From NCBI GenBank assembly GCA_963770565.1, contig CAVYQE010000011.1:256001-320000 (forward strand): 64,000 nt of DNA, given 5' to 3'. Below the pieces are notes generated by a model, which was given only the letters and a program-made list of their open reading frames with translations, had not been told where the DNA came from and searched no databases. This document shows, one piece after another, positions 1 to 64,000 of the stretch (within the stretch, counting starts at the first letter, position 1; each line of letters starts with the position of its first letter). A program made the position numbers and the translations under genes. This stretch comes from an uncultured Actinomycetota bacterium (GTDB taxonomy: Bacteria; Actinomycetota; Actinomycetes; JAFAQI01).

Positions 1-297
1 TTCTCGGTCTACATCGGCGGGGCAACCGGCGACATCCGCGATGAGGCCGAGCGGCTGCACGCGTCCTTCGGCGCTGCGGCCGGCGAGACGGTCTTGGTGC
101 TGGTCTCGCCCGGCGATCGCCTGCTGGAGATCGTCACGGGCGCGGCGTCGGCCCGACGGGTGTCCGATCGCGCGTGCGCACTGGCCGCGTTGTCGATGAC
201 GACGTCGTTCGCCGGCGGAGACCTCGTCGGTGGCATCGTCACCGGCGTACGGATGCTGGCCGAGGCGGCCGGCCAGCCGCTCGGCGTGGCTCGCTGA
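1..297 (+). CDS. DUF5130/TPM-like protein, 5' end outside the window
   Basis: Frame 1 open from base 1 (FSVYIG...LEIVTG...LSMTTSFAGGDLVGG); this family typically lies next to pepN in actinobacteria. Confidence 0.75.
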   Translation, partial: FSVYIGGATGDIRDEAERLHASFGAAAGETVLVLVSPGDRLLEIVTGAASARRVSDRACALAALSMTTSFAGGDLVGGIVTGVRMLAEAAGQPLGVAR

Positions 298-362
298 GGC
301 TGTCACTCGCGCCCGGCGCGCCCCGCCGCTGCACCCGCGGCTAGGCGCCGGTTGGTGAAAGA

Positions 363-1589
363 GTGTCCAGTGTGAGCGAGAAGGTCTCGGCCACGGACGC
401 GGGATCGGCGGTCGCACGTTCACCGATGCCGGTGCCGCCGCTGCTTCGCGATCTCGCGGGCTGGGCCTGGCGGCTGCTCGTGCTTGCGCTGGCGGGCTAT
501 CTCGCCGTACAGCTGTTCGACCGCTTGGTCTTCATCGTGCTGCCCTTCTTCGCGGCGCTGTTCGCGACCTCGCTGGCCTATCCGGTCGTGCGGTTCCTTC
601 GCAGTCGTGGGCTGCGCCCGCTTGCCGCCGCCTGGATCACCGTCATCCTTGCCATCGCAATTCTCGGCGGGATCGCGATCTTCGTCGTCGACCGGGCGGT
701 CGCTGAATACCCCGAGCTGGTCAAGCAGGTCACCACTGCAGTGACGAACTTCCGCCACTTCCTCACCGTCGACCTGCATGTGAAGTCCTCGTCGACGTCG
801 AGTATCGGCAACACGATCACGACCTACCTCAACAAGCACCAGACGTCAGTCGCCTCGAACGCACTCACCGGCATTGCGACGGTGGCCGAGGCTTTCGCCG
901 CCCTCGTGCTGTGCTTCTTCTTGACGTTTTTCATGCTGTACGACGGGCACCGGATCTGGCACTGGGTGGTCGGGCTGTTTCCCGTCACCGCCCGGGACCG
1001 GGTGCACGGCGCCGGCCTGCAGGCATGGGACCGGCTGGCCGGATTCGTGCGGGGCACCTTTGTCATTGCGGTCATTCACGCGGTCGTCGCGGCGATCTCG
1101 TTGAGCATCCTGCGGGTGCCGCTCGTCGCGCCGTTGACGCTGTTGATCTTCGTCGGGAGCTTCCTGCCGATCGTCGGCTCGATCATCTTCGGCTCGCTCG
1201 CGGTCGTGATCACGGTGGTCACCCGCGGCACTGCGCTGGGGCTCGTGTTGGCCGGGATCCTCATCGTCGACAACCAGGTCGAAGCGCATTACCTGCAACC
1301 GATCCTGGTCGGTCGATACGTGCGCCTGCACCCGATGGCGGTAGCGGTGGCGATCGCCGGTGGCGGCGTGCTCGAGGGCATCCCCGGCGCGGTGATCGCC
1401 GTACCGTTCGTCGCCGTGGTCTACGCCGTGCTGCGGTACCTCGCGACCGGTGAGGATCAGACCCGTCATGGCGTGGCCGCCGACGGTGCAGCGGCCAGCG
1501 CGGGCTTGCCGTCGGACGCTGACTCGGACCCACCGGGCGCGGACGTCGATCTGGTCCCGGAGGCGTCGGGGGAGCCAGAGCCCGGCTAG
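363..1589 (+). CDS. AI-2E family transporter (PerM/UPF0118)
   Basis: Multi-TM protein with GSFLPIVGS and YLQPILVGRYVRLHP motifs. Confidence 0.9.
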   Translation: MSSVSEKVSATDAGSAVARSPMPVPPLLRDLAGWAWRLLVLALAGYLAVQLFDRLVFIVLPFFAALFATSLAYPVVRFLRSRGLRPLAAAWITVILAIAILGGIAIFVVDRAVAEYPELVKQVTTAVTNFRHFLTVDLHVKSSSTSSIGNTITTYLNKHQTSVASNALTGIATVAEAFAALVLCFFLTFFMLYDGHRIWHWVVGLFPVTARDRVHGAGLQAWDRLAGFVRGTFVIAVIHAVVAAISLSILRVPLVAPLTLLIFVGSFLPIVGSIIFGSLAVVITVVTRGTALGLVLAGILIVDNQVEAHYLQPILVGRYVRLHPMAVAVAIAGGGVLEGIPGAVIAVPFVAVVYAVLRYLATGEDQTRHGVAADGAAASAGLPSDADSDPPGADVDLVPEASGEPEPG

Positions 1590-1676
1590 TCGCACAGTGG
1601 CGAGCGGCGCCGTGCCCGTCCACAGGGTCAGCCCCGGGTGGCAGAACCTGTCGGGGCTGGGTCGGATCCTGGCAGC

Positions 1677-2685
1677 ATGTCCAGCCGATCCCGCCGCCGC
1701 TGCGTGGCTCTTGCGGTCCTCCTCGTCGTTCCGCTGCTCGCCTGGCGCACCGCGGGTCACGAGCATGCGGCCGTCGCGGCCGTCCTGCCCGTCGCCGAGC
1801 CGCTCGGTGCCGCGGGCGACGCCCTGGTCGTCGAGCCCGACGCCGGGCTGGCGCCGGTCTATCGCTGGCTGTCGTCGGCTCGTCGATCGCTGGACCTGAC
1901 GATGTATGAGCTGGCCGACCCGACCGCGGAGTCCTTGCTCGCCGACGAGGCGGCTCGCGGAGTCCGGGTGCGGGTGGTGCTCGACGGCCGGCTCGAGCGA
2001 GTCCGCAACCAGTCCGCGTACGCCTTCCTGCGGGCGCGTGGAGCTGACGTGGCGTGGTCGTCGTCGCGTTACTTCGCGACGCACGAGAAGGCGTTCGTGA
2101 TCGACGACTCGACGGCGGTGATCATGTCGCTCAACCTCACCGAGCGTTACTACGCCACTTCTCGCGACGTGGCGGTCGTCGACCACGACCGCCGGGACGT
2201 CGCCGCGATCGAGTCGGTCTTCGAGGCCGACTTTCACGGCCGTTCGACCGGTACGCCGGCCGCCGATGACCTGGTCTGGAGTCCGGTCCAGTCGCAAGCC
2301 GATCTGCTCGCCCTCATCAACGGCGCACGGCGCAGCATCGCGGTCGAATCGGAGGAGATGAGTAGCGGGTCAGTCGTCCAAGCGCTGGTTGCGGCCGCTC
2401 GCCGCGGCGTCGCGGTGACGGTGGCGATGACGTACAGCCCGGACTGGGTGACTGCGCTCGACGCGATCTCCGCAGCCGGGGGAGTCGTCAGCGTGATGCA
2501 CGGCGAATCGCCGTTGTATATCCACGCCAAGCTGCTCGCGATCGACACCGGAGGCCCGCAGGCTCGCGGGTTCGTCGGGTCGGAGAACCTGTCGAACGCC
2601 TCGCTGCTGCACGACCGCGAGCTCGGCGTCGTCCTGGTTGCGCCGCGCCTGGTCGATCAGGTTGCCGCGATCGTCGGCCGCGACG

Positions 2686-2711
<26 letters not shown>
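1677..2711 (+). CDS. Secreted phospholipase D-like protein with two HKD motifs
   Basis: HEKAFVID and HAKLLAID...GSENL motifs, N-terminal signal peptide; 3' end overlaps the pepN 3' end. Confidence 0.85.
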
Positions 2712-5232
<2,521 letters not shown>

Positions 5233-5271
5233 GAGTGTGCCATGTTGCCCGGAGCGTCTAGACTTATTGCA

Positions 5272-5874
5272 ATGGCAACTATCGCTGACTTCTGGTTCGA
5301 CCCGCTGTGTCCGTGGGCGTGGATCACCTCACGCTGGATGCTCGAGGTCGAGAAGGTCCGGGACGTGCAGACCCGATGGCACGTCATGAGCCTGACCATC
5401 CTCAACCGCGATCGCGATCTGTCGGAGGACTACCGCAAGCGGATGGAGCAGGCGATCGGCTCGGTGCGGGTCTGCATCGCGGCTGAGCAGGCTCATGGTT
5501 CCGAGGTGCTGCTCCCGCTCTACACCGCGCTCGGCAATCGCTTCCATCTCGAGAAGCTCCCGAACGAGCGCGCGACGATCGAGGCGGCACTCGCCGAGGC
5601 CGGACTGCCGGTCACGCTGGCCGGTGCCATGGACGACCCGTCGTACGACGAGGCCCTCGCGCGTTCGCACCATGAGGGCATGGACCCGGTTGGCGACGAC
5701 GTCGGCACCCCGGTCATCCACATCGACGGCGCTCCGATCTTCGGTCCGGTCGTGACCCCGATCCCGCGGGGCGAGGTCGCCGGCCGGCTCTGGGACGGCG
5801 TGGTGCTGGTGACCGGCGTACCAGGCTTCTACGAGCTCAAGCGGACGAGGGACCAGCGCCCGGCCTTCGACTGA
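5272..5874 (+). CDS. DsbA-like mycothiol-dependent reductase (Rv2466c family)
   Basis: DFWFDPLCPWAWITSRW, VGTP and FYELKRTR motifs; divergent from pepN as in other actinobacteria. Confidence 0.92.
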   Translation: MATIADFWFDPLCPWAWITSRWMLEVEKVRDVQTRWHVMSLTILNRDRDLSEDYRKRMEQAIGSVRVCIAAEQAHGSEVLLPLYTALGNRFHLEKLPNERATIEAALAEAGLPVTLAGAMDDPSYDEALARSHHEGMDPVGDDVGTPVIHIDGAPIFGPVVTPIPRGEVAGRLWDGVVLVTGVPGFYELKRTRDQRPAFD

Positions 5875-5932
5875 TCGCGGAGCGCCGCCATGATGTGAGC
5901 GGCGCGGTCGGCCGACTGCCCGTTGAGCGGAG

Positions 5933-6235
5933 GTGACCGTCATGGTCATCATCACCGGCACCATCACGGCGTCCGAAGAGACGATCGAGGAACTCTTGGC
6001 GCAGAGCCTCGAGCACGTCCACCGGTCTCGCGCGGAGCCGGGCTGCTTGTCGCACGGCGTCTCGCGCGACGTCGAGAACCCGCTGCGGCTGATCTTCGTC
6101 GAGCAGTGGGCCGATATGGCGGCGGTCAGGCAGCATTTCGCGGTGCCCGAGTCGGTGGCCTTCGGCCGGGCTGCGTCCGCGCTGGGATCCGCGCCGCCGA
6201 CCCTCGAGGTGTTCGAGGCAACGCCGGCGTCGTAG
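5933..6235 (+). CDS. Antibiotic biosynthesis monooxygenase (ABM)/quinol monooxygenase family
   Basis: SRAEPGCLSH...FVEQWAD...HF pattern, 100 aa. Confidence 0.85.
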   Translation: MTVMVIITGTITASEETIEELLAQSLEHVHRSRAEPGCLSHGVSRDVENPLRLIFVEQWADMAAVRQHFAVPESVAFGRAASALGSAPPTLEVFEATPAS

Positions 6236-6272
6236 CCGGTCCGCGGTGCGAGCGTGGCACTAACGTGACGGC

Positions 6273-6788
6273 ATGCGCGCGCTGCTGCTGACCGGCCAGT
6301 TCGGCGCCGGCAAGACCGCGGTGGCCGCCGAGGTCGCTCACCAACTCGGGCAGCGCGGGTTGCGCAACGCCGCGATCGACCTCGACTGGCTGTGCTGGAC
6401 GGGTCCCGACCTGTCCGACGACGACTTCGCCGATCTGCTCCGGCGCAATCTGCACGACGTCGCGGCCAACCTGGTCGGGGCCGGCGTCGAGTCGCTGGTC
6501 ATGGCGCGCGCACTCACCGGTCGGGCCGACCGCCAGCTGGTGGAGGATGCGTTGCCACCCGGCACTTCGCTGTCGGTGGTGCGGCTCCTGGTCGATGACG
6601 CCACCGCACGTGATCGCGTCCTCGGCCGCGACGTCGGGTTGGAGCTCGACGAGCTGATCGCCGAGGGCGAAGGTTTCGCGCGCGCGGTCGCGAGCGCGGC
6701 GGTCGAGGACCACGACGTCGACAACAGCGGCGGCCGAAGCATCGGCGAGGTCGCAATCGAGGTGCGCACCGTCTGCGGCTGGATCTAA
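6273..6788 (+). CDS. P-loop kinase-like protein
   Basis: Walker A GQFGAGKT and IDLDWL. Confidence 0.75.
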   Translation: MRALLLTGQFGAGKTAVAAEVAHQLGQRGLRNAAIDLDWLCWTGPDLSDDDFADLLRRNLHDVAANLVGAGVESLVMARALTGRADRQLVEDALPPGTSLSVVRLLVDDATARDRVLGRDVGLELDELIAEGEGFARAVASAAVEDHDVDNSGGRSIGEVAIEVRTVCGWI

Positions 6789-6849
6789 GGCCGTGGGTTT
6801 TCAGCCTCAGCGGGGCGGTTGCGACTGGCCTGCGACCGGCGTGCATCGC

Positions 6850-7722
6850 TCACTCCCCGAGCGCGGCGCGCAGTTGACGCATCCAAGCCAGCGCCATGGC
6901 GCGTCCGTTCGGGAGATCGTCACCGGGTTCGAGACGCCACGCACTGACCATGGCGAGCATGAGGATCCAGCACTCATGGACAAGCGATTGATCGGCCCCG
7001 GTGTAGTGCGCGGCGACCTCCGTCGGTGGCGCCCCGGCGTTGATGGCCGCATGGGCAACGTCGAACTCAATCGGCCCGCGGCAGCACGTCTCCAGGTCGA
7101 CGAAGAGCAGGCCGTCCCTCGTCCTGAGCATGTTGCCCGGGTGCGGCTCGCCGTGCAGAAGCTGTTCGGGCGCGCGTCGGACGACGATGGCGCTTCTCGT
7201 CCGTTGCAGCGTCCTGGCGAGCAGGTCGCGGTCAGGATCGTCGATCCACGGGTGGTTGGTGGCGTTGTCGACCAGGCGCTGCGCCTCGTCGACGCGATCG
7301 GTGAAGTGCGGCAGCGAGTCGCCGGTTGGGCCTGCCAGCCGCATGCCGGCGTGCAATCGTTCGAGCGCGCTCGCGTATTCGTGCGGCGCGATGTCGTGCG
7401 GCGGCACGGTTTCGTAGTAGGTCCACAGCGTGACGGCGAAGTCGCCCTGCGCATAGACAAGCGGCTCGACCCGAGGATCGAGGGGCGCCACCGGGGCGCC
7501 GATCCCAGCAAGGCGCCGAGCGACCTCGACCTCGAACTCGGCTCCGTTGTGCCGGTCCCGGCGCGCAACGCGAGCGAGTACGTCGCACGGCCGAAGGTGT
7601 ACCGCGAGCCGGTTCGAATCGTGCACCACGACCGCGTCATCGACGCGCAGGCTGCAGGTGGCGGCTACCGCCGTGCCCGCGGCCACTGCCCGCGGACGAG
7701 TCGCTGCATCCACGGCGGGCAC
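6850..7722 (-). CDS. Aminoglycoside phosphotransferase (APH) family protein
   Basis: LLHGEPHPGN and VDLET...GPIEFD motifs. Confidence 0.85.
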   Translation of the reverse strand: MPAVDAATRPRAVAAGTAVAATCSLRVDDAVVVHDSNRLAVHLRPCDVLARVARRDRHNGAEFEVEVARRLAGIGAPVAPLDPRVEPLVYAQGDFAVTLWTYYETVPPHDIAPHEYASALERLHAGMRLAGPTGDSLPHFTDRVDEAQRLVDNATNHPWIDDPDRDLLARTLQRTRSAIVVRRAPEQLLHGEPHPGNMLRTRDGLLFVDLETCCRGPIEFDVAHAAINAGAPPTEVAAHYTGADQSLVHECWILMLAMVSAWRLEPGDDLPNGRAMALAWMRQLRAALGE

Positions 7723-7859
7723 TCTAAGGGGAGGCGCGGGTGGACGGGTCGGGTGTCTCGGTCACGACCGGTTCGTTCTGGACCTGCCGGACTGTCCTAG
7801 GCCCTCGGCATACTTGGCGCGCCGTCGGGCAACGCCGCGGCCCCGACTTGAGGAATCCC

Positions 7860-8315
7860 ATGGCTGTCCGCTACCAGCTCGTCATCAATTGCGTCGGCCA
7901 CCCGGAGTCGCTGGCCCGCTTCTGGGCCGAGGCCCTTGGCTACGTGCTGGAGCCGCCGCCGGCCGACTTCGCCAGCTGGGACGATTGGCGGCGCGAGATC
8001 GGACTGCCCGAGTCCTGGCGGGGCAGGGGGACGGACTGCATCATCGATCCGGATGGCGCCGGCCCCCGGATCTGGATCCAGGTCGTGCCCGACCGAAAGA
8101 CCACGAGCAATCGGCTCCACATCGACATCCACGCCAGCGGCGGTCGAGACCTCCCGATCCAGACCCGCAAGAAGCGCGTGGACGCCGAAGCCCTGCGGCT
8201 GTGTGATCTCGGCGCCACGCTGCTCAGCGACCTGAGCGAGGAATTCGAGGAGGGTGTGGACCACTACGCGGTTGCACTGAAGGACCCCGAGGGCAACGAG
8301 TTCGACATCAACTGA
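7860..8315 (+). CDS. VOC/glyoxalase family protein
   Basis: LARFWAEALGY, NRLHIDI, DPEGNEF. Confidence 0.9.
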   Translation: MAVRYQLVINCVGHPESLARFWAEALGYVLEPPPADFASWDDWRREIGLPESWRGRGTDCIIDPDGAGPRIWIQVVPDRKTTSNRLHIDIHASGGRDLPIQTRKKRVDAEALRLCDLGATLLSDLSEEFEEGVDHYAVALKDPEGNEFDIN

Positions 8316-8384
8316 CGGACGCCCTAGGAGAGGATGGAGATCTCGTCGGTGACGACGACTCGGGCTTGAACCGTAGGAGGGCGT

Positions 8385-9038
8385 GTGTCGCTTGTTCGGG
8401 TCCACAACTTCTCGGTGTCGCTCGATGGTTTCGGCACCGGCGAAGGGCAAAGCTTCGAAGCCCCCTTCGGGCACGCTGCCACCAGGCTCCACGAGTGGTT
8501 CTTTCCGACCCGGACCTTCCATGCCATGCAAGGGCAGCCGGGCGGAAGCAGGGGCATCGACGATGCCTTCGCCACCCAGTGGGGACCTGGGATCGGCGCG
8601 GAGATCATGGGGCGCAACAAGTTCGGGTACCAGCGCGGACCCTGGGCCGACGAGGAGTGGCAGGGCTGGTGGGGCGACAACCCGCCGTTCCATACGCCCG
8701 TCGTGGTGCTCACTCACCACGTCAGGCCCCCGCTCGAAATGCAGGGCGGGACGACTTTCCACTTCGTTGACGCGGGCCCTGCCGAAGCTCTTGACCTTGC
8801 ACGCAAGCTGGCCGGTGACCTCGACGTGCGGATCGGCGGAGGACCATCGACGATCCGCCAGTTCCTCGCCGCCGACCAGATCGACCATATGCACATCGCA
8901 GTCGTACCGATCGTCCTCGGGCGCGGAGAACGGCTGTGGGATGAGTTCGAAGACCTCGAGCGGCGCTTCACCATCGAGGCGGTCGCTTCACCTAGCGGCG
9001 TCATCCACCTCACATTCACGCGCACATCAGGGGAGTAG
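8385..9038 (+). CDS. Dihydrofolate reductase/RibD C-terminal domain protein
   Basis: SLDGF, IMGRNKF, IGGG and PIVLGRG motifs. Confidence 0.9.
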   Translation: MSLVRVHNFSVSLDGFGTGEGQSFEAPFGHAATRLHEWFFPTRTFHAMQGQPGGSRGIDDAFATQWGPGIGAEIMGRNKFGYQRGPWADEEWQGWWGDNPPFHTPVVVLTHHVRPPLEMQGGTTFHFVDAGPAEALDLARKLAGDLDVRIGGGPSTIRQFLAADQIDHMHIAVVPIVLGRGERLWDEFEDLERRFTIEAVASPSGVIHLTFTRTSGE

Positions 9039-9130
9039 CTCTCGTACGCCGTTTCGAGTACCCCGGCACTGGCTGACACTGCTGGCAGCGCACAAACCGT
9101 TCGGTAGCGCCGGACACTACGCTCACGACC

Positions 9131-10558
9131 ATGAGTCACGAGACCAACCACCAGCGGGACGCGATCTACATCGACGGGCAGTGGGTAGCCTCCTCGGGAA
9201 GCGAGCGGATCGACGTCGAGAACCCGGCGACCGAGCAGATCATCGGTCACGTTCCCTCGGGTACGCCGGCCGATGTCGACCGCGCTGTCGCCGCGGCCCG
9301 CGCCGCCTTCGACGGGTGGGCGGCGACCAGTCCGGAGGAACGCGGCAAGTACCTCTCGCGGCTGCACGACGCGCTGGCGTCGCGGCAGGAGGAGATCGCG
9401 CTGACCATCCTGGCCGAGATGGGGGCGCCGCTGAAGCTCGCGCAGGCGGTGCAGGCCGGGCTCCCGCTCGCCGATATCGCGACCGCCGCAAGCCTCGCGA
9501 CATCGATCGCCTGGACCGAGCAGATCGGCAACTCGACGGTCGTACACGAGCCGGTCGGCGTGGTCGGCGCGATCACTCCGTGGAACTACCCGCTGCACCA
9601 GGTCACCGCGAAGCTCGCCTATGCCCTCGCGGCTGGGTGCACCGTTGTCCTGAAGCCGAGCGAGGTCGCTCCGCTTTGCTCGTACCTGTTCTTCGACGCG
9701 ATCCACGAGGTCGGGCTGCCGCCCGGAGTCGTCAACCTGGTGCCCGGCTACGGCCCGACCGTCGGCGAGGCGATCGCGTCTCACCCCGACATCGACATGG
9801 TGTCGTTCACCGGTTCGACCCGGGCCGGCACCCGGGTGGCGGAGCTCGGCGCGGCGACGGTCAAGAAGGTCGCGCTCGAGCTCGGCGGCAAGAGCGCGAA
9901 CGTGATCCTCCCCGACGCCGACCTGAAGCGTGCGGTGAAGGTCGGGCTCGGCAACTGCTTCCTGAACTCCGGCCAGACCTGCACGGCGTGGACCCGGATG
10001 CTGGTCAGCGACGGCCAGTACGACGAGGCGGTGCAGCTCGCGATGGAGTCGGCGGCCGGCTACCTGACCGGTGATCCGCTCGATCCGGCCACCCGGCTCG
10101 GCCCGCTGGTGTCCGCGACCCAGCACGAGCGGGTCGCCGGCTACATCGACAAGGGCGTCGCCGAGGGCGCCCGGCTCGTGGTCGGCGGCAGCGACCGGCC
10201 GCACGAGCGCGGTCACTTCGTCGCCGCGACCGTGTTCGCCGACGTGACCACCGACATGACGATCGCGCAGGAGGAGATCTTCGGCCCGGTGCTGTCGATC
10301 CTCCGCTACTCGAACGAGGACGAGGCGCTCGCGATCGCCAACGACTCGGTCTATGGCCTGGCCGGGGCGGTCTGGTCGGGCGACCAGGACCGGGCGACCG
10401 CCTTCGCCCGCCGGATGCGCACCGGCCAGGTCGACATCAACGGCGGCTCGTTCAACCCGGCTGCGCCGTTCGGCGGCTACAAGCGATCAGGCGTCGGGCG
10501 CGAGCTCGGCCGCTATGGCATCGAGGAGTTCCTCCAGCCGAAGTCGCTCCAGTTCTGA
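9131..10558 (+). CDS. Aldehyde dehydrogenase
   Basis: ITPWNYP, FTGS, LELGGK, GQTC, EEIFGP. Confidence 0.96.
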
Positions 10559-10580
10559 GCTGCCGCGATACTGACTGACC

Positions 10581-11072
10581 ATGCGCGTCTACATCGGGTC
10601 CGACCACGCCGGGTTCGACCTCAAGGGCCGGCTGGTCGCCCGACTGACCGAACTCGGCCACGAGCCGGTCGACTGCGGCCCAGCTGGGTACGACGACCAG
10701 GACGACTACCCGCCGTACTGCCTGCTGACCGCGAGCCGAGTGGTCGCCGATCCGGGCAGCCTGGGCATCGTGATCGGCGGCTCGGGCAACGGCGAGGCGA
10801 TGGCCGCCAACAAGGTGCGCGGGGCGCGGTGTGCGCTCGCGTTCAGCGACGAGACCGCCCGGCTCGGCCGCGAGCACAACAACGCGAACGTGCTGAGCCT
10901 GGGCGCCCGGATGTACGACGAGGACACTGCGGTCCGTTATGCGGAGATCTTCGTGTCGACGCCCTTCAGCGACGCTGAGCGGCACAACCGCCGGCTCGCC
11001 CTGCTCGCCGGCTACGAGGCCTCTGGCGTCCTGCCGCCGCGGCCGGAGGACGTCGCCGACGGCGGGCGGTAG
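10581..11072 (+). CDS. rpiB: Ribose-5-phosphate isomerase B
   Basis: GSDHAG, DDYP, GGSGNGE, EHNNAN. Confidence 0.95.
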   Translation: MRVYIGSDHAGFDLKGRLVARLTELGHEPVDCGPAGYDDQDDYPPYCLLTASRVVADPGSLGIVIGGSGNGEAMAANKVRGARCALAFSDETARLGREHNNANVLSLGARMYDEDTAVRYAEIFVSTPFSDAERHNRRLALLAGYEASGVLPPRPEDVADGGR

Positions 11073-11200
11073 GCCACCACGACCTCCCGCTCCGCGCGCT
11101 CAAGATCGTCTTCGGCGCGCCGGGAGACGTCGCGGGCCCTCATCGCGGCGCCGATCGCGACCTGCGAGATGTGGTCGGCGAAATACCCACTTGCCGTCAT
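11012..11200 (-). CDS. Small hypothetical protein
   Basis: ATG start; MRARDVSR..EDDLERAERE resembles small actinobacterial proteins recalled from this neighbourhood; overlaps the rpiB 3' end. Confidence 0.45.
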   Translation of the reverse strand: MTASGYFADHISQVAIGAAMRARDVSRRAEDDLERAEREVVVAYRPPSATSSGRGGRTPEAS

Positions 11201-11256
11201 TCGTCCACGTTAGGACCTGACGCAAGGCCTGCTTCGACCGTTAGTGTCGCGATGTT

Positions 11257-12363
11257 ATGGGGCAACCGGAGACCGTCGGACCCGGCCCGATCACGCGGGC
11301 GCGCCGCTGGCTCGGCCTGTTCGCCGCTCCGGAATCGGTTCGAGGCAAGCGGATCGCGCTGCTCGCGCTGCTCGTGCTGACCGGCCTGTGCCTCGCCCTC
11401 AACGTCGCGATGAGCGCGGCGGCGTTCCCGGTGCTGACCCTGGTCGTCCCAGTGGTGTTCGGTGGCCTGCTGCTCGAGCCGCCGGCGCTGCTGGTCGAGT
11501 TCGCGGCGGCCTTGGGCGTCCTGATCGCGGAGAACGTGGGAGTCGGCAACGACCTGGTGCACCCAGGCGCTTACATCGTGATGGCGATCGTGGCCGGGAT
11601 CGCGTTCCAGCAGTCTTATGACCGCCGGCGGCTCGGGCTCTCGCTCGGGCGGGGCGAGCAGATGCTGCTGGAGTTGCGCGACCGGCTGCGCTCTCAAGGC
11701 GAGTTGCCGATCTTGCCATCAGGCTGGCGCGCCGAGGTCGAGCAACAGTCGGCGGGGGGCGCGAGCTTCGGTGGCGACTTCCTGGTCGCGACCATGACCG
11801 ACGGCGGCCGGTCGATGGAGCTCGCCCTCGTCGATGTGTCGGGCAAGGGCGTCGATGCCGGAACCCGGGCCCTGATGCTCTCCGGAGCGCTCGGCGGGTT
11901 GCTGGGCGCCGTACCGCCGCAGCGCTTCCTCGAGTCGGCGAACGAATACCTGCTGCGGCAGGAGTGGGGCGAAGGCTTTGCCACCGCGCTGCACTTGACG
12001 GTCGAGCTGTCCAGCGGTCGTTATCGGTTGAGCACAGCAGGGCACCCACCTGCGGTGCACTACGTGGGCGGCACCGGCCGGTGGGAGGTCGTCGAGCCGC
12101 AGGGGACCGTGCTCGGGCTGCTGCCGGACGCCGACTTCGGTTGGGTCGAAGGCGAGCTTCGCCCATACGACGCGTTGCTGCTCTACACCGACGGCGTCGT
12201 CGAGGTGCCCGGCCGCGATCTCGCGGTCGGTATCGACAAGCTGCTCGGCGCCGCGGAACGGCTGATCCCGCGCGGCTTCGACGGCGGCGCAGTCCGGCTC
12301 CTGCAGGACGTCGCATCGACCGCTACCGACGACCGCGCTCTCGTCCTCCTCTGGCGCACCTGA
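11257..12363 (+). CDS. PP2C/SpoIIE-family Ser/Thr phosphatase with N-terminal TM segments
   Basis: GGDF, DVSGKG, AGHPP, YTDG and DDRA motifs. Confidence 0.93.
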   Translation: MGQPETVGPGPITRARRWLGLFAAPESVRGKRIALLALLVLTGLCLALNVAMSAAAFPVLTLVVPVVFGGLLLEPPALLVEFAAALGVLIAENVGVGNDLVHPGAYIVMAIVAGIAFQQSYDRRRLGLSLGRGEQMLLELRDRLRSQGELPILPSGWRAEVEQQSAGGASFGGDFLVATMTDGGRSMELALVDVSGKGVDAGTRALMLSGALGGLLGAVPPQRFLESANEYLLRQEWGEGFATALHLTVELSSGRYRLSTAGHPPAVHYVGGTGRWEVVEPQGTVLGLLPDADFGWVEGELRPYDALLLYTDGVVEVPGRDLAVGIDKLLGAAERLIPRGFDGGAVRLLQDVASTATDDRALVLLWRT

Positions 12364-12486
12364 CTGCACCCAGAGCGGCTCTCGATGACGGCTCGTGAAT
12401 GGCCGGTACGCCGCCATGCGATCACGGCCTTCGACCGGACAAGTTCCACCAAGTGCGCACCGGTACGCCGGCCGCGACAGACCGGC

Positions 12487-12536
12487 TTGACAGACTGGGG
12501 AATCGCAATCATCATTCCACTAACCCATTAGTGGAA
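12487..12536 (+). promoter_or_regulatory. Promoter (TTGACA -35) and GntR/YtrA operator palindrome TTCCACTAA-N4-TTAGTGGAA
   Basis: TTGACA at 12487; perfect 9-bp inverted repeat 12515-12536 just before the GntR start. Confidence 0.75.
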
Positions 12537-12543
12537 GTGTGGA

Positions 12544-12936
12544 ATGATCGAGTTCTATCTGGATCCGTCTGCGGGCGTGGCGACGTACCTCCAGCTGGTG
12601 CAGCAGGTTCACCAGGCGCTGCAGTTGGGAGTGCTCGAGCCGGGCGATCGGTTGCCCACGGCACAGCAGGTCGTCGCGTCGCTCGCGATCAACCCCAATA
12701 CGGTGCTCAAGGCCTACCGCGATCTTGAGCGGGAAGGGCTCGTCCGGGCCCGCCCGGGTCTCGGGACCTTCGTCGTCGGACGGGTACCGGGGGCCGATCC
12801 GGTGGCCCAGGCCAAGTTCCGCAAGTCGATGACGGCGTGGTTGCGGTCGGCGCGAGCGGCCGGGCTCAGCGCTCAGGAGATCGAGGCGATCTATCGCACC
12901 GCAGTCCGGGACAGCCTGATCGAGGGCGTCGCATGA
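12544..12936 (+). CDS. GntR (YtrA subfamily) regulator
   Basis: PGDRLPT...INPNTVLKAYRDLE...GLGTFV. Confidence 0.93.
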   Translation: MIEFYLDPSAGVATYLQLVQQVHQALQLGVLEPGDRLPTAQQVVASLAINPNTVLKAYRDLEREGLVRARPGLGTFVVGRVPGADPVAQAKFRKSMTAWLRSARAAGLSAQEIEAIYRTAVRDSLIEGVA

Positions 12937-13829
12937 CCGCGGCAGTGGACGCGATCGGCTTGGGCAAGCGCTACGGCCGGCGCTGGGCGTTGACCGACTG
13001 CACGCTGACCGTCCCGACCGGCCGCGTCGTCGGCCTGGTCGGACCGAACGGAGCCGGCAAGACCACGTTGCTGCACCTGGCCGTGGGTCTACTCGAGCCG
13101 AGCGCCGGCACGATCTCCGTGCTCGGCGACCGTCCCCGCTCCGATTCCGCCTTGCTGTCCCGAGTCGGGTTCCTGGCGCAGGACAGCCCGACGTACGCGC
13201 GGTTGACGGTCGGTCAGCACCTGCAGATGGGTCAATGGCTGAACCCGACCTGGGACTCCGCGTTCGCGCGGAACCGGATCGAGGAGCTCCGGCTCGACCT
13301 CGGCCAGCGGGCCGGCACGCTGTCCGGCGGCCAGAAAGCACAACTGGCTTTGACGTTGGCGGTGGCGAAGCGGCCGGAGCTGTTGCTGCTCGACGAGCCG
13401 GTCGCCAGCCTCGATCCACTGGCCCGGCGGGAGTTCCTTCAGACCCTGATGGAGGTGGTGGCCGCACAGGGAGTCGGCGTCGTGCTGTCGTCTCACCTGA
13501 TCGCCGATCTGGAGCGGGTGTGCGACTACCTTGTCGTTCTCGTTGCTGGCCGGGTCGCGCTGACCGGCGAAGTTGATGCGCTGCTCGCCTCGCATCACCG
13601 GCTGGTCGGCCCGCGCCGGGATGCCGCCGCGATGCCGAGGGATCAGTTGGTGATCGACGCCAGCCATGCCGAGAAGCAGAGCACGCTGCTGGTGCGAACC
13701 GAGAACCCGATCCTCGACCCGGCGTGGACGGTCACCCCGGTGACGCTCGAGGATCTCGTCCTCGCTTACATGCGGCAGGCAGTTGACGGCGATCAGCGGC
13801 CGTCCAGCGGGCTGGCGGTGGCTGGATGA
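12933..13829 (+). CDS. ABC transporter ATP-binding protein
   Basis: GPNGAGKT, LSGGQ, LLLDEP; ATGA overlap with gntR. Confidence 0.95.
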   Translation: MTAAVDAIGLGKRYGRRWALTDCTLTVPTGRVVGLVGPNGAGKTTLLHLAVGLLEPSAGTISVLGDRPRSDSALLSRVGFLAQDSPTYARLTVGQHLQMGQWLNPTWDSAFARNRIEELRLDLGQRAGTLSGGQKAQLALTLAVAKRPELLLLDEPVASLDPLARREFLQTLMEVVAAQGVGVVLSSHLIADLERVCDYLVVLVAGRVALTGEVDALLASHHRLVGPRRDAAAMPRDQLVIDASHAEKQSTLLVRTENPILDPAWTVTPVTLEDLVLAYMRQAVDGDQRPSSGLAVAG

Positions 13830-14875
13830 CTCGCTTCGCCTGGTTGCAGGCCCGTACGCAAACGCTGGTCGGTGCCGGTGCGCTCGCGGCGCTCGCCGTT
13901 GCCACGGCCATCGTGGGGATCCATCTGTCCCACCTACACAGCAGCCTCGTCGTCGGGTGCCGGGGCCCGAGCAACTGCGGGGTCGGCATCTCCGAGTTCC
14001 TCAGCCATGGCAACTTCTTCGAGCACGTGCTCGACATCGTGACGCAGGTCGCCGCGCCGCTGCTCGGCGTGTTCTGGGGCGCCCCGCTTCTGGCCCGCGA
14101 GCTGGAGTCCGGCACCCATCGGCTCGTCTGGACCCAGAGCGTCACCCGCTCCCGCTGGTTGATCACCCGACTTGTGATCGTCGGCTTGGCGACCGCGATG
14201 CTGGCCGGTCTTCTCACCCTCGCCATCACCTGGTTCTACCGAGACATCGACCCGCTCGCTTCGAACCGCTACGCGGTGTTCGACGCGCGCGACATCGTGC
14301 CGATTGGTTACGCGGTATTCGCGTTTACCCTCGGCGTGCTGCTCGGCGCGGTCATCCGCCGTACGGTGCCCGCGATGGCCGCAACGATTGTCGGGTACGT
14401 CGGCGCCCGGGTGGCCATCGCGTTGTGGGTCCGACCGCATCTGCTCACCCCGGTGCACAAGACGATGGGATTGCTCAGCGGAGGCTTCGGCTTCGAGATC
14501 ATGAACGGTTCGGCGCGGATGGTGGCTAAGGGCGCCCCACCGCCCAACACCTGGAGCCTGTCCAGCCACATCGTGACCAGCTCCGGTCACGTCGCCAGCT
14601 CGTCCCAACTCGCGGCGTTCCTGCAGCAGCACTGTGCGAAGCTCGCCACTCTGCCTCCACCGACCGCTTCAGGTCGGATCGCGAAACAGGGCGGCAATCC
14701 AGCCGTCTTCCAGGCCTGCGGCAACCAGGCGGCTCGGGTGTTCCATCTGCTGGTGACCTACCAGCCGGCCGGCCATTACTGGCCCCTCCAGTGGCTCGAG
14801 ACCGGAATCTTCGTTGTTCTTGCGATCCTCGCTGCCGCCGGTGCCTACTGGTGGGTCACCCGCCGAATCGTGTGA
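13826..14875 (+). CDS. ABC transporter permease
   Basis: GAPLLARELESGT...WTQSVTR..W motif, multiple TM segments. Confidence 0.9.
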   Translation: MTRFAWLQARTQTLVGAGALAALAVATAIVGIHLSHLHSSLVVGCRGPSNCGVGISEFLSHGNFFEHVLDIVTQVAAPLLGVFWGAPLLARELESGTHRLVWTQSVTRSRWLITRLVIVGLATAMLAGLLTLAITWFYRDIDPLASNRYAVFDARDIVPIGYAVFAFTLGVLLGAVIRRTVPAMAATIVGYVGARVAIALWVRPHLLTPVHKTMGLLSGGFGFEIMNGSARMVAKGAPPPNTWSLSSHIVTSSGHVASSSQLAAFLQQHCAKLATLPPPTASGRIAKQGGNPAVFQACGNQAARVFHLLVTYQPAGHYWPLQWLETGIFVVLAILAAAGAYWWVTRRIV

Positions 14876-14898
14876 TCACGACCTAGCGCCGCACAGCG

Positions 14899-15456
14899 CT
14901 ACGCGAATCGGTCGTCTTCGGCGGCCAGGTCGTGGAGCTCCCGGAGCCGGTCGGTGAGCCATTGCCATCCGTCGGAGTCGCGATGGTGCAGGTGCCATCC
15001 CCATAGCACTTCGTGCACCCGTGGGCCGTGCCGGAGCACACCGAGGACGACGACCCGGGTGTCCGTAGGAAGCTGCTCCTCCGGGAAGTAGATCCGGACC
15101 GCGCCGGGCACGCTGCTTCGGCCGACCACGGACGTGCCACCCAGGAACCCAGGCAGTTCGGCGGACGCCGCGTCAACTGACGGGACGTCGGCGCTGCCCT
15201 CGCCGAGGCTTGGAACACCGCCGAGGAGCACCAGCTCGCCGGTGTCGTGGATCCACTCCAGCCGGCCGATCCTCGCCGCTAAGGCGTCGGCAACCGGCGC
15301 CGGCAGGGTCCACTCGCCGAAGTTCGTGACGAAACTCATCGCTCGACCGACGTTCGCCTCGTGGAATGCATCGAGCCGGACGACGTCCAGCTCGACCTCG
15401 GCGACCTGCACACGCGCAACCACCGCCGGACGGTCAGCGGCCTCGTCGTTGGGCAT
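14899..15456 (-). CDS. Hypothetical protein
   Basis: Protein-like ORF with RBS-like GGAG upstream; no recognised motif. Confidence 0.6.
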   Translation of the reverse strand: MPNDEAADRPAVVARVQVAEVELDVVRLDAFHEANVGRAMSFVTNFGEWTLPAPVADALAARIGRLEWIHDTGELVLLGGVPSLGEGSADVPSVDAASAELPGFLGGTSVVGRSSVPGAVRIYFPEEQLPTDTRVVVLGVLRHGPRVHEVLWGWHLHHRDSDGWQWLTDRLRELHDLAAEDDRFA

Positions 15457-15516
15457 GGACACTCCAGTCCTCGTGGGTCACAGTCAGCGAAGGTGGGCGG
15501 GCCCGCCGTCGCTCTC

Positions 15517-15579
15517 AGTTGATCATGGCGAAAAGCGCCGTCTTTCAGCCGAAGATCGCTCGTTTCGCCATGATCAACT
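15517..15579. repeat. REP-like intergenic inverted repeat AGTTGATCATGGCGAAA / TTTCGCCATGATCAACT
   Basis: Perfect 17-bp arms with a 29-bp spacer, downstream of the CoA-transferase gene. Confidence 0.8.
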
Positions 15580-15597
15580 CGGGCTGGCCGGGCGGGG

Positions 15598-16755
15598 TTA
15601 GGCCTGGACGATTGCTCCGCTGTCCCGTAGGGCGGTGATCACATCGGGGTCGATGCCCCACTCCTGCAGGGCCTCGACCGTGTCGGCTCCCGGCGGGCGC
15701 GCGGGTACGCCGACCGCACCCGGCGTACGGGAGAACCGCGGCGCGACCGCGGGCTGGGTCAGACCGTCGACCTCGATCAGGCTCTGTCTGGCCTGCAGGT
15801 GTGGATCGGCCGATGCCTCGGTGATCCGCCACACCGGCGAGACGCAGGCATCGACGCCGTCGAACGCGGCGATCCACTCCGCGCGGGTGCGGGCGGCGAA
15901 CGCAGTCACGAAACGCTCGCGGGTCGCCGGCCACGTCGCGCGATCGTTCTGCGGCGGGAGGTCGGTCAGGTCGAGCACCCGCACGAGCTCGGCGAAGAAC
16001 TGCGGCTCGATCGCGCCGACCGCCATGTACTCACCATCCGCGCACTGGTAGGTGTCGTAGTACGGCGCACCGCCGTCGAGCATGTTGCTGCCGCGTTCGT
16101 CGCGCAGTAGCCCGGCCGAGTTCTGGCCGTGCGCCATTGCCAGCAGCGTCGAGACGCCGTCGACCATCGCGACGTCGACGACCTGGCCCTGACCACTGGT
16201 GACCCGTTCGAGCAAAGCCGCCAGTACGCCGGCCACGCAGAACATCCCGCCGCCGCCGAAATCGGCCACCAGGTTCAGCGGCGGCACCGGCTTCCGGCCC
16301 GGCTCGCCGATCATCGAGATCGCGCCGGCGATCGCCGCGTAGTCGATGTCGTGGCCGACCCGGGCGGCCAGCGGACCGTCCTGACCCCATCCGGTCATTC
16401 GGGCATAGACCAGCCGCGGGTTGGCCGCCAGGCACTCGTCGGGTCCGAGTCCGAGCCGCTCGGCCACGCCGGGCCGGAACGCCTCGACCACGACGTCGGC
16501 GCCGGCGACCAGATCGAGCGCGAGTTCAGTCGCGCCGGACGCCTTCAGGTCGATGGCGACCGACCGGCGGCCACGGGCGAGCACGTCGAAGCGCCCGATC
16601 ACCGAGCTGAGCGTCCCGCCCGGCCGCTCCAGCCGGAGCACGTCGGCGCCGAGGTCGGCCAGCATCATGACCGCGAACGGCGCGGGCCCGATCCCGGCGA
16701 GCTCGATGACCTTGATCCCGGCCAGCGGCCCCGGCCGCTCCGATCCCGCACTCAC
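15598..16755 (-). CDS. CaiB/BaiF CoA-transferase (alpha-methylacyl-CoA racemase-like)
   Basis: LAGIGPAP, ADLGADV, GHDIDY, ADFGGG; GTG start overlaps the upstream stop. Confidence 0.93.
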   Translation of the reverse strand: MSAGSERPGPLAGIKVIELAGIGPAPFAVMMLADLGADVLRLERPGGTLSSVIGRFDVLARGRRSVAIDLKASGATELALDLVAGADVVVEAFRPGVAERLGLGPDECLAANPRLVYARMTGWGQDGPLAARVGHDIDYAAIAGAISMIGEPGRKPVPPLNLVADFGGGGMFCVAGVLAALLERVTSGQGQVVDVAMVDGVSTLLAMAHGQNSAGLLRDERGSNMLDGGAPYYDTYQCADGEYMAVGAIEPQFFAELVRVLDLTDLPPQNDRATWPATRERFVTAFAARTRAEWIAAFDGVDACVSPVWRITEASADPHLQARQSLIEVDGLTQPAVAPRFSRTPGAVGVPARPPGADTVEALQEWGIDPDVITALRDSGAIVQA

Positions 16756-17510
16756 CGGGTCACGGTAGCGGTCCGTCCCATGATGATCCGGGCGTGGTCG
16801 CGCGGGTTGAGCCAGCGCAGCAGGATCAGCAACTCCGGTCGGGGCAGGGCGACACATCCCGACGTCGGGCTGTGGTGTGTGACGTGCAGGAAGATCGCAC
16901 TTCCCCGCCCGGGCACGCGCGCGGTGTTGTAGGCGATCGCGGCGACATCGTCGTACGACGGCTGGACGTGCAGTGGTTCAGGGGCGCGACCGGCCGAGTG
17001 GCGCCGGGTGTTGGTCCAGAGGTTGTAGCGCGGGCTGGCCGGATCGTCGTCCCACACGTCCCACGGTGCGGCGTGCCGCCACGGGTAGCGCACCTTGGGA
17101 TTCGGGTCCACGCCGAAGAAGAACGAGAAGTGGTACGAGCCGGTCGGGACCTTGCCGTCACCCTCGCGCTTCGCGCCCGGCCGGGCGAACCCGTTGCGGC
17201 CGATCCACGCCGACCACGGGCCGGCCACCCGCTTCCAACCGGCGGCGGTCTTGGCGAACGCCTGGACGGTCGCGTGGACCGAGCCGTAGTGCGCCGTGGT
17301 CACCGAGATGACCTGGGTCGCGTTGTGCACGCCCTTCAGGCGGGTGACCAGCAACCCGTGCGGCGCGCTGCGCGTCACGGCAGCGGGTCGCGTGGCGCCG
17401 CGGGTTGCCGCGTTGGTCCACGCCGGAGCCGCCACGACGGCGAGCGTCATCATCAGCGTCACCACGACCGCGGTGGTACGCCGGCCCACTTGCGCTCCTA
17501 CCCTCGACAT
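16752..17510 (-). CDS. Secreted L,D-transpeptidase (YkuD) family protein
   Basis: KREGDG..PTG and GSAIFLHV...TSGCVAL motifs; signal peptide. Confidence 0.88.
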   Translation of the reverse strand: MSRVGAQVGRRTTAVVVTLMMTLAVVAAPAWTNAATRGATRPAAVTRSAPHGLLVTRLKGVHNATQVISVTTAHYGSVHATVQAFAKTAAGWKRVAGPWSAWIGRNGFARPGAKREGDGKVPTGSYHFSFFFGVDPNPKVRYPWRHAAPWDVWDDDPASPRYNLWTNTRRHSAGRAPEPLHVQPSYDDVAAIAYNTARVPGRGSAIFLHVTHHSPTSGCVALPRPELLILLRWLNPRDHARIIMGRTATVTR

Positions 17511-17572
17511 GTGCCAGGACGAACGCTACGCCGCCGACCTGGGACCGGCGTGGCCACCGCGGTGGTTCGGGG

Positions 17573-18559
17573 ATGACCGCGCTCGCACCGTTGACGGCCG
17601 GACGTTTCGTCTCGACCTGGCAGTTCGACGGATGGGCGACCGTCGTCGTGCTGGCGCTGCTCGCCGGATACGTCGCCGGCATGCGGGCGGCCGGGCGGCG
17701 TGGCGTCGCGTGGCCCCGAACGCGAGCGGCGTGGTTCATCGGCCTCGGTCTCGGCACCATCGTCATCGCCACGATGTCGTCGATGTCGGTCTACTCGCGG
17801 GTGTTGCTGTGGCCGATGGCACTGCAGGTGACGCTGCTGTTGACGATCGTGCCGGTCGGTCTCGGACTCGGCGACCCGCTCGGTCTGGTCAGCGCGTCGC
17901 TGTCTCCATCCGGTCGGGCGCGTTGGCGCCGCGCCCTCGACAACCCGGTCTTCCGGATCCTCACCTTCCCGGCGGTCGCGCCGCTGCTCGCTGTCGCCAC
18001 GCAGTTCGTCGTGTTCTACACGGGCTACATCGGCGCGGCTCAGCACCATGTCTGGGTCATGCAGCTGCTCCAGGCGCAGCTGGTGATCACCGGCTGCCTG
18101 TTCGTGCTGCCGTTGCTCGGCGTCGAGGCGTTGCCGGCCTGGTGCACGCAACCGGTCCGGATGACCTTCGCGGCCGTCGATGGTCTACTCGACGCGATCC
18201 CGGGGATCGCGGTGATGACCAGCGGCTCGCTGGTCGCCGACGGCTACTACCGCTCGGTCAGCCGTACCTGGGGTCCGACCCGAAGCTGGGACCAGATCAT
18301 CGCCGGCGGTCTGATGCTGACGATTGCCGAAGTAGTGGCGATCCCGTTCGTCGCGATCCTGTTCCGGGCCTGGATCCGCGAGGACGCGGCCCGGGCCGAG
18401 GACGTCGACCTGGCCCTCGATCTTGCCGACCTGAAGCAAGACCCGGAAGCGCCGGAGGGAGCCGCGCCGAGCAACCGGCCGTGGTGGGAGGTCGATCCGG
18501 GGCCACTCGCCGACCGGGCCGCGCGCTACGGCTGGGCCGAGCGGCCGCCGGAAAGCTAG
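17573..18559 (+). CDS. Cytochrome c oxidase assembly protein (CtaG/Caa3 family)
   Basis: Multi-TM; WP..R..WF and DQIIAGGLM motifs. Confidence 0.8.
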   Translation: MTALAPLTAGRFVSTWQFDGWATVVVLALLAGYVAGMRAAGRRGVAWPRTRAAWFIGLGLGTIVIATMSSMSVYSRVLLWPMALQVTLLLTIVPVGLGLGDPLGLVSASLSPSGRARWRRALDNPVFRILTFPAVAPLLAVATQFVVFYTGYIGAAQHHVWVMQLLQAQLVITGCLFVLPLLGVEALPAWCTQPVRMTFAAVDGLLDAIPGIAVMTSGSLVADGYYRSVSRTWGPTRSWDQIIAGGLMLTIAEVVAIPFVAILFRAWIREDAARAEDVDLALDLADLKQDPEAPEGAAPSNRPWWEVDPGPLADRAARYGWAERPPES

Positions 18560-18626
18560 GCGCCCATCAACCAACGTTTGCCCTGTTGCGCGACGCTCAC
18601 GACGGCCAACGTTGGTTGATGGGGCG

Positions 18627-19673
18627 CTATCGCGCCCAGGCCACGACCGGGCCGTCGACCGCAACAGTCGCGACCGACCCGCGGTCCCACCCGAGGCCAC
18701 CCCTGACGCGTACGACGAGCACCGGCGCGTCGCCGTGCAGCGGCTTGAGCCGAACGATCGCGTCATGTCCGTAGAACTCGTGGTCGACGACCTCGCAGGC
18801 ATCGGGCTGTCCGGGCTGTGCGCGAGACAGCTGCAGTTGTTCCGGCCGCACCATCACGGTTGCCGCGCGGCCGCTGGTGTCCGGGTCGGGCGACCCGTGC
18901 AGCGCCAGTCGCCCGAGTGCGGTGGTCACGGCATCGCCGTCGAAGGTGCCGGCGATGAGGTTGACCTCGCCGACGAAGTGCGCGAGATCGGCGTCGACCG
19001 GTCTGGTGTAGAGCGCCTGCGGGCTGTCCAGCTGCGCGATTACGCCGTCGCGCAGCACGGCGACCCGGTCGGACATCGACAGTGCCTCGTCCTGGTCGTG
19101 CGTGACCAGCAGCGCGGTCATGCCCGCCGTACGAAGAATCCTCAGTACGTCGGCGCGCACGCTCGCGCGCAGAGAGGCATCGAGTGAGGCGAACGGCTCG
19201 TCGAGCAGGACCAGTCGCGGGCTGACCGCGAGGGCGCGAGCCAGCGCGACGCGCTGCTGTTGCCCGCCGGAGAGCTGATGCGGATAGCTGCGGGCCCGAT
19301 CGGCGAGCCCAATCATCTCGAGCAGGTCGGCCACCTTCTGCTTGGCCTCCGCGCTACGGGACAGGCCGAACCGGATGTTGCCCGCCACGGTGAGATGCGG
19401 GAACAGGTTGCCTTCTTGTGGCACGTACCCGATCCGGCGCCGCTCGGGCGCGACGAAATGGGTGGCGTCATCGACGATCTCGTCGTCGAGCTGGACCGAT
19501 CCGCTCTGGGCCCGCTCGAAGCCGCAGATGACGCGAAGCAAGGTGGTCTTCCCGCTGCCGGACGGGCCGAGGATCGCGGTGATCGTGCCGGCCTCGACCC
19601 GCAGGTCAACGCCCGTCAGCACCGGCTTCGCGCCGAACCCCTTGACGAGGTCGGACACGACCAGGCTGGTCAA
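18627..19673 (-). CDS. Fe3+ ABC transporter ATP-binding protein (FbpC-like)
   Basis: GPSGSGKT, LFPHL, LSGGQQQRVALARA; start uncertain (TTG). Confidence 0.9.
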   Translation of the reverse strand: MTSLVVSDLVKGFGAKPVLTGVDLRVEAGTITAILGPSGSGKTTLLRVICGFERAQSGSVQLDDEIVDDATHFVAPERRRIGYVPQEGNLFPHLTVAGNIRFGLSRSAEAKQKVADLLEMIGLADRARSYPHQLSGGQQQRVALARALAVSPRLVLLDEPFASLDASLRASVRADVLRILRTAGMTALLVTHDQDEALSMSDRVAVLRDGVIAQLDSPQALYTRPVDADLAHFVGEVNLIAGTFDGDAVTTALGRLALHGSPDPDTSGRAATVMVRPEQLQLSRAQPGQPDACEVVDHEFYGHDAIVRLKPLHGDAPVLVVRVRGGLGWDRGSVATVAVDGPVVAWAR

Positions 19674-19677
19674 TGCA

Positions 19678-21255
19678 TCACATCCGCTGTGAGGGAAGGC
19701 GGTCGAACCACCGTCCGAGAACAAGGCTTGGCACCGCCGCGATGCCCATCATCAGCAACGCGAAGGGTGCCGCTTGACTGTAGGACAGGTTCTGTTGGTA
19801 GGCCCAGAACTGGGTCGCCAAGGTCTGGACCCCGGTCGGGATCAGGATCAGCGTGGCGGTCAGCTCCGTCACCACCGACAGGAACACCAGGCAGAACCCG
19901 GCCGCGAGGCCCGGTGCCAGCAGCGGCACGGTGACCCGGACCAACACCGACGTTCTACGACGGCCGAGTGACCGCGCGACATCGTCGAGGCGGGCCGGCG
20001 CGCGTACGGCCGACGCTCTGACCGCGACCAGTGCGAGCGGGAAGAACAAGATCGCGTACGCGACGATGAGCAACTCGGGGGTCTGGTACAGGTAGCCGCT
20101 GGCATAGCGCTCGACGAAGTAGGACACCGCGAGCGCGGTGACGATGCCGGGCATGGCAAGCACCAACAACGTGCTGCGCTCGAGCAGGTTCGTGATCCGG
20201 CGTGGGTATCGGACCGACAGCAGGGCGACCGGCAACGCAGCGATGGTCGCAAGCGCGCCGGCGGCCGCGGCGTACATCGCGGTGTGACCGGCCGCACTGA
20301 CAAGCGAGACGCCGGTGATCGCGGGCGCCCGGCCGACGACCATCCAGTAGACACTCGCACCGACCGGCACGCCGACTGCCAGCCCGATCAGGGCGAGGAA
20401 CCCGAAAAGCACCGGAAGGGTTGCGCGACCCAGGTTGTGCCGCCGGGTGACCCGCTGCGCCTGCTGGCCGGTGTGCGCCACCTGGCCGCGCGATCGGACC
20501 CGCAACTCGCTCCCGACCGCCACGATGCTCAGGACCACCAGGACAAGTGACAGCGCGCATGCACCGGGCAGGTCGAAGACGTGGAACTCGGTGAAGATCT
20601 CGGTGGTGAAGGTGCGGTAGCCGAGGATCTCGAACGCGCCGTACTCGGCCAGCATCACCAGTGAGACGAGCAGGCACCCGCCGAGGATCGCTCCGCGGGC
20701 TTGGCCGATCGTGACCCGCCAGAAGGTGCGGAGCCGACCCACGCCGAGGCTGCGCGACATCTCTTCTTGCGCGGGGTCGGCATTGCGAAGGCTGGCGGCC
20801 ACCGGCAGGTGGACGAGCGGATAGACGGCGAGCGTCATGACGAGCACGGCGCCGCGGAATCCGGTGATGCTCGCGGACAGCGAGTTCCACCCGAAGCTGA
20901 CCACGAAGTCGGGAATCGCGAGCGGTACGACGACGAGCACCGCCCAGAGCTGTCGTCCCGGCAGGTTGGTGCGCTCGATGCACCAGGCGGTGGCGGTGCC
21001 GATCACGGCGCACAGGGCGGTGACGACGACGGTCAGCCGGACCGTGTTCCAGAGCAACTGGGCGGTGAGGTGGCGCAGCAGGAGCTGTCGGACCTCGGTC
21101 GCGCCCGAGTGCTCGGTGAGGATGATCAGGAACACCAGCGGCAGCGCCAGGACCGCCGCGACCAGCGTGCTGATCGCGAACAATGTGCGCGGCGCGTGCG
21201 CGCTGCCGTACCGCAAACGAGCGACGGCCGGACGGACCGGTGCGCTGATCGCCAC
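19678..21255 (-). CDS. Fe3+ ABC transporter permease (FbpB-like)
   Basis: Two EAA-like loops, many TM segments, ELTATLIL.PTG. Confidence 0.9.
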   Translation of the reverse strand: MAISAPVRPAVARLRYGSAHAPRTLFAISTLVAAVLALPLVFLIILTEHSGATEVRQLLLRHLTAQLLWNTVRLTVVVTALCAVIGTATAWCIERTNLPGRQLWAVLVVVPLAIPDFVVSFGWNSLSASITGFRGAVLVMTLAVYPLVHLPVAASLRNADPAQEEMSRSLGVGRLRTFWRVTIGQARGAILGGCLLVSLVMLAEYGAFEILGYRTFTTEIFTEFHVFDLPGACALSLVLVVLSIVAVGSELRVRSRGQVAHTGQQAQRVTRRHNLGRATLPVLFGFLALIGLAVGVPVGASVYWMVVGRAPAITGVSLVSAAGHTAMYAAAAGALATIAALPVALLSVRYPRRITNLLERSTLLVLAMPGIVTALAVSYFVERYASGYLYQTPELLIVAYAILFFPLALVAVRASAVRAPARLDDVARSLGRRRTSVLVRVTVPLLAPGLAAGFCLVFLSVVTELTATLILIPTGVQTLATQFWAYQQNLSYSQAAPFALLMMGIAAVPSLVLGRWFDRLPSQRM

Positions 21256-22358
21256 TAGTCCGTCACCCCCGCCTTGCTCCTCGATGTCACAACAGCTGGG
21301 TCTGCTTCGAGCAGCGCGACCGCGGCCCGGCCGTCGCCGAGCTGCTCGAGGTCGATCGGGTTGGGTTGCAATTGGTTGAACGGCGTCTCGGGTTGAGCAG
21401 TGGTCACGCCCGAGCCGAGCGGATATTCGAAGCTGCTGCTGCGCGCGATGATCTCCTGGCCGGCCCGGCTGGTGAGATACGCCACGAAACGTTGCGCGGC
21501 CGATTGATGCTGGCTTGACGCGAGCACTGCTGCGCCGGATACGTCGAGGACGTAGCCCGGGTCCTTTGGCGCGAGAAACGCGATCCGGGAGTGGTCGTTC
21601 GACGCGCCGACCTCGGCGTTCAGCCGGTACCAGTAGTACTGGTTGATCAATCCGAACGCGACCTGACCGCGGCTGACCTGGCTGGCGATCGTCTCGTTGT
21701 CGGGATAGGTGTGGCTGCTCCCGGCGTTGGCCTTCACGCCCTCGAGCCAGGTCTTCGTGGCCGCCGAACCGTAGCGGTTGATCATCGAGGTGACGATCGG
21801 CTGGAAGTCGGTCTCGCCGGGGGCGATCGCCAGCTTGCCCTTGTATTGCGGGTCGGCCATCGCCATCGCAGTCTTCGGTAGCTGGCTCGCCGAGATCATT
21901 GACGGGTTGTAGTCCAGGACGCTGACTCGCGCCGAGATGCCGACCCAGTCACCTTTGGCCGAGTTGTAGCGGCTCGGCACGTTGGCCAGGGTCGAAGGCT
22001 CGATCGGCGCGAGCAGGTTGCGGTCCTCGAGGAACTGAAGCGCCGGCGTGTTCTCGGTGTAGATGACGTCTGCCTTCGACCGCGAGCCTTCGGTCTGGAT
22101 CTCGTTGTCGAAGACATCCTCGTCGTCGCTGCGCACGGCGACGTTGATTCCGGTCTGCTTCTCGAAGCCGGCGACCAGCGCATCGGTGGTCTGCTGGTGT
22201 TGGCCGTTGTAGAGCGTGATGGTCACGTGCCCGCCCGACCCCGGGCCGGCCGAGCCCGATGACCCGCACCCGGCGATCGCAGTCGCAACCAGGGCGGCGA
22301 GCACGATCAGGCCGGCTTCCGGCCGGCCGATCCGGCGGGGGTGGGGCACGAGCGGCAT
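21255..22358 (-). CDS. Fe3+ ABC substrate-binding lipoprotein (FbpA/FutA-like)
   Basis: Lipobox IAGC, YNGQH and NQYYWY iron-ligand tyrosines; last codons probably frameshifted. Confidence 0.9.
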   Translation of the reverse strand: MPLVPHPRRIGRPEAGLIVLAALVATAIAGCGSSGSAGPGSGGHVTITLYNGQHQQTTDALVAGFEKQTGINVAVRSDDEDVFDNEIQTEGSRSKADVIYTENTPALQFLEDRNLLAPIEPSTLANVPSRYNSAKGDWVGISARVSVLDYNPSMISASQLPKTAMAMADPQYKGKLAIAPGETDFQPIVTSMINRYGSAATKTWLEGVKANAGSSHTYPDNETIASQVSRGQVAFGLINQYYWYRLNAEVGASNDHSRIAFLAPKDPGYVLDVSGAAVLASSQHQSAAQRFVAYLTSRAGQEIIARSSSFEYPLGSGVTTAQPETPFNQLQPNPIDLEQLGDGRAAVALLEADPAVVTSRSKAGVTD

Positions 22359-22378
22359 GCGGGCGTCCTTCAGGTAGG

Positions 22379-22397
22379 TCAGGTATGCCTAACCTAA
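22379..22397 (-). promoter_or_regulatory. IdeR/DtxR iron box TTAGGTTAGGCATACCTGA
   Basis: 16/19 match to the consensus TTAGGTTAGGCTAACCTAA, 20 bp upstream of the iron ABC operon. Confidence 0.88.
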
Positions 22398-22546
22398 CTT
22401 GATGGCCGGTTGACGGCAAGGCCCAGGGGGAGTGATCGCAGGGTGATCCCGCTGAAGTAAGCGCAACGCCGCGCCGGGGCAACGCTTGCGCGATGATTCG
22501 ACTGGCCGGTCGGGACGGCCGTTTTCGGCGACGACGGGAGCGCGCA

Positions 22547-25087
22547 ATGGCTGAAGTCTCGAGCCGCCGGGCGCTGATCGCCGTGGTGGCGACGGTCGCG
22601 ATGGCCGCGACCGGGTGCGAGACGCTGACGGTGCACGCCGCGGAGCCGACGGTGGTGGGGGTGCGGGCGCCTGCCGTGCATCCCGGCGGCGGCGGATCCG
22701 TCGCCGGTCGCTCGTGCACCGCGAAGCACTTTCGGTTGGAGTCGACCAAGCGCGCGGCGGCACAGGCCCGCCGACTGGTCGCGCGGATGACCCTGTCGCA
22801 AGAGGTCGACCTCATGCACGGCCTCGGCTTCGGGGGCTCGCCGGCCGGAACCGTCGGCGGTACGACGCCGATACCGGCCCTGAAGGTGCCCGGCCTCTAC
22901 CAGGAGGACGGCCCCGGCGGGGTCGGCGACGGCGACGGCGGCGTGACCCAGCTGCCGGCTCCGATCGCGCTCGCGGCGACCTTCGACCCGGCTGCGGCGC
23001 GCTGCTACGGCCAGGTGATCGGGACCGAGGCGCGGGGAAAGGGCATCAGCCTGATGTACGCCCCGACGGTGAACCTCGTCCGGGTGCCGCAGTGGGGCCG
23101 GGCCTTCGAAAGCTTCGGCGAGGATCCCTATCTGTCCGGAACCGTTGGGCGCGCGGAGATCGATGGGATCCAGCGCAGCGGCGTGATGGCACAGGTGAAG
23201 CACTTCGCGGTCTACAACCAGGAGTCCAACCGCAACACCCGCGCCGACGACGCGATCGTTGCTGAGCGCACGTTGCAGGAGGTCTACCTCAAGGTCTGGC
23301 GCCTGCTTGCAAGGTCTGACCCGGCGTCGATGATGTGCGCGTACTCGACCATCAACGGCAAGGCGGCATGCCAGAACGCCCCGCTGCTGAGCGGCTTCCT
23401 GCGTCATCAGCTCCACTACGACGGCTTCGTCGGTTCCGACTACAACGCGACGGACTCGACGGTCGCCTCGGTCAACGCCGGGCTCGACCAGGAGCAACCC
23501 GGAGCTGACTTCCTCGGCGATTCGCTGATCGAGGCGGTGCACGACGGGTCGGTATCGCGAAGCGTCGTCAACACCGCGGCCACGCGCATCCTCACCCAGA
23601 TGTATCGGTTCCGGATGTTCACCGACGACCCGAAACCGCGGCCGCTCCGCAAGGTCGACACGCCGGCTGACGCGCAGGTCGCCCGCCGGATCGCCGAGGA
23701 GAGCACGGTCCTGCTGAAGAACCGCCGCGGCGCCTTGCCGTTGCCCGGCACGGTCAACCTGGCCGTGATCGGGCCGGCCGCTGGTGGCGCGACGACCTCG
23801 ACCGGCGACGGCACCGCGAGCGTTGTGTCACCAGGGACGGTCACCCCGATCAAGGGCATCCGTGGCCGTGCGGGCGCCGGCTCCTCGATCACCTACACCG
23901 CCGGGCTGCCACGCCTCAGCGGGTTGGCCGCGATTCCCCCGGCGGACCTGAGCCCGGCCTACCCGTCCGGGGGCACGAGCGGGAACTTCACCGCGACCCT
24001 GACCGCGCCCCAGACCGGCACCTACATCCTGAGCTTCACACCGGGAACGATCTATCAGCAGGTGATCCTGTCGGTTGACGGTGTGCCGTTGCTCAGCGAT
24101 CCCAACACCGGGCCGGTGTCGACGTACACCGCCTCGGTGCACCTCCGCGCCGGCAGCAAGCACACGCTGACCATTGCCGGTCCATCCGGGACGTTGACTT
24201 GGATGACGCCGAGTGTGGTGCACCCGCCGATCGCCGCGGCCGCGGCGGCAGCGGCGAAGGCTAAGACGGCCGTCGTCGTGGTGGGTGACGGCCAGGAGTC
24301 CGAGGCGGCCGATCGGGCGTCGCTGGCCTTGCCGTCAGCGCAGGACGCGTTGATCGATGCGGTCGCCGCCGCCAACCCGCACACCATCGTCGTGGTCGAG
24401 GCTGGCGCCGCGGTCGCGATGCCATGGTTGTCGAAGGTCGAGGCCGTGGTCGACCAGTGGTACCCCGGTCAGACCGACGGTACGTCGCTGGCAGCCGTGC
24501 TGTTCGGCGCGGTGAACCCCTCCGGCCACCTCCCGGTCACCTTCCCTGCCTCGATGGCGAAGACGCCGGTGGCGGCCCGCAGCCGATTCCCGGGAGTTCG
24601 CGGCCAGGTGCATTACACCGAGGGCCGCAACATCGGCTACCGGTGGTGGATCGACACTCACCACCGGCCGCTGTTCCCGTTCGGATTCGGGTTGTCCTAC
24701 ACGCGGTTCCGCTACGGCACTCCGCGGGTGACGGTGGGCGGCCCGGCCTCCGCGCCGGTCGTGACGGTGATTGAGCGGATCACGAACGTGGGTCATGTCG
24801 CCGGTGCTGACGTCGCGCAGGTCTACCTCGGATTCCCGAAGGCCGTGCACGAGCCCGATCGCCAGCTCGTCGCTTATCAACGGGCGTCGTTGCGACCCGG
24901 TCAGAGTGCGTTCGCGGTCTTCACGCTGCGCGGCCTTGCGTTGGCCTACTTCGCGAAGCACGGCTGGCGGATCCCGGCCGGTCGGTTCCGGGTGCTGGTC
25001 GGTGATTCGTCCGCGTCCGCGCAACTGAGCCAGCCGGTGCGCTTCCGGCTGGCGACCAGCGTCAGCCTGCCCGATTCGGTGGAGTGA
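22547..25087 (+). CDS. GH3 beta-glucosidase, Tat-exported lipoprotein, with a PA14-like insert and FnIII C-terminus
   Basis: DGPGGV, WGRAFESFGEDP, KHF, GSDY, FPFGFGLSYT; SRRALI...ATGC signal. Confidence 0.93.
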   Translation: MAEVSSRRALIAVVATVAMAATGCETLTVHAAEPTVVGVRAPAVHPGGGGSVAGRSCTAKHFRLESTKRAAAQARRLVARMTLSQEVDLMHGLGFGGSPAGTVGGTTPIPALKVPGLYQEDGPGGVGDGDGGVTQLPAPIALAATFDPAAARCYGQVIGTEARGKGISLMYAPTVNLVRVPQWGRAFESFGEDPYLSGTVGRAEIDGIQRSGVMAQVKHFAVYNQESNRNTRADDAIVAERTLQEVYLKVWRLLARSDPASMMCAYSTINGKAACQNAPLLSGFLRHQLHYDGFVGSDYNATDSTVASVNAGLDQEQPGADFLGDSLIEAVHDGSVSRSVVNTAATRILTQMYRFRMFTDDPKPRPLRKVDTPADAQVARRIAEESTVLLKNRRGALPLPGTVNLAVIGPAAGGATTSTGDGTASVVSPGTVTPIKGIRGRAGAGSSITYTAGLPRLSGLAAIPPADLSPAYPSGGTSGNFTATLTAPQTGTYILSFTPGTIYQQVILSVDGVPLLSDPNTGPVSTYTASVHLRAGSKHTLTIAGPSGTLTWMTPSVVHPPIAAAAAAAAKAKTAVVVVGDGQESEAADRASLALPSAQDALIDAVAAANPHTIVVVEAGAAVAMPWLSKVEAVVDQWYPGQTDGTSLAAVLFGAVNPSGHLPVTFPASMAKTPVAARSRFPGVRGQVHYTEGRNIGYRWWIDTHHRPLFPFGFGLSYTRFRYGTPRVTVGGPASAPVVTVIERITNVGHVAGADVAQVYLGFPKAVHEPDRQLVAYQRASLRPGQSAFAVFTLRGLALAYFAKHGWRIPAGRFRVLVGDSSASAQLSQPVRFRLATSVSLPDSVE

Positions 25088-25097
25088 CCCGCCGCCC

Positions 25098-25850
25098 TCA
25101 GCTGTACATCAGCGAGCCGGGCGTGGTCAGCAGCTCGCCCGACTCGAGCCAGGTCTTCAGGCCGGACAGGATCATCGGCCAGCCGCCGTACAGCTGGTCG
25201 TTGGCGCCTTCGCGCATCTGGTCGTGAGTGACCAGCAGCCGGCACGAGTCACCGACCGGCTCGATGTCCCAGGTGACCCGTGATGCGCCCTCGGCCTTCA
25301 CGTCCTCGCCCCACAGCGCGATCATCGTGTGCACGAGCCGGCGCGGGGGATCGACCTCGAGCACCTCGCCCTCGCCAAGCAGGCTGGGCGCCTTGGGCGA
25401 GCTCATCTCAATCCGGGCCCCCGGGGTCCAGTCCGAATGCGCCTCCATGCCGAACTGGTACTTGCTCCGGATCGTGGGGTCCGTGATCGCCTCCCAGAGC
25501 CGTTCCGGGGTGGTGCGGATATAGATCTCGTAGACCTTTTCCATGGTCTTCTCCAGTTCGTGTTTGAGGTCGCTGAGCGTCGCCACCCAGGGTTCGGAGT
25601 ACTTGCTCACCCACCGGTCGTGGACTCCCCGGATCGGGACCGGGTTGAGGAAGTGGAGCTTTTCCCGGCCGCGCCGCCTGGTGACGACGAGGCCGGCCGC
25701 CTCGAGCTGCTTGAGGTGCTTCATGACCCCGAACCGGGTCATCGGAAAGCGTTCCTCGAGCTGGTGCAAGGTCTGGCCGTCGGCGCTGAACAGCGCGTCG
25801 AGCAGCTGCCGCCGGGTCGGATCGGCAAGCGCTTTGAAGACCTCGTCCAC
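25098..25850 (-). CDS. ArsR-family regulator fused to an SRPBCC/AHSA1 domain
   Basis: FKALADPTRR, KHLKQLEAAGLV; PERLWEAITD...GWPMILSGLKT. Confidence 0.92.
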   Translation of the reverse strand: MDEVFKALADPTRRQLLDALFSADGQTLHQLEERFPMTRFGVMKHLKQLEAAGLVVTRRRGREKLHFLNPVPIRGVHDRWVSKYSEPWVATLSDLKHELEKTMEKVYEIYIRTTPERLWEAITDPTIRSKYQFGMEAHSDWTPGARIEMSSPKAPSLLGEGEVLEVDPPRRLVHTMIALWGEDVKAEGASRVTWDIEPVGDSCRLLVTHDQMREGANDQLYGGWPMILSGLKTWLESGELLTTPGSLMYS

Positions 25851-25862
25851 GGCACTGAGATT

Positions 25863-25882
25863 AGGTGACCAATTGGTCACCT
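25863..25882. promoter_or_regulatory. Perfect 20-bp palindrome AGGTGACCAATTGGTCACCT, probable ArsR operator
   Basis: Directly upstream of the apparently leaderless arsR start. Confidence 0.8.
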
Positions 25883-25891
25883 GTCAATCCA

Positions 25892-25946
25892 CACGGATGG
25901 CCCATGGGTGGGGCTATAGCCCCACGGATGGCCCATTGGTGGGGCT
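25892..25946. repeat. 24-bp direct repeat x2 (CACGGATGGCCCATKGGTGGGGCT), 31-bp period
   Basis: Copies at 25892 and 25923 differ at one position. Confidence 0.75.
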
Positions 25947-25966
25947 CGTGCTGAGTGCCGCCCGAG

Positions 25967-26692
25967 TCAGGGTGAAGTGGAAGGCGTCGGGATCGTCGTG
26001 ATCTTCGCCTTGGGCGGAAGGGTGAACAGCGACGACGACGGCGAACCGGTGTAGTTCTTGATCTCGAACTTGGTCTGGTCCGAGGCGACCTTCACGTAGC
26101 CGAGGATGCCCTGTGACGTCGTACAGATCGTGCTCTTGCCGGACACGCCGGTCGCAACGAAGTCGACGCAGCTCATCGCGAATCCGTTGACCGTCTTCGT
26201 CGACGAGGTCACCTTGTCTCCGGCGAATCCGGCGGCGAGGGAGAAGTCGCGCAGGAAGGTCACCCAGTGCGACGGCGTGTAGAAGTCGAAGATCTTGTTC
26301 TCGGTCTGCGACTTCACCGGGCCAAGCATCTGGCAGGACGGTCGTGCCCGCGAGCCGCTGGTCGGCACCTTGCAGTCGTACTCGCCGGTGGAGTTCACGA
26401 TGATCGACGTGCTGGTCTTGCCGTGCGCCGGGGTGTCGGTGAAAGCGAGGCCGTTCGGCGGTTGTACGGCGTAGACGATCGTGGCCGGCGAGGACCCGGT
26501 TGTGACATAGGTCGCCTGGAACGGGATCGCCTCGCTGGACTTCAGCTGGTTGGTGAACGACGCGATCGTCGCCTTGTTGCTGTCGACGTCGTGCCGGATC
26601 GTGTTGGCGGCCTTCACCGCCGCGCAACCGGTCAACGCGAGAGCGCCGAGTGCGATGAGAGCCGCGGCCCGCCGGCCGGGGTGTCTGGTCAT
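25967..26692 (-). CDS. Hypothetical lipoprotein
   Basis: Lipobox LTGC; Thr/Ser-rich with paired Cys. Confidence 0.75.
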   Translation of the reverse strand: MTRHPGRRAAALIALGALALTGCAAVKAANTIRHDVDSNKATIASFTNQLKSSEAIPFQATYVTTGSSPATIVYAVQPPNGLAFTDTPAHGKTSTSIIVNSTGEYDCKVPTSGSRARPSCQMLGPVKSQTENKIFDFYTPSHWVTFLRDFSLAAGFAGDKVTSSTKTVNGFAMSCVDFVATGVSGKSTICTTSQGILGYVKVASDQTKFEIKNYTGSPSSSLFTLPPKAKITTIPTPSTSP

Positions 26693-26783
26693 GGCTTGCA
26701 TCTCCAGCCGCCGGAGCGAGACGAGGCCCCCCGGTCCCGCGTGCAAGCAGAATACGACGGCGATGATCGCTTAGGGTCGCATC

Positions 26784-27212
26784 GTGAGCGCGGCGGACGG
26801 GTTTCATCACCGGCTTCACCACGTCGTCCCATCCGACCTGTCCGATGTCACCGCTCAGACCCCGGGGATGACGCGGGTCGAGGCGCTGTCCGGTGCAACC
26901 GTCGGGTCGACGGCGTTGTGGATGGGGCAGACCCACGTCGCGCCCGGCACCCGGTCGGCCAACCATCACCACGGCGAGTCCGAGACCGGCATCTACGTCG
27001 CCAGCGGACATCCGGTCTTCGTGTTCCTCGACGGCGAGGTGGAGCGACGGTTGGAGACCAGCCCGGGCGACTACGTGTACGTGCCGCCGTGGGTCCCGCA
27101 TCGCGAGGAGAACCCCGATCCCGACGACGAGGCGGTTGTGGTGATAGCCCGCACCACACAGGAAGCAATCGTGATCAACGTGGACGATCTCCGCTGGTCG
27201 GAGCCGACCTAA
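26784..27212 (+). CDS. Cupin domain protein
   Basis: HHHGESET...PGD...VPP.VPHRE. Confidence 0.9.
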   Translation: MSAADGFHHRLHHVVPSDLSDVTAQTPGMTRVEALSGATVGSTALWMGQTHVAPGTRSANHHHGESETGIYVASGHPVFVFLDGEVERRLETSPGDYVYVPPWVPHREENPDPDDEAVVVIARTTQEAIVINVDDLRWSEPT

Positions 27213-27249
27213 CCCGAGGATCGACCGGCCCCGAGTTAGGGTGCCCGCC

Positions 27250-28386
27250 ATGCGGATTGTCGTGCTCGGCGCGGGCTTCGGCGGCCTCGAGTTGACCACG
27301 CTGTTGTCGGAGGAGTTCGGCGACGAACTCGACCTGGTCCTCATCGACAAAGCCGAAGGCTTTGTGTTCGGCTTTGCCAAGCTCGACGTCATGTTCGGTC
27401 GCGCGACCGCGGACGACGTGCTCCACCATTACGCCGAGATCGTCAAGCCCGGGGTCAGGTTCGTGCGGTCGACGGTCCGTTCGTTCGACCCGGTGGCGAA
27501 GCGGGTGAGCACAGACGTCGGCGACTTCGAGGCGGACATCCTGGTGGTCGCGCTCGGTGCCGACCTCGATCCCGCGGGCACCCCGGGGCTGGTCGAGGCC
27601 GGCCACGAGTTCTACACCGTCGCGGGCGCCTTTGCGCTGCGGAGCGTGCTCGAGGAGTTCGAGGGCGGGAGGGTCGTCGTCGGGGTCACCTCGACACCCT
27701 TCAAGTGCCCGCCGGCACCGAGCGAGACCGCACTGCTGATGCACGACCTGCTGGACCGGCGGGGGCTGCTCGAGTCGTCGACGGTGTCCCTGGTGATGCC
27801 GATGGGGGTGCCGATCCCGCCGTCGCCGGCCGCGTCGGCGGCACTGCTCGATGCGTTCGCCGAGCGCGGCATCGAGTGGCACCCGGGCAAGCTGATCACC
27901 GGGCTCGATCCTCGGCGCAAGGTGGCGCAGTTCGCCGACGGCGGCGAGATTGCCTTCGATTTGTTCCTCGGCGTACCCGTGCATCGGGCGCCCGCCGTGG
28001 TCCTCGAGTCGGGGATGGCCGCCGACGGCTGGATCCAGGTCAACCCGCTCACTCTCGAGACGGCGTTTCCGGACGTCTACGCGGTCGGCGACGTCACCAG
28101 CATCGGCACCCCGAAAGCCGGGGTCTTCGCCGAGGGGCAGGCGATCGTCGCCGCGGCCGGCATCGCGGCCCGATTGCGCGGCGCCGGCCCGGCTGAGGCG
28201 ACGTACGACGGTCGGGGCCTGTGCTACCTCGAGTTCGGCCGCGATGCGGTGGCGAAGGTGGATGTCATGTTCCGCAGCGGCGAGGCGCCGGTCGGCAGCC
28301 TGGAAGGGCCCTCGGCGGAGCTGGTCGGCGACAAGGTGCGCTTCGGAGCCAGTCGCCGCAGCCGATGGTTCGGCGACCAGGGCTGA
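27250..28386 (+). CDS. FAD-dependent oxidoreductase, sulfide:quinone oxidoreductase-like
   Basis: GAGFGG, KCPPAP.E, YAVGD, PKAG and CYLE motifs. Confidence 0.85.
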   Translation: MRIVVLGAGFGGLELTTLLSEEFGDELDLVLIDKAEGFVFGFAKLDVMFGRATADDVLHHYAEIVKPGVRFVRSTVRSFDPVAKRVSTDVGDFEADILVVALGADLDPAGTPGLVEAGHEFYTVAGAFALRSVLEEFEGGRVVVGVTSTPFKCPPAPSETALLMHDLLDRRGLLESSTVSLVMPMGVPIPPSPAASAALLDAFAERGIEWHPGKLITGLDPRRKVAQFADGGEIAFDLFLGVPVHRAPAVVLESGMAADGWIQVNPLTLETAFPDVYAVGDVTSIGTPKAGVFAEGQAIVAAAGIAARLRGAGPAEATYDGRGLCYLEFGRDAVAKVDVMFRSGEAPVGSLEGPSAELVGDKVRFGASRRSRWFGDQG

Positions 28387-28500
28387 CCGGGCGCACGCTC
28401 AACGAGAGTGATCAGCGGCCTGATTGCCCCCAAATGGGTGATTGTCCCGTCCTCCGATCGGCCGATAGAAGGAGCAGTGCGGTGGGTACGAACCATCGCA

Positions 28501-29508
28501 ATGGCTGAGGTGAGGCACGTGGCAAGGCGGCTGGTTCGGCGTTGGGCGCTCGGGTGCGTCGTGGCCGCCACCAGCACAGCCCTCGTCGGCTTCACCGGAT
28601 TCGCGGCCCCGGCTGCCGCCAACGGGTCGATGGCGCAAGGCGCCGCAGCGGGTGCGGCTGTGCGGCAGCCGGTCCGGGTCATGACCTACAACATCCTCGA
28701 GCTCAGCGCGGACGGTCGACGCGAGGGCACCGGGACGGTTGCCCCGTGGTCGCAGCGCAAGCGTGGCGCGGTCGCCCTCATCAAGCAGGCGAACCCCGAC
28801 GTCGTGGCGATCCAGGAGGGCTCGGACTGGGTCGGCCGGCCGCGGGGAGCCCGCCAGATCGACTCGCTGCGGGCCGCGCTCGGCGGTGTCTACGCCCTGA
28901 GCCACACCGAGATCTCGCCGAGCCAGCCACACTTCTTCCGCACCGGCGTATACATCCTCTACAAGAAGGCCGAGTACAAACCGTACGGACATGCGTGGCA
29001 CTGGGGGATCGGCAACCAGCGCTGGGCGGCGTACCAGCTGTTGGAGAACCGGCAGACCCACGCGCGCTTCCTCTTCGTGTCGACCCACTTGCTGGTCGGC
29101 GACGGCGCGGCCGACGACCGGCTCCGTGAGCGCGAGACCAAGACCCTGCTCAGCAAGGCCGGCGCCTTCGCGGCCGCTCACCACGTCCCAGTGATCTATG
29201 GCGGCGACTTCAACAGCGACCACAACGCACGCCACGCCTTCAACGGCCCGGCCATCGCGATGCGCGAGGCGAATGACACCGACACGTTCAACGCGGCGAA
29301 GATCCGCAGCCTCGGGAAGTACAACTCGGCCAACCAGTACATGCGCCGGCCGCCGAAGTTCGGCGACCACATCGACTACGTGTTCACCTCGCCGGACGTG
29401 ACAGTTCAGTCGTGGCGAATGGTCATGCGACTGCATCACGGTCACCTGGTTGGCGTAATCCCCTCCGACCACAATCCGGTCGTCGCCACCGTGCTGTTTC
29501 GCTACTAG
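28501..29508 (+). CDS. Secreted endonuclease/exonuclease/phosphatase (EEP) protein
   Basis: TYNI, IQE, GDFN, IDYVF, SDHNP. Confidence 0.9.
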   Translation: MAEVRHVARRLVRRWALGCVVAATSTALVGFTGFAAPAAANGSMAQGAAAGAAVRQPVRVMTYNILELSADGRREGTGTVAPWSQRKRGAVALIKQANPDVVAIQEGSDWVGRPRGARQIDSLRAALGGVYALSHTEISPSQPHFFRTGVYILYKKAEYKPYGHAWHWGIGNQRWAAYQLLENRQTHARFLFVSTHLLVGDGAADDRLRERETKTLLSKAGAFAAAHHVPVIYGGDFNSDHNARHAFNGPAIAMREANDTDTFNAAKIRSLGKYNSANQYMRRPPKFGDHIDYVFTSPDVTVQSWRMVMRLHHGHLVGVIPSDHNPVVATVLFRY

Positions 29509-29617
29509 GGACATTTGCACCGGGGCCTCCGACCCCAATCGGATTAGGCATTTTGCCAACCGGCTTGCTCCGGTTGGGCGATCGGTTTTGACGCTCCGGT
29601 GACCGATTCACACTGAT

Positions 29618-31126
29618 ATGGCAGGCAGAAAACCACGAGGGGTGGCGCTCGGTGCGGCGTCGCTAATCGGCCTTGCTTGGATCGCAGTGCCGTCGCTCGC
29701 GTCAGCAGGCACTGCGAAGGTCGAGCCGCCACACGGACTGCATGTCGTGAAGGTGTCCTCGTCGTCGTTCACGGTGGCCTCGAAGCAGTCGTCCGGCGCG
29801 AACCGCTACCGGCTGTTCGCCTCGACCAACAAACGTGACCTTTTCGTGAGCAACATCGAATCGGCGAAGCGGTCCGGTCTGTCGTCCACCCCGTTGCTCA
29901 GCTTGCGCGGCCTGCACTACACCTCGACGCCGTACTACTACCGGGTCGAGGCGATGAACGGTTCTCGCCGGCGCTTCTCGGCGGTCATCGGATCGGTCGG
30001 GCTTCGGCCGGCCACGCCGACCCACGTCTCGGTGAGCAGCAGCACCCTCGGTACGTCCCTGCACTGGCAGAGCGGTGCGGCCACCGGCTACTCGATCGTC
30101 CAGGCCACCGACCCGACGATGACGCAGAACCGCACGGTCTACACGACCACCGGGCCCGATCGGCAGTTCACGCCGTACAACCTGGTGCCGGGTACGACGT
30201 ACTACTTCCAGGTCCGTGCGCTCAACGCGAGCACGCCGTCACCGGCCACCCCGCCGGTCGAAACCACCGCGACCGCGTCCGAGCAGCCGGTCAAGGTCAT
30301 GACCTACAACGTCCTCGAGGCATTCAACGACGGCCGCAAGGAAGGCGACGGGACCGTCGCCCCGTGGTCGAAGCGGGTGGTCGCCGCGGCGAAGCTGATC
30401 CGCCAGGCCGATCCGGACGTCGTGTCGGTCCAGGAAGCGGCGGCCTGGACGGGCGCGCCGCGCGGTCCCCGCCAGATCGACTCGCTGGTGAAGCAACTCG
30501 GCGGCGAGTACACCCTGGCCGACACCGAGATCCCGCCGAGCCAGCCGCACTACTTCCGCACCGGCTGCTACATCCTCTACAAGTCCGCGGACTTCGAGGC
30601 GGTCGGCGCCGGCAACCACTGGGGCCTCGGCAACCAGCGCTGGGCGGCGTACCAGGAGTTGGAGAGCCGGACCAGCGGTGCGCGGTTCCTCATGGTTGCG
30701 CCGCACCTGGTCGTAGGCAACGGCATGAAGTTCGACAAGGAGCGCCAGGCGGAGACGCAGAGCCTGTTGAAGCAAGCCGGCGCACTCGCTGCGAAGGACT
30801 CGGTTCCGGTCGTCTACGCCGGCGATTTCAACAGCGACCCGGACAAGCGGCACACCTTCAACGCGCCCGCGCTCGCGATGCAGTCCGCGCAGATCGATGA
30901 CGCGTTCGACGTCGCCCAGTCGCGGACGAACGCGAAGTACAACAGTGCGAACGAGTACTTCCGCCGGCCTCTTGCCGACGGCTACCACATCGATTACGTG
31001 TTCGCGCCGGCCGGCGTTGCGGTGAAGTCGTGGAAACTGATCATCGACCTTCGCCACGGCAGGTTCGTCGGTGTCATCCCGTCCGACCACAACCCGGTGA
31101 TGGCAGACCTGCTCATCTCGTACTAA
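29618..31126 (+). CDS. Secreted FnIII + EEP domain protein, paralog of the preceding gene
   Basis: LVPGTTYYFQVRALN FnIII; TYNV, QE, GDFN, SDHNP. Confidence 0.9.
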   Translation: MAGRKPRGVALGAASLIGLAWIAVPSLASAGTAKVEPPHGLHVVKVSSSSFTVASKQSSGANRYRLFASTNKRDLFVSNIESAKRSGLSSTPLLSLRGLHYTSTPYYYRVEAMNGSRRRFSAVIGSVGLRPATPTHVSVSSSTLGTSLHWQSGAATGYSIVQATDPTMTQNRTVYTTTGPDRQFTPYNLVPGTTYYFQVRALNASTPSPATPPVETTATASEQPVKVMTYNVLEAFNDGRKEGDGTVAPWSKRVVAAAKLIRQADPDVVSVQEAAAWTGAPRGPRQIDSLVKQLGGEYTLADTEIPPSQPHYFRTGCYILYKSADFEAVGAGNHWGLGNQRWAAYQELESRTSGARFLMVAPHLVVGNGMKFDKERQAETQSLLKQAGALAAKDSVPVVYAGDFNSDPDKRHTFNAPALAMQSAQIDDAFDVAQSRTNAKYNSANEYFRRPLADGYHIDYVFAPAGVAVKSWKLIIDLRHGRFVGVIPSDHNPVMADLLISY

Positions 31127-31183
31127 CCCGTCCGGCTCGATCCTCGCCTTAGGCTTTCCTGCTCGATCCGTCGGGTGAGGACC

Positions 31184-31255
31184 GACGCCGGATTCACCCG
31201 GTTCCGCCGGGCGACCGAGACGCCGTTCAACCTCGTCGACGAGGTACGTCCGTAG
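31184..31255 (+). pseudogene. 3' remnant of a class I SAM methyltransferase gene
   Basis: Reads DAGFTRFRRATETPFNLVDEVRP*, resembling the C-terminus of Rv2258c-like methyltransferases; the upstream gene body is absent. Confidence 0.65.
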
Positions 31256-31312
31256 GACCGTGGGCTGCTCGGCGCGTCAACGCAACGTGTTGGCCGCCGA
31301 GCAGCCGCGCGG

Positions 31313-32695
31313 TCAGTTCGCGGCGACCGCGCGCCGAACCGCGTCGACCGACCGGCGGATGTCCTCGTCATCGGTCGTCCAGTTGCTGACCGAGATCCGG
31401 AGCACGTCGCGGCCCTGCCAGCGCGAGCCCGACATCCACACCGCGCCGTCGTCGATGAGCCACGCGGTGACGGCCCGGGTGCGCTCGTCGCTGCCGAAGC
31501 TCAGGCAGACCTGGGTGTAGACGACGTCGTTGCAAATCTCGACCCCGTCGATCTGTGCCAGCTGGTCGGCCAGCGCCTTGGCGCTGTACACCAGTCGCTC
31601 GACCAGGTCTGCGACACCGTGTCGGCCGAGTGAGCGCAATGCGGCCCAGACCGGCACCCCGCGAGCCCGCCGGGACATCTCCGGGACCCGGTCGAAGGGG
31701 TCGCCGGCTGCGTCGGCAATGAAGTAGCTCGCCTTGACGCTGAGGGCAGCGCTCAGGGGCTCCGGGTCGGCGACGACCGCGATTCCGCAGTCGTAGGGCA
31801 CGTTCAGGGTCTTGTGCGCGTCACTCGCCCACGAGTCGGCGGCAGCCAGGCCGCCGGTCAGGTTGCTCAAGGTCGGGGTGGCGGCGGCCCACAGGCCGAA
31901 CGCACCGTCGACATGGGCCCAGCCGTCGTGCCGGTGTGCGAGGTCGGCCGCCGCGCCGATGTCGTCAAAGCCGCCTGAGTGCAGGTTGCCGGCCTGAAGA
32001 CAGACGATCACCGCCGTATCCGCCGGCCCGTCTCGCAGCGTGGCGTCGAGCGCGTCGATCCGGATCAGGCCCTGCTCGTCGGCCGGCACGATCTCGGCGG
32101 TGCCGAGCCCGAGGTAGCGCAGCGCCAGATCGACCGAGGTGTGCCGTTCCGCTCCGGCCAGGACGCGCACCCGGGGTCCGCCGGTCAGCCCGTCGCGCTC
32201 GACGTCCCAGCCGGCCCGCTTGAGTACGGCGTACCTGGCCGCGGCCAGGCAGGCGAAGTTCGCCGAGGTCGCTCCGGTGGCGAAGCCGACGGCCGCGCCG
32301 CGCGGAAGGTCGAGCAGGTCGAGCAGCCAGGCCGCCGCAGCCTCCTCGGCCGCAACCACCGCCGGTGTCGCGTAGCGCATGCCGGCGTTCTGATCCCAGG
32401 CGCTCACCAGCCAGTCGGCGGCGAGTGCGGCCGGCAACGTGCCGCCCATGACCCAGCCGTAGAAGCGCCCGGCCGGGCTCGCCATGAGCCCCGGCTCGGC
32501 GAGCCGGGCCAGTTCGTCGATGACCTCTTCAGGGGCGGTCGAATCCTCAGGCAGTGCGCCACCGAAGGCAGCCAGGAGGTCGTCGGCGGAAGCGGTCGGT
32601 CCGACCCGTCGTGACCCCAGCGACTCGAGCCACACCCGGGCTCGTTCGGCCGCGACGGCCAATGGTTTGTCGTAGTCGGCCGCGTCAACGCCCAT
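31313..32695 (-). CDS. Group II PLP-dependent decarboxylase
   Basis: HVDGAFG, DSWASDAHK.LNVPY, PEMSRRAR. Confidence 0.92.
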   Translation of the reverse strand: MGVDAADYDKPLAVAAERARVWLESLGSRRVGPTASADDLLAAFGGALPEDSTAPEEVIDELARLAEPGLMASPAGRFYGWVMGGTLPAALAADWLVSAWDQNAGMRYATPAVVAAEEAAAAWLLDLLDLPRGAAVGFATGATSANFACLAAARYAVLKRAGWDVERDGLTGGPRVRVLAGAERHTSVDLALRYLGLGTAEIVPADEQGLIRIDALDATLRDGPADTAVIVCLQAGNLHSGGFDDIGAAADLAHRHDGWAHVDGAFGLWAAATPTLSNLTGGLAAADSWASDAHKTLNVPYDCGIAVVADPEPLSAALSVKASYFIADAAGDPFDRVPEMSRRARGVPVWAALRSLGRHGVADLVERLVYSAKALADQLAQIDGVEICNDVVYTQVCLSFGSDERTRAVTAWLIDDGAVWMSGSRWQGRDVLRISVSNWTTDDEDIRRSVDAVRRAVAAN

Positions 32696-32772
32696 GTCCG
32701 CCTCGCCTTCGTCGTGACCAGGCTATTGCGGCGCGGCATAGAGACAGAACGGGTTTCCGGCCCGGTGGCGGG

Positions 32773-33318
32773 TCAGCGGGCCGCTTGGTCCGCGCCGACG
32801 CGCGACGCGGCCAGCGCGGCGAGCCGGGTGGTAATTGCTTTGGCGGTCGATTCGGCAAGGCGATGGAGGGCGGCGTCGTCGGCCACATGACCGATCGGCC
32901 CCAATGGGGGCCGGTACGCCCCGGCCAGGGTGAGCAGGCAACTCGTTTCGTCGATGGGGGTGATCGCCAACCGGGCGTCGAGTTTGGGGTAGCCGGCGGC
33001 GAACGCGCCGATCGGAGCCCAATGCAGGTCATAGACGAAGCTCGGGCCTTGCGGGCGAGGGTTGCTGAGCCGCGCGACCACTCGCTTGCGCAGCGAGCTG
33101 TTTCGGCGGGGACCGACCACGAGCTCGACGTCGAGGCCGTCGTCCTCGCCGCACCCGGCGGTTGAGTCGCTGAGCACCTGCCAGAGCCGCAGCCGGGCGT
33201 GATAGGCGTTGCAGGTGACGACCGCATCGGCACGTACCCAGCCATCATGTGGCGCACCGATTGGCGGTTTGTGATCGACGCGGGCAAGCCGTCCGGCTCG
33301 CACCCTGGAGATACCCAT
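32773..33318 (-). CDS. Conserved actinobacterial hypothetical protein
   Basis: P.LDA.L.I...LTLAGAYRPPLG..G...D motif. Confidence 0.6.
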   Translation of the reverse strand: MGISRVRAGRLARVDHKPPIGAPHDGWVRADAVVTCNAYHARLRLWQVLSDSTAGCGEDDGLDVELVVGPRRNSSLRKRVVARLSNPRPQGPSFVYDLHWAPIGAFAAGYPKLDARLAITPIDETSCLLTLAGAYRPPLGPIGHVADDAALHRLAESTAKAITTRLAALAASRVGADQAAR

Positions 33319-33458
33319 CAGGACCGACCTCTCATCTACCGCGAGCCTCGCGCGCGATGACAGGGACCGCTAGAGACCTTGGTCCTCGGTTCGGTGGACA
33401 AAGTACGGGTGTCGACGACCTCGCCGGAGCCGGCAAGGGCGTGTCATAACCTGCCGAC

Positions 33459-34079
33459 ATGGCGTTCACCGGATGGCCGGTCGAGGCGATCGAGTTCTAC
33501 GAGGGCCTGCAGGCCGACAACACGAGGATCTTCTGGCAGGCGAATAAGTCGACATACGACGACTGCGTGCTGCGGCCGATGCAGGAGCTGCTCGCGGAGC
33601 TGGAGCCGGAGTTCGGTGAGGGCAAGATCTTCCGGCCATACCGCGACGTACGGTTCAGCGCCGACAAGTCGCCGTACAAGACCGCGATGGGTGCCACGCT
33701 GGCAGGCGGGGGTTACGTGCATCTGTCTGCCGACGGGCTCGGCTCGGGCTGCGGGATGTATCACCTCGAGCCCGACCAGTTGGCCCGGTTCCGGGAGGCC
33801 GTGGCTGACGACACCTGCGGTCCGCAGGTGCAAGCGATCGTCGATGACTTACGGAAGGCGAAGATCGACGTGTCGGCACACGACACGTTGAAGACCGTCG
33901 CGCGCGGCTACCCCAAGGACCATCCGCGGGCTGAGCTGTTGCGCTACAAGGGGTTGATCAGCTGGAAGCAGTGGCCGGTCGGTGCGTGGCTCGGCACCCC
34001 GAAGGCAAAGGACCGGGTGGTCGACTTCCTGCGTACCTCAGGCCCACTCAACGATTGGCTCGCCAAGAACGTCGCGTGA
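33459..34079 (+). CDS. DUF2461 (TIGR02453) family protein
   Basis: KIFRPYRDVRFSADKSPYKT. Confidence 0.92.
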   Translation: MAFTGWPVEAIEFYEGLQADNTRIFWQANKSTYDDCVLRPMQELLAELEPEFGEGKIFRPYRDVRFSADKSPYKTAMGATLAGGGYVHLSADGLGSGCGMYHLEPDQLARFREAVADDTCGPQVQAIVDDLRKAKIDVSAHDTLKTVARGYPKDHPRAELLRYKGLISWKQWPVGAWLGTPKAKDRVVDFLRTSGPLNDWLAKNVA

Positions 34080-34150
34080 TCCGTCCCGCGGCGGCGCGTT
34101 GACCTGGCCATGCTCAGGTCGCCGGACGCGGGCACAACCTGGAGGTTGAC

Positions 34151-34522
34151 GTGCTCGACCACATCTCGATTCAGTGCGCGGACGTCTCGGCCAGTGCGGC
34201 GTTCTACGACGCCGTGCTCGCGACCATCGGCGGGGAGCGGGTGATGGACTTCGGCGACGCGATCGGGTACGGCGTACCGCCGATGCCGGACTTCTGGATC
34301 GGTGGCCAGCAGACCGGCGAGGGGTTCCGGGAGAACCACCTCGCGTTCTCGGCACCCGACCGCGGTGCGGTCGACGCGTTCGTGGCGGCCGCCGTGGCCA
34401 CCGGAGCCGAGGTGCTGCACCCGGCCCGGTTGTGGCCGGAGTACCACCCGAACTACTACGGCGGCTTCGTCCGCGACCCGGACGGCAACAACGTCGAGGC
34501 GGTCTGTCACAAACCGGCGTAG
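34151..34522 (+). CDS. VOC/glyoxalase family protein
   Basis: LDHISI, HLAF.A, YYGGFVRDPDGNNVEAV. Confidence 0.93.
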   Translation: MLDHISIQCADVSASAAFYDAVLATIGGERVMDFGDAIGYGVPPMPDFWIGGQQTGEGFRENHLAFSAPDRGAVDAFVAAAVATGAEVLHPARLWPEYHPNYYGGFVRDPDGNNVEAVCHKPA

Positions 34523-34548
34523 TAGCGAGCCGGTTTCCGGGCAGCCGA

Positions 34549-34646
34549 CCCCGTTTCAGCACACAACGCTGCCGCCGCCGCTACGCAGATCGGACAGGTC
34601 GCCACCAACCGGGCGCTCACGGCACCGGTTGTGTGCTGAAACGGGG
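34549..34646. repeat. Dispersed inverted-repeat element, copy 1 (CCCCGTTTCAGCACACAAC-N60-GTTGTGTGCTGAAACGGGG)
   Basis: Perfect 19-bp terminal inverted repeats. Confidence 0.85.
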
Positions 34647-34691
34647 AAGTGAATCGCCGGAGCCGGTAACCCGATCGGGTGTATTGACGCC

Positions 34692-36806
34692 GTGCACCAG
34701 GCGCGAAACGATCGCGGCGTGATCGGGGGGATTGGCTCTCGCCGCGCGATTGTGGCTGCCATGGTCATCGCGGCCACGGTGCCGGGCGTCGCTCAGGCGG
34801 CTCCTGGCGGGTCGATCGCGACACACCATGCAAGGGCGTCCCACCGGCACACGGCGGTTGCGCGCGCTGCTGCGCGGGCTGGGCGGCCGATGACCACCGA
34901 CCTCCGGCTGGCGAGGTCTGCGGTGAAGGTGTCCGCCGGGCGGTTGGCGGTGTCTGGTACGGCGCTGATCACCGGCAAGCTACCGAAGTCGTTCAGCGGC
35001 AAGCCGAAGTCGTTCGCGTTGTCGAAGAACACGACCTTCGGAGCCGGCGACAGCTACGTCGGGACCGCGGCGTTGAAGGCGCCGAAGGGCAGCTACAAGG
35101 CCTGGATCTCGCTCGCCGACGATGCGACGACCGGCATGTTCCGTCTCCTCGCCTGCAAAAAGACGACACCGTCGGCCCCGACCTGCACGGCGGTCGGAAC
35201 GGCACATGTCGGTGCCGCGGCGGCGCCGGTCGTGGCAACACCGAAGCTCGAGACCACCCGCATGGTGAGCCGCATGTTCAACGGCAAGGCGGCTTCGCTC
35301 ACGGCGACTGGGAGCGACGGCACGAAATTCACGATCAAGGTGCCGGCCTCCGACGCGATCTACCCGATCGAGCTGACCCCGGTCTCGTCGCTGTCGCCGA
35401 CGAGCGCGGCCGGCAAGCTCGTCGATGGCGTGATGATCAGCCCACTCGGCGAGGCACCGCCCGGCTCGACGTTGGTCATCAAGCCGGGCAAGAGGAAGCC
35501 GCCGAAGAACGCGCAGGTCATCGGCTTCGGTGGAATCGAAACCTCAGGTGCCGCGTTTCCGTTGCCCATCCCGTTCGGTAAGACTGCGACGATTCCGCTC
35601 GCTTCGCTCGGTGGTTACGGGATCGCTGTCCCGGTCGCCAAGTCGAGCAACGCCGTGCAGGCCTGCCCGTCAGCCCCGGACGTGTTGGCCGTGGCACAAC
35701 CGGCTGCCTCGGGATCTCGGCCGCTCATCTCGTGCAGCTCGGCGGAGCAGCGGATGAGGCAGCTCGGCAATGCCATCATCAAGGAGCTCGGAATCGCCCG
35801 ACAGGAGCTACTGCTGGGCCAGGAACCGTCGGCGAATATCGGCGAAATGTTTGTAGAGGCCGGCACCGCCGACACGCAGGCTCTCGAGAACGAGGCCGGT
35901 CGCCTCCTGAATCAGCCGCCCACTGATCAGGGGTCCGCTGAGCTCGAGGTCCTGACGATGGATGCGCTCGGCATCGCCCGCCAATCGGAGCTGACGGGCC
36001 AGCCGCATGACGAGATCGACCAGTTGGTCGACCAGATGCTCAACTATCGGCTCAAGAACCTCCACGAGCTGTGCATGGGTGGTGGGCCGCAGCCGGCCAT
36101 CCAGTTGCTCGCGCACGCGATGCTTGCCCTCGGAACGATGCTGGAGGCCAGGACTCTCGACGACCCTGCCCTGGGCAACGAAGCCGGCACTATTCGCAGT
36201 GCGTGCCTTCGCCGGGTCAAGATCAACATCGACATCACTGACTCCTCTGAGTTCGACAACAACACCCTCGATGTATCAGCAGCCGTAACGGCCGACCACG
36301 TCATGGTGACCGGTCACGACGATGCGAAGGCGGTCGGTGGCGTCGCGCTCAAGGCGAACGATGTGACGCTCACCTACGACTCTGCGTCCGTCTCGGTTGA
36401 CCCACCGCTATCCGGAGTCGAGACCGCCGAGTTCACGAGCAAGTCCGGTCTCGTGCATGTCGGCACCGTCGGCTACAGCGCATCGACGAAGGTGCGCTGC
36501 GACAAGAACAAGCAGTTCGTGTACGACTACAAGGCCTCGCTCTGGGCCGACCCGAGCACCCTGTGGAAGGACGTCCAGAAGGTCCAGATCTCGGTGGAAG
36601 GCACGGTGGTCGGCAACAACATCGGCGGCGTCGAAGGGGGCTCATTCTCGGAGGGCATCCATACGTCGAAGATCCTTCAGCCGTTTGAGATCAAGCTCGA
36701 CACACAACCGCCGACCGAGCTGAAGAACGGCGGGCCCTGTCAGTCGGCGAGTTGCAAGAAGTTCTCATTCGACGCCACCTTCGACGCCACGAGCCAAGAC
36801 GGCTGA
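34692..36806 (+). CDS. Large secreted hypothetical protein
   Basis: Signal peptide (SRRAIV...AQA); beta-rich ends with a helical middle; start uncertain. Confidence 0.75.
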   Translation: MHQARNDRGVIGGIGSRRAIVAAMVIAATVPGVAQAAPGGSIATHHARASHRHTAVARAAARAGRPMTTDLRLARSAVKVSAGRLAVSGTALITGKLPKSFSGKPKSFALSKNTTFGAGDSYVGTAALKAPKGSYKAWISLADDATTGMFRLLACKKTTPSAPTCTAVGTAHVGAAAAPVVATPKLETTRMVSRMFNGKAASLTATGSDGTKFTIKVPASDAIYPIELTPVSSLSPTSAAGKLVDGVMISPLGEAPPGSTLVIKPGKRKPPKNAQVIGFGGIETSGAAFPLPIPFGKTATIPLASLGGYGIAVPVAKSSNAVQACPSAPDVLAVAQPAASGSRPLISCSSAEQRMRQLGNAIIKELGIARQELLLGQEPSANIGEMFVEAGTADTQALENEAGRLLNQPPTDQGSAELEVLTMDALGIARQSELTGQPHDEIDQLVDQMLNYRLKNLHELCMGGGPQPAIQLLAHAMLALGTMLEARTLDDPALGNEAGTIRSACLRRVKINIDITDSSEFDNNTLDVSAAVTADHVMVTGHDDAKAVGGVALKANDVTLTYDSASVSVDPPLSGVETAEFTSKSGLVHVGTVGYSASTKVRCDKNKQFVYDYKASLWADPSTLWKDVQKVQISVEGTVVGNNIGGVEGGSFSEGIHTSKILQPFEIKLDTQPPTELKNGGPCQSASCKKFSFDATFDATSQDG

Positions 36807-36815
36807 CCTGACAGA

Positions 36816-37875
36816 TCAGCGTTCGGCCGCCGCGAGGACCCGCAGTGCTTCGACCGCGCGGTCGGGGTCGTCGGGCGGGATGGGGAACGGCTCGGGGTCG
36901 CGGCAACGATCGAGCAGCCGCTCGACCATCGCCGAACGATCGATGATGACGTCGGCGTCGATCGCGCCCGGCATGATCCGGATCTCGAGGGTGTCGCGCA
37001 CCGGATCGTCCCTCAGCAGTTGGGTCAGGTTGATGTCGAAGAATTTCGTCAGCCCACCCTCCTTCGCGGCCGCTCGGAGGTCGTCGATGCTCGGGTCGCC
37101 CGCGACCGCATCGACGAGCTGCGCGGGCAACGCCGCGAGCCGCCGGCAGCGCGGGTTTGTCCCGAGCAGTTGCCGCAATGGTTCGCGCCAGTAGGCGAAC
37201 AGCCGTACGACGTTCGCCAGTGCGTGCACCTCGCGGAACGGCTTCCGTCGAATGGATGTGGACCGCGGCCTCCTGAGGAACCGTGAAGCCGAGCGATCGC
37301 GGGCCGGCCCGAGGAGCGCCTCGAGCGCCTCGCGGTGGCCGACTAGCAAGGGGCGGCGTGACGATCTCGCACGGGCGCTCGCGCTCACCGCCGCTCGGAG
37401 CTGGCGAGGGCGATCGTGGCGCCGGCCGAGTCGAGCCGCCAGATCGTCCCGTGCCGCTCGGGTGCCACGCCCCAGATCGCGGCTGCACCGTCGAGTGCTG
37501 TCTCGAGCGGGCCGCCCGGGTCGCTGTGCCGCGCGAGCAGGCGCGAGCAGTCGAGGGTCGTCGGTCAGCAGCCGATGCCAGCCCGAGTACGGCGGCTGCC
37601 GTCGGCGTCGAGGTCGGCCATGATCGTCACGTCGTCGACCAGCGTGCAGACCAGTTCGCCGGACCCGGTCGTGACCTCGAAGCCTTTGGTCAGGTGCAGG
37701 AACCGGCCGCCGAGCGACTTCACGAGCGCCGGCTCGCTGTCGTCGATGCCAGATCGCTGCGGACCTGCCGCACGACAGGTTCGGCGAGGTCCGCGGCGAG
37801 GATTCGCCGGCTCGAGCCCCGCGCGGCGCGAGCAGCTCGACCTCGAACCCGCGCGCGAGCACAGCCCGTGCTCAT
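36816..37875 (-). pseudogene. Putative amidoligase-family protein with multiple frameshifts
   Basis: GFEVELLAP, DSEP, VDDVT, ERERPCEIVTPP, A.HIH and TLEIRI motifs are split across three frames. Confidence 0.65.
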
Positions 37876-37895
37876 CGGCGGCCGGAAGCCTTCGG

Positions 37896-38995
37896 TCAGG
37901 GCGAGATCGGCAAGCGTGCCGCCGTCGAGCAGCTTCTGGCCGGCCTCGGCCTTCACCTTGTAGGTGTCGGTCTCGTTCCACATCTGGCCCAGCGTGACGG
38001 CGTCGTTGTAGTCGTAGCCGGCCGCAAAGAACGCGGCGACCGCCTTGTTCTCCGGCGAGTGCCGGAGTACCGCTCGGAGGGATCGGCAGCGTGTCGCCGT
38101 CGAGCAGCTTCTGGCCGGCATCGGTCTTGACCTGATTGATGTCGGTCTCGTTCCACATCTGCCCCAAGGTGACGGCGTCGTTGTAGTCGTAGCCGTCAGC
38201 AAAGTACTCCGCCAGCGCCGGGCTCTCCGGTGCCACCGGTGTGCTGGCCGTTCCGGAGCTGTCGCCCGCCTTGGCCTGTTCGGCCTTGGCGCGCGCCTCG
38301 AGATGCGCCTTGGACATCGTTCCTGTCAACACTGCGGAGGGTGTCGCCGAGCCGCTCGGCGGGATCGGCAGCTGCTCGCCGTCGAGGAGCTTCTGGCCGG
38401 CCTCGGCCTTCGCCTTGTAGGTACTAGTTTCATTCCACAGCTTCGCGAGGTCGACCGCGTCGTTGTAGTCGTAGCCGGCGGCGAAGAAGGCGGCCACCTG
38501 CGCGTCTTGGGTCGGGTTGTCGGGTTCAGGCGTGACGTCCGGCTGCACCGGGAGCTTCTGGCCCGCCAGCAGCATCAGGCCGGCCTGCGTCTTGATCTGC
38601 TCGATACCGCTGCTGCTCGTGCTGTCGCCCCAGATTGCAGCCAGCTGCAAGGCGTTGTTGTAGTCGTATCCGTCCGTGAAGTACGCGTTGAGCGCCTGCG
38701 CGTCGGTGTAGGTGCCCGCGATCGGCGACGGGCTCGGCGAGGGGCTGCCGTCGGCGGCCTGGATGGTGTTGACGGTCTGGTTCGACCCGCCGCCGCGCGC
38801 CAGCCCGGGAAGCGCGACGCCGCCGGCGACCAGGCCGACACCGAGCACGGAGGCGCCGGTTGCCCGCACCGCCCAGCGGCGGCGACGCATATGGCGCGCA
38901 ATGATCTCGACCCGGGCGAGCACGTCGCCGGTGTCCGGGGCGAGGTGCTCGTGGGACGCGAATGCGTCGTGCAGTTCATCGATCGGTTCGTACAT
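37896..38995 (-). CDS. Membrane-anchored anti-sigma-like protein with four ~50-aa repeats, frameshifted near 38060 and 37912
   Basis: RRRR followed by a TM segment; repeats A(Y/F)F..GYDYNDA..L...W......K..AG..LL.G..LP; TGATG coupling to the sigma gene. Confidence 0.75.
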
Positions 38996-39510
38996 CAGAC
39001 GTCTCCCGCCACGGTGATGTGCTGCCGCTCCGACTGGAGCCGCAGGGCTTTCAAGGCTTTTGATGCGTTGCTTCTGACAGTCACCCGCGCGCAGTCGAGC
39101 AGGTGGGCGATCTCGTCGTCGTCGAGCTGTTCGTAGTAGCGCAGGACGAGTACGGCGCGCTGCTTGCGGGGCAGCGCCGACAGCCGGGACCACAGCTCGT
39201 CGGTGTCGACGACGGCGTCGGCGTGATCGCGGGACGCGTCGCGCCGGTCCATGAGGTCGATCACGTGCTCGCCGACCGCCTGGATGTTGCGGACGGCCCA
39301 GCGCCGGCGCCATGAGAGGTACTCGTTGAGAACCATCTGGCGGACGTAGGCGTCGGGTGAGTGCGCCCGGACGATCTTGGTCCAGTTCAGCTGAGCCCTG
39401 GCGAGCACGTCCTGCACGATGTCCTGAGCGAGGTCCCGGTCACCCGTGAGTACGACGGCGTACCGCAGCAGGCCAGGCAGGCGCGCTGCCGCGAACTCCG
39501 CGAAGGTCAC
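38995..39510 (-). CDS. ECF sigma factor (SigE family)
   Basis: AQDIVQDVL, LPRKQRAVLVLRYYE, TVRS. Confidence 0.93.
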   Translation of the reverse strand: MTFAEFAAARLPGLLRYAVVLTGDRDLAQDIVQDVLARAQLNWTKIVRAHSPDAYVRQMVLNEYLSWRRRWAVRNIQAVGEHVIDLMDRRDASRDHADAVVDTDELWSRLSALPRKQRAVLVLRYYEQLDDDEIAHLLDCARVTVRSNASKALKALRLQSERQHITVAGDV

Positions 39511-39593
39511 ATCCCTAAGATGCGGCCCGGCGCCAATCCGTGTGACGCCGGGTGCACTTTTCACAATCGGCCCGGCTGGCGGCACTCGTCGTT

Positions 39594-39685
39594 CGTTTGA
39601 GCACACAACGGTGCTCGCATCGACCCCGGAATGGGACGTTGGGGTCGTAACCGGCGCGCTCGGGGGAGCGTTGTGCGCTGAAACG
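39594..39685. repeat. Dispersed inverted-repeat element, copy 2
   Basis: CGTTTGAGCACACAAC-N60-GTTGTGCGCTGAAACG. Confidence 0.8.
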
Positions 39686-39711
39686 GACCGAGCAGTCGCG
39701 GGGGCGAGGCC

Positions 39712-41658
39712 CTACCTCCGCAGTTCGTACGCGCCTTCGTCGCACTTGCTCCGTCGTCCCAGCGTGCCTTGAGGGCGCGGCACGCCGCGCTGATCGGTCG
39801 TGGCGATCGCCCGGCAGGTCGCCCGGCGGATCCGGTCGAGCCCGATGCTGCCCTTGTGCAGGGCCATCGTCTTGGTCGGGCCGCCGTTGGCGGCGAGCTT
39901 GCCCAGCTTGGCTTTCTTGACCGACACCTTGGCCCGGTCGGTGTGCTTCGTGCCGATCGCACAGCCCGCGAGCGGCCCAAAGGCGTTGTATCCGCGGGAG
40001 TTCAGGGTGCCGGCGCAGGTCGAGCCGGCGCCCGCGGCGTTGTCGAGGACCAGGCTGGCTTCGATCGATGCCGGGGTCATCCCGGTGTTGGACCAGAAGA
40101 TTCCGCCGCCGTAGCTCTGCTTCGGTGCGCCGGACGCCCGGTTGGCGACGATCGTGTCGAACTGCAGCCGCAGGCCGGGATCGGTGGAGGAGATCGCGCC
40201 GCCCTCGGCCCGGCTGTGGCCCGGGCCGTGCACGGTGGCCGCGTTGCCGCTGAAGGTCGAGTTGACGATGCGGTTCTTGTCGGACGCGGTCGTGAAGACG
40301 TTGATGTCGACGCCGCCGCCCCGTGAGTCGCTGCCGGCCTTGACCGCGCTCGCGGTTGCCGTGTTGTCCGCAAAGGTTGACGACGAGACGGTCAGACCAC
40401 GGGCGTCGGTGGCCAACCGGGCTCCTGCGCCGCTCACGAATGCGGCCTCGCCCGAAGCCGTGCCGTGAGCATCGACGCTGATGGCATTGTGCGAGAACGT
40501 GCTGTCTTTGACTGTGCCGAGGTCAGCAACGAAGTCCATCCCGGCCCCGTGCGCCTGGCCGCCGTACGCAGAAGTGACCCGCACCGTGTTGTTGTGGACG
40601 TTCAGGTAGGTGAGGTGGGCCGTGCCGGCGTCGACATAGAGACCCGCGCTCGAGGAGTTGCCGCCATCGGGGCCGGTGATCGTGGTTCGGACCTTGTTGT
40701 CGGCGAAGGTGTCGTGGGACAGCGCGAGCGTTCCCTCGAAGTCCATCCCGAAGCTTGCTCCCGCGCCGCTGCCGCCGGCGAACGGCGCGAACGCGGTCAC
40801 CGAGTTGCCGGTGAAGGCCGTGTGCGTGACCGAGACCTTGACTGCGGCGGTTGCCACGAACAGGCCCCCGCCGCCGACTGCGCCGAGGGCGTCGGCGGTC
40901 GTACTGTTCAGCGTCGCCCGGGCCGAGTTGTCGGTGAACGCCGACGACGTGATCGTCAACGGGCCGCTGTCCACCTCGACGGCACCGCCCTGGCTCAGCG
41001 CTTGCGTGCTGGTGGAGGCGGAGGTCACCGCTCGATTGCCGGTGAACGTGGTGTGGTCGATCGCCACCTTGCCGCGGGCCCAGACCGCACCGCCCTGCGC
41101 AAACTGGCCGTTGGCTCCGTAGACCTCGGCCTGGTTGGCGGTAAAGGTGCAGTGCGTGATCGTGAGGTGGCTGCCGACGTAGAGGACGGCACCTCCCGAT
41201 GCTTCCGTGGGAGCGATCTGGACGTTGTCGTCGAAGGTGACGTGGTCGAGGGTCAGTGGGCCGGCGTTCGGTGCGTCGATTCCGCCGCCCAAGGTGCCTT
41301 GACCGTCGGTGATCTCGAGGGACCTGATCGTGATCGTGTGCGGGTTGGGGATCGTGAGGACGACGCCGTCGTCGTCCGCGCTGAGCACGGCGCCGGACGT
41401 GCCGATCAACGTGAGGTCCTTGTCGATCGCGAAGTTGCCCTCACACGTCCCCGAGACCTGGAGGATCGCACCGGAGTTGGCGTTGTCGATTGCGGTCTGC
41501 AGTGAGTCGGTCGGGCAGTGCACGGGGGTCGCCGCGACCGCGACCGCGGCCACGGGCGCATTGACGGCGCCGGCCGCGACGAGCAGGGCCGTCACGCCGA
41601 TCGCGCTGCCCGCCACCCTCAGCAAGGCTCGAACGTTGAGTCGTCGGATGCCGCCCAT
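39712..41658 (-). CDS. Secreted beta-helix protein with a choice-of-anchor Q C-terminus
   Basis: Repeated GGA/F..N motifs; LAANGGPTKTMAL...DQRG..RPQG...CD.GAYE. Confidence 0.85.
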   Translation of the reverse strand: MGGIRRLNVRALLRVAGSAIGVTALLVAAGAVNAPVAAVAVAATPVHCPTDSLQTAIDNANSGAILQVSGTCEGNFAIDKDLTLIGTSGAVLSADDDGVVLTIPNPHTITIRSLEITDGQGTLGGGIDAPNAGPLTLDHVTFDDNVQIAPTEASGGAVLYVGSHLTITHCTFTANQAEVYGANGQFAQGGAVWARGKVAIDHTTFTGNRAVTSASTSTQALSQGGAVEVDSGPLTITSSAFTDNSARATLNSTTADALGAVGGGGLFVATAAVKVSVTHTAFTGNSVTAFAPFAGGSGAGASFGMDFEGTLALSHDTFADNKVRTTITGPDGGNSSSAGLYVDAGTAHLTYLNVHNNTVRVTSAYGGQAHGAGMDFVADLGTVKDSTFSHNAISVDAHGTASGEAAFVSGAGARLATDARGLTVSSSTFADNTATASAVKAGSDSRGGGVDINVFTTASDKNRIVNSTFSGNAATVHGPGHSRAEGGAISSTDPGLRLQFDTIVANRASGAPKQSYGGGIFWSNTGMTPASIEASLVLDNAAGAGSTCAGTLNSRGYNAFGPLAGCAIGTKHTDRAKVSVKKAKLGKLAANGGPTKTMALHKGSIGLDRIRRATCRAIATTDQRGVPRPQGTLGRRSKCDEGAYELRR

Positions 41659-41813
41659 GGCCCACCCCGGTCGTTGACGCCACGTATCCGGTCCGACCTT
41701 AGGTGATGGGCGCACGTGGAGGAAACCGGACGGATCGCCCGATACGGGTGCTTAAGGCTCGCTCTCGTCAGGTCGATGACCACTGTCATACCGCGGTGCG
41801 ATGGGGGACTGAC

Positions 41814-42407
41814 GTGGCGACCGACGACCAGCAGTCGTTCTTTGCGCCCATCAGCCCGCCCGGGGCGCCCGTGCCGCCCCGGGGTGCGGGTTACCCGGCG
41901 CCGCCGCCACCCCCGCCGCCACCGGGCGCGGCGCCGTGGGGGACCGGATACCCGCCGGCGTACGGAACCGGCTACAGCTACCAGCCGCCGCCGGCTCGCC
42001 GGGGCATGAACGGCTGGTTGATCGCGGCGATCGCCGCGGCGGTGGTCATCGTCGGTGGGGTGGTCGCCGTGGTGCTGATCTACGTGTCGAACCGCAATGG
42101 CGCCAGAACCGAGGCCAACCGCTACCTGGCGGCCTTGCAGTCCAGGCGGTACCCCCAGGCCTTCGCGATGCTGTGCCCGGCCGACCAGTCGACCGCGCCG
42201 GAGTCGGTGTTCGCGATGGCCAACGAGGCCGGTCACCCGGTCACGTACACGATCCACGGCACGACGTTGGAAACGATCAACGGAACGGAACTGGCGTTCG
42301 TCTACTACCAGCAGCAGCGCTCGGACGGTGTATCGGGGACCTTTGACATCCCGCTGCTGAAGTCGGGTGGCTCCTGGCGAGTGTGCCCCACCGCGGCACT
42401 CGGCTGA
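41814..42407 (+). CDS. Proline-rich membrane protein (DUF4878/Rv0361-like)
   Basis: Pro-rich N-terminus, one TM segment, AFAMLC...WRVC. Confidence 0.7.
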   Translation: MATDDQQSFFAPISPPGAPVPPRGAGYPAPPPPPPPPGAAPWGTGYPPAYGTGYSYQPPPARRGMNGWLIAAIAAAVVIVGGVVAVVLIYVSNRNGARTEANRYLAALQSRRYPQAFAMLCPADQSTAPESVFAMANEAGHPVTYTIHGTTLETINGTELAFVYYQQQRSDGVSGTFDIPLLKSGGSWRVCPTAALG

Positions 42408-42418
42408 CGGCCGGGTCG

Positions 42419-42877
42419 TCAGACCAACCAGCGGCCGTCGCGCATCACTGAACGGTCGGGCAGCTCGTTGACCTCGCGCCACGCCTGGATCCGGCGCGGG
42501 GTGATCCGGAACCACCGGTACGCCGTCGTCAGCAGGCGCGGGTCGAAGCCGGTGTGTTCGGCGAACCGATCACCCCGCTCCCGCGGCAACGCGTCGATCT
42601 CGATTACCTCGACGTCGCCGTCGATCATCGACACGTCGCGGGTGCCGCCGAGCCCGAGCCGCGCGACTCGGCTGGTGGCCAGGTTGCGCCCGGTCGGGCT
42701 GTCCGTCGGAGTCGCGACCAGTACGGCCTCGCCGTCCCAGTCGAACGAGAGCGGCACCAGGTACGGCGTACCGTCCGTTGAGGCGCTGGCGACCCACACG
42801 TCGATGTCGTGGGCGAGCCGATGCTCGGTGTCGCGCCGGCGCTGCGCGCCGGACCGGGGATCGGCCGGAGCGCTCAG
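42419..42877 (-). CDS. Pyridoxamine 5'-phosphate oxidase family protein
   Basis: WVASAS..PYLVPLSF.WDG, IQAWRE; start uncertain (CTG overlapping the upstream stop). Confidence 0.85.
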   Translation of the reverse strand: MSAPADPRSGAQRRRDTEHRLAHDIDVWVASASTDGTPYLVPLSFDWDGEAVLVATPTDSPTGRNLATSRVARLGLGGTRDVSMIDGDVEVIEIDALPRERGDRFAEHTGFDPRLLTTAYRWFRITPRRIQAWREVNELPDRSVMRDGRWLV

Positions 42878-43284
42878 GGCAGTTCCTGGATGCGGAGCAT
42901 GTTGCCGGCCGGGTCGCGCACCGCGCAGTCGCGAACGCCGTAGGGCTGCTCGGTGGGCTCCTGGACGATCTCGGCGTCGCTGGCCTGCAACTTCTCGAAC
43001 GTGCCGTCGAGGTCCTTGGTCGCCAGCAGGAGCATGCCGTAGGTGCCCTTCGCCATCATCTCGGCAGTGACCCGGCGCTCGTCGTCGGTCAGGCCGGGGT
43101 TAGCGGTCGGCGGGTTGAGCACGATGGACGTGTCGGGCTGGTTGGCGGGTCCGACCGTGATCCAGCGCATCTTGCCCTTGCCGACGTCCATGCGGACCTC
43201 GAAACCGAGGGTGTCGCGATAGAAGGCGAGGGAGGCGTCCGGATCGTCGTGCGGGAGGAAGCTCGCGTGAATGTTGATGTCCAT
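42874..43284 (-). CDS. VOC family protein
   Basis: SLAFYRDTLGF, QPYGVRDCAVRDPAGN. Confidence 0.92.
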   Translation of the reverse strand: MDINIHASFLPHDDPDASLAFYRDTLGFEVRMDVGKGKMRWITVGPANQPDTSIVLNPPTANPGLTDDERRVTAEMMAKGTYGMLLLATKDLDGTFEKLQASDAEIVQEPTEQPYGVRDCAVRDPAGNMLRIQELP

Positions 43285-43289
43285 GCCGG

Positions 43290-43739
43290 TCACGTTAGTT
43301 GCGGCTCGCCGACCTGTGCTTCTCGATTCCTGATCGGTCTGGTCACCTGTTTCGCCACGCACGGCAGCATCCCCGCCGTGGCGTCCGCCTCGTTCTGACG
43401 GTAGGCGCTGGGGGACATGCCGACTAGCTCGGTGAAGCGGGTGCTGAAGGTGCCGAGCGAGGAGCAGCCGACCTCGTAGCAGACCTCGGTGACGCTGAGG
43501 TCGCCGCGACGCAGCAGGGCCATCGCACGCTCGATCCGCCGGGTCATGAGATATCCGTACGGCGGCTCGCCGTACGCCCGCCGGAACTGCCGGCTGAGGT
43601 GCCCGGCCGACATATGCGCGTCGCGGGCGAGCGCCTCGACGTCGAGCGGCTGTGCGTAGTCCCGGTCGATCCGGTCCCGCACCCGGCGCAACCGCGCGAG
43701 GTCGCGAAGGTGCTGCTCCTCGGCAGGTGTGCGGGCCAC
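43290..43739 (-). CDS. AraC-family regulator
   Basis: RRIERAMALL, VGCSSLGTFSTRF. Confidence 0.92.
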   Translation of the reverse strand: MARTPAEEQHLRDLARLRRVRDRIDRDYAQPLDVEALARDAHMSAGHLSRQFRRAYGEPPYGYLMTRRIERAMALLRRGDLSVTEVCYEVGCSSLGTFSTRFTELVGMSPSAYRQNEADATAGMLPCVAKQVTRPIRNREAQVGEPQLT

Positions 43740-43798
43740 GAGAAAATCGTGCCACAACCCGCAAACAATGGCTCCCGTTGCTCCGACGGCCACCGCCC

Positions 43799-43889
43799 CG
43801 AACGAGCACACAACGGGGCCCGACGTGCCGCTGAAACCGGACAGTGCAGCACTACGGGCACATTGGCCCGCCTGTTGTGTGCTGCTTCG
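43799..43889. repeat. Dispersed inverted-repeat element, copy 3
   Basis: AGCACACAAC (43805)-N59-GTTGTGTGCT (43874), outer arms degenerate. Confidence 0.75.
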
Positions 43890-43955
43890 GCGTAGCGGTC
43901 GGTGCTGGGATCACACGGATTTGCGTGATCTCAGGATTCCATGTAAATTGTGCTC

Positions 43956-44462
43956 ATGCCGAGTGACGCTGAGATCACCTTCGCCGACCACGCTGGCCGG
44001 CTCTACGCCCGCCGCTACGGAATGGCGCCGATGGTCGGCCGGCTGCTGGGGTACCTGATGATCTGTGACCCGCCGGAGCAGAGCATCGCCGAGCTGGCCG
44101 AGGCCCTCCTTGCCAGCCGGAGTGCCATCGCGGGCGCGGTCAACTCCCTGGAGCAGCTGGGGCTGGTACGCCGCACCCGCGCGGCGGGGGAGCGGCTGGA
44201 CCGGGTCGCGATCGACCGGACATCGCGACGGGCCTGGGGCTTCGACGAGACCGAGTACCACGAGCTCGCCCAGCTGGCACAGGAGGGCCTGACAGTGCTC
44301 GCCGATGCCCCGCAGGAGCGGCGGGCGGTGCTCTTGGAGTTCTCGGCACTCGCCAACTGGCTGATCGCGCGGCTCCCGGAATGGGAACGGGACTGGAACG
44401 CCCACCGCGATGCTCTGCGCGCAGCCGGCGATCTGCCCAACGACACGGAAAACGATAGGTAG
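43956..44462 (+). CDS. GbsR/MarR-family regulator
   Basis: GRLLGYLMICDP.EQSIAELAEAL. Confidence 0.85.
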   Translation: MPSDAEITFADHAGRLYARRYGMAPMVGRLLGYLMICDPPEQSIAELAEALLASRSAIAGAVNSLEQLGLVRRTRAAGERLDRVAIDRTSRRAWGFDETEYHELAQLAQEGLTVLADAPQERRAVLLEFSALANWLIARLPEWERDWNAHRDALRAAGDLPNDTENDR

Positions 44463-44468
44463 GCATTC

Positions 44469-45446
44469 ATGACAACCAACTCAAGCGCCGCGGCGATCAC
44501 CGCTCGCGGCGTGCGCAAGTCCTTCGGCGACCACGTCGTGTTGGACCAGGTGGACCTCGAGGTTGCCGAAGGAACCGTCTTCGCGCTGCTCGGTCCCAAC
44601 GGTGCCGGCAAGACGACGATGGTCCGCATTCTGACCACGCTGATCCGCGCCGATGCCGGCGAGATCCGGGTCGCCGGACACGAGGTGGCGAACGACCCGG
44701 ACGACGTACGAGGCGTGATCGGGGTGACCGGTCAGTTCTCCGCGGTGGACAACCTGCTCACCGGAGCGGAGAACCTTCGCCTCATGGCCGACCTCCGCCA
44801 CCTCGGCCGCGAGAAGGGGCGACAGCGGGTCGACGAACTGCTCGAGCGCTTCGACCTTGTCGATGCCGCGAACAAGCCGGTGTCGACGTACTCGGGTGGA
44901 ATGCGGCGGCGGCTGGACCTTGCGATGACCCTGGTCGGCGCGCCGCGGGTGATCTTCCTCGACGAGCCCACGGCCGGGCTCGACCCACGCAGCCGGCGGA
45001 CGATGTGGCAGATCATCGGCGAGCTCGTCCGCGACGGGGTCACGATCCTGCTCACCACTCAGTACCTTGAGGAAGCCGACCAGCTCGCCGACCGGATTGC
45101 CGTCCTCGATCACGGGCGCATCGTCGCGGCCGGCACGGCGGCCGAGCTCAAGCGCCGCGTGTCCGGCGGTCATGTCAACCTGACGTTCCCCAGTGAGGGC
45201 GCATTGCAGGCCGCCGCCGCATTACTGCCTGCCTCGGTGTCCGAGCTCGAGCAGCTCAGCCTTCAGGTCCCCGGAGACGGGAGCGTCGACTCCGTCCGTG
45301 GCCTGCTCAACCTCTTGTACGACGAAGACGTCGTCGTCGAACAGTTCTCGATCCATACCCCCGATCTTGACGACGTGTTCTTTGCCGTCACCGGCCACCT
45401 CGTCGAGCTAGACCCGCCAGCACTTCAGGAGACAGCGACATCATGA
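44469..45446 (+). CDS. DrrA-like ABC exporter ATP-binding protein
   Basis: GPNGAGKT, YSGGMRRRLDLA, LTTQYLEEAD. Confidence 0.95.
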   Translation: MTTNSSAAAITARGVRKSFGDHVVLDQVDLEVAEGTVFALLGPNGAGKTTMVRILTTLIRADAGEIRVAGHEVANDPDDVRGVIGVTGQFSAVDNLLTGAENLRLMADLRHLGREKGRQRVDELLERFDLVDAANKPVSTYSGGMRRRLDLAMTLVGAPRVIFLDEPTAGLDPRSRRTMWQIIGELVRDGVTILLTTQYLEEADQLADRIAVLDHGRIVAAGTAAELKRRVSGGHVNLTFPSEGALQAAAALLPASVSELEQLSLQVPGDGSVDSVRGLLNLLYDEDVVVEQFSIHTPDLDDVFFAVTGHLVELDPPALQETATS

Positions 45447-46264
45447 GCAACGCCTTCGCCTTTACCGTGACCGACTCCGCCACGATGCTTCGCCGCAATC
45501 TCAAGCATCAGCTGCGCTACCCGTCGCTGACGCTGATGCTGGCCGGATTCCCGATCCTGTTCCTGCTGCTGTTCGTCTACGTATTCGGCGGGCAGCTCGG
45601 TGCGGGTCTCGGCGCGGCCGGCCATGTCAGTCCGAACCGGCACGCCTATCTCACCTACGTGGTCCCGGGCATCCTGATCATGACCGTCGCGTCGGCCGCG
45701 CTCGGCACGGCGATCTCGATCGCCATGGACATGACCGAGGGAATCATCGACCGGTTCCGCACCATGGCGATCGGTCGTGCTGCGGTGCTCACCGGCCACG
45801 TTCTCGGCACCATCATCCAGACGTCGATCGTGCTCGTGCTCGTCGCCGGCGTCGCACTGGCTATCGGTTTCCGTCCGCATGCCGGCGTCGTCGACTGGCT
45901 CGCAGCGATCGGCGTACTCCTGCTGTTTGCCGCGGCGTTGATCTGGCTGTCCACCGCTCTCGGCCTGGCCGCGAAGAGCGTTGAAACGGCGAGCAACACT
46001 CCGATGTTCCTGACCCTGCTGCCGTTCTTGTCCAGCGCATTCGTCCCGACATCGACCATGCCGGCGGGGTTGCGTCAGTTCGCCGAGTACCAGCCGTTCA
46101 CTCCGACCATCCAGGCCATCCGCGGCCTGCTCGTCGGCGGGCCCGTCCTGAGCCACGCGATCGCCGCGATCGCGTGGAGCGTCGCCATCACCCTGGCCAG
46201 CTATCTCTGGTCGATCCGCCTCTACAACCGGCGCCGGGCCGCTGACCCCAAGACCGCGGGGTAA
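45443..46264 (+). CDS. ABC-2 (DrrB-like) permease
   Basis: GIIDRFRTM, SSAFVP..TMP, six TM segments. Confidence 0.92.
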   Translation: MSNAFAFTVTDSATMLRRNLKHQLRYPSLTLMLAGFPILFLLLFVYVFGGQLGAGLGAAGHVSPNRHAYLTYVVPGILIMTVASAALGTAISIAMDMTEGIIDRFRTMAIGRAAVLTGHVLGTIIQTSIVLVLVAGVALAIGFRPHAGVVDWLAAIGVLLLFAAALIWLSTALGLAAKSVETASNTPMFLTLLPFLSSAFVPTSTMPAGLRQFAEYQPFTPTIQAIRGLLVGGPVLSHAIAAIAWSVAITLASYLWSIRLYNRRRAADPKTAG

Positions 46265-46305
46265 CGCAGAGAGGCGGAGTAAGCTGGGCTCGGATCAGGG
46301 CGGCC

Positions 46306-47463
46306 CTACTTGCCGGCCGTCCACTTGTGGCCGTGCAAGGTGAAGGTCATCGCGTGGCCGCTGGTGTGGAAGTCGGGGTAGTGCGTGCCGACGGCGAAGA
46401 CGTGCTTGGCCGAGCTCGCGCTGATGGCGTAGATGTAGTTCAGGCCCTTGCCGTGCGTCACGTACTGCTTCGTCCACGCTCCACCCGACGTGTGCAGGAT
46501 GGCTGACACCTCGTAGTTCTTGGCGTTGCGCCACTGCGCGACCGCCCAGCCCTGCGTGCCGGCGACCGTCAGGTCGACGATGACCGCGGTCGACGGGACG
46601 CCCTTGATCGTGGCCTTCGACCACTTCTTGCCGTTGAACTTCATGATCGCCCGCTTGCCCGCAGCGTCCGTACCGGCGACGTAGACGAGGTGCGGCGAGC
46701 TGGTCGCGATTGGACCTGGGTACGTCACCGGTGCCGGGCCGAGGTCGGTCCAGCTCGACCCCTTCCACACCAACAGGTTGCCGTCTCCGCGGGTGGCCCA
46801 GGTGTTGTTCGGCGCCGAGGTGCTGGCGTCATTCTGCCCGTCGTAGTTCACACTCTGCGGCGTGTCGGTGAACGCCCACTTCTTGCCGTCGTAGTGCAGG
46901 GCCTGCGGGCCGCCGGTGTCTGTAGCGAGGTAGATCCCGCCCACGGCCCAGACGTTGCTCGGCGAGCTGGCGGTGATCGCGCCGACGCCGACGGCGCCGG
47001 ACGCGGTTCCGGGCAGCTTCATCGCCACGAACTTCTTGCCCTTCAACCGGAAGATCGCTGGCTTGTCATCGATGCCATGCGGGACCTGGACGGCCCCGCC
47101 GACATAGACGTTGTTCTTCGATACCGCGTCCACCGAGGCGAGGTTTCCGTAGCGGCCACCGAGCTTCGATGTCCACACTTTCGTGAGGTGGCCGTTGTGC
47201 AGGAGCATGATCGAGAACCTGTCGTTGTCCACCCCGAACCCGCGCGCTTCGACGACGTAGGCGTACGACGTGCCTGGCACCGCTGCGACGGCACGCAGGT
47301 CGGTGGTTGCCCCGTCCCTTCGGCTTCCTTGCTTCGGCAACTGGTGCTGGCGGGCGGTCATGCCTGGACGGTGTGGTGTCGCCCCGGCGTATCCGCCGGC
47401 GGCGAGCACGGACAGGATCGATGCGCCGATGGCGGCGCGCAGCACGGTCGAGCGTGTAGTCAT
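46306..47463 (-). CDS. Secreted beta-propeller-like hypothetical protein
   Basis: Signal peptide; repeated S.SNVWAVG...HYDG.KW blades. Confidence 0.75.
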   Translation of the reverse strand: MTTRSTVLRAAIGASILSVLAAGGYAGATPHRPGMTARQHQLPKQGSRRDGATTDLRAVAAVPGTSYAYVVEARGFGVDNDRFSIMLLHNGHLTKVWTSKLGGRYGNLASVDAVSKNNVYVGGAVQVPHGIDDKPAIFRLKGKKFVAMKLPGTASGAVGVGAITASSPSNVWAVGGIYLATDTGGPQALHYDGKKWAFTDTPQSVNYDGQNDASTSAPNNTWATRGDGNLLVWKGSSWTDLGPAPVTYPGPIATSSPHLVYVAGTDAAGKRAIMKFNGKKWSKATIKGVPSTAVIVDLTVAGTQGWAVAQWRNAKNYEVSAILHTSGGAWTKQYVTHGKGLNYIYAISASSAKHVFAVGTHYPDFHTSGHAMTFTLHGHKWTAGK

Positions 47464-47544
47464 GGATCTCCCCCCAGATTCCACGCGATCATTGCAGGGC
47501 AACCGACGGCTGTCTCGCGTTTGCCAGGTGTGACCTGCCGCTCG

Positions 47545-47588
47545 TGGAGCGGGCGACCGGGATCGAACCGGCATGGCCAGATTGGAAG
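47545..47588 (-). repeat. att core copy 1: 3' half of tRNA-Gly(TCC), including CCA
   Basis: Minus strand CTTCCAAtCTGGCCATGCCGGTTCGATCCCGGTCGCCCGCTCCA; one mismatch against the other copies; no 5' half. Confidence 0.9.
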
Positions 47589-47727
47589 CGGCAGTCGACG
47601 GGCTCACGGTGTGACCGTTGCGCTCGCGCGAATGGCACGAAGTGAACACGAAGTGAACAGGCTGGGGTACGTCTTTGGGTACGCCCACCTGCTTGCGGGG
47701 GTTGGCTCGAGATTTCAGCTGGCTAGG

Positions 47728-47748
47728 CGGTATCAACCTCGGTATCAT
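47728..47748 (+). promoter_or_regulatory. CGGTATCA direct repeats overlapping a TATCAT -10 box (TA operator)
   Basis: Two copies just upstream of the antitoxin ATG. Confidence 0.55.
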
Positions 47749-47755
47749 CGAGTAC

Positions 47756-47959
47756 ATGGCGATGACTCTTCGGTTGGACGATCAGGAGACTGATGCGCTG
47801 CGTCAGCAGGCAGAGAACGAGGGCCGCTCGATGCAGGAGATCGCGCGGCAGGCAGTTCGTGAGTATGTCGAGCGCACGAGCAAGCGTGCGTTGATCGACC
47901 GCGCGCTTGCCGAAGAGCTTCCGCGGTATGCCGAGGCACTTCGTCGGCTCGGAGAGTGA
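47756..47959 (+). CDS. RHH/CopG-family antitoxin
   Basis: MAMTLRLDD...EGRSMQEIARQAV; GTGA overlap with the toxin. Confidence 0.85.
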   Translation: MAMTLRLDDQETDALRQQAENEGRSMQEIARQAVREYVERTSKRALIDRALAEELPRYAEALRRLGE

Positions 47960-48363
47960 TCTACCTCGGCGTCGAGGACCTGCTGCACATTGCCGAAGAA
48001 GCACTCGGAAATGTCGAGGTTCGTGACATCGGCCTGCTCGAGTCCGCGGCCGCGAGACCCCAGGCCAGCGCGTTCGGCGAGGATGCGTACGCGACGATCC
48101 ACGAGAAGGCCGCGGCTCTCATTCACTCGATCGCCCGCAATCACGCGCTAGTCGACGGCAACAAGCGACTCGCGCTCGCCGGTGGCGCCACGTTTCTGTG
48201 GATCACCGGGCTGCGGCTGACACTTACCAATGGCGAGGCCTACGACTTCATCATCGCGATTGCCTCCGGCCAGCTCGACGACATCGGGAGCATCGCCGAC
48301 ACGCTTCGGCGCCAGACCGAGCCGCTGCCGCCGGTGGCGACAGGTCCGAAGGGTGAGCTCTGA
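47956..48363 (+). CDS. doc: Doc/Fic-family toxin
   Basis: VRD.GLLESA..RP, KAAAL..S...NHALVDGNKR. Confidence 0.92.
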   Translation: MIYLGVEDLLHIAEEALGNVEVRDIGLLESAAARPQASAFGEDAYATIHEKAAALIHSIARNHALVDGNKRLALAGGATFLWITGLRLTLTNGEAYDFIIAIASGQLDDIGSIADTLRRQTEPLPPVATGPKGEL

Positions 48364-48406
48364 TGTCAAAGAACAAGATCGATTGAGGACGCATGCACTT
48401 GGGTCA

Positions 48407-48448
48407 GAGCGGGCGACCGGGATCGAACCGGCATGGCCAGCTTGGAAG
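48407..48448 (-). repeat. att core copy 2: tRNA-Gly(TCC) 3' half
   Basis: GAGCGGGCGACCGGGATCGAACCGGCATGGCCAGCTTGGAAG; lacks the terminal CA. Confidence 0.9.
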
Positions 48449-48553
48449 CGAACGCAGGCTTTGTTGCTGACCAGCTGTGCGCGAGATCGCGCTGCCGGTC
48501 ATCGTCGAAGAGGCTCCTTCCCCGTCGAGTGAAGCCCCGAGTATGCCCGCGAT

Positions 48554-48620
48554 GGGGCACGAAGTGGACATGCCATCGGCGGCCCGTGGGGACGCTCGTG
48601 GGGACGCTCGTGGGGACGCC
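48554..48620. repeat. Left arm repeats of element 2: GGGCACGAAG plus 3x CGTGGGGACGCT
   Basis: 12-bp tandem repeats at 48585, 48597 and 48609. Confidence 0.8.
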
Positions 48621-48650
48621 TGTGACCGTCCGATGTCTCTGACAAGAGAT

Positions 48651-48712
48651 AATACTTCATCGAAGTCTCATACTTCACTCTTGCATTGAAGTATGACTTT
48701 GATTGAAGTATT
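48651..48712. promoter_or_regulatory. Long AT-rich imperfect inverted repeat (4x ATACTTCA), probable AbiEi operator
   Basis: AATACTTCA-TCGAAGTC-TCATACTTCA ... TGAAGTATGA-CTTTGAT-TGAAGTATT directly before the gene. Confidence 0.7.
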
Positions 48713-48720
48713 CTCGGACC

Positions 48721-49728
48721 ATGAGCGTGACCGGCCAGCGCGTTTTCGGCGTGCTTCGCTCCGTCCTGCCACCGGGCACTCCGATACGACATGCACAAGC
48801 GCAAGCTGCGGGTAATGAGGTTGCTCTCACGATCGCTGGACACAAACTTCGGATTCGGTGGCTTGCGGTCGGTTGGCCTCGACAGGTTGAGGAAGCGTTG
48901 CGGCTGCACCCGAAGCCTGATGTGGTCGTTGCGCCACGAATGTCGCCAGGCGCCCGAAGCGCGGCGGCAAGAGCGGGGCTCGGTTGGGCAGACGAGTCCG
49001 GGGCCGCCGAGATTCATCTGCACAACCTTGTCGTCTCGAGATCCGGTGATCCTGCGGTTCCACTCGATTCACGGGTCGGTTGGCGTCCGGCGACACTCGC
49101 GGTCTGTGAAGCCCTTCTGACTGGTCAGTCCACGGCGACAGTCTCGTCTGTCGTTGCGGCGACTGGACTCTCTGTGGGTACCGCCGCGAACTCTTTGAAG
49201 TTTCTTGAGAGGGATGGCTTTCTGGAAAGCGATGCAGCTAGAGGGCGGGAGTCGGCTCGCCGACTGACCGACCCAGACATGTTGCTCGATGCATATGCCG
49301 CGGCCGCGCAACGACTCCGATCGCCGACATCGATACGGGTCGGAGTGCTGTGGCGAGATCCGTTGGCCGGAGCCGCCGAGATAGGGCGCATATGGACGGG
49401 TGTCCGTCTCGCTTGGGCGGCGACAGGCGCACTGTCGGCCGCCGCAATCGCTCCCACACAAACTGAGGTGGCACCGATGGAGATATATGTCTCGGCGCGT
49501 GGACCGAGCGATCTACGGAACGCCGCTGCTCTTGCGGGGTTGTCCGAAATCGAAGGCGGTCGGCTCCTGGTGCGCCCCTTTCCAACGCCCGCTGAGGACA
49601 GCCTGACGACCGAACTCCCGGGCGGCGTCCGATCAATGCTGTGGCCTCGGGTATATGCGGACCTGCGCACGACAGGTGTCCGGGGCGAAGATGCTGCGGA
49701 GCACCTGCGCGAGGTGATGGCAGCATGA
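48721..49728 (+). CDS. AbiEi-like (type IV TA) antitoxin/regulator
   Basis: Central HTH, LLDAYA, A.TG..AA, VYADL..G.RGEDAAEHL C-terminus. Confidence 0.75.
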   Translation: MSVTGQRVFGVLRSVLPPGTPIRHAQAQAAGNEVALTIAGHKLRIRWLAVGWPRQVEEALRLHPKPDVVVAPRMSPGARSAAARAGLGWADESGAAEIHLHNLVVSRSGDPAVPLDSRVGWRPATLAVCEALLTGQSTATVSSVVAATGLSVGTAANSLKFLERDGFLESDAARGRESARRLTDPDMLLDAYAAAAQRLRSPTSIRVGVLWRDPLAGAAEIGRIWTGVRLAWAATGALSAAAIAPTQTEVAPMEIYVSARGPSDLRNAAALAGLSEIEGGRLLVRPFPTPAEDSLTTELPGGVRSMLWPRVYADLRTTGVRGEDAAEHLREVMAA

Positions 49729-50564
49729 CTGAGGCCGATGAGACGCGATCGCTTGCAGCGCGGGCGGCCGCCGAGCTTGCACTCGTACGTGTGGTTCATC
49801 ACTATGGGGGGCGCCCCGAGTTCGTCCTTCTTGGCGGGCTCGTTCCGGCGTTGCTCTGTGCCGGATCGCCACGACGCCATGCAGGCACGAACGACGTAGA
49901 TGTGCAGGTCAATCTTGAGATCGCCGGCGGCGCAGTTCATGCCGCACGTCTCGAACAAGCCTTGCGCAATGCCGAATTCGAGCCCGACTCCGACAGGACA
50001 TGGCGGTGGACGTTCGATCCGACGAAGGACGTGCGCGCCACGGTGAAGTTCGAGTTGCTCGCTGATCTTGAGACCGCGGCCGCTGGGTCAGTGATCAACT
50101 TCGCCGGGTGCGACTCCTTGGGAGCGGCCAACCTCCGAGGGACCGGCTACGCCACCCGCGATGTTCAAGTGCATCGAATCTCAGCCAATGACCACGGCAC
50201 CTTTCGACAAGTCGAGATCAACGTCGCGGGACTAGCTGGATTCCTTCTCGCGAAGACGGCTGCCGCTCATGGACGGCGCAAACCGAAGGATTGGTACGAC
50301 ATCGCCTTCGTGCTGCTTAACAACGACCACGGTGAGGCGCCTGCCGTTGCCGAACGAGTCCTCGAAGTGTTTGGGCCGCCGGCACCCGACCTACGTACTC
50401 AACTCGTGGACCTCAAAGCCAACTTCGAGACGCCTGACACCCAGGGCACGTCCGCGTACGTAGAGCAGATCACTCTCGACCATCCCGATGAGAATCCCTC
50501 CACGGCAGCTGCCGATGCGCAGCTTGCCGTCAGTGCCTTCGTCGGCATCTTGCTCGGGACGTAA
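49725..50564 (+). CDS. AbiEii-like nucleotidyltransferase toxin
   Basis: LLGGLVP...HAGTNDVD; K..A...R.KPKDWYDI; ATGA coupling. Confidence 0.8.
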   Translation: MTEADETRSLAARAAAELALVRVVHHYGGRPEFVLLGGLVPALLCAGSPRRHAGTNDVDVQVNLEIAGGAVHAARLEQALRNAEFEPDSDRTWRWTFDPTKDVRATVKFELLADLETAAAGSVINFAGCDSLGAANLRGTGYATRDVQVHRISANDHGTFRQVEINVAGLAGFLLAKTAAAHGRRKPKDWYDIAFVLLNNDHGEAPAVAERVLEVFGPPAPDLRTQLVDLKANFETPDTQGTSAYVEQITLDHPDENPSTAAADAQLAVSAFVGILLGT

Positions 50565-50701
50565 CATGCGTGCGCCGTCTGGCTCGCAGCGGCATCCCCA
50601 CACAAGATCAACAAGGCAGACACACTTAGCTCTACGAGCAACGCGTGTTGTCGCGGGCTACAGGTGACCAACCTCGCGGGGTCCCGTGCAGTCTCATTGG
50701 C

Positions 50702-51661
50702 ATGAGGCGCCCCCTGATGGGAATCCTGCTGGCTGGCTGCCTCGTGGCCTGCTCGAGCCAGACTGCTACCGGGCCGAGGAACGAGGATCGCACTTCGCCC
50801 GTGCGGTCGAGTGCGACCGACCCGTCTTTCGTTGCCTTCGAGCCCGGGCGACACGACCGGCTCTTGGTGGTCGACGCCGCGACGGGCCACGTGCAACGGA
50901 GCACGGAGGGACCGGGTTCGGAGGGCTATGCCATAGACCTCAAGTCGCACGTCGCGCTCCTGCCGGTTGTCTTGTCGAGTTGCCGGCTCGCGATAGAGCG
51001 GGTGCCGCTTTCGACTTCTAGCAGGGAGGGAGTCAAGCGTCGCGTAGGGATTGTCCGAGGCGGTCCGGTTGACGACGTAGAGGCGCAGCCCGCGCTGAGC
51101 CCGAGCGGCAAGAAACTGGCCGTCATCGTCGCCTCGCCTCCGTCGGTCAACTCGGGAATGGGGTCCGACTGCGGCGACACGGATCGAGTTGCGGTCGTCT
51201 CTCTTCCGGCAGGCACCGTGCGCTACGTGACAAGCCAGGCAGGTGACCAGCTCGACGACCTTGCCTGGGCCGGATCGCGGCTCCTGGTTCGAGTCACGTC
51301 GCCGACCCGTCCTGCAAGGGGCCGTGTCGTCGAGATCGGGAGCGAGACCGACAGCGTGGTGGCTTCCCCAACAGTGCTCATCGAGCGACGGGGACGACCA
51401 GGTCCGGTCTTTCGATGGGGGGCCGGCCTGGCGGTAGTCGATTCAGGCGGACTTCATCGTGTTGCACGCGGCCGTATCGCCGCGAAAGCGTTAGCGGGGA
51501 CCGTCGGGTTGCCCACCTTGGTTGTCCGAGTATCGGTCGCGGCAGATGGACGGGACCTCTTGCTGCAAACGAACGCGGGCGACCTCTATTGGTGGAACGG
51601 CGACTCGACAAGACAGATCCCAGTCACCGTTCCCGGGCACTGGGACGAGCCCGTTTGGTGA
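50702..51661 (+). CDS. Hypothetical lipoprotein (TolB/propeller-like)
   Basis: Lipobox LVAC; PALSPSGKKLAV repeat-like motif. Confidence 0.65.
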   Translation: MRRPLMGILLAGCLVACSSQTATGPRNEDRTSPVRSSATDPSFVAFEPGRHDRLLVVDAATGHVQRSTEGPGSEGYAIDLKSHVALLPVVLSSCRLAIERVPLSTSSREGVKRRVGIVRGGPVDDVEAQPALSPSGKKLAVIVASPPSVNSGMGSDCGDTDRVAVVSLPAGTVRYVTSQAGDQLDDLAWAGSRLLVRVTSPTRPARGRVVEIGSETDSVVASPTVLIERRGRPGPVFRWGAGLAVVDSGGLHRVARGRIAAKALAGTVGLPTLVVRVSVAADGRDLLLQTNAGDLYWWNGDSTRQIPVTVPGHWDEPVW

Positions 51662-51781
51662 CTCGGACCTCGGGGACGCTGGAGAGTTGCGCCGAAGGCA
51701 TCTGGCGTCTCGGCCGAGCTCTCGTCCGATTTCCTGTGAGGCTCACCCACGGCTAATGGACGAAGCGCCAGACCTTGGTTC

Positions 51782-52600
51782 TCAGGCGGTCCGGCGCGCG
51801 ACCCTGGAGTCTTCCTTTGTGAACACGCGAAGTTCCAGTGGCATGGCGGGATGGAAGTCGATTGGTCGAGCGAGGCGGGAGTCTGTCGCCATCCGGATGC
51901 CGTACAGGTTCGCGAAAACCAGCATGCGGCTCGTGTGCTCGTCCTGGTCGAGGATTTGGTAGGCGATGGAAGCAGAGACATTGTTCGGATCTGCCCGGCG
52001 AGCGATCGCGATGAATCCATCGCGAGGCTCGCCAAGTACAGCGGCACGCACGTGATTGAGCTTCGGGTCGTGCGCTCGCGTGGGATCGTCCCGCCACGCG
52101 CACTCAAGTGCCACCTTCAGAAGCGCACGCGAGATCTCGGATGCGTATCGGGGCGTGAGTCTGCGACCGCCGGTACCGGACCATTCGAGTCGTACTCGGC
52201 CATCTGGCAGCGTCTCAGTCTCTTGGATGATGCCCTGCGGACCGCCCGAGTCGAACCGGAGAGTCGGATCCTGGCCGCGAACTCCCGGAATGTGGGTCAT
52301 CGTGAAGCCGCTCATGCGGCTGACCGGGAGTCGTCCCGACTTGGAGGGGATGCCGAGCATCGTGCGCCTGAGGACAACCGCTGGGAAGTCGCAGAGCGCC
52401 GAATCGAGCTGTGACAGAACGGTGTTGTTGCACCGATCGCAAACGACGCCTGGAGGTAGGACGAGGTCCGTGTTGCCCAGCGACTCGGGGAAAACGTGTT
52501 CCCGGCTCAGAAATCCTCCGTCGTGCCCTCTGCAGAAGAGACACCGGCGCGAGCGGTTGCGCGCGCGACGTTGCGCACTTGAGGACCGGCTGCCGCTCAT
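51782..52600 (-). CDS. HNH endonuclease (HNH_5-like)
   Basis: CLFC...SREHVFPESLG...VCDRCNN. Confidence 0.85.
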   Translation of the reverse strand: MSGSRSSSAQRRARNRSRRCLFCRGHDGGFLSREHVFPESLGNTDLVLPPGVVCDRCNNTVLSQLDSALCDFPAVVLRRTMLGIPSKSGRLPVSRMSGFTMTHIPGVRGQDPTLRFDSGGPQGIIQETETLPDGRVRLEWSGTGGRRLTPRYASEISRALLKVALECAWRDDPTRAHDPKLNHVRAAVLGEPRDGFIAIARRADPNNVSASIAYQILDQDEHTSRMLVFANLYGIRMATDSRLARPIDFHPAMPLELRVFTKEDSRVARRTA

Positions 52601-52914
52601 TGATCAATCATCTCGTGAGTGCGCGCCCTCGGCTTGGATTTTCGGGGGCGCGCCCCGGCACCGCCGTAGCGTTGCCGGGCGGCTTGCCGGGTCACGCCGA
52701 GGGCTCGGGCGATCGTCGGCCAGCCGAAGCCCCTGACTGCGAGACGTTCGACCTCGGCGTCAATCTCTCGCTCGATGACCCTCCGTTGGTCGACGAGCCG
52801 GCGTAGCCGCGTCGTCGCCTCGTCCTCCGCCACTCGCTTCGGGTCCGGGCTGGTCCATCGCCGCATCACTTGCGAGCCGTGTTCACGGCTCCGGCGGCGC
52901 TGGCGTTTACCCAT
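52597..52914 (-). CDS. Small HTH DNA-binding protein
   Basis: G.GW..IARALGVTRQAARQRY; overlaps both int and the HNH gene. Confidence 0.75.
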   Translation of the reverse strand: MGKRQRRRSREHGSQVMRRWTSPDPKRVAEDEATTRLRRLVDQRRVIEREIDAEVERLAVRGFGWPTIARALGVTRQAARQRYGGAGARPRKSKPRARTHEMIDQ

Positions 52915-54049
52915 CGGCTGCCACCTGATCAGGTCGCGGCGGCAGGGGAGTGGGTGCGATGAGCTTGCTCATCGCCGCCGCGACGGCGAGGTCGCGGTCC
53001 TCGGTCGCGTGTTGATAGATCAGCGCGGCCCGTGAACTTGAGTGACCCATCCGATGCATGAGCTCGCGGGTTGTCGCGCCACTGACAGCCGCGAGGGTCG
53101 CGGCCAGGTGCCGGAGATCATGGAAGTGGTAGTCGGGCACGCCGGCTGCCCGGGTCGCTCGGCGCCACATCGTGTGGAAGTTGTTGCGGTCGAGTGAGAC
53201 TCCGGACGACTTGGTGAAGACCAGCGCGGTCGGGTCTGCGTCGACGTACGTCGAGAGGTGCGCTTCGATCTCTGGCCAAACATGCGGCGGGATCGCGACG
53301 GTCCGGCGACCGGCGGCGGACTTCGTCGGACCGATGTAGCGCTTGCCGCCCTTGAGCTGAATCATCGCTTCCTCCACGTGGATGACGCCGTGGAGCTGGT
53401 CGATCCGTTGACGCGAGAGCCCGGCTAGCTCACCCCATCGCAGCCCGGACCAGGCGGCCAGCAACACGAGCACCCGATATCGCGGCTCGATCGACTCGAC
53501 GATCAGGTCGACCTCGGCCAGTGACGGCGGTTTGCGTTCTGGTGTCCGCTCGACACCAGCGGCTCGAAGGCGGCAGGGGTTGCGCGGGATCAGGTCGTCC
53601 TCGGCCGCAGTCGCCAGGATCGCCTTGAGCAACCGATATGCCTTTGCCGCCGTCACCACGCCGACGCCGGTGTCTCGCAGCGAGGCGTTCCACGATCGCA
53701 CCGATGCCGAGGTGATCCGACCGAGGGTCGTCGAGCCGAACGTCGGGTAGATGTGCCGCCGCAGCAGGTACTCGTAGATCTCCGCCGTCCGCGGCTGAAG
53801 CTCGACGGGTCGCTCGACGAGCCACCGCGGTGCGTACTTGTCGAGCCGGATCTCACCCGCGTCCGGGTCGAGCCACGTCCCGCGCGCCAGGTCCGTCTCG
53901 ACTGTCGCCAGGTACCGCTCGGCCTCCGCCTCAGTCGCGAAGGTCGCCGGCGCCGAGCGCGACCGGCCGTCGCCGAGTGAATACCTCGCCTGGAACCGGC
54001 CGGACGGCAGCCGACGGATGCGGCCGAACCGGCGTCGCATCGCACTCAT
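52907..54049 (-). CDS. int: Tyrosine integrase (element 2)
   Basis: Arm-binding N-terminus RRFG.IRRLPSGRFQARY; GLRWGE, K, HDLRH, GH and Y catalytic residues. Confidence 0.96.
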   Translation of the reverse strand: MSAMRRRFGRIRRLPSGRFQARYSLGDGRSRSAPATFATEAEAERYLATVETDLARGTWLDPDAGEIRLDKYAPRWLVERPVELQPRTAEIYEYLLRRHIYPTFGSTTLGRITSASVRSWNASLRDTGVGVVTAAKAYRLLKAILATAAEDDLIPRNPCRLRAAGVERTPERKPPSLAEVDLIVESIEPRYRVLVLLAAWSGLRWGELAGLSRQRIDQLHGVIHVEEAMIQLKGGKRYIGPTKSAAGRRTVAIPPHVWPEIEAHLSTYVDADPTALVFTKSSGVSLDRNNFHTMWRRATRAAGVPDYHFHDLRHLAATLAAVSGATTRELMHRMGHSSSRAALIYQHATEDRDLAVAAAMSKLIAPTPLPPRPDQVAADG

Positions 54050-54070
54050 GGCGCAAAAGGTGGTCGTGTG

Positions 54071-54179
54071 GCGTCCCCATGAACGTCCCCACGAGCGTCA
54101 ACCCATGCCGTGGGGACGTTCATGGGGACGCTCGTGTGCCCTACAAAGACAGGGCACGAAGGGGCACGCGAGGGGCACG
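54071..54179. repeat. Right arm of element 2: perfect 23-bp inverted repeat plus 3x GGGCACG
   Basis: GCGTCCCCATGAACGTCCCCACG (54071-54093) / CGTGGGGACGTTCATGGGGACGC (54109-54131). Confidence 0.85.
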
Positions 54180-54238
54180 GCGTCTGCCGTCCGACAGATG
54201 GGCACAGGGTCAGCAACCGCCTGACCTGCGAATCCGCT

Positions 54239-54285
54239 TGGAGCGGGCGACCGGGATCGAACCGGCATGGCCAGCTTGGAAGGCT
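54239..54285 (-). repeat. att core copy 3: tRNA-Gly(TCC) 3' half, including CCA
   Basis: Minus strand AGCCTTCCAAGCTGGCCATGCCGGTTCGATCCCGGTCGCCCGCTCCA; no D-arm or acceptor 5' strand upstream. Confidence 0.9.
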
Positions 54286-54662
54286 CGGTTGGCGGCGCCG
54301 ACCGGGCCGGCGTTTGCCCAGGTCAGGGCCTAGTTTCGACGCAAGCGGTGATCGCTTAGGCGTCCGGTGGGCCACATCCGGGCCACAACTGCCGGCGCTT
54401 TCCGGTCATTGGTGGTCATCGCTAACCCGCTCTTCCGCTGCCCGGGTAGCTGGGTATGCCAGCAGCACGCTGCATCCTGGCTCGTCTGAGGTAGCTCCGT
54501 CTTCGTTGGTGTTGGCCTCCGTCGCGATCAGGGAGGGTACGTAGGCAACCTGGGGCGCCAAATGTCGCGAGACCTTTAGGCCGTTTCGGGCGCGAACGGC
54601 TGTCAACCTTGAGCTAGTTGGCCTGCAACCGGCAGGCTCGAAGGAAGGTCAAAGCTGTGGCC

Positions 54663-54878
54663 ATGAAGAGCCGCGAGATCTTGCTGCTCGGCGGCTACGA
54701 ATGCCCCCGAACAGTTACGGCCGGACCTGCGAGCGGCACCGCTCACACCGAATGGATCACCGTGAACGGAAAACTCTTGCAGGAGTCGTATAACCGCTCG
54801 GGCATCGCCGATGACGGCACGGAGGTTTTCACGTACTTCTCTCGCAGGCTGGGGGAACAGGCAGGACGTTGCGGCTAA
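54663..54878 (+). CDS. Small hypothetical protein
   Basis: ATG with GAAGGAAGG upstream; 71 aa. Confidence 0.4.
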   Translation: MKSREILLLGGYECPRTVTAGPASGTAHTEWITVNGKLLQESYNRSGIADDGTEVFTYFSRRLGEQAGRCG

Positions 54879-54939
54879 CAACAGGAACGCCAGATCATCA
54901 GTGCTGAAGATGCTGTTGCGTGGCCGGCCGGGGATCGAG

Positions 54940-56220
54940 TCAGCGAGCGTTTCGCCGAACCCGCGTGGCCGGGCTGGCGAGGTCGAAGAGCTGCCCTTGT
55001 CCTGGGCTCGTCGCTCGGGTGCCGGACTGTCTGCGAGCCGGCTCTTTGGCTTGCCGCTGTCGTGCTCGACCACTCGCTCGTTGCGGTCCGCGCGTCGTTG
55101 AGGCGCTAGCACTCTGAGCCTGCTCGACAAGACTCGAGAGGGCCTGGGCGATTGCGGCGTCTCGGTCACGGGTCGCGTGTTGGTAGCGAAGCGCTGCTTG
55201 GGGACTGGCGTGCCCCATCCGGACCATGAGTTCACGCAGGCTTGCCCCGGTCGCCGCCGCAAGGGTGTTGCCGGTGTGTCTGAGGTCGTGAAAGTGCAGA
55301 TGTGAGAGGCCGAGACCGCGGACGGCGGGATGCCAAACGTCGGTGGTGAAGTTGGACTTGCGGAGCACCCCGCCGTGAGGACCGACGAACACCAGACCGT
55401 CAGGGCCAGTCTGAGCAAAGCGGTCGAGGTGTGCGGTGATGTCCGGGATCACTGCCGCTGGGATCGTCACGGTGCGTCGCCCTGCTTCGGACTTCGGTGG
55501 CCCGATGTGGCGTTTGCTACCGACCAAGTCGGATGCTGATGCGCGGACCGTCACGGTTCCACTCTCGATGTCGATGTCTCGTCGGGTGAGTGCGGCGAGT
55601 TCGCCGATCCGAAGCGAGCAAAATGCGGCGAGCAGGACCAGTGCACGCCAGCGCTCACCGATCACACCCGCGATCGCGAGGACCTGGGGGAGCGTCGCGG
55701 TCGGGCGCTCCGGGCTGAACTCTTGCCCTGCGCCCGGAATCACGCATGGGTTGCGGGGAATCTCTTCGTCGTGCACGGCACTGCCACAGATGGTGTGCAG
55801 CAGCCGGTAGCACTTGGCGGTGGTGACTGCACCAGGGCCGTGGGACGAGGCGAGACGGGCATGCCACTCGCGGATCACGGCGGTGCTGAGTTGCCGAAGT
55901 TGCAGGCGGCCGAGCGACGGGAGGATGTGGCTGTCGAGTTGCTGCTGATACAGCTCGACCGTCCGTGGAGCGAGGGGCCGGCCTCGGACCTTCCGGGTCT
56001 TTAGCCACGTCGTGGCGTAGTCCCGAAGCAGGACACGCCCGGAGGCTGGGTCGAACCAATCTCCGCGGTCCAGGTCCGCACGGATGCCAGCGAGGAACCG
56101 GGCGGCGTCGGCGCGGGTGGCGAACATCCGCCCGTGCACCCGGCCGTTCGGGTCGCGGTACCGCGCCTGCCAGCGCCCGTTCTCACGGCGGCGGATGCTA
56201 CCGAAGTCGCGTCGAGCCAT
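54940..56220 (-). CDS. int: Tyrosine integrase (element 3)
   Basis: RRDFGSIRRR..GRWQARY; SLRIGE, K, HDLRH, GH, Y. Confidence 0.96.
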   Translation of the reverse strand: MARRDFGSIRRRENGRWQARYRDPNGRVHGRMFATRADAARFLAGIRADLDRGDWFDPASGRVLLRDYATTWLKTRKVRGRPLAPRTVELYQQQLDSHILPSLGRLQLRQLSTAVIREWHARLASSHGPGAVTTAKCYRLLHTICGSAVHDEEIPRNPCVIPGAGQEFSPERPTATLPQVLAIAGVIGERWRALVLLAAFCSLRIGELAALTRRDIDIESGTVTVRASASDLVGSKRHIGPPKSEAGRRTVTIPAAVIPDITAHLDRFAQTGPDGLVFVGPHGGVLRKSNFTTDVWHPAVRGLGLSHLHFHDLRHTGNTLAAATGASLRELMVRMGHASPQAALRYQHATRDRDAAIAQALSSLVEQAQSASASTTRGPQRASGRARQRQAKEPARRQSGTRATSPGQGQLFDLASPATRVRRNAR

Positions 56221-56261
56221 TGGTCCTCACAAGAGCTGGTGGTGTTCCAGCAGAGCGCGGA

Positions 56262-56462
56262 TCAGGTGCCGAAAGAGGCCCGCGGCGGAATCTGTGGACG
56301 AACCCGGCCAGCTTCGACGAACTCGTCGAGGTCGACCTCGTCGAGCCGGACGTGGGCGCCAAGCTTCACGTAAGGGATCCGCTTCTCGGCGATCAGCCGG
56401 CGGATGAACCGAGGCTTGGTGGCGAGCCGCTCGGCGGCTTCGTCGACGGTCAGCAAGGCCAT
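56262..56462 (-). CDS. xis: Excisionase-family HTH protein
   Basis: LLTVDEAAERL...IRRLI...IP.VKLG..VRL, directly upstream of int. Confidence 0.9.
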   Translation of the reverse strand: MALLTVDEAAERLATKPRFIRRLIAEKRIPYVKLGAHVRLDEVDLDEFVEAGRVRPQIPPRASFGT

Positions 56463-56589
56463 GGTGGGCTCCTCCCGGCGTTCCGGCGGGCACCGCCGGT
56501 GACGAATGTCGGTATTGGTCTAGGACCATACGCCGGATATCTGTCATGGCAAGTGGTCATATTGCTTGCGGCGGGTGTAGGTTGCCGGC

Positions 56590-57309
56590 GTGGCACGCAG
56601 CAGAAAGACCGGTACGGACCGCGGTGAACCGGCACGACCCTTCCTGGACGGGGTGAACCTCAACGAAATCGTCGCCTATAACTTTCGTCGCGCCCGCGAG
56701 TTGCGCGGGTTGACCCAGGACGAGGCGGCCGACCGGCTCGCGCCGTTCCTCGGGGTGCGGTTGAAGCAGGCCGCGGTCTCTGGGATCGAGGGGGCCTACG
56801 GCGGGGTGAAGCGCCGCGAGTTCGACGCCCAGGAGTTGCTCGCGTTCGCGTGCGGGTTCGACCTGCCGATCATCTGGTTCCTGATCCCACCACCGGGAGA
56901 CGACCGCAACCTGCAAGGGACGGTGGAACGCGTCAGCGAGCTGTATCTGCTGGCGATGGGCCGCAACGACCAGCTGGACTACCTGCGGGACCGGTTCGCC
57001 GAGCTCGGTCACGTCGAACCGGACGAGTCCGACCTGGTCCTCGAACGGGTCTACGGAGGACCCACCGAGCGGACGCTGCTGGACTATCCGACCCGGCGGA
57101 AGGAGCTGCTGCTGGCCATGCTGGACTCCCACGCCGACCGGCTCGACCACGCGGCCGAGGAGATGGGGAAGTTCTTCGACCATCTGCGTCAGGTCGGGAT
57201 CCGCGGCTACGTCGCCGAGAAGGCCAACGACCGCGACTTCATGTTCCCTCCGGCCAAGAAGACCGCGGCACGACCGAAGCGCGGCGAGGGTAGAGACGGC
57301 ACACTGTAG
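56590..57309 (+). CDS. XRE-family regulator, divergent from xis
   Basis: NFRRARELRGLTQDEAA...VSGIE. Confidence 0.8.
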   Translation: MARSRKTGTDRGEPARPFLDGVNLNEIVAYNFRRARELRGLTQDEAADRLAPFLGVRLKQAAVSGIEGAYGGVKRREFDAQELLAFACGFDLPIIWFLIPPPGDDRNLQGTVERVSELYLLAMGRNDQLDYLRDRFAELGHVEPDESDLVLERVYGGPTERTLLDYPTRRKELLLAMLDSHADRLDHAAEEMGKFFDHLRQVGIRGYVAEKANDRDFMFPPAKKTAARPKRGEGRDGTL

Positions 57310-57311
57310 AC

Positions 57312-57536
57312 ATGACCGCCGATCACGCCGCTCGAGCGACCCGGGGCGCGGACGGCATGATCCGGGTCGAGCTGCCGGACGGGCGCACCGTCACCATCCC
57401 GGCACGGCTGGATGCTGGCCAGCGGTGGGAGATCGAACGGCAGCGGGCACACGACAACGCCGCGCGGTCGGTAGCAGAACGGCTGGAGGAGCTGCGCCGG
57501 CAGACGACCCTGTTGCTCACGCTTCGCGCGTCCTAA
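57312..57536 (+). CDS. Small protein, putative antitoxin
   Basis: 74 aa; SVAERLEEL; TAATG coupling to the nucleotidyltransferase. Confidence 0.6.
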   Translation: MTADHAARATRGADGMIRVELPDGRTVTIPARLDAGQRWEIERQRAHDNAARSVAERLEELRRQTTLLLTLRAS

Positions 57537-58144
57537 TGGAGCCGATGCCGCTCGACGCCGCGGCGATACTTGCCGTCCTCGACGAGTACCAGGTCCGGTA
57601 TGTGATCATCGGTGGGGTCGCCGGGTTCCTGCAGGGTGACACCGCAGCAACCTTCGATCTTGACGTCGTCCCGGCCGCCACCGAGGACAACTTCGCGCGG
57701 CTCGCCGACGCACTCAACGCGATGCATGCCGGGCTGCGAGCGCCGGGGCTCGACGAGCCGGTCTCCTACCGCTTCGACGCCGCGACGTTCGCCTCCTACA
57801 CGACCCTGGCCACCCGCACCGAGCACGGCGACCTCGACATCGTGCTGCGCCCGGACGGGATTCCCGGTAGCTACGACGAACTCGCCACCCGCGCCCAGCC
57901 GATGCACGCCGGCCCGGTCACCGTCTATGTCGCCGACGTCGTGGACATCATCCGCTCCAAACGCGCCGCCGCGCGGATGACTGGCGAACCGAAATACACC
58001 TCCGACGCCGACCGGCTCGAACGGCTCCTCACCAACACCCCGACACCCGAGCGCCGCGACGCCCGCGATCTCGGAGCCCGGGAGGACGAGCGGTTCCGTC
58101 CCGACCCGCCGGGCCGGGATGGCGGCCGCGGGATCGACCGGTAG
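57536..58144 (+). CDS. Nucleotidyltransferase-fold protein (AbiEii/DUF6036-like)
   Basis: YVIIGGVA...T.DLDVV; DIIRSK.AA.R..K...D. Confidence 0.8.
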   Translation: MEPMPLDAAAILAVLDEYQVRYVIIGGVAGFLQGDTAATFDLDVVPAATEDNFARLADALNAMHAGLRAPGLDEPVSYRFDAATFASYTTLATRTEHGDLDIVLRPDGIPGSYDELATRAQPMHAGPVTVYVADVVDIIRSKRAAARMTGEPKYTSDADRLERLLTNTPTPERRDARDLGAREDERFRPDPPGRDGGRGIDR

Positions 58145-58348
58145 GCGGGTTCTCGGGACGCGACACGCCCGACCGCGGGCAAATTTCTCAACTCGTCCAC
58201 TCCAGGCCGACCGTCCTCACCGCCATCGTCCCTCGAAATCCCTTGACTACCAACATTTCCCGCCACGCCCACGCCACCTGATCGGCCCGCCTACCCCGCC
58301 CCACAATGCCGGCAGACATGTGCATTGGCAATGCATACGGTGTCGCTC
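58145..58348. other. Candidate oriT/promoter region
   Basis: Non-coding stretch upstream of the relaxase with short inverted repeats (GCCCG..CGGGC, TGCATTG-G-CAATGCA). Confidence 0.4.
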
Positions 58349-61102
58349 GTGTTGTCGACGTCGAAGGTCGGGACCGCGTCGTGGCGGTACTACTCGAACC
58401 AGGTGCAGCGCGGGGCGTGCGAGTACTACCTCGGCGTCGGTGAGGCGCCGGGTCGCTGGCAGGGCCGTGGCCTCGACGCGCTCGGGCTCGACCCGAAGGC
58501 GGTCGTGGCGGAGCGTGAGCTGGAGGCGCTGTTCGGCCGCGCCCTGCACCCCAAGTCCCGTCAACGGCTGGGCCAGGCGTGGCGCGCCGACGGGGTGACT
58601 GGCTACGACTTGTGTTTCTCGGCACCGAAGTCGGTCAGCGCCCTGTGGGCGATCGGCGAGGGCAGCGTCCCCGCCGAGGTGATGGCCGCGCACCGCACCG
58701 CCGTCCGCACCGCGCTGGACTACCTGGACAGCCACGCATCCTTCTCCCGGGTTGGCACCAACGGACACACCCAGGTGAGCACGGACGGGTTCGCCGCCGC
58801 AGTGTTCGGTCATCGGACGTCGCGGGCGGGGGACCCGCAGATCCACTCCCATGCGCTGGTGGTGAACAAGCTCCGCTGCGCCGACGGTGGCTGGCGCACG
58901 ATCGACGGGCATGAGATCTACGCGCACAAGAAGTCCGCCGGCACGGTGTATCAGGCCGTGTTGCGCAACGAGCTGACCCGCCGCCTGAACGTGTCATGGG
59001 CGGCGGTGTCGAAGGACGGGCAGGCCGAGATCGCCGGCATGCCGACGGAGCTGATCAAGGCCTGGTCGAAACGGGCGATACAGCTGACCGCGGAGGCCGC
59101 CCCGGTCATCGCCGCCTACGAGTCAGAGCTCGGGCGGTCGCTGTCCTCAGCGGAACGCACCGCCGTGTGCAAGGTCGCGGTGCTGAAGACGAGACCGGGG
59201 AAGGACTCGGTCGACATCGTGGCGCTCTCCGACCGGTGGCAGGCCGAGGCCGCCGAGTTGGGCTGGGACGGGCTGGGGGTGCAGCGCGAGATCGGGAGGG
59301 CTGGCCGGCCACCACAACCAACCGCTGCCCTGGTCGAACAGATGGACCGTGCCGTCGTCGAGGCGGTCCGCGCGGCCGGGGCACGGCGAGCGGTGTTCTC
59401 CCGCTCCGACCTGGCGGCCGAGGTCGCGACCCGGCTGCCGAGTGGCGGGTTCGACGCGAACCTGGCCCGGACCCTCATCGAGCAGCTCGCCGACCAAGCA
59501 CTGAGCACACCCGACGCGGTCACGCTGCGCCCGCAGATCGAGGGATGCCACCGCGGCTCCGACGCCCGCTACGCCTCCCGATCCACCTTGGATGCGGAGC
59601 TGCGGATCCTCGGGGTCGCCGATGTCGGCCGCGCTCGGGGTGTGGCAGTTCTTGACCCGCGAGAGGTCCGGACGATCGCGCGCCGCCGCGGGCTGGACAC
59701 CTCGCAGCGGGCCGCGCTCGTCCAGGTCGCCACGAGCGGGGATGTGGTCTCGGTGCTGGTCGCGCCGGCCGGGGCCGGGAAGACCACCGCGCTCGGCGCC
59801 GCGGTCTACGCGTGGCGCGCCGCCGGATACCGGATCGTCGCGCTCGCGCCGTCTGCCCGGGCCGCCGCCGAACTACGGGATGCGACGTTCGCCCCGGCCG
59901 ACACGGTCGCGAAGTTCCTGCACGAACACCACCAACCACCGAGCCCGTTCGTTCTCGAGACCGGTCGGTACCGGCTGCATCCGGGAACAGTGGTGATCGT
60001 CGACGAAGCCTCCATGCTCGCCACCACCGACCTCGACGCCTTGACCCACGCGACGTGGGAGGCGGGAGCGAAGCTGCTGCTGGTCGGTGACCCCGCGCAG
60101 ATCGGTGCCGTCGACGCGGCCGGCGGGATGCTCCCCGCCCTCGCCCAACGCCTGGACGCGCCGACGTTGGACACGGTGCACCGGTTCACTGCAGCGTGGG
60201 AACGCGACGCATCCCTACGACTCCGCCGCGGTGACCCGACCGTCATCGACGACTACATCGCGGCCGGTCGGGTCCACCACTGCCCCAATGACACCGCGGC
60301 GTATCAGGCCGTCCTCGACAGCTACCTCGACGCGAGCATGGCCGGGCGTCGGGTGTTGATGCTCGCCCGGACCCACCACGACGTCGACACCCTCAACACC
60401 CTCGTCCGCGCGCACGCGATCGACACCGGGCAGGTTCACGGGCCCGTACTCGTCGAAGGGCAGGTGGAGTGGCGGGCTGGGGACCGGCTCCGCGCCACCC
60501 GCAACAACCGCAGCATCACCGTCGGCGAGGACTACCTGCGCAACGGCGACCAGTTCATTGTCCTCGGCGCTGAACGCGGCGGACTTCTTGTCCAGACCCT
60601 CGACGGCGGCCGGGCCGCCACGCTGCCCGCCGACTATGTGATCGCGCACACCACGTACGGGTGGGCGTCGACCATCGACGCCGCGCAAGGCGCCACCGTC
60701 GATGACGCGGTCCTGCTTGCCCGACCCGGTATCGACCGCGAACACCTTTACGTCGGTCTCACCCGCGGGCGGAATGAGAATCACGTGGTCGTCGCCCAAC
60801 CCACCAGCGACAACGATCACCACGGCCTACCGAAAGCCGGGGTGCCGCGGGAGGCCAGAGCAATGCTTGCCGACGCGCTCAATGCCAGCGGCGTCCAGAA
60901 AGCCGCCCACACCCGGCTACCCGAGCACCTCCAAATCGAGCCGGGCACAAAGCCAGTACCAGCTCGGCCCATGGTCCGACGGCCCAGACCGGCACGAGCG
61001 CTGCTCCGACCGATCGAACGACCAGGGCTCAGGCGCGAACTCAAGGACCAATGCCACCCGCTCTCCCGCGACCACGGACGCGACATGGGGCGCGGCCGAT
61101 AA
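58349..61102 (+). CDS. MobF (TrwC-type) relaxase fused to an SF1 helicase
   Basis: YY...YY, DLCFSAPKSVS, HRTSRAGDPQIHSH; APAGAGKT, DEASM, GD..Q, AQGAT, YVGLTRGR. Confidence 0.95.
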   Translation: MLSTSKVGTASWRYYSNQVQRGACEYYLGVGEAPGRWQGRGLDALGLDPKAVVAERELEALFGRALHPKSRQRLGQAWRADGVTGYDLCFSAPKSVSALWAIGEGSVPAEVMAAHRTAVRTALDYLDSHASFSRVGTNGHTQVSTDGFAAAVFGHRTSRAGDPQIHSHALVVNKLRCADGGWRTIDGHEIYAHKKSAGTVYQAVLRNELTRRLNVSWAAVSKDGQAEIAGMPTELIKAWSKRAIQLTAEAAPVIAAYESELGRSLSSAERTAVCKVAVLKTRPGKDSVDIVALSDRWQAEAAELGWDGLGVQREIGRAGRPPQPTAALVEQMDRAVVEAVRAAGARRAVFSRSDLAAEVATRLPSGGFDANLARTLIEQLADQALSTPDAVTLRPQIEGCHRGSDARYASRSTLDAELRILGVADVGRARGVAVLDPREVRTIARRRGLDTSQRAALVQVATSGDVVSVLVAPAGAGKTTALGAAVYAWRAAGYRIVALAPSARAAAELRDATFAPADTVAKFLHEHHQPPSPFVLETGRYRLHPGTVVIVDEASMLATTDLDALTHATWEAGAKLLLVGDPAQIGAVDAAGGMLPALAQRLDAPTLDTVHRFTAAWERDASLRLRRGDPTVIDDYIAAGRVHHCPNDTAAYQAVLDSYLDASMAGRRVLMLARTHHDVDTLNTLVRAHAIDTGQVHGPVLVEGQVEWRAGDRLRATRNNRSITVGEDYLRNGDQFIVLGAERGGLLVQTLDGGRAATLPADYVIAHTTYGWASTIDAAQGATVDDAVLLARPGIDREHLYVGLTRGRNENHVVVAQPTSDNDHHGLPKAGVPREARAMLADALNASGVQKAAHTRLPEHLQIEPGTKPVPARPMVRRPRPARALLRPIERPGLRRELKDQCHPLSRDHGRDMGRGR

Positions 61103-61353
61103 CGATGAGGTATCTGACGATCAGCGACCCACACGAATCATGCCGCGGAGCCAGCAGGACTCATCCTGTGAGACCGTCACAATCCGATGCGCGACCAGGT
61201 TCACAGGTAGTGCGAGCCAAGGCCGCTAGCAACCGCGGTCCGACTGTGCCACTCAAACACCAGGCTAGCCAGGGCTGTCACCAGTGTCGGCCGGACGAAG
61301 CCTATTCGCGATGCTGCTCGGAGCAATGTCGTCGACACGAACGTGATTCGCTT

Positions 61354-61959
61354 TCACACCTCATCTCGCTCCGCCCGGGTGCGGGTCGATCGCACAGGTC
61401 CAACATAAACCGTCCGTCTCCGATCGCAGGGACGGATCGGTGCGACTGCGGTCACGTATCCTCGGCCACCCGGTAAGTAGACGCGCACCTGCGTCACGGC
61501 GCCCGCGGGGCACGTGATACCAGGCTGAGATGAGAGGAACGAGTAGCCAGCGAACGCTTTGCGGCGAGCCGCGATCGTGACCGTGGACGTGCTGCCCGTT
61601 TGGCGATGCACAGACGACGTGCGCATCGGTTCGCCGCTGCTGGACAACAGCACGATGCGGACAAACCCGCGCAGTGAGCACGACTGGGGCGAGGTGTCTC
61701 GTATGACCAAGTACCCACCAACGCTGCCATTGGAGACCTGTCGGCTTCCGTGGCCTCTGGCACGAAGTTGCTTGGCCTGACATGGGTGGACCAGGCGCGG
61801 GGTGATTGACCGTGACGGTGACGCTGAGGGGGTTGTTGATGTTGCATTCGAATGAGTGCCGACGGCTGGCGTGCTCGATGACCCTGAGTGACAGGACGTC
61901 ACCAGCGCAATCAGCGCCAGCGCTACTAGTGGACGTGCAAGCGGCCTGACCGCTGTCAT
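61354..61959 (-). CDS. DUF4232-like lipoprotein
   Basis: Lipobox VTSC; C..KQL, CSLRGF..I.L. Confidence 0.7.
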   Translation of the reverse strand: MTAVRPLARPLVALALIALVTSCHSGSSSTPAVGTHSNATSTTPSASPSRSITPRLVHPCQAKQLRARGHGSRQVSNGSVGGYLVIRDTSPQSCSLRGFVRIVLLSSSGEPMRTSSVHRQTGSTSTVTIAARRKAFAGYSFLSSQPGITCPAGAVTQVRVYLPGGRGYVTAVAPIRPCDRRRTVYVGPVRSTRTRAERDEV

Positions 61960-62040
61960 GTCGCCTCCAGACTGCGTGGATGCCGGGTCTGTGTCGATCG
62001 GCACCCGGCATGGGTTATGCCGCGCCGGCCGATACCGTCA

Positions 62041-62694
62041 TCAGTCAAACTGAAGGCCCGCGAGGTCGAATGGGTCGCCGCTACTGAACTGAAGGCTGTC
62101 CGCGGCCTCACTCGTCGCGTGGAATGTCGCCGCGGCCGAGGCCGTTACGGCGCCAGCGGGCTCCAGGTATGTGCCGATGAGGGTCAGATTCGCTGGCTGA
62201 TTCGGATCACTGTTTCGGGTATAGACGCGGACCGCGGGGGTTCCCTGGGCCGTACCGACATACACGAGCAGCCAGTTGGACCCGACGGGGCCTTGCCAGG
62301 CATTGTTGACGGCGAATTGACTCGCGGCAAAGGGCCCGTCGTTCATGTCATTGTTGATACCGGACTGCAACGGGGGCGACGTTGGTACCACGACTGCGGG
62401 ACGTGGGCTTGGAGACGCTGGCTTCTGCGCTGGATCTGCTTGCCCGTTAGCGATTCCCTGATTGAGTTGGTCAATGATGGCCTGCTTGGCGGCGGGCGCG
62501 TTGATTCCAGCGGTGTATTGGAACGTTGGTGTCGGCGACGGGTCGCTATTGGAGGTGCTTGCAGCGGCGATCGCGATCCCGCCCGACACCGTGGCGCAGA
62601 CCACTACGCCGACGATCAGCAGGCTGCGGCGTGAAGGGCGCGGAAGGCTGCGACGGTGTGTGTCCGTCCTGATCTTGAGGGTCATTCTGATCAC
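62041..62694 (-). CDS. Secreted hypothetical protein
   Basis: SRRSLL followed by a hydrophobic signal; coupled to the upstream gene. Confidence 0.7.
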   Translation of the reverse strand: MIRMTLKIRTDTHRRSLPRPSRRSLLIVGVVVCATVSGGIAIAAASTSNSDPSPTPTFQYTAGINAPAAKQAIIDQLNQGIANGQADPAQKPASPSPRPAVVVPTSPPLQSGINNDMNDGPFAASQFAVNNAWQGPVGSNWLLVYVGTAQGTPAVRVYTRNSDPNQPANLTLIGTYLEPAGAVTASAAATFHATSEAADSLQFSSGDPFDLAGLQFD

Positions 62695-63681
62695 TCAGCT
62701 CTCGTCGTCGATCGACACGTTGTCAACGAGGTTTTGGGCGGTCGCGTCGTGCGCATTGAGCGTGTTCCACAGGTTGTCCCATGCCTGCGTGTGGGTGTAG
62801 GACGACGAGTCCAGGTCGTGCTCATTCATCGGGCCTTCGATGAAGTAGGCGCCGTGGTCACTGACGCCCCACCATGAGATCTCCTGCCACTCCTGTTGCA
62901 TGCCGTTGAAGTAGATCTCGGGTAGTGGGACAGCGTCGGGAGTACCGTAACTGACGTTGTAGATGTTCTGTTGATCCCAGCCGTTGTTGCAGTTTCCGTT
63001 GTCATGTGACGACTGAGGGCAACCGTCAGCGGACCCATAGTCAAACATCAACCCGCCAGCACTGTGAGTGTCGTAAGAGTTGGACCAGTTGATCGTGTCC
63101 GGCGCGGACGATGAACCCCCCCATGAGGGCTCCATGTCATTGCCGCCGGAGAACGACAGTTGTCCCGTGTAGCCTTGGTTACTCGCCCACGTGTTGAGAC
63201 TGTCGATCATGTTCGCCCAAGCCTCACCATCCGATGAGGTGTTAGCGCTCGCTCGGCTGTTGTTCGTGCCGACCACGATCGTATTGAACGTGGTGAAGTC
63301 TGTGACGGTGCACCCGTACCAGTTCGCTGCGTAGTCCTCGGCGAGAGCCTTGATCTGCGCCGTCGTTACGTTAACCGCCGTAATGAGAGTCGATCCGCTG
63401 CCATCTGAAAGCTGGGCGCCAAAGTCAAACAGAGACAGCCGGTAGGGGTAGTTGCCATCGAGATCGCTCGTTCCTTGGTTGCAGCCGATCGTTTCGATAT
63501 CACTCGCGCTGGTCGACGTGACGTAGAAGACGTTGTCAGCGTGATACTCGCTCTGGGTCGCCCATGCACTGGTCTGGGAGACGGAGAGGCTGACTGTAGC
63601 CGTCAGCAACACGACCATTGCACGCACCACCCCGAGCCCCCAGCGTGTGCCTGACCGGGCCGTCTTGAAGCGAGGCTTCAT
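62695..63681 (-). CDS. Secreted acidic hypothetical protein, possible glycoside-hydrolase-like barrel
   Basis: Signal peptide; DFGAQ, GTNNS, NDMEP.W, YGSADGCP, PLPEIY; GGAGG RBS. Confidence 0.75.
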   Translation of the reverse strand: MKPRFKTARSGTRWGLGVVRAMVVLLTATVSLSVSQTSAWATQSEYHADNVFYVTSTSASDIETIGCNQGTSDLDGNYPYRLSLFDFGAQLSDGSGSTLITAVNVTTAQIKALAEDYAANWYGCTVTDFTTFNTIVVGTNNSRASANTSSDGEAWANMIDSLNTWASNQGYTGQLSFSGGNDMEPSWGGSSSAPDTINWSNSYDTHSAGGLMFDYGSADGCPQSSHDNGNCNNGWDQQNIYNVSYGTPDAVPLPEIYFNGMQQEWQEISWWGVSDHGAYFIEGPMNEHDLDSSSYTHTQAWDNLWNTLNAHDATAQNLVDNVSIDDES

Positions 63682-64000
63682 GGCTACACCTCCACCTGCT
63701 CACCCGCAAGACTCTTGATCTGAACTCCACCCTGCATCGCTATCGTGAGCCCAGACGTCGGGAGATGAGTAGGGTCGAAAGTCACTTCTTGCAAGGACGC
63801 ACGACCTTGTCGGAATATGACTGGTCCCGACCCAGGGGTCACCCGCCCCGGTCATTCTCTGTCGAGTTGCAGAGCGCGTTAAGACCTGCGGCCGTGCGAC
63901 CTTGCGGGTCACTTGCCGGCTACGTTGGGGCCTCTTGCTCCAGCCCCCCGATTTGTTAGGAACAGGAGAGTGTCGGCGGCGCTCGAAAACTGAACAGTTT

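Follow-up and report, generated by a model that had tools for sequence, protein, structure and literature searches.

A toxin-antitoxin pair between two tRNA-Gly(TCC) cores is probably the decayed, integrase-less remnant of a small tyrosine-integrase island

A unit of only 0.86 kb, here called E1, lies between two copies of a tRNA-derived core in the genome of an uncultured soil actinobacterium and raises the question of whether so small an integrase-less element is a mobile cassette in its own right or what is left of a larger island. Our analysis of the surrounding 64-kb stretch of DNA (the window) and of related elements indicated that E1 probably arose by decay, with loss of the integrase, from a small heterobivalent (lambda-type) tyrosine-integrase island at the 3' half of tRNA-Gly(TCC), a reading to which we assign a probability of roughly 0.8. 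Read in this way, E1 is a known kind of decay product, a CIME-like remnant, rather than a mobile cassette of a new type.

The window contained exactly three copies of the 34-nt core GAGCGGGCGACCGGGATCGAACCGGCATGGCCAG (47547, 48407 and 54241), and 100 shuffles of it contained none. Once extended, the repeat is about 45 nt long, with core-to-core spacings of 860 and 5834 bp, and corresponds to the reverse complement of the tRNA-Gly(TCC) 3' half (anticodon loop through acceptor end). Core 1 differs from cores 2 and 3 by a single mismatch, A at 47581 (44/45 identity between cores 1 and 2). ARAGORN reported no tRNA in the window, and the intact tRNA-Gly gene was located 763 bp past its end (G000:C11 c[320763,320834], G000 being the genome under study). 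The three 45-nt cores and this intact gene define an array of three elements, E1, E2 and E3, laid out as follows.

47545..47589, minus strand: core 1, a 45-nt copy of the tRNA-Gly(TCC) 3' half and the outermost att site of the array
48407..48451, minus strand: core 2, the att site common to E1 and E2
48452..54238, no strand: island E2, 5.8 kb, with AbiE cargo
48558 and 48588-48618: E2 distal arm, CACGAAGTGGAC at the former and GGGGACG three times in the latter
48703-49728: AbiEi-like gene of E2
49641-50564: AbiEii gene of E2
50645-51661: further ORF of E2
51782-52600, minus strand: HNH gene of E2
52597-52914, minus strand: excisionase-like ORF of E2
52907-54049, minus strand: integrase of E2
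54060-54238: E2 proximal arm
54239..54282, minus strand: core 3, the att site separating E2 from E3
Core 3 to the intact tRNA-Gly past the window end: E3, integrative mobilisable element, about 10.5 kb
54940-56220, minus strand: integrase of E3
58325-61102: TrwC relaxase of E3

The neighbouring integrases are of the phage type with SAM-like N-domains, and that of E2 is the only integrase in the genome more than 50% identical to the island family described below. In another genome of the same genus (G025), the flank was 89% identical, with homology stopping exactly at core 1 (47545), and E3 was present at 99.9% identity, while E1 and E2 were both absent. Since G025 has the flank and E3 without E1 or E2, E1 is an insertion and not ancestral chromosome.

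E1 extends from 47545 to 48451, bounded as a separate unit by two complete cores, and contains the following features.

47590..47635, plus strand: spacer that separates core 1 from the arm repeats
47636..47658, plus strand: CACGAAGTGAAC twice with an 11-bp period, the family's integrase-distal arm signature
47665..47683, plus strand: GGGTACG-N5-GGGTACG, arm-type repeats with a 12-bp period
47729..47747, plus strand: GGTATCA-N5-GGTATCA, a direct repeat that immediately precedes the antitoxin gene
47756..47959, plus strand: RHH (CopG-type) antitoxin, 67 aa (RHH_1, Pfam E 8.9e-7)
47956..48363, plus strand: Doc (Fic/Doc family) toxin, 135 aa (PF02661, E 1.5e-13)
48364..48406, plus strand: 43-bp junction between Doc and core 2, with no arm repeats

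The RHH and Doc genes are the only gene content between cores 1 and 2, the remaining ORFs overlapping them in other frames or on other strands. The 860-bp core spacing and the Pfam domains thus bear out the earlier note, made from the sequence of this stretch alone, in its description of an integrase-less unit of about 0.9 kb with only these two genes between two cores. Doc scored 51.8 bits against PF02661 (cut-off, 24), and its stretch H63-A-L-V-D-G-N-K-R71 matches what we take to be the Doc-type motif, H-x-F-x-[DN]-[AG]-N-K-R, with L replacing F. The antitoxin gene lies immediately upstream, its stop codon overlapped by the GTG start of doc (GTGA, 47956-47959), and its ATG start is shared with homologues (MAMTLRLDD...); the antitoxin fold is RHH, not Phd/YefM. 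By domains and gene order, the pair is classified as a type II toxin-antitoxin (TA) system with putative toxicity and neutralisation. The GGTATCA repeat, kept upstream of the RHH gene in two larger relatives (G004-A and L148-Y, read by eye), is a candidate TA operator. A consensus scan of 47450-48700 for promoters and terminators returned none, a kind of scan that is uninformative for a high-GC actinobacterium.

The left end of E1 carries the arm repeats of a lambda-type island. The earlier note had described CACGAAGTGAAC twice with an 11-bp period followed by GGGTACG twice with a 12-bp period, in the same order and period as in E2, and this was confirmed in the sequence. The copies of CACGAAGTGAAC at 47636 and 47647, together with CACGAAGTGGAC at 48558, were the sole matches in 64 kb at up to one mismatch (three against 0.77 expected, a count reached in 3 of 100 shuffles). 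GGGKACG-N5-GGGKACG matched six times in the window against 0.40 expected, a number that none of 100 shuffles reached, and five of these six pairs fall in the E1 and E2 arms (47665, 48588, 48600, 54072 on the minus strand, and 54112). The strongest evidence that the E1 repeats exceed chance is their conservation across elements: the motifs align in the same order across eight elements from six sources (E1 and seven others). In E1, 19 nt (47667-47685) are 100% identical, in reverse complement, to the proximal-arm repeats of L148-X, an element with an FGAV-type integrase. The exact E1 arm pattern (CACGAAGTGAAC-N6-GGGTACG-N6-GGTACG) had no match in the metagenome contigs. A loosened pattern gave 44 loci there, seven of which, all of the GGGGACG type, were true family arms with a tRNA-Gly core 108-112 nt upstream in the same orientation; the other 37 had no core and were set aside as chance matches.

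The two att sites of E1 depart from the family in different ways. On the left, the distal arm is kept with a short spacer: counted from 47588, where the 42-nt core match stops, up to the first CACGAAGTG, the spacer comes to 47 nt, about 60 nt below the family norm (108-112 nt in the seven relatives from metagenomes; about 105-110 nt among genomes of the family). On the right, the proximal arm is missing. In agreement with the earlier note, no right-arm repeats were present in the 43 bp between the Doc stop (48363) and core 2, and similarity to the integrase-proximal junction seen in relatives is confined to roughly the last 13 nt (TGCACTTGGGTCA). Searches with the doc tail and junction (48320-48406; blastn-short and tblastx) gave only chance-level matches among the fetched loci and in the genome, and no source of 48331-48393 was found in either. 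Both arm-repeat pairs are perfect, which, with the 1-nt core difference, fits a recent event but would also fit selection for a site that is still in use.

The larger relatives place E1 in a family of tyrosine-integrase islands of about 3.7-10.6 kb at tRNA-Gly(TCC) in uncultured soil Mycobacteriales, with TA and defence genes as cargo (AbiE, MazEF, ParE, Doc, PIN, GmrSD, TIR, caspase). Their att regions consist of a core over the tRNA 3' half and heptamers spaced at about one helical turn on both arms, with inverted repeat pairs adjoining int and a small excisionase-like gene beside it; these motifs may be binding sites for integrase or excisionase. The parent islands carry an integrase and an excisionase-like gene and no recognised conjugation or relaxase genes, and are therefore not ICEs. 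In L148-Y, from a metagenome, a core and distal arm are followed by one ORF, RHH-Doc, another ORF, an excisionase-like gene and an integrase; its DNA is 75% identical to E1 over 603 nt (window 47729-48330), its arms are of the GGGGACG type, and its integrase, cut off by the contig end, is 84% identical to that of E2. G004-A carries a core, a distal arm with GGTTACG/GGTACG, RHH-Doc and an integrase. The E1 antitoxin is 80% and 75% identical to those of L148-Y and G004-A, respectively, and Doc is 72% and 70% identical at the amino acid level; DNA homology of doc to these relatives stops at 48330, leaving the last 11 codons without a homologue there. Several relatives have defective integrases, which are split between frames in G004-A and G004-B, cut after about 45 aa in L135 and reduced to aa 14-165 in a remnant on the left of G015, although the comparators are mostly MAGs, in which frameshifts and repeat junctions may be assembly errors.

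A parallel case was found in another genus. In G017, a 920-bp unit between two cores carries only Phd-ParE and is 79.3% identical over 784 nt to the distal end of a 4.9-kb integrase-bearing element in G010 and 93% identical to the proximal junction of the same element. This end-to-end match to the distal part of the full-length G010 element identifies the unit as an internal-deletion derivative. Beside it lies an 'empty' unit in which the distal arm runs straight into the proximal junction, so the TA pair can be lost too. The earlier note had proposed a search for other sub-kb units between tRNA-Gly cores: 38 genomes of the order contained two TA-only units, of 860 bp in G000 and 920 bp in G017, making up 2 of the 11 listed core-to-core intervals, and both have perfect arm repeats. 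Counting cassettes from the distal arm, a TA or Abi pair came first or second in 6/11 elements with a readable distal end (E2, G004-A, G010, G015, L155 and L148-Y).

The view of E1 as a trapped or collapsed remnant, which the earlier note had favoured, was upheld by the presence of RHH-Doc at the same end in L148-Y and G004-A and by the parallel deletion seen with G017 and G010. The outcome that it had named as refuting, that relatives would show E1 to be simply the end of a larger island, holds in the evolutionary sense, as larger relatives exist, but not in the physical sense, as E1 is a separate unit with two complete cores. In the history that we propose, the parent would have had a core, a distal arm (CACGAAGTGAAC and then GGGTACG repeats), RHH-Doc, cargo, an excisionase-like gene, an integrase, a proximal arm and a second core. 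An internal deletion from the 3' end of doc to about 15-40 bp short of the tRNA-side core would have spared the two cores, the distal arm and RHH-Doc. The pair may have survived because post-segregational toxicity would counter-select its deletion. E2 and E3, which now lie between E1 and the tRNA, would have been added along the decay-and-accretion path of CIMEs. Lacking an integrase and a proximal arm, and with the integrase type expected for GGGTACG sites not found in the genome, E1 would be unable to move alone. Several observations temper this reading. The deletion endpoint lies very close to core 2, with no source found for 48331-48393 among the fetched loci or in the genome, which leaves the deletion without a ready mechanism, and none of the relatives found was a full-length element with both a GGGTACG-type distal arm and RHH-Doc. 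In addition, 0/80 loci of Doc homologues in genome contigs had a tRNA-Gly(TCC) core in the fetched flanks (up to 8 kb), and one of the 80 had a weak integrase match. RHH-Doc pairs of the E1 type are thus mostly not island-borne, and the E1 pair could therefore be an independent capture rather than an inheritance from a common island.

Which integrase could act on E1 may depend on its arm type. Integrases with FGR[IV]/RFQ had GGGGACG arms in 7/7 elements, and those with FGAV/R[YW]Q had GTACG arms in 3/3. In E2, an FGRI integrase goes with GGGGACG arms; E1 has GGGTACG arms, and no FGAV-type integrase was found in the G000 genome. The proximal arm of G140 combines three GGGGACG-type sites and one GGGTACG with an FGRI integrase, and some cross-recognition is therefore conceivable. 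Across the class, homologues of the integrase were found in 82/401 genomes at E <= 1e-60; those below about 65% identity lay behind an HTH excisionase gene and not beside tRNA-Gly, and added nothing to the comparison of arms and N-domains. One possibility is a recognition code in which the Arg of FGR would read GGGGACG and the Ala of FGA would read GGGTACG.

A present mobile life for E1, which would be compatible with an origin by deletion, is conceivable if recombination by the integrase and excisionase of E2 between core 1, with the E1 distal arm, and core 3, with the E2 proximal arm, lets E1 and E2 leave and re-integrate as one 6.7-kb composite. We consider this unlikely, although several observations speak for it. 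The E1 core and distal arm are placed and oriented as a composite attP needs, CACGAAGTGRAC is common to E1 and E2, the heptamers differ by one base, and the mixed arm of G140 goes with an FGRI integrase; cis-mobilisation of this kind is documented for CIME-ICE tandems in PMC6323972 and PMC5704250. Against it stand the tracking of heptamer type with the integrase N-terminal variant and an E1 spacer too short for the family. Moreover, Logan contigs from four soil runs contained no joint of the flank to E3 or the tRNA, or of E2 back to E1, although rare events are invisible in contigs of such low depth. Two runs of one sample covered the flank, E1 and E3 and left E2 uncovered, a pattern that is not readable as absence of E2. 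In a related scenario, which we regard as distinctly doubtful, E1 and the G017 unit would be selected hitchhikers that keep a core and one arm, are picked up by a newly landed related island and leave as a composite, so that the TA pair spreads and a spare tRNA landing site is kept.

Movement of E1 alone, as a non-autonomous satellite cassette served in trans by a resident integrase in the manner of an integron cassette or MITE, is very improbable. The two sub-kb TA-only units in 38 genomes, with perfect repeats in both, would suit such a cassette. However, the two hold unrelated TA pairs and match the distal ends of two different larger elements, a pattern to be expected if each arose by its own deletion rather than by the spread of a single cassette, and neither E1 nor its arm type was present elsewhere in the metagenome contigs searched. 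The earlier note's proposal that the E2 integrase mobilises E1 in trans was accordingly disfavoured by the missing proximal arm, with doc only 43 bp from core 2, by the mismatch of GGGTACG with the GGGGACG of E2 and by the lack of an FGAV-type integrase in the genome.

It is hardly credible that RHH-Doc has long been a chromosomal neighbour of tRNA-Gly, with core 1 and the repeats as unrelated debris. In G035, from another genus, an intact tRNA-Gly does have a C-terminal Doc fragment 194 bp off its 3' end, and the 7 kb leftward contain no second core. Nevertheless, core 1 nearly equals core 2 and is followed by the family distal arm, and the core 2 junction reads ...GGTCA|GAGCGGG, as in element-derived junctions, and not the TGG (CCA) of core 1. 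An ancestral chromosomal TA pair was also rejected on the ground that G025 has none.

Misassembly of tandem cores at a repeated tRNA sequence can be given almost no weight: the cores exceed common k-mers, Logan contigs break there and no contig bridges 47554-47606, but the window lies on a 1.03-Mb contig, the E1 interior was covered without differences by contig pieces from three soil samples of two studies, and single contigs span the flank into core 1 (47394-47553), doc into core 2 (48111-48448) and core 2 into E2 (48440-48662). As a separate observation, one 356-nt contig ran from doc through core 2 into 18 nt of the tRNA-Gly 5' half, which hints at a strain in which E1 adjoins the intact tRNA; as the contig may instead be a chimera formed through tRNA k-mers shared with other organisms, it was left out of the evidence.

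As a remnant, E1 closely resembles the CIMEs of ICESt1/ICESt3 in Streptococcus thermophilus, whose definition and three-step model of decay and tandem accretion are set out in PMC5704250 and PMC6323972: it lies between direct repeats of the att core, has no genes for integration or transfer, appears to derive by deletion from a larger integrase-bearing element and stands in tandem with related and unrelated elements at a tRNA 3' end. It differs in that its parents are 3.7-10.6 kb islands that are not ICEs, in its host, an uncultured soil actinobacterium, in being far smaller and in having lost the integrase-proximal arm, so that one att site may be crippled; any cis-mobilisation is hypothetical. 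The family also resembles the lambda-type attP in its predicted core- and arm-type sites on both arms. Integron TA cassettes and ccr-less pseudo-SCC elements are likewise short recombinase-less units that are bounded by recombination sites, arrayed and sometimes equipped with TA genes. In contrast, no attC-like structure was seen in E1, which has a tRNA-derived core with lambda-type arm repeats and phage-type integrases as neighbours, and an integron-like cassette was rejected; comparison with relatives points to an origin by deletion and not to a dedicated cassette form. Type II TA pairs that stabilise integrating islands are exemplified by sgiAT in SGI1 and HipAB in a composite island of Shewanella (a work cited in PMC5704250; PMC8978831). 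Retention by addiction is the likely reason that the E1 pair has outlived the rest; in those cases, whole functional islands are maintained, whereas in E1 the TA pair is nearly all that remains.

Taken alone, E1 is an ordinary decay product, and our analysis mainly closes the question that it raised. One by-product is the definition of a family of very small islands at tRNA-Gly(TCC) that had not been annotated before and whose att architecture is clear. Within this family, heptamer position 4 (G/T) covaries with a residue pair of the integrase N-domain, offering a hypothesis for the switching of arm specificity in heterobivalent integrases; the recognition code, if true, would set which remnants a given neighbour is able to pick up. 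The TA pairs left as the last cargo in independent deletion derivatives may serve as a small natural illustration of TA-driven retention.

The window is C11:256001-320000 of the host genome, G000. The 34-nt string that marks the att cores occurs exactly three times in it (47547, 48407 and 54241; chance expectation, none), with repeats reaching approximately 45 nt at spacings of 860 and 5834 bp. On the minus strand, each core corresponds to the part of tRNA-Gly(TCC) between the anticodon loop and the acceptor end, which is its 3' half. No tRNA genes were detected inside the window by ARAGORN, and a whole-genome scan placed the intact tRNA-Gly(tcc) at C11 c[320763,320834], 763 bp beyond the window end and adjoining tRNA-Pro. 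The array is thus ordered as flank, core 1, E1 (860 bp), core 2, E2 (5.8 kb), core 3, E3 (~10.5 kb) and tRNA-Gly. Four positions, two of them a compensatory pair in the T-stem, separate the 3' half of the intact tRNA from the three cores, so this half came from the element now adjoining it (E3). The genes and arms of the three elements are as follows.

47756-47959: RHH antitoxin of E1 (Pfam), from the ATG common to homologues
47956-48363: Doc toxin of E1 (Pfam), its start codon overlapping the antitoxin stop
E2 cargo: AbiEi-like and AbiEii pair, unknown ORF, HNH protein, small excisionase-like ORF
52907-54049, minus strand: E2 tyrosine integrase
54060-54238: E2 proximal arm (the att-side repeats near the integrase gene)
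54283-64000 and on to window coordinate 64834, past the window end: E3, an integrative mobilisable element (~10.5 kb) that encodes an integrase and a TrwC relaxase
54940-56220, minus strand: E3 integrase, different from that of E2 (47% identical)
58325-61102: E3 TrwC relaxase

The core repeats at 47547 and 48407, together with the Pfam assignments, bear out the claim of the earlier note that an RHH antitoxin and Doc lie between two att cores. In G025, a comparison genome of the same genus, the left flank is 89% identical and homology stops exactly at 47545, followed by 1.68 kb with a gene for a 498-aa secreted protein, a core and E3 (99.9% identical) up to the tRNA; E1 and E2 are both absent. 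The alignment shows E1 to be an insertion rather than ancestral chromosome. Because E3 is 99.9% identical between the two genomes while their chromosomal flanks are only 89% identical, its transfer was recent. The secreted-protein segment (G025:C72, 370-2046; locus L034) lies precisely between the common flank and the core, where the host genome (G000) has E1 and E2. Parts of the stretch were present in nine soil and peat runs. Logan contigs from four runs (three samples, two studies) covered the E1 interior with zero differences and spanned flank to core 1, doc to core 2, and core 2 to E2; no joints were reported in these four runs, at a depth at which rare excision is invisible. A single, possibly chimeric contig runs from core 2 to the tRNA 5' half.

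The att architecture is shared by a family of islands. The distal side, far from the integrase gene, comprises the core, a spacer of ~105-110 nt, CACGAAGTGAAC and two to three GGGGACG at a 12-bp period, and the proximal side, read from the int start codon, comprises CGTCCCC x2, GGGGACG x2, GGGCACG x2-3, a GGTCAG...CTGACC hairpin and the core. Within the 64 kb, CACGAAGTGRAC was found at 47636, 47647 and 48558 only, and GGGKACG-N5-GGGKACG gave six matches against 0.40 expected, five of them within the arms of E1 and E2. A loosened arm pattern matched 44 metagenome loci, seven with a same-orientation tRNA-Gly core 108-112 nt upstream; the other 37 are chance matches. Because this architecture is conserved across family cores and the eight alignable distal arms (alignment A1), the left end of E1 is a bona fide distal arm, and the E2-like order of its repeats, proposed previously, withstood the alignment. 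Its oddities are a 47-nt spacer and GGGTACG instead of GGGGACG. The junction by core 2 ends ...GGTCA/GAGCGGG, an ending shared with proximal junctions that derive from elements; the final ~13 nt resemble the junctions of L148-X (an element of metagenome locus L148) and of G017 (genus g8).

Larger relatives carry RHH-Doc at the same end. In L148-Y, the other element of locus L148, the core and distal arm are followed by an ORF, RHH-Doc, a further ORF, an excisionase-like gene and an integrase that the contig end truncates and that shares 84% identity with that of E2; the RHH and Doc of L148-Y share 80% and 72% amino acid identity with those of E1, and the DNA is 75% identical over 603 nt (window 47729-48330). 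In G004-A, from another genus, a core, a distal arm (GGCACG x3, GGTTACG/GGTACG) and a second RHH-type pair precede RHH-Doc (75% and 70% identical to E1), beyond which lie unknown ORFs, a stretch resembling an excisionase, an integrase divided over two frames, and a core. GGTATCA-N5-GGTATCA before the antitoxin gene is kept in all three (E1, L148-Y and G004-A). RHH-Doc pairs of this type mostly lie outside islands: a tRNA-Gly(TCC) core was absent from the flanks (up to 8 kb) of all 80 genome_contigs loci with a Doc homologue. The left end of the deletion may fall in the last doc codons, because DNA homology to other doc genes ends at 48330, 33 nt short of the E1 stop codon, and 48331-48393 had no detectable relative in an origin search that, like the wider integrase-arm comparison, set aside the loci of three genomes flagged as unpublished, on which none of the conclusions depends. 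At G035:C4 6759-7049 (L026), a 34-aa piece of a Doc C-terminus (47% identical) is separated by 194 bp from the 3' end of an intact tRNA-Gly, the gap holding three copies of CAAGCAATGTSRCATTGCT (two ...GTCACATTGCT, one ...GTGGCATTGCT); this locus is probably another decayed element. In sponge-associated Acidimicrobiia MAGs (L104, L107, L121, L126 and L086), RHH-Doc pairs ~47% identical to that of E1 occupy a conserved position flanked by tRNA-Cys and tRNA-Gly(GCC).

Cores were searched in all 36 family genomes and then in all 38 order genomes, with the flanks of every core printed, and 2 of the 11 core-to-core intervals listed were below 1 kb (G000, 860 bp; G017, 920 bp), so that the search suggested earlier for further sub-kb units between tRNA-Gly cores yielded one more. 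Only Phd and ParE lie within the 920-bp unit of G017, which is 79.3% identical over 784 nt to the distal end (Phd-ParE, arm, spacer and core) of a 4.9-kb integrase-bearing element in G010, its other end matching the G010 tRNA and proximal junction at 93%. Because it aligns with both ends of this element, the unit is an internal-deletion derivative. An adjoining 'empty' unit (G017:C5 6330-6500; L025), without a gene or an outer core, has a distal arm (CACGAAGTGAAC, GGGTACG x3) fused to the same 95-nt proximal junction. Decay is also visible in L135 (integrase ending after ~45 aa, both arms retained, GmrSD and TIR cargo), in the G015 remnant (integrase aa 14-165 only) and in G004-A and G004-B, whose integrases are split. 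Most comparators are MAGs, so frameshifts in them, and their junctions at repeats, could reflect misassembly. In 6 of 11 elements with a readable distal end (E2, G004-A, G010, G015, L155 and L148-Y), a TA or Abi pair occupies the first or second cassette position counted from the distal arm; in the remaining five, unknown or defence genes stand there. Cargo across the island family is of TA and defence type: GmrSD, CAP12/Pycsar-type TIR, ThsB-like TIR, caspase, PIN-DUF433, MazEF and Phd-ParE (L135, L158, L155, L038 and L039). That L148-Y and G004-A carry RHH-Doc at the end where E1 has it, together with the parallel deletion in G017, supports the trapped-remnant reading of the earlier note, and we consider E1 to be the remnant of a decayed island with a probability of about 80%.

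Mobilisation of E1 in trans by the E2 integrase, the other possibility raised there, is disfavoured by arm type and by the integrases of the host. Every heptamer copy in E1 and in both G017 units is GGGTACG, against GGGGACG in the homologous G010 arm, which is a concerted difference and not random decay. The segment 47667-47685 (GTACGTCTTTGGGTACGCC) is identical, in reverse complement, to the proximal-arm repeats of L148-X, the integrase of which shares 77% identity with that of E2, and in G023 (same genus) AGTACG x4 adjoins an integrase 79% identical to that of E2. Across the window and L148, L035, L024, L039, L038, L027, L047, L135 and L182, GGGGACG arms accompany an FGR[IV]...SGRFQ N-domain in 7 of 7 cases (E2, G010, G015, G003, G004-B, G037 and L135, the last with SSRFQ), and GTACG-type arms, (G/A)GTACG, accompany FGAV...SGR[YW]Q in 3 of 3 (L148-X, G023 and G004-A); G140 is mixed (FGRI with RYQ; three GGGGACG-type sites, one GGGTACG). 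This covariation suggests that an Arg/Ala switch in the integrase N-domain reads heptamer position 4, a lead and not proof, given that the integrases compared are few and some of them share descent. The best match of the L148-X integrase in G000 is the E2 integrase, all other integrases being ≤50% identical; thus this assembly, 95% complete, yielded no integrase of the type cognate to E1. Outside the window, at G000:C11:533678-535335, a split integrase homologue in two pieces (34-36% identical to the E2 integrase) lies a few hundred bp from a GGGTACG-N5-GGGTACG pair and a GGGGACG-N5-GGGGACG pair.

For cis-mobilisable elements (CIMEs), PMC5704250 and PMC6323972 describe a path of three steps: an element integrates, it decays until it has att sites at its ends but no integration genes, and newcomers then accrete at the att site. 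The evidence for E1 as a decayed remnant fits this path, and E1 falls within the definition as worded there, with the difference that the arm of one att site is gone, which makes even its cis-mobilisation doubtful. We infer that the TA pair was retained in E1 by addiction, the only support being that TA pairs recur as the last survivors; the empty unit of G017 argues that such retention is not absolute.
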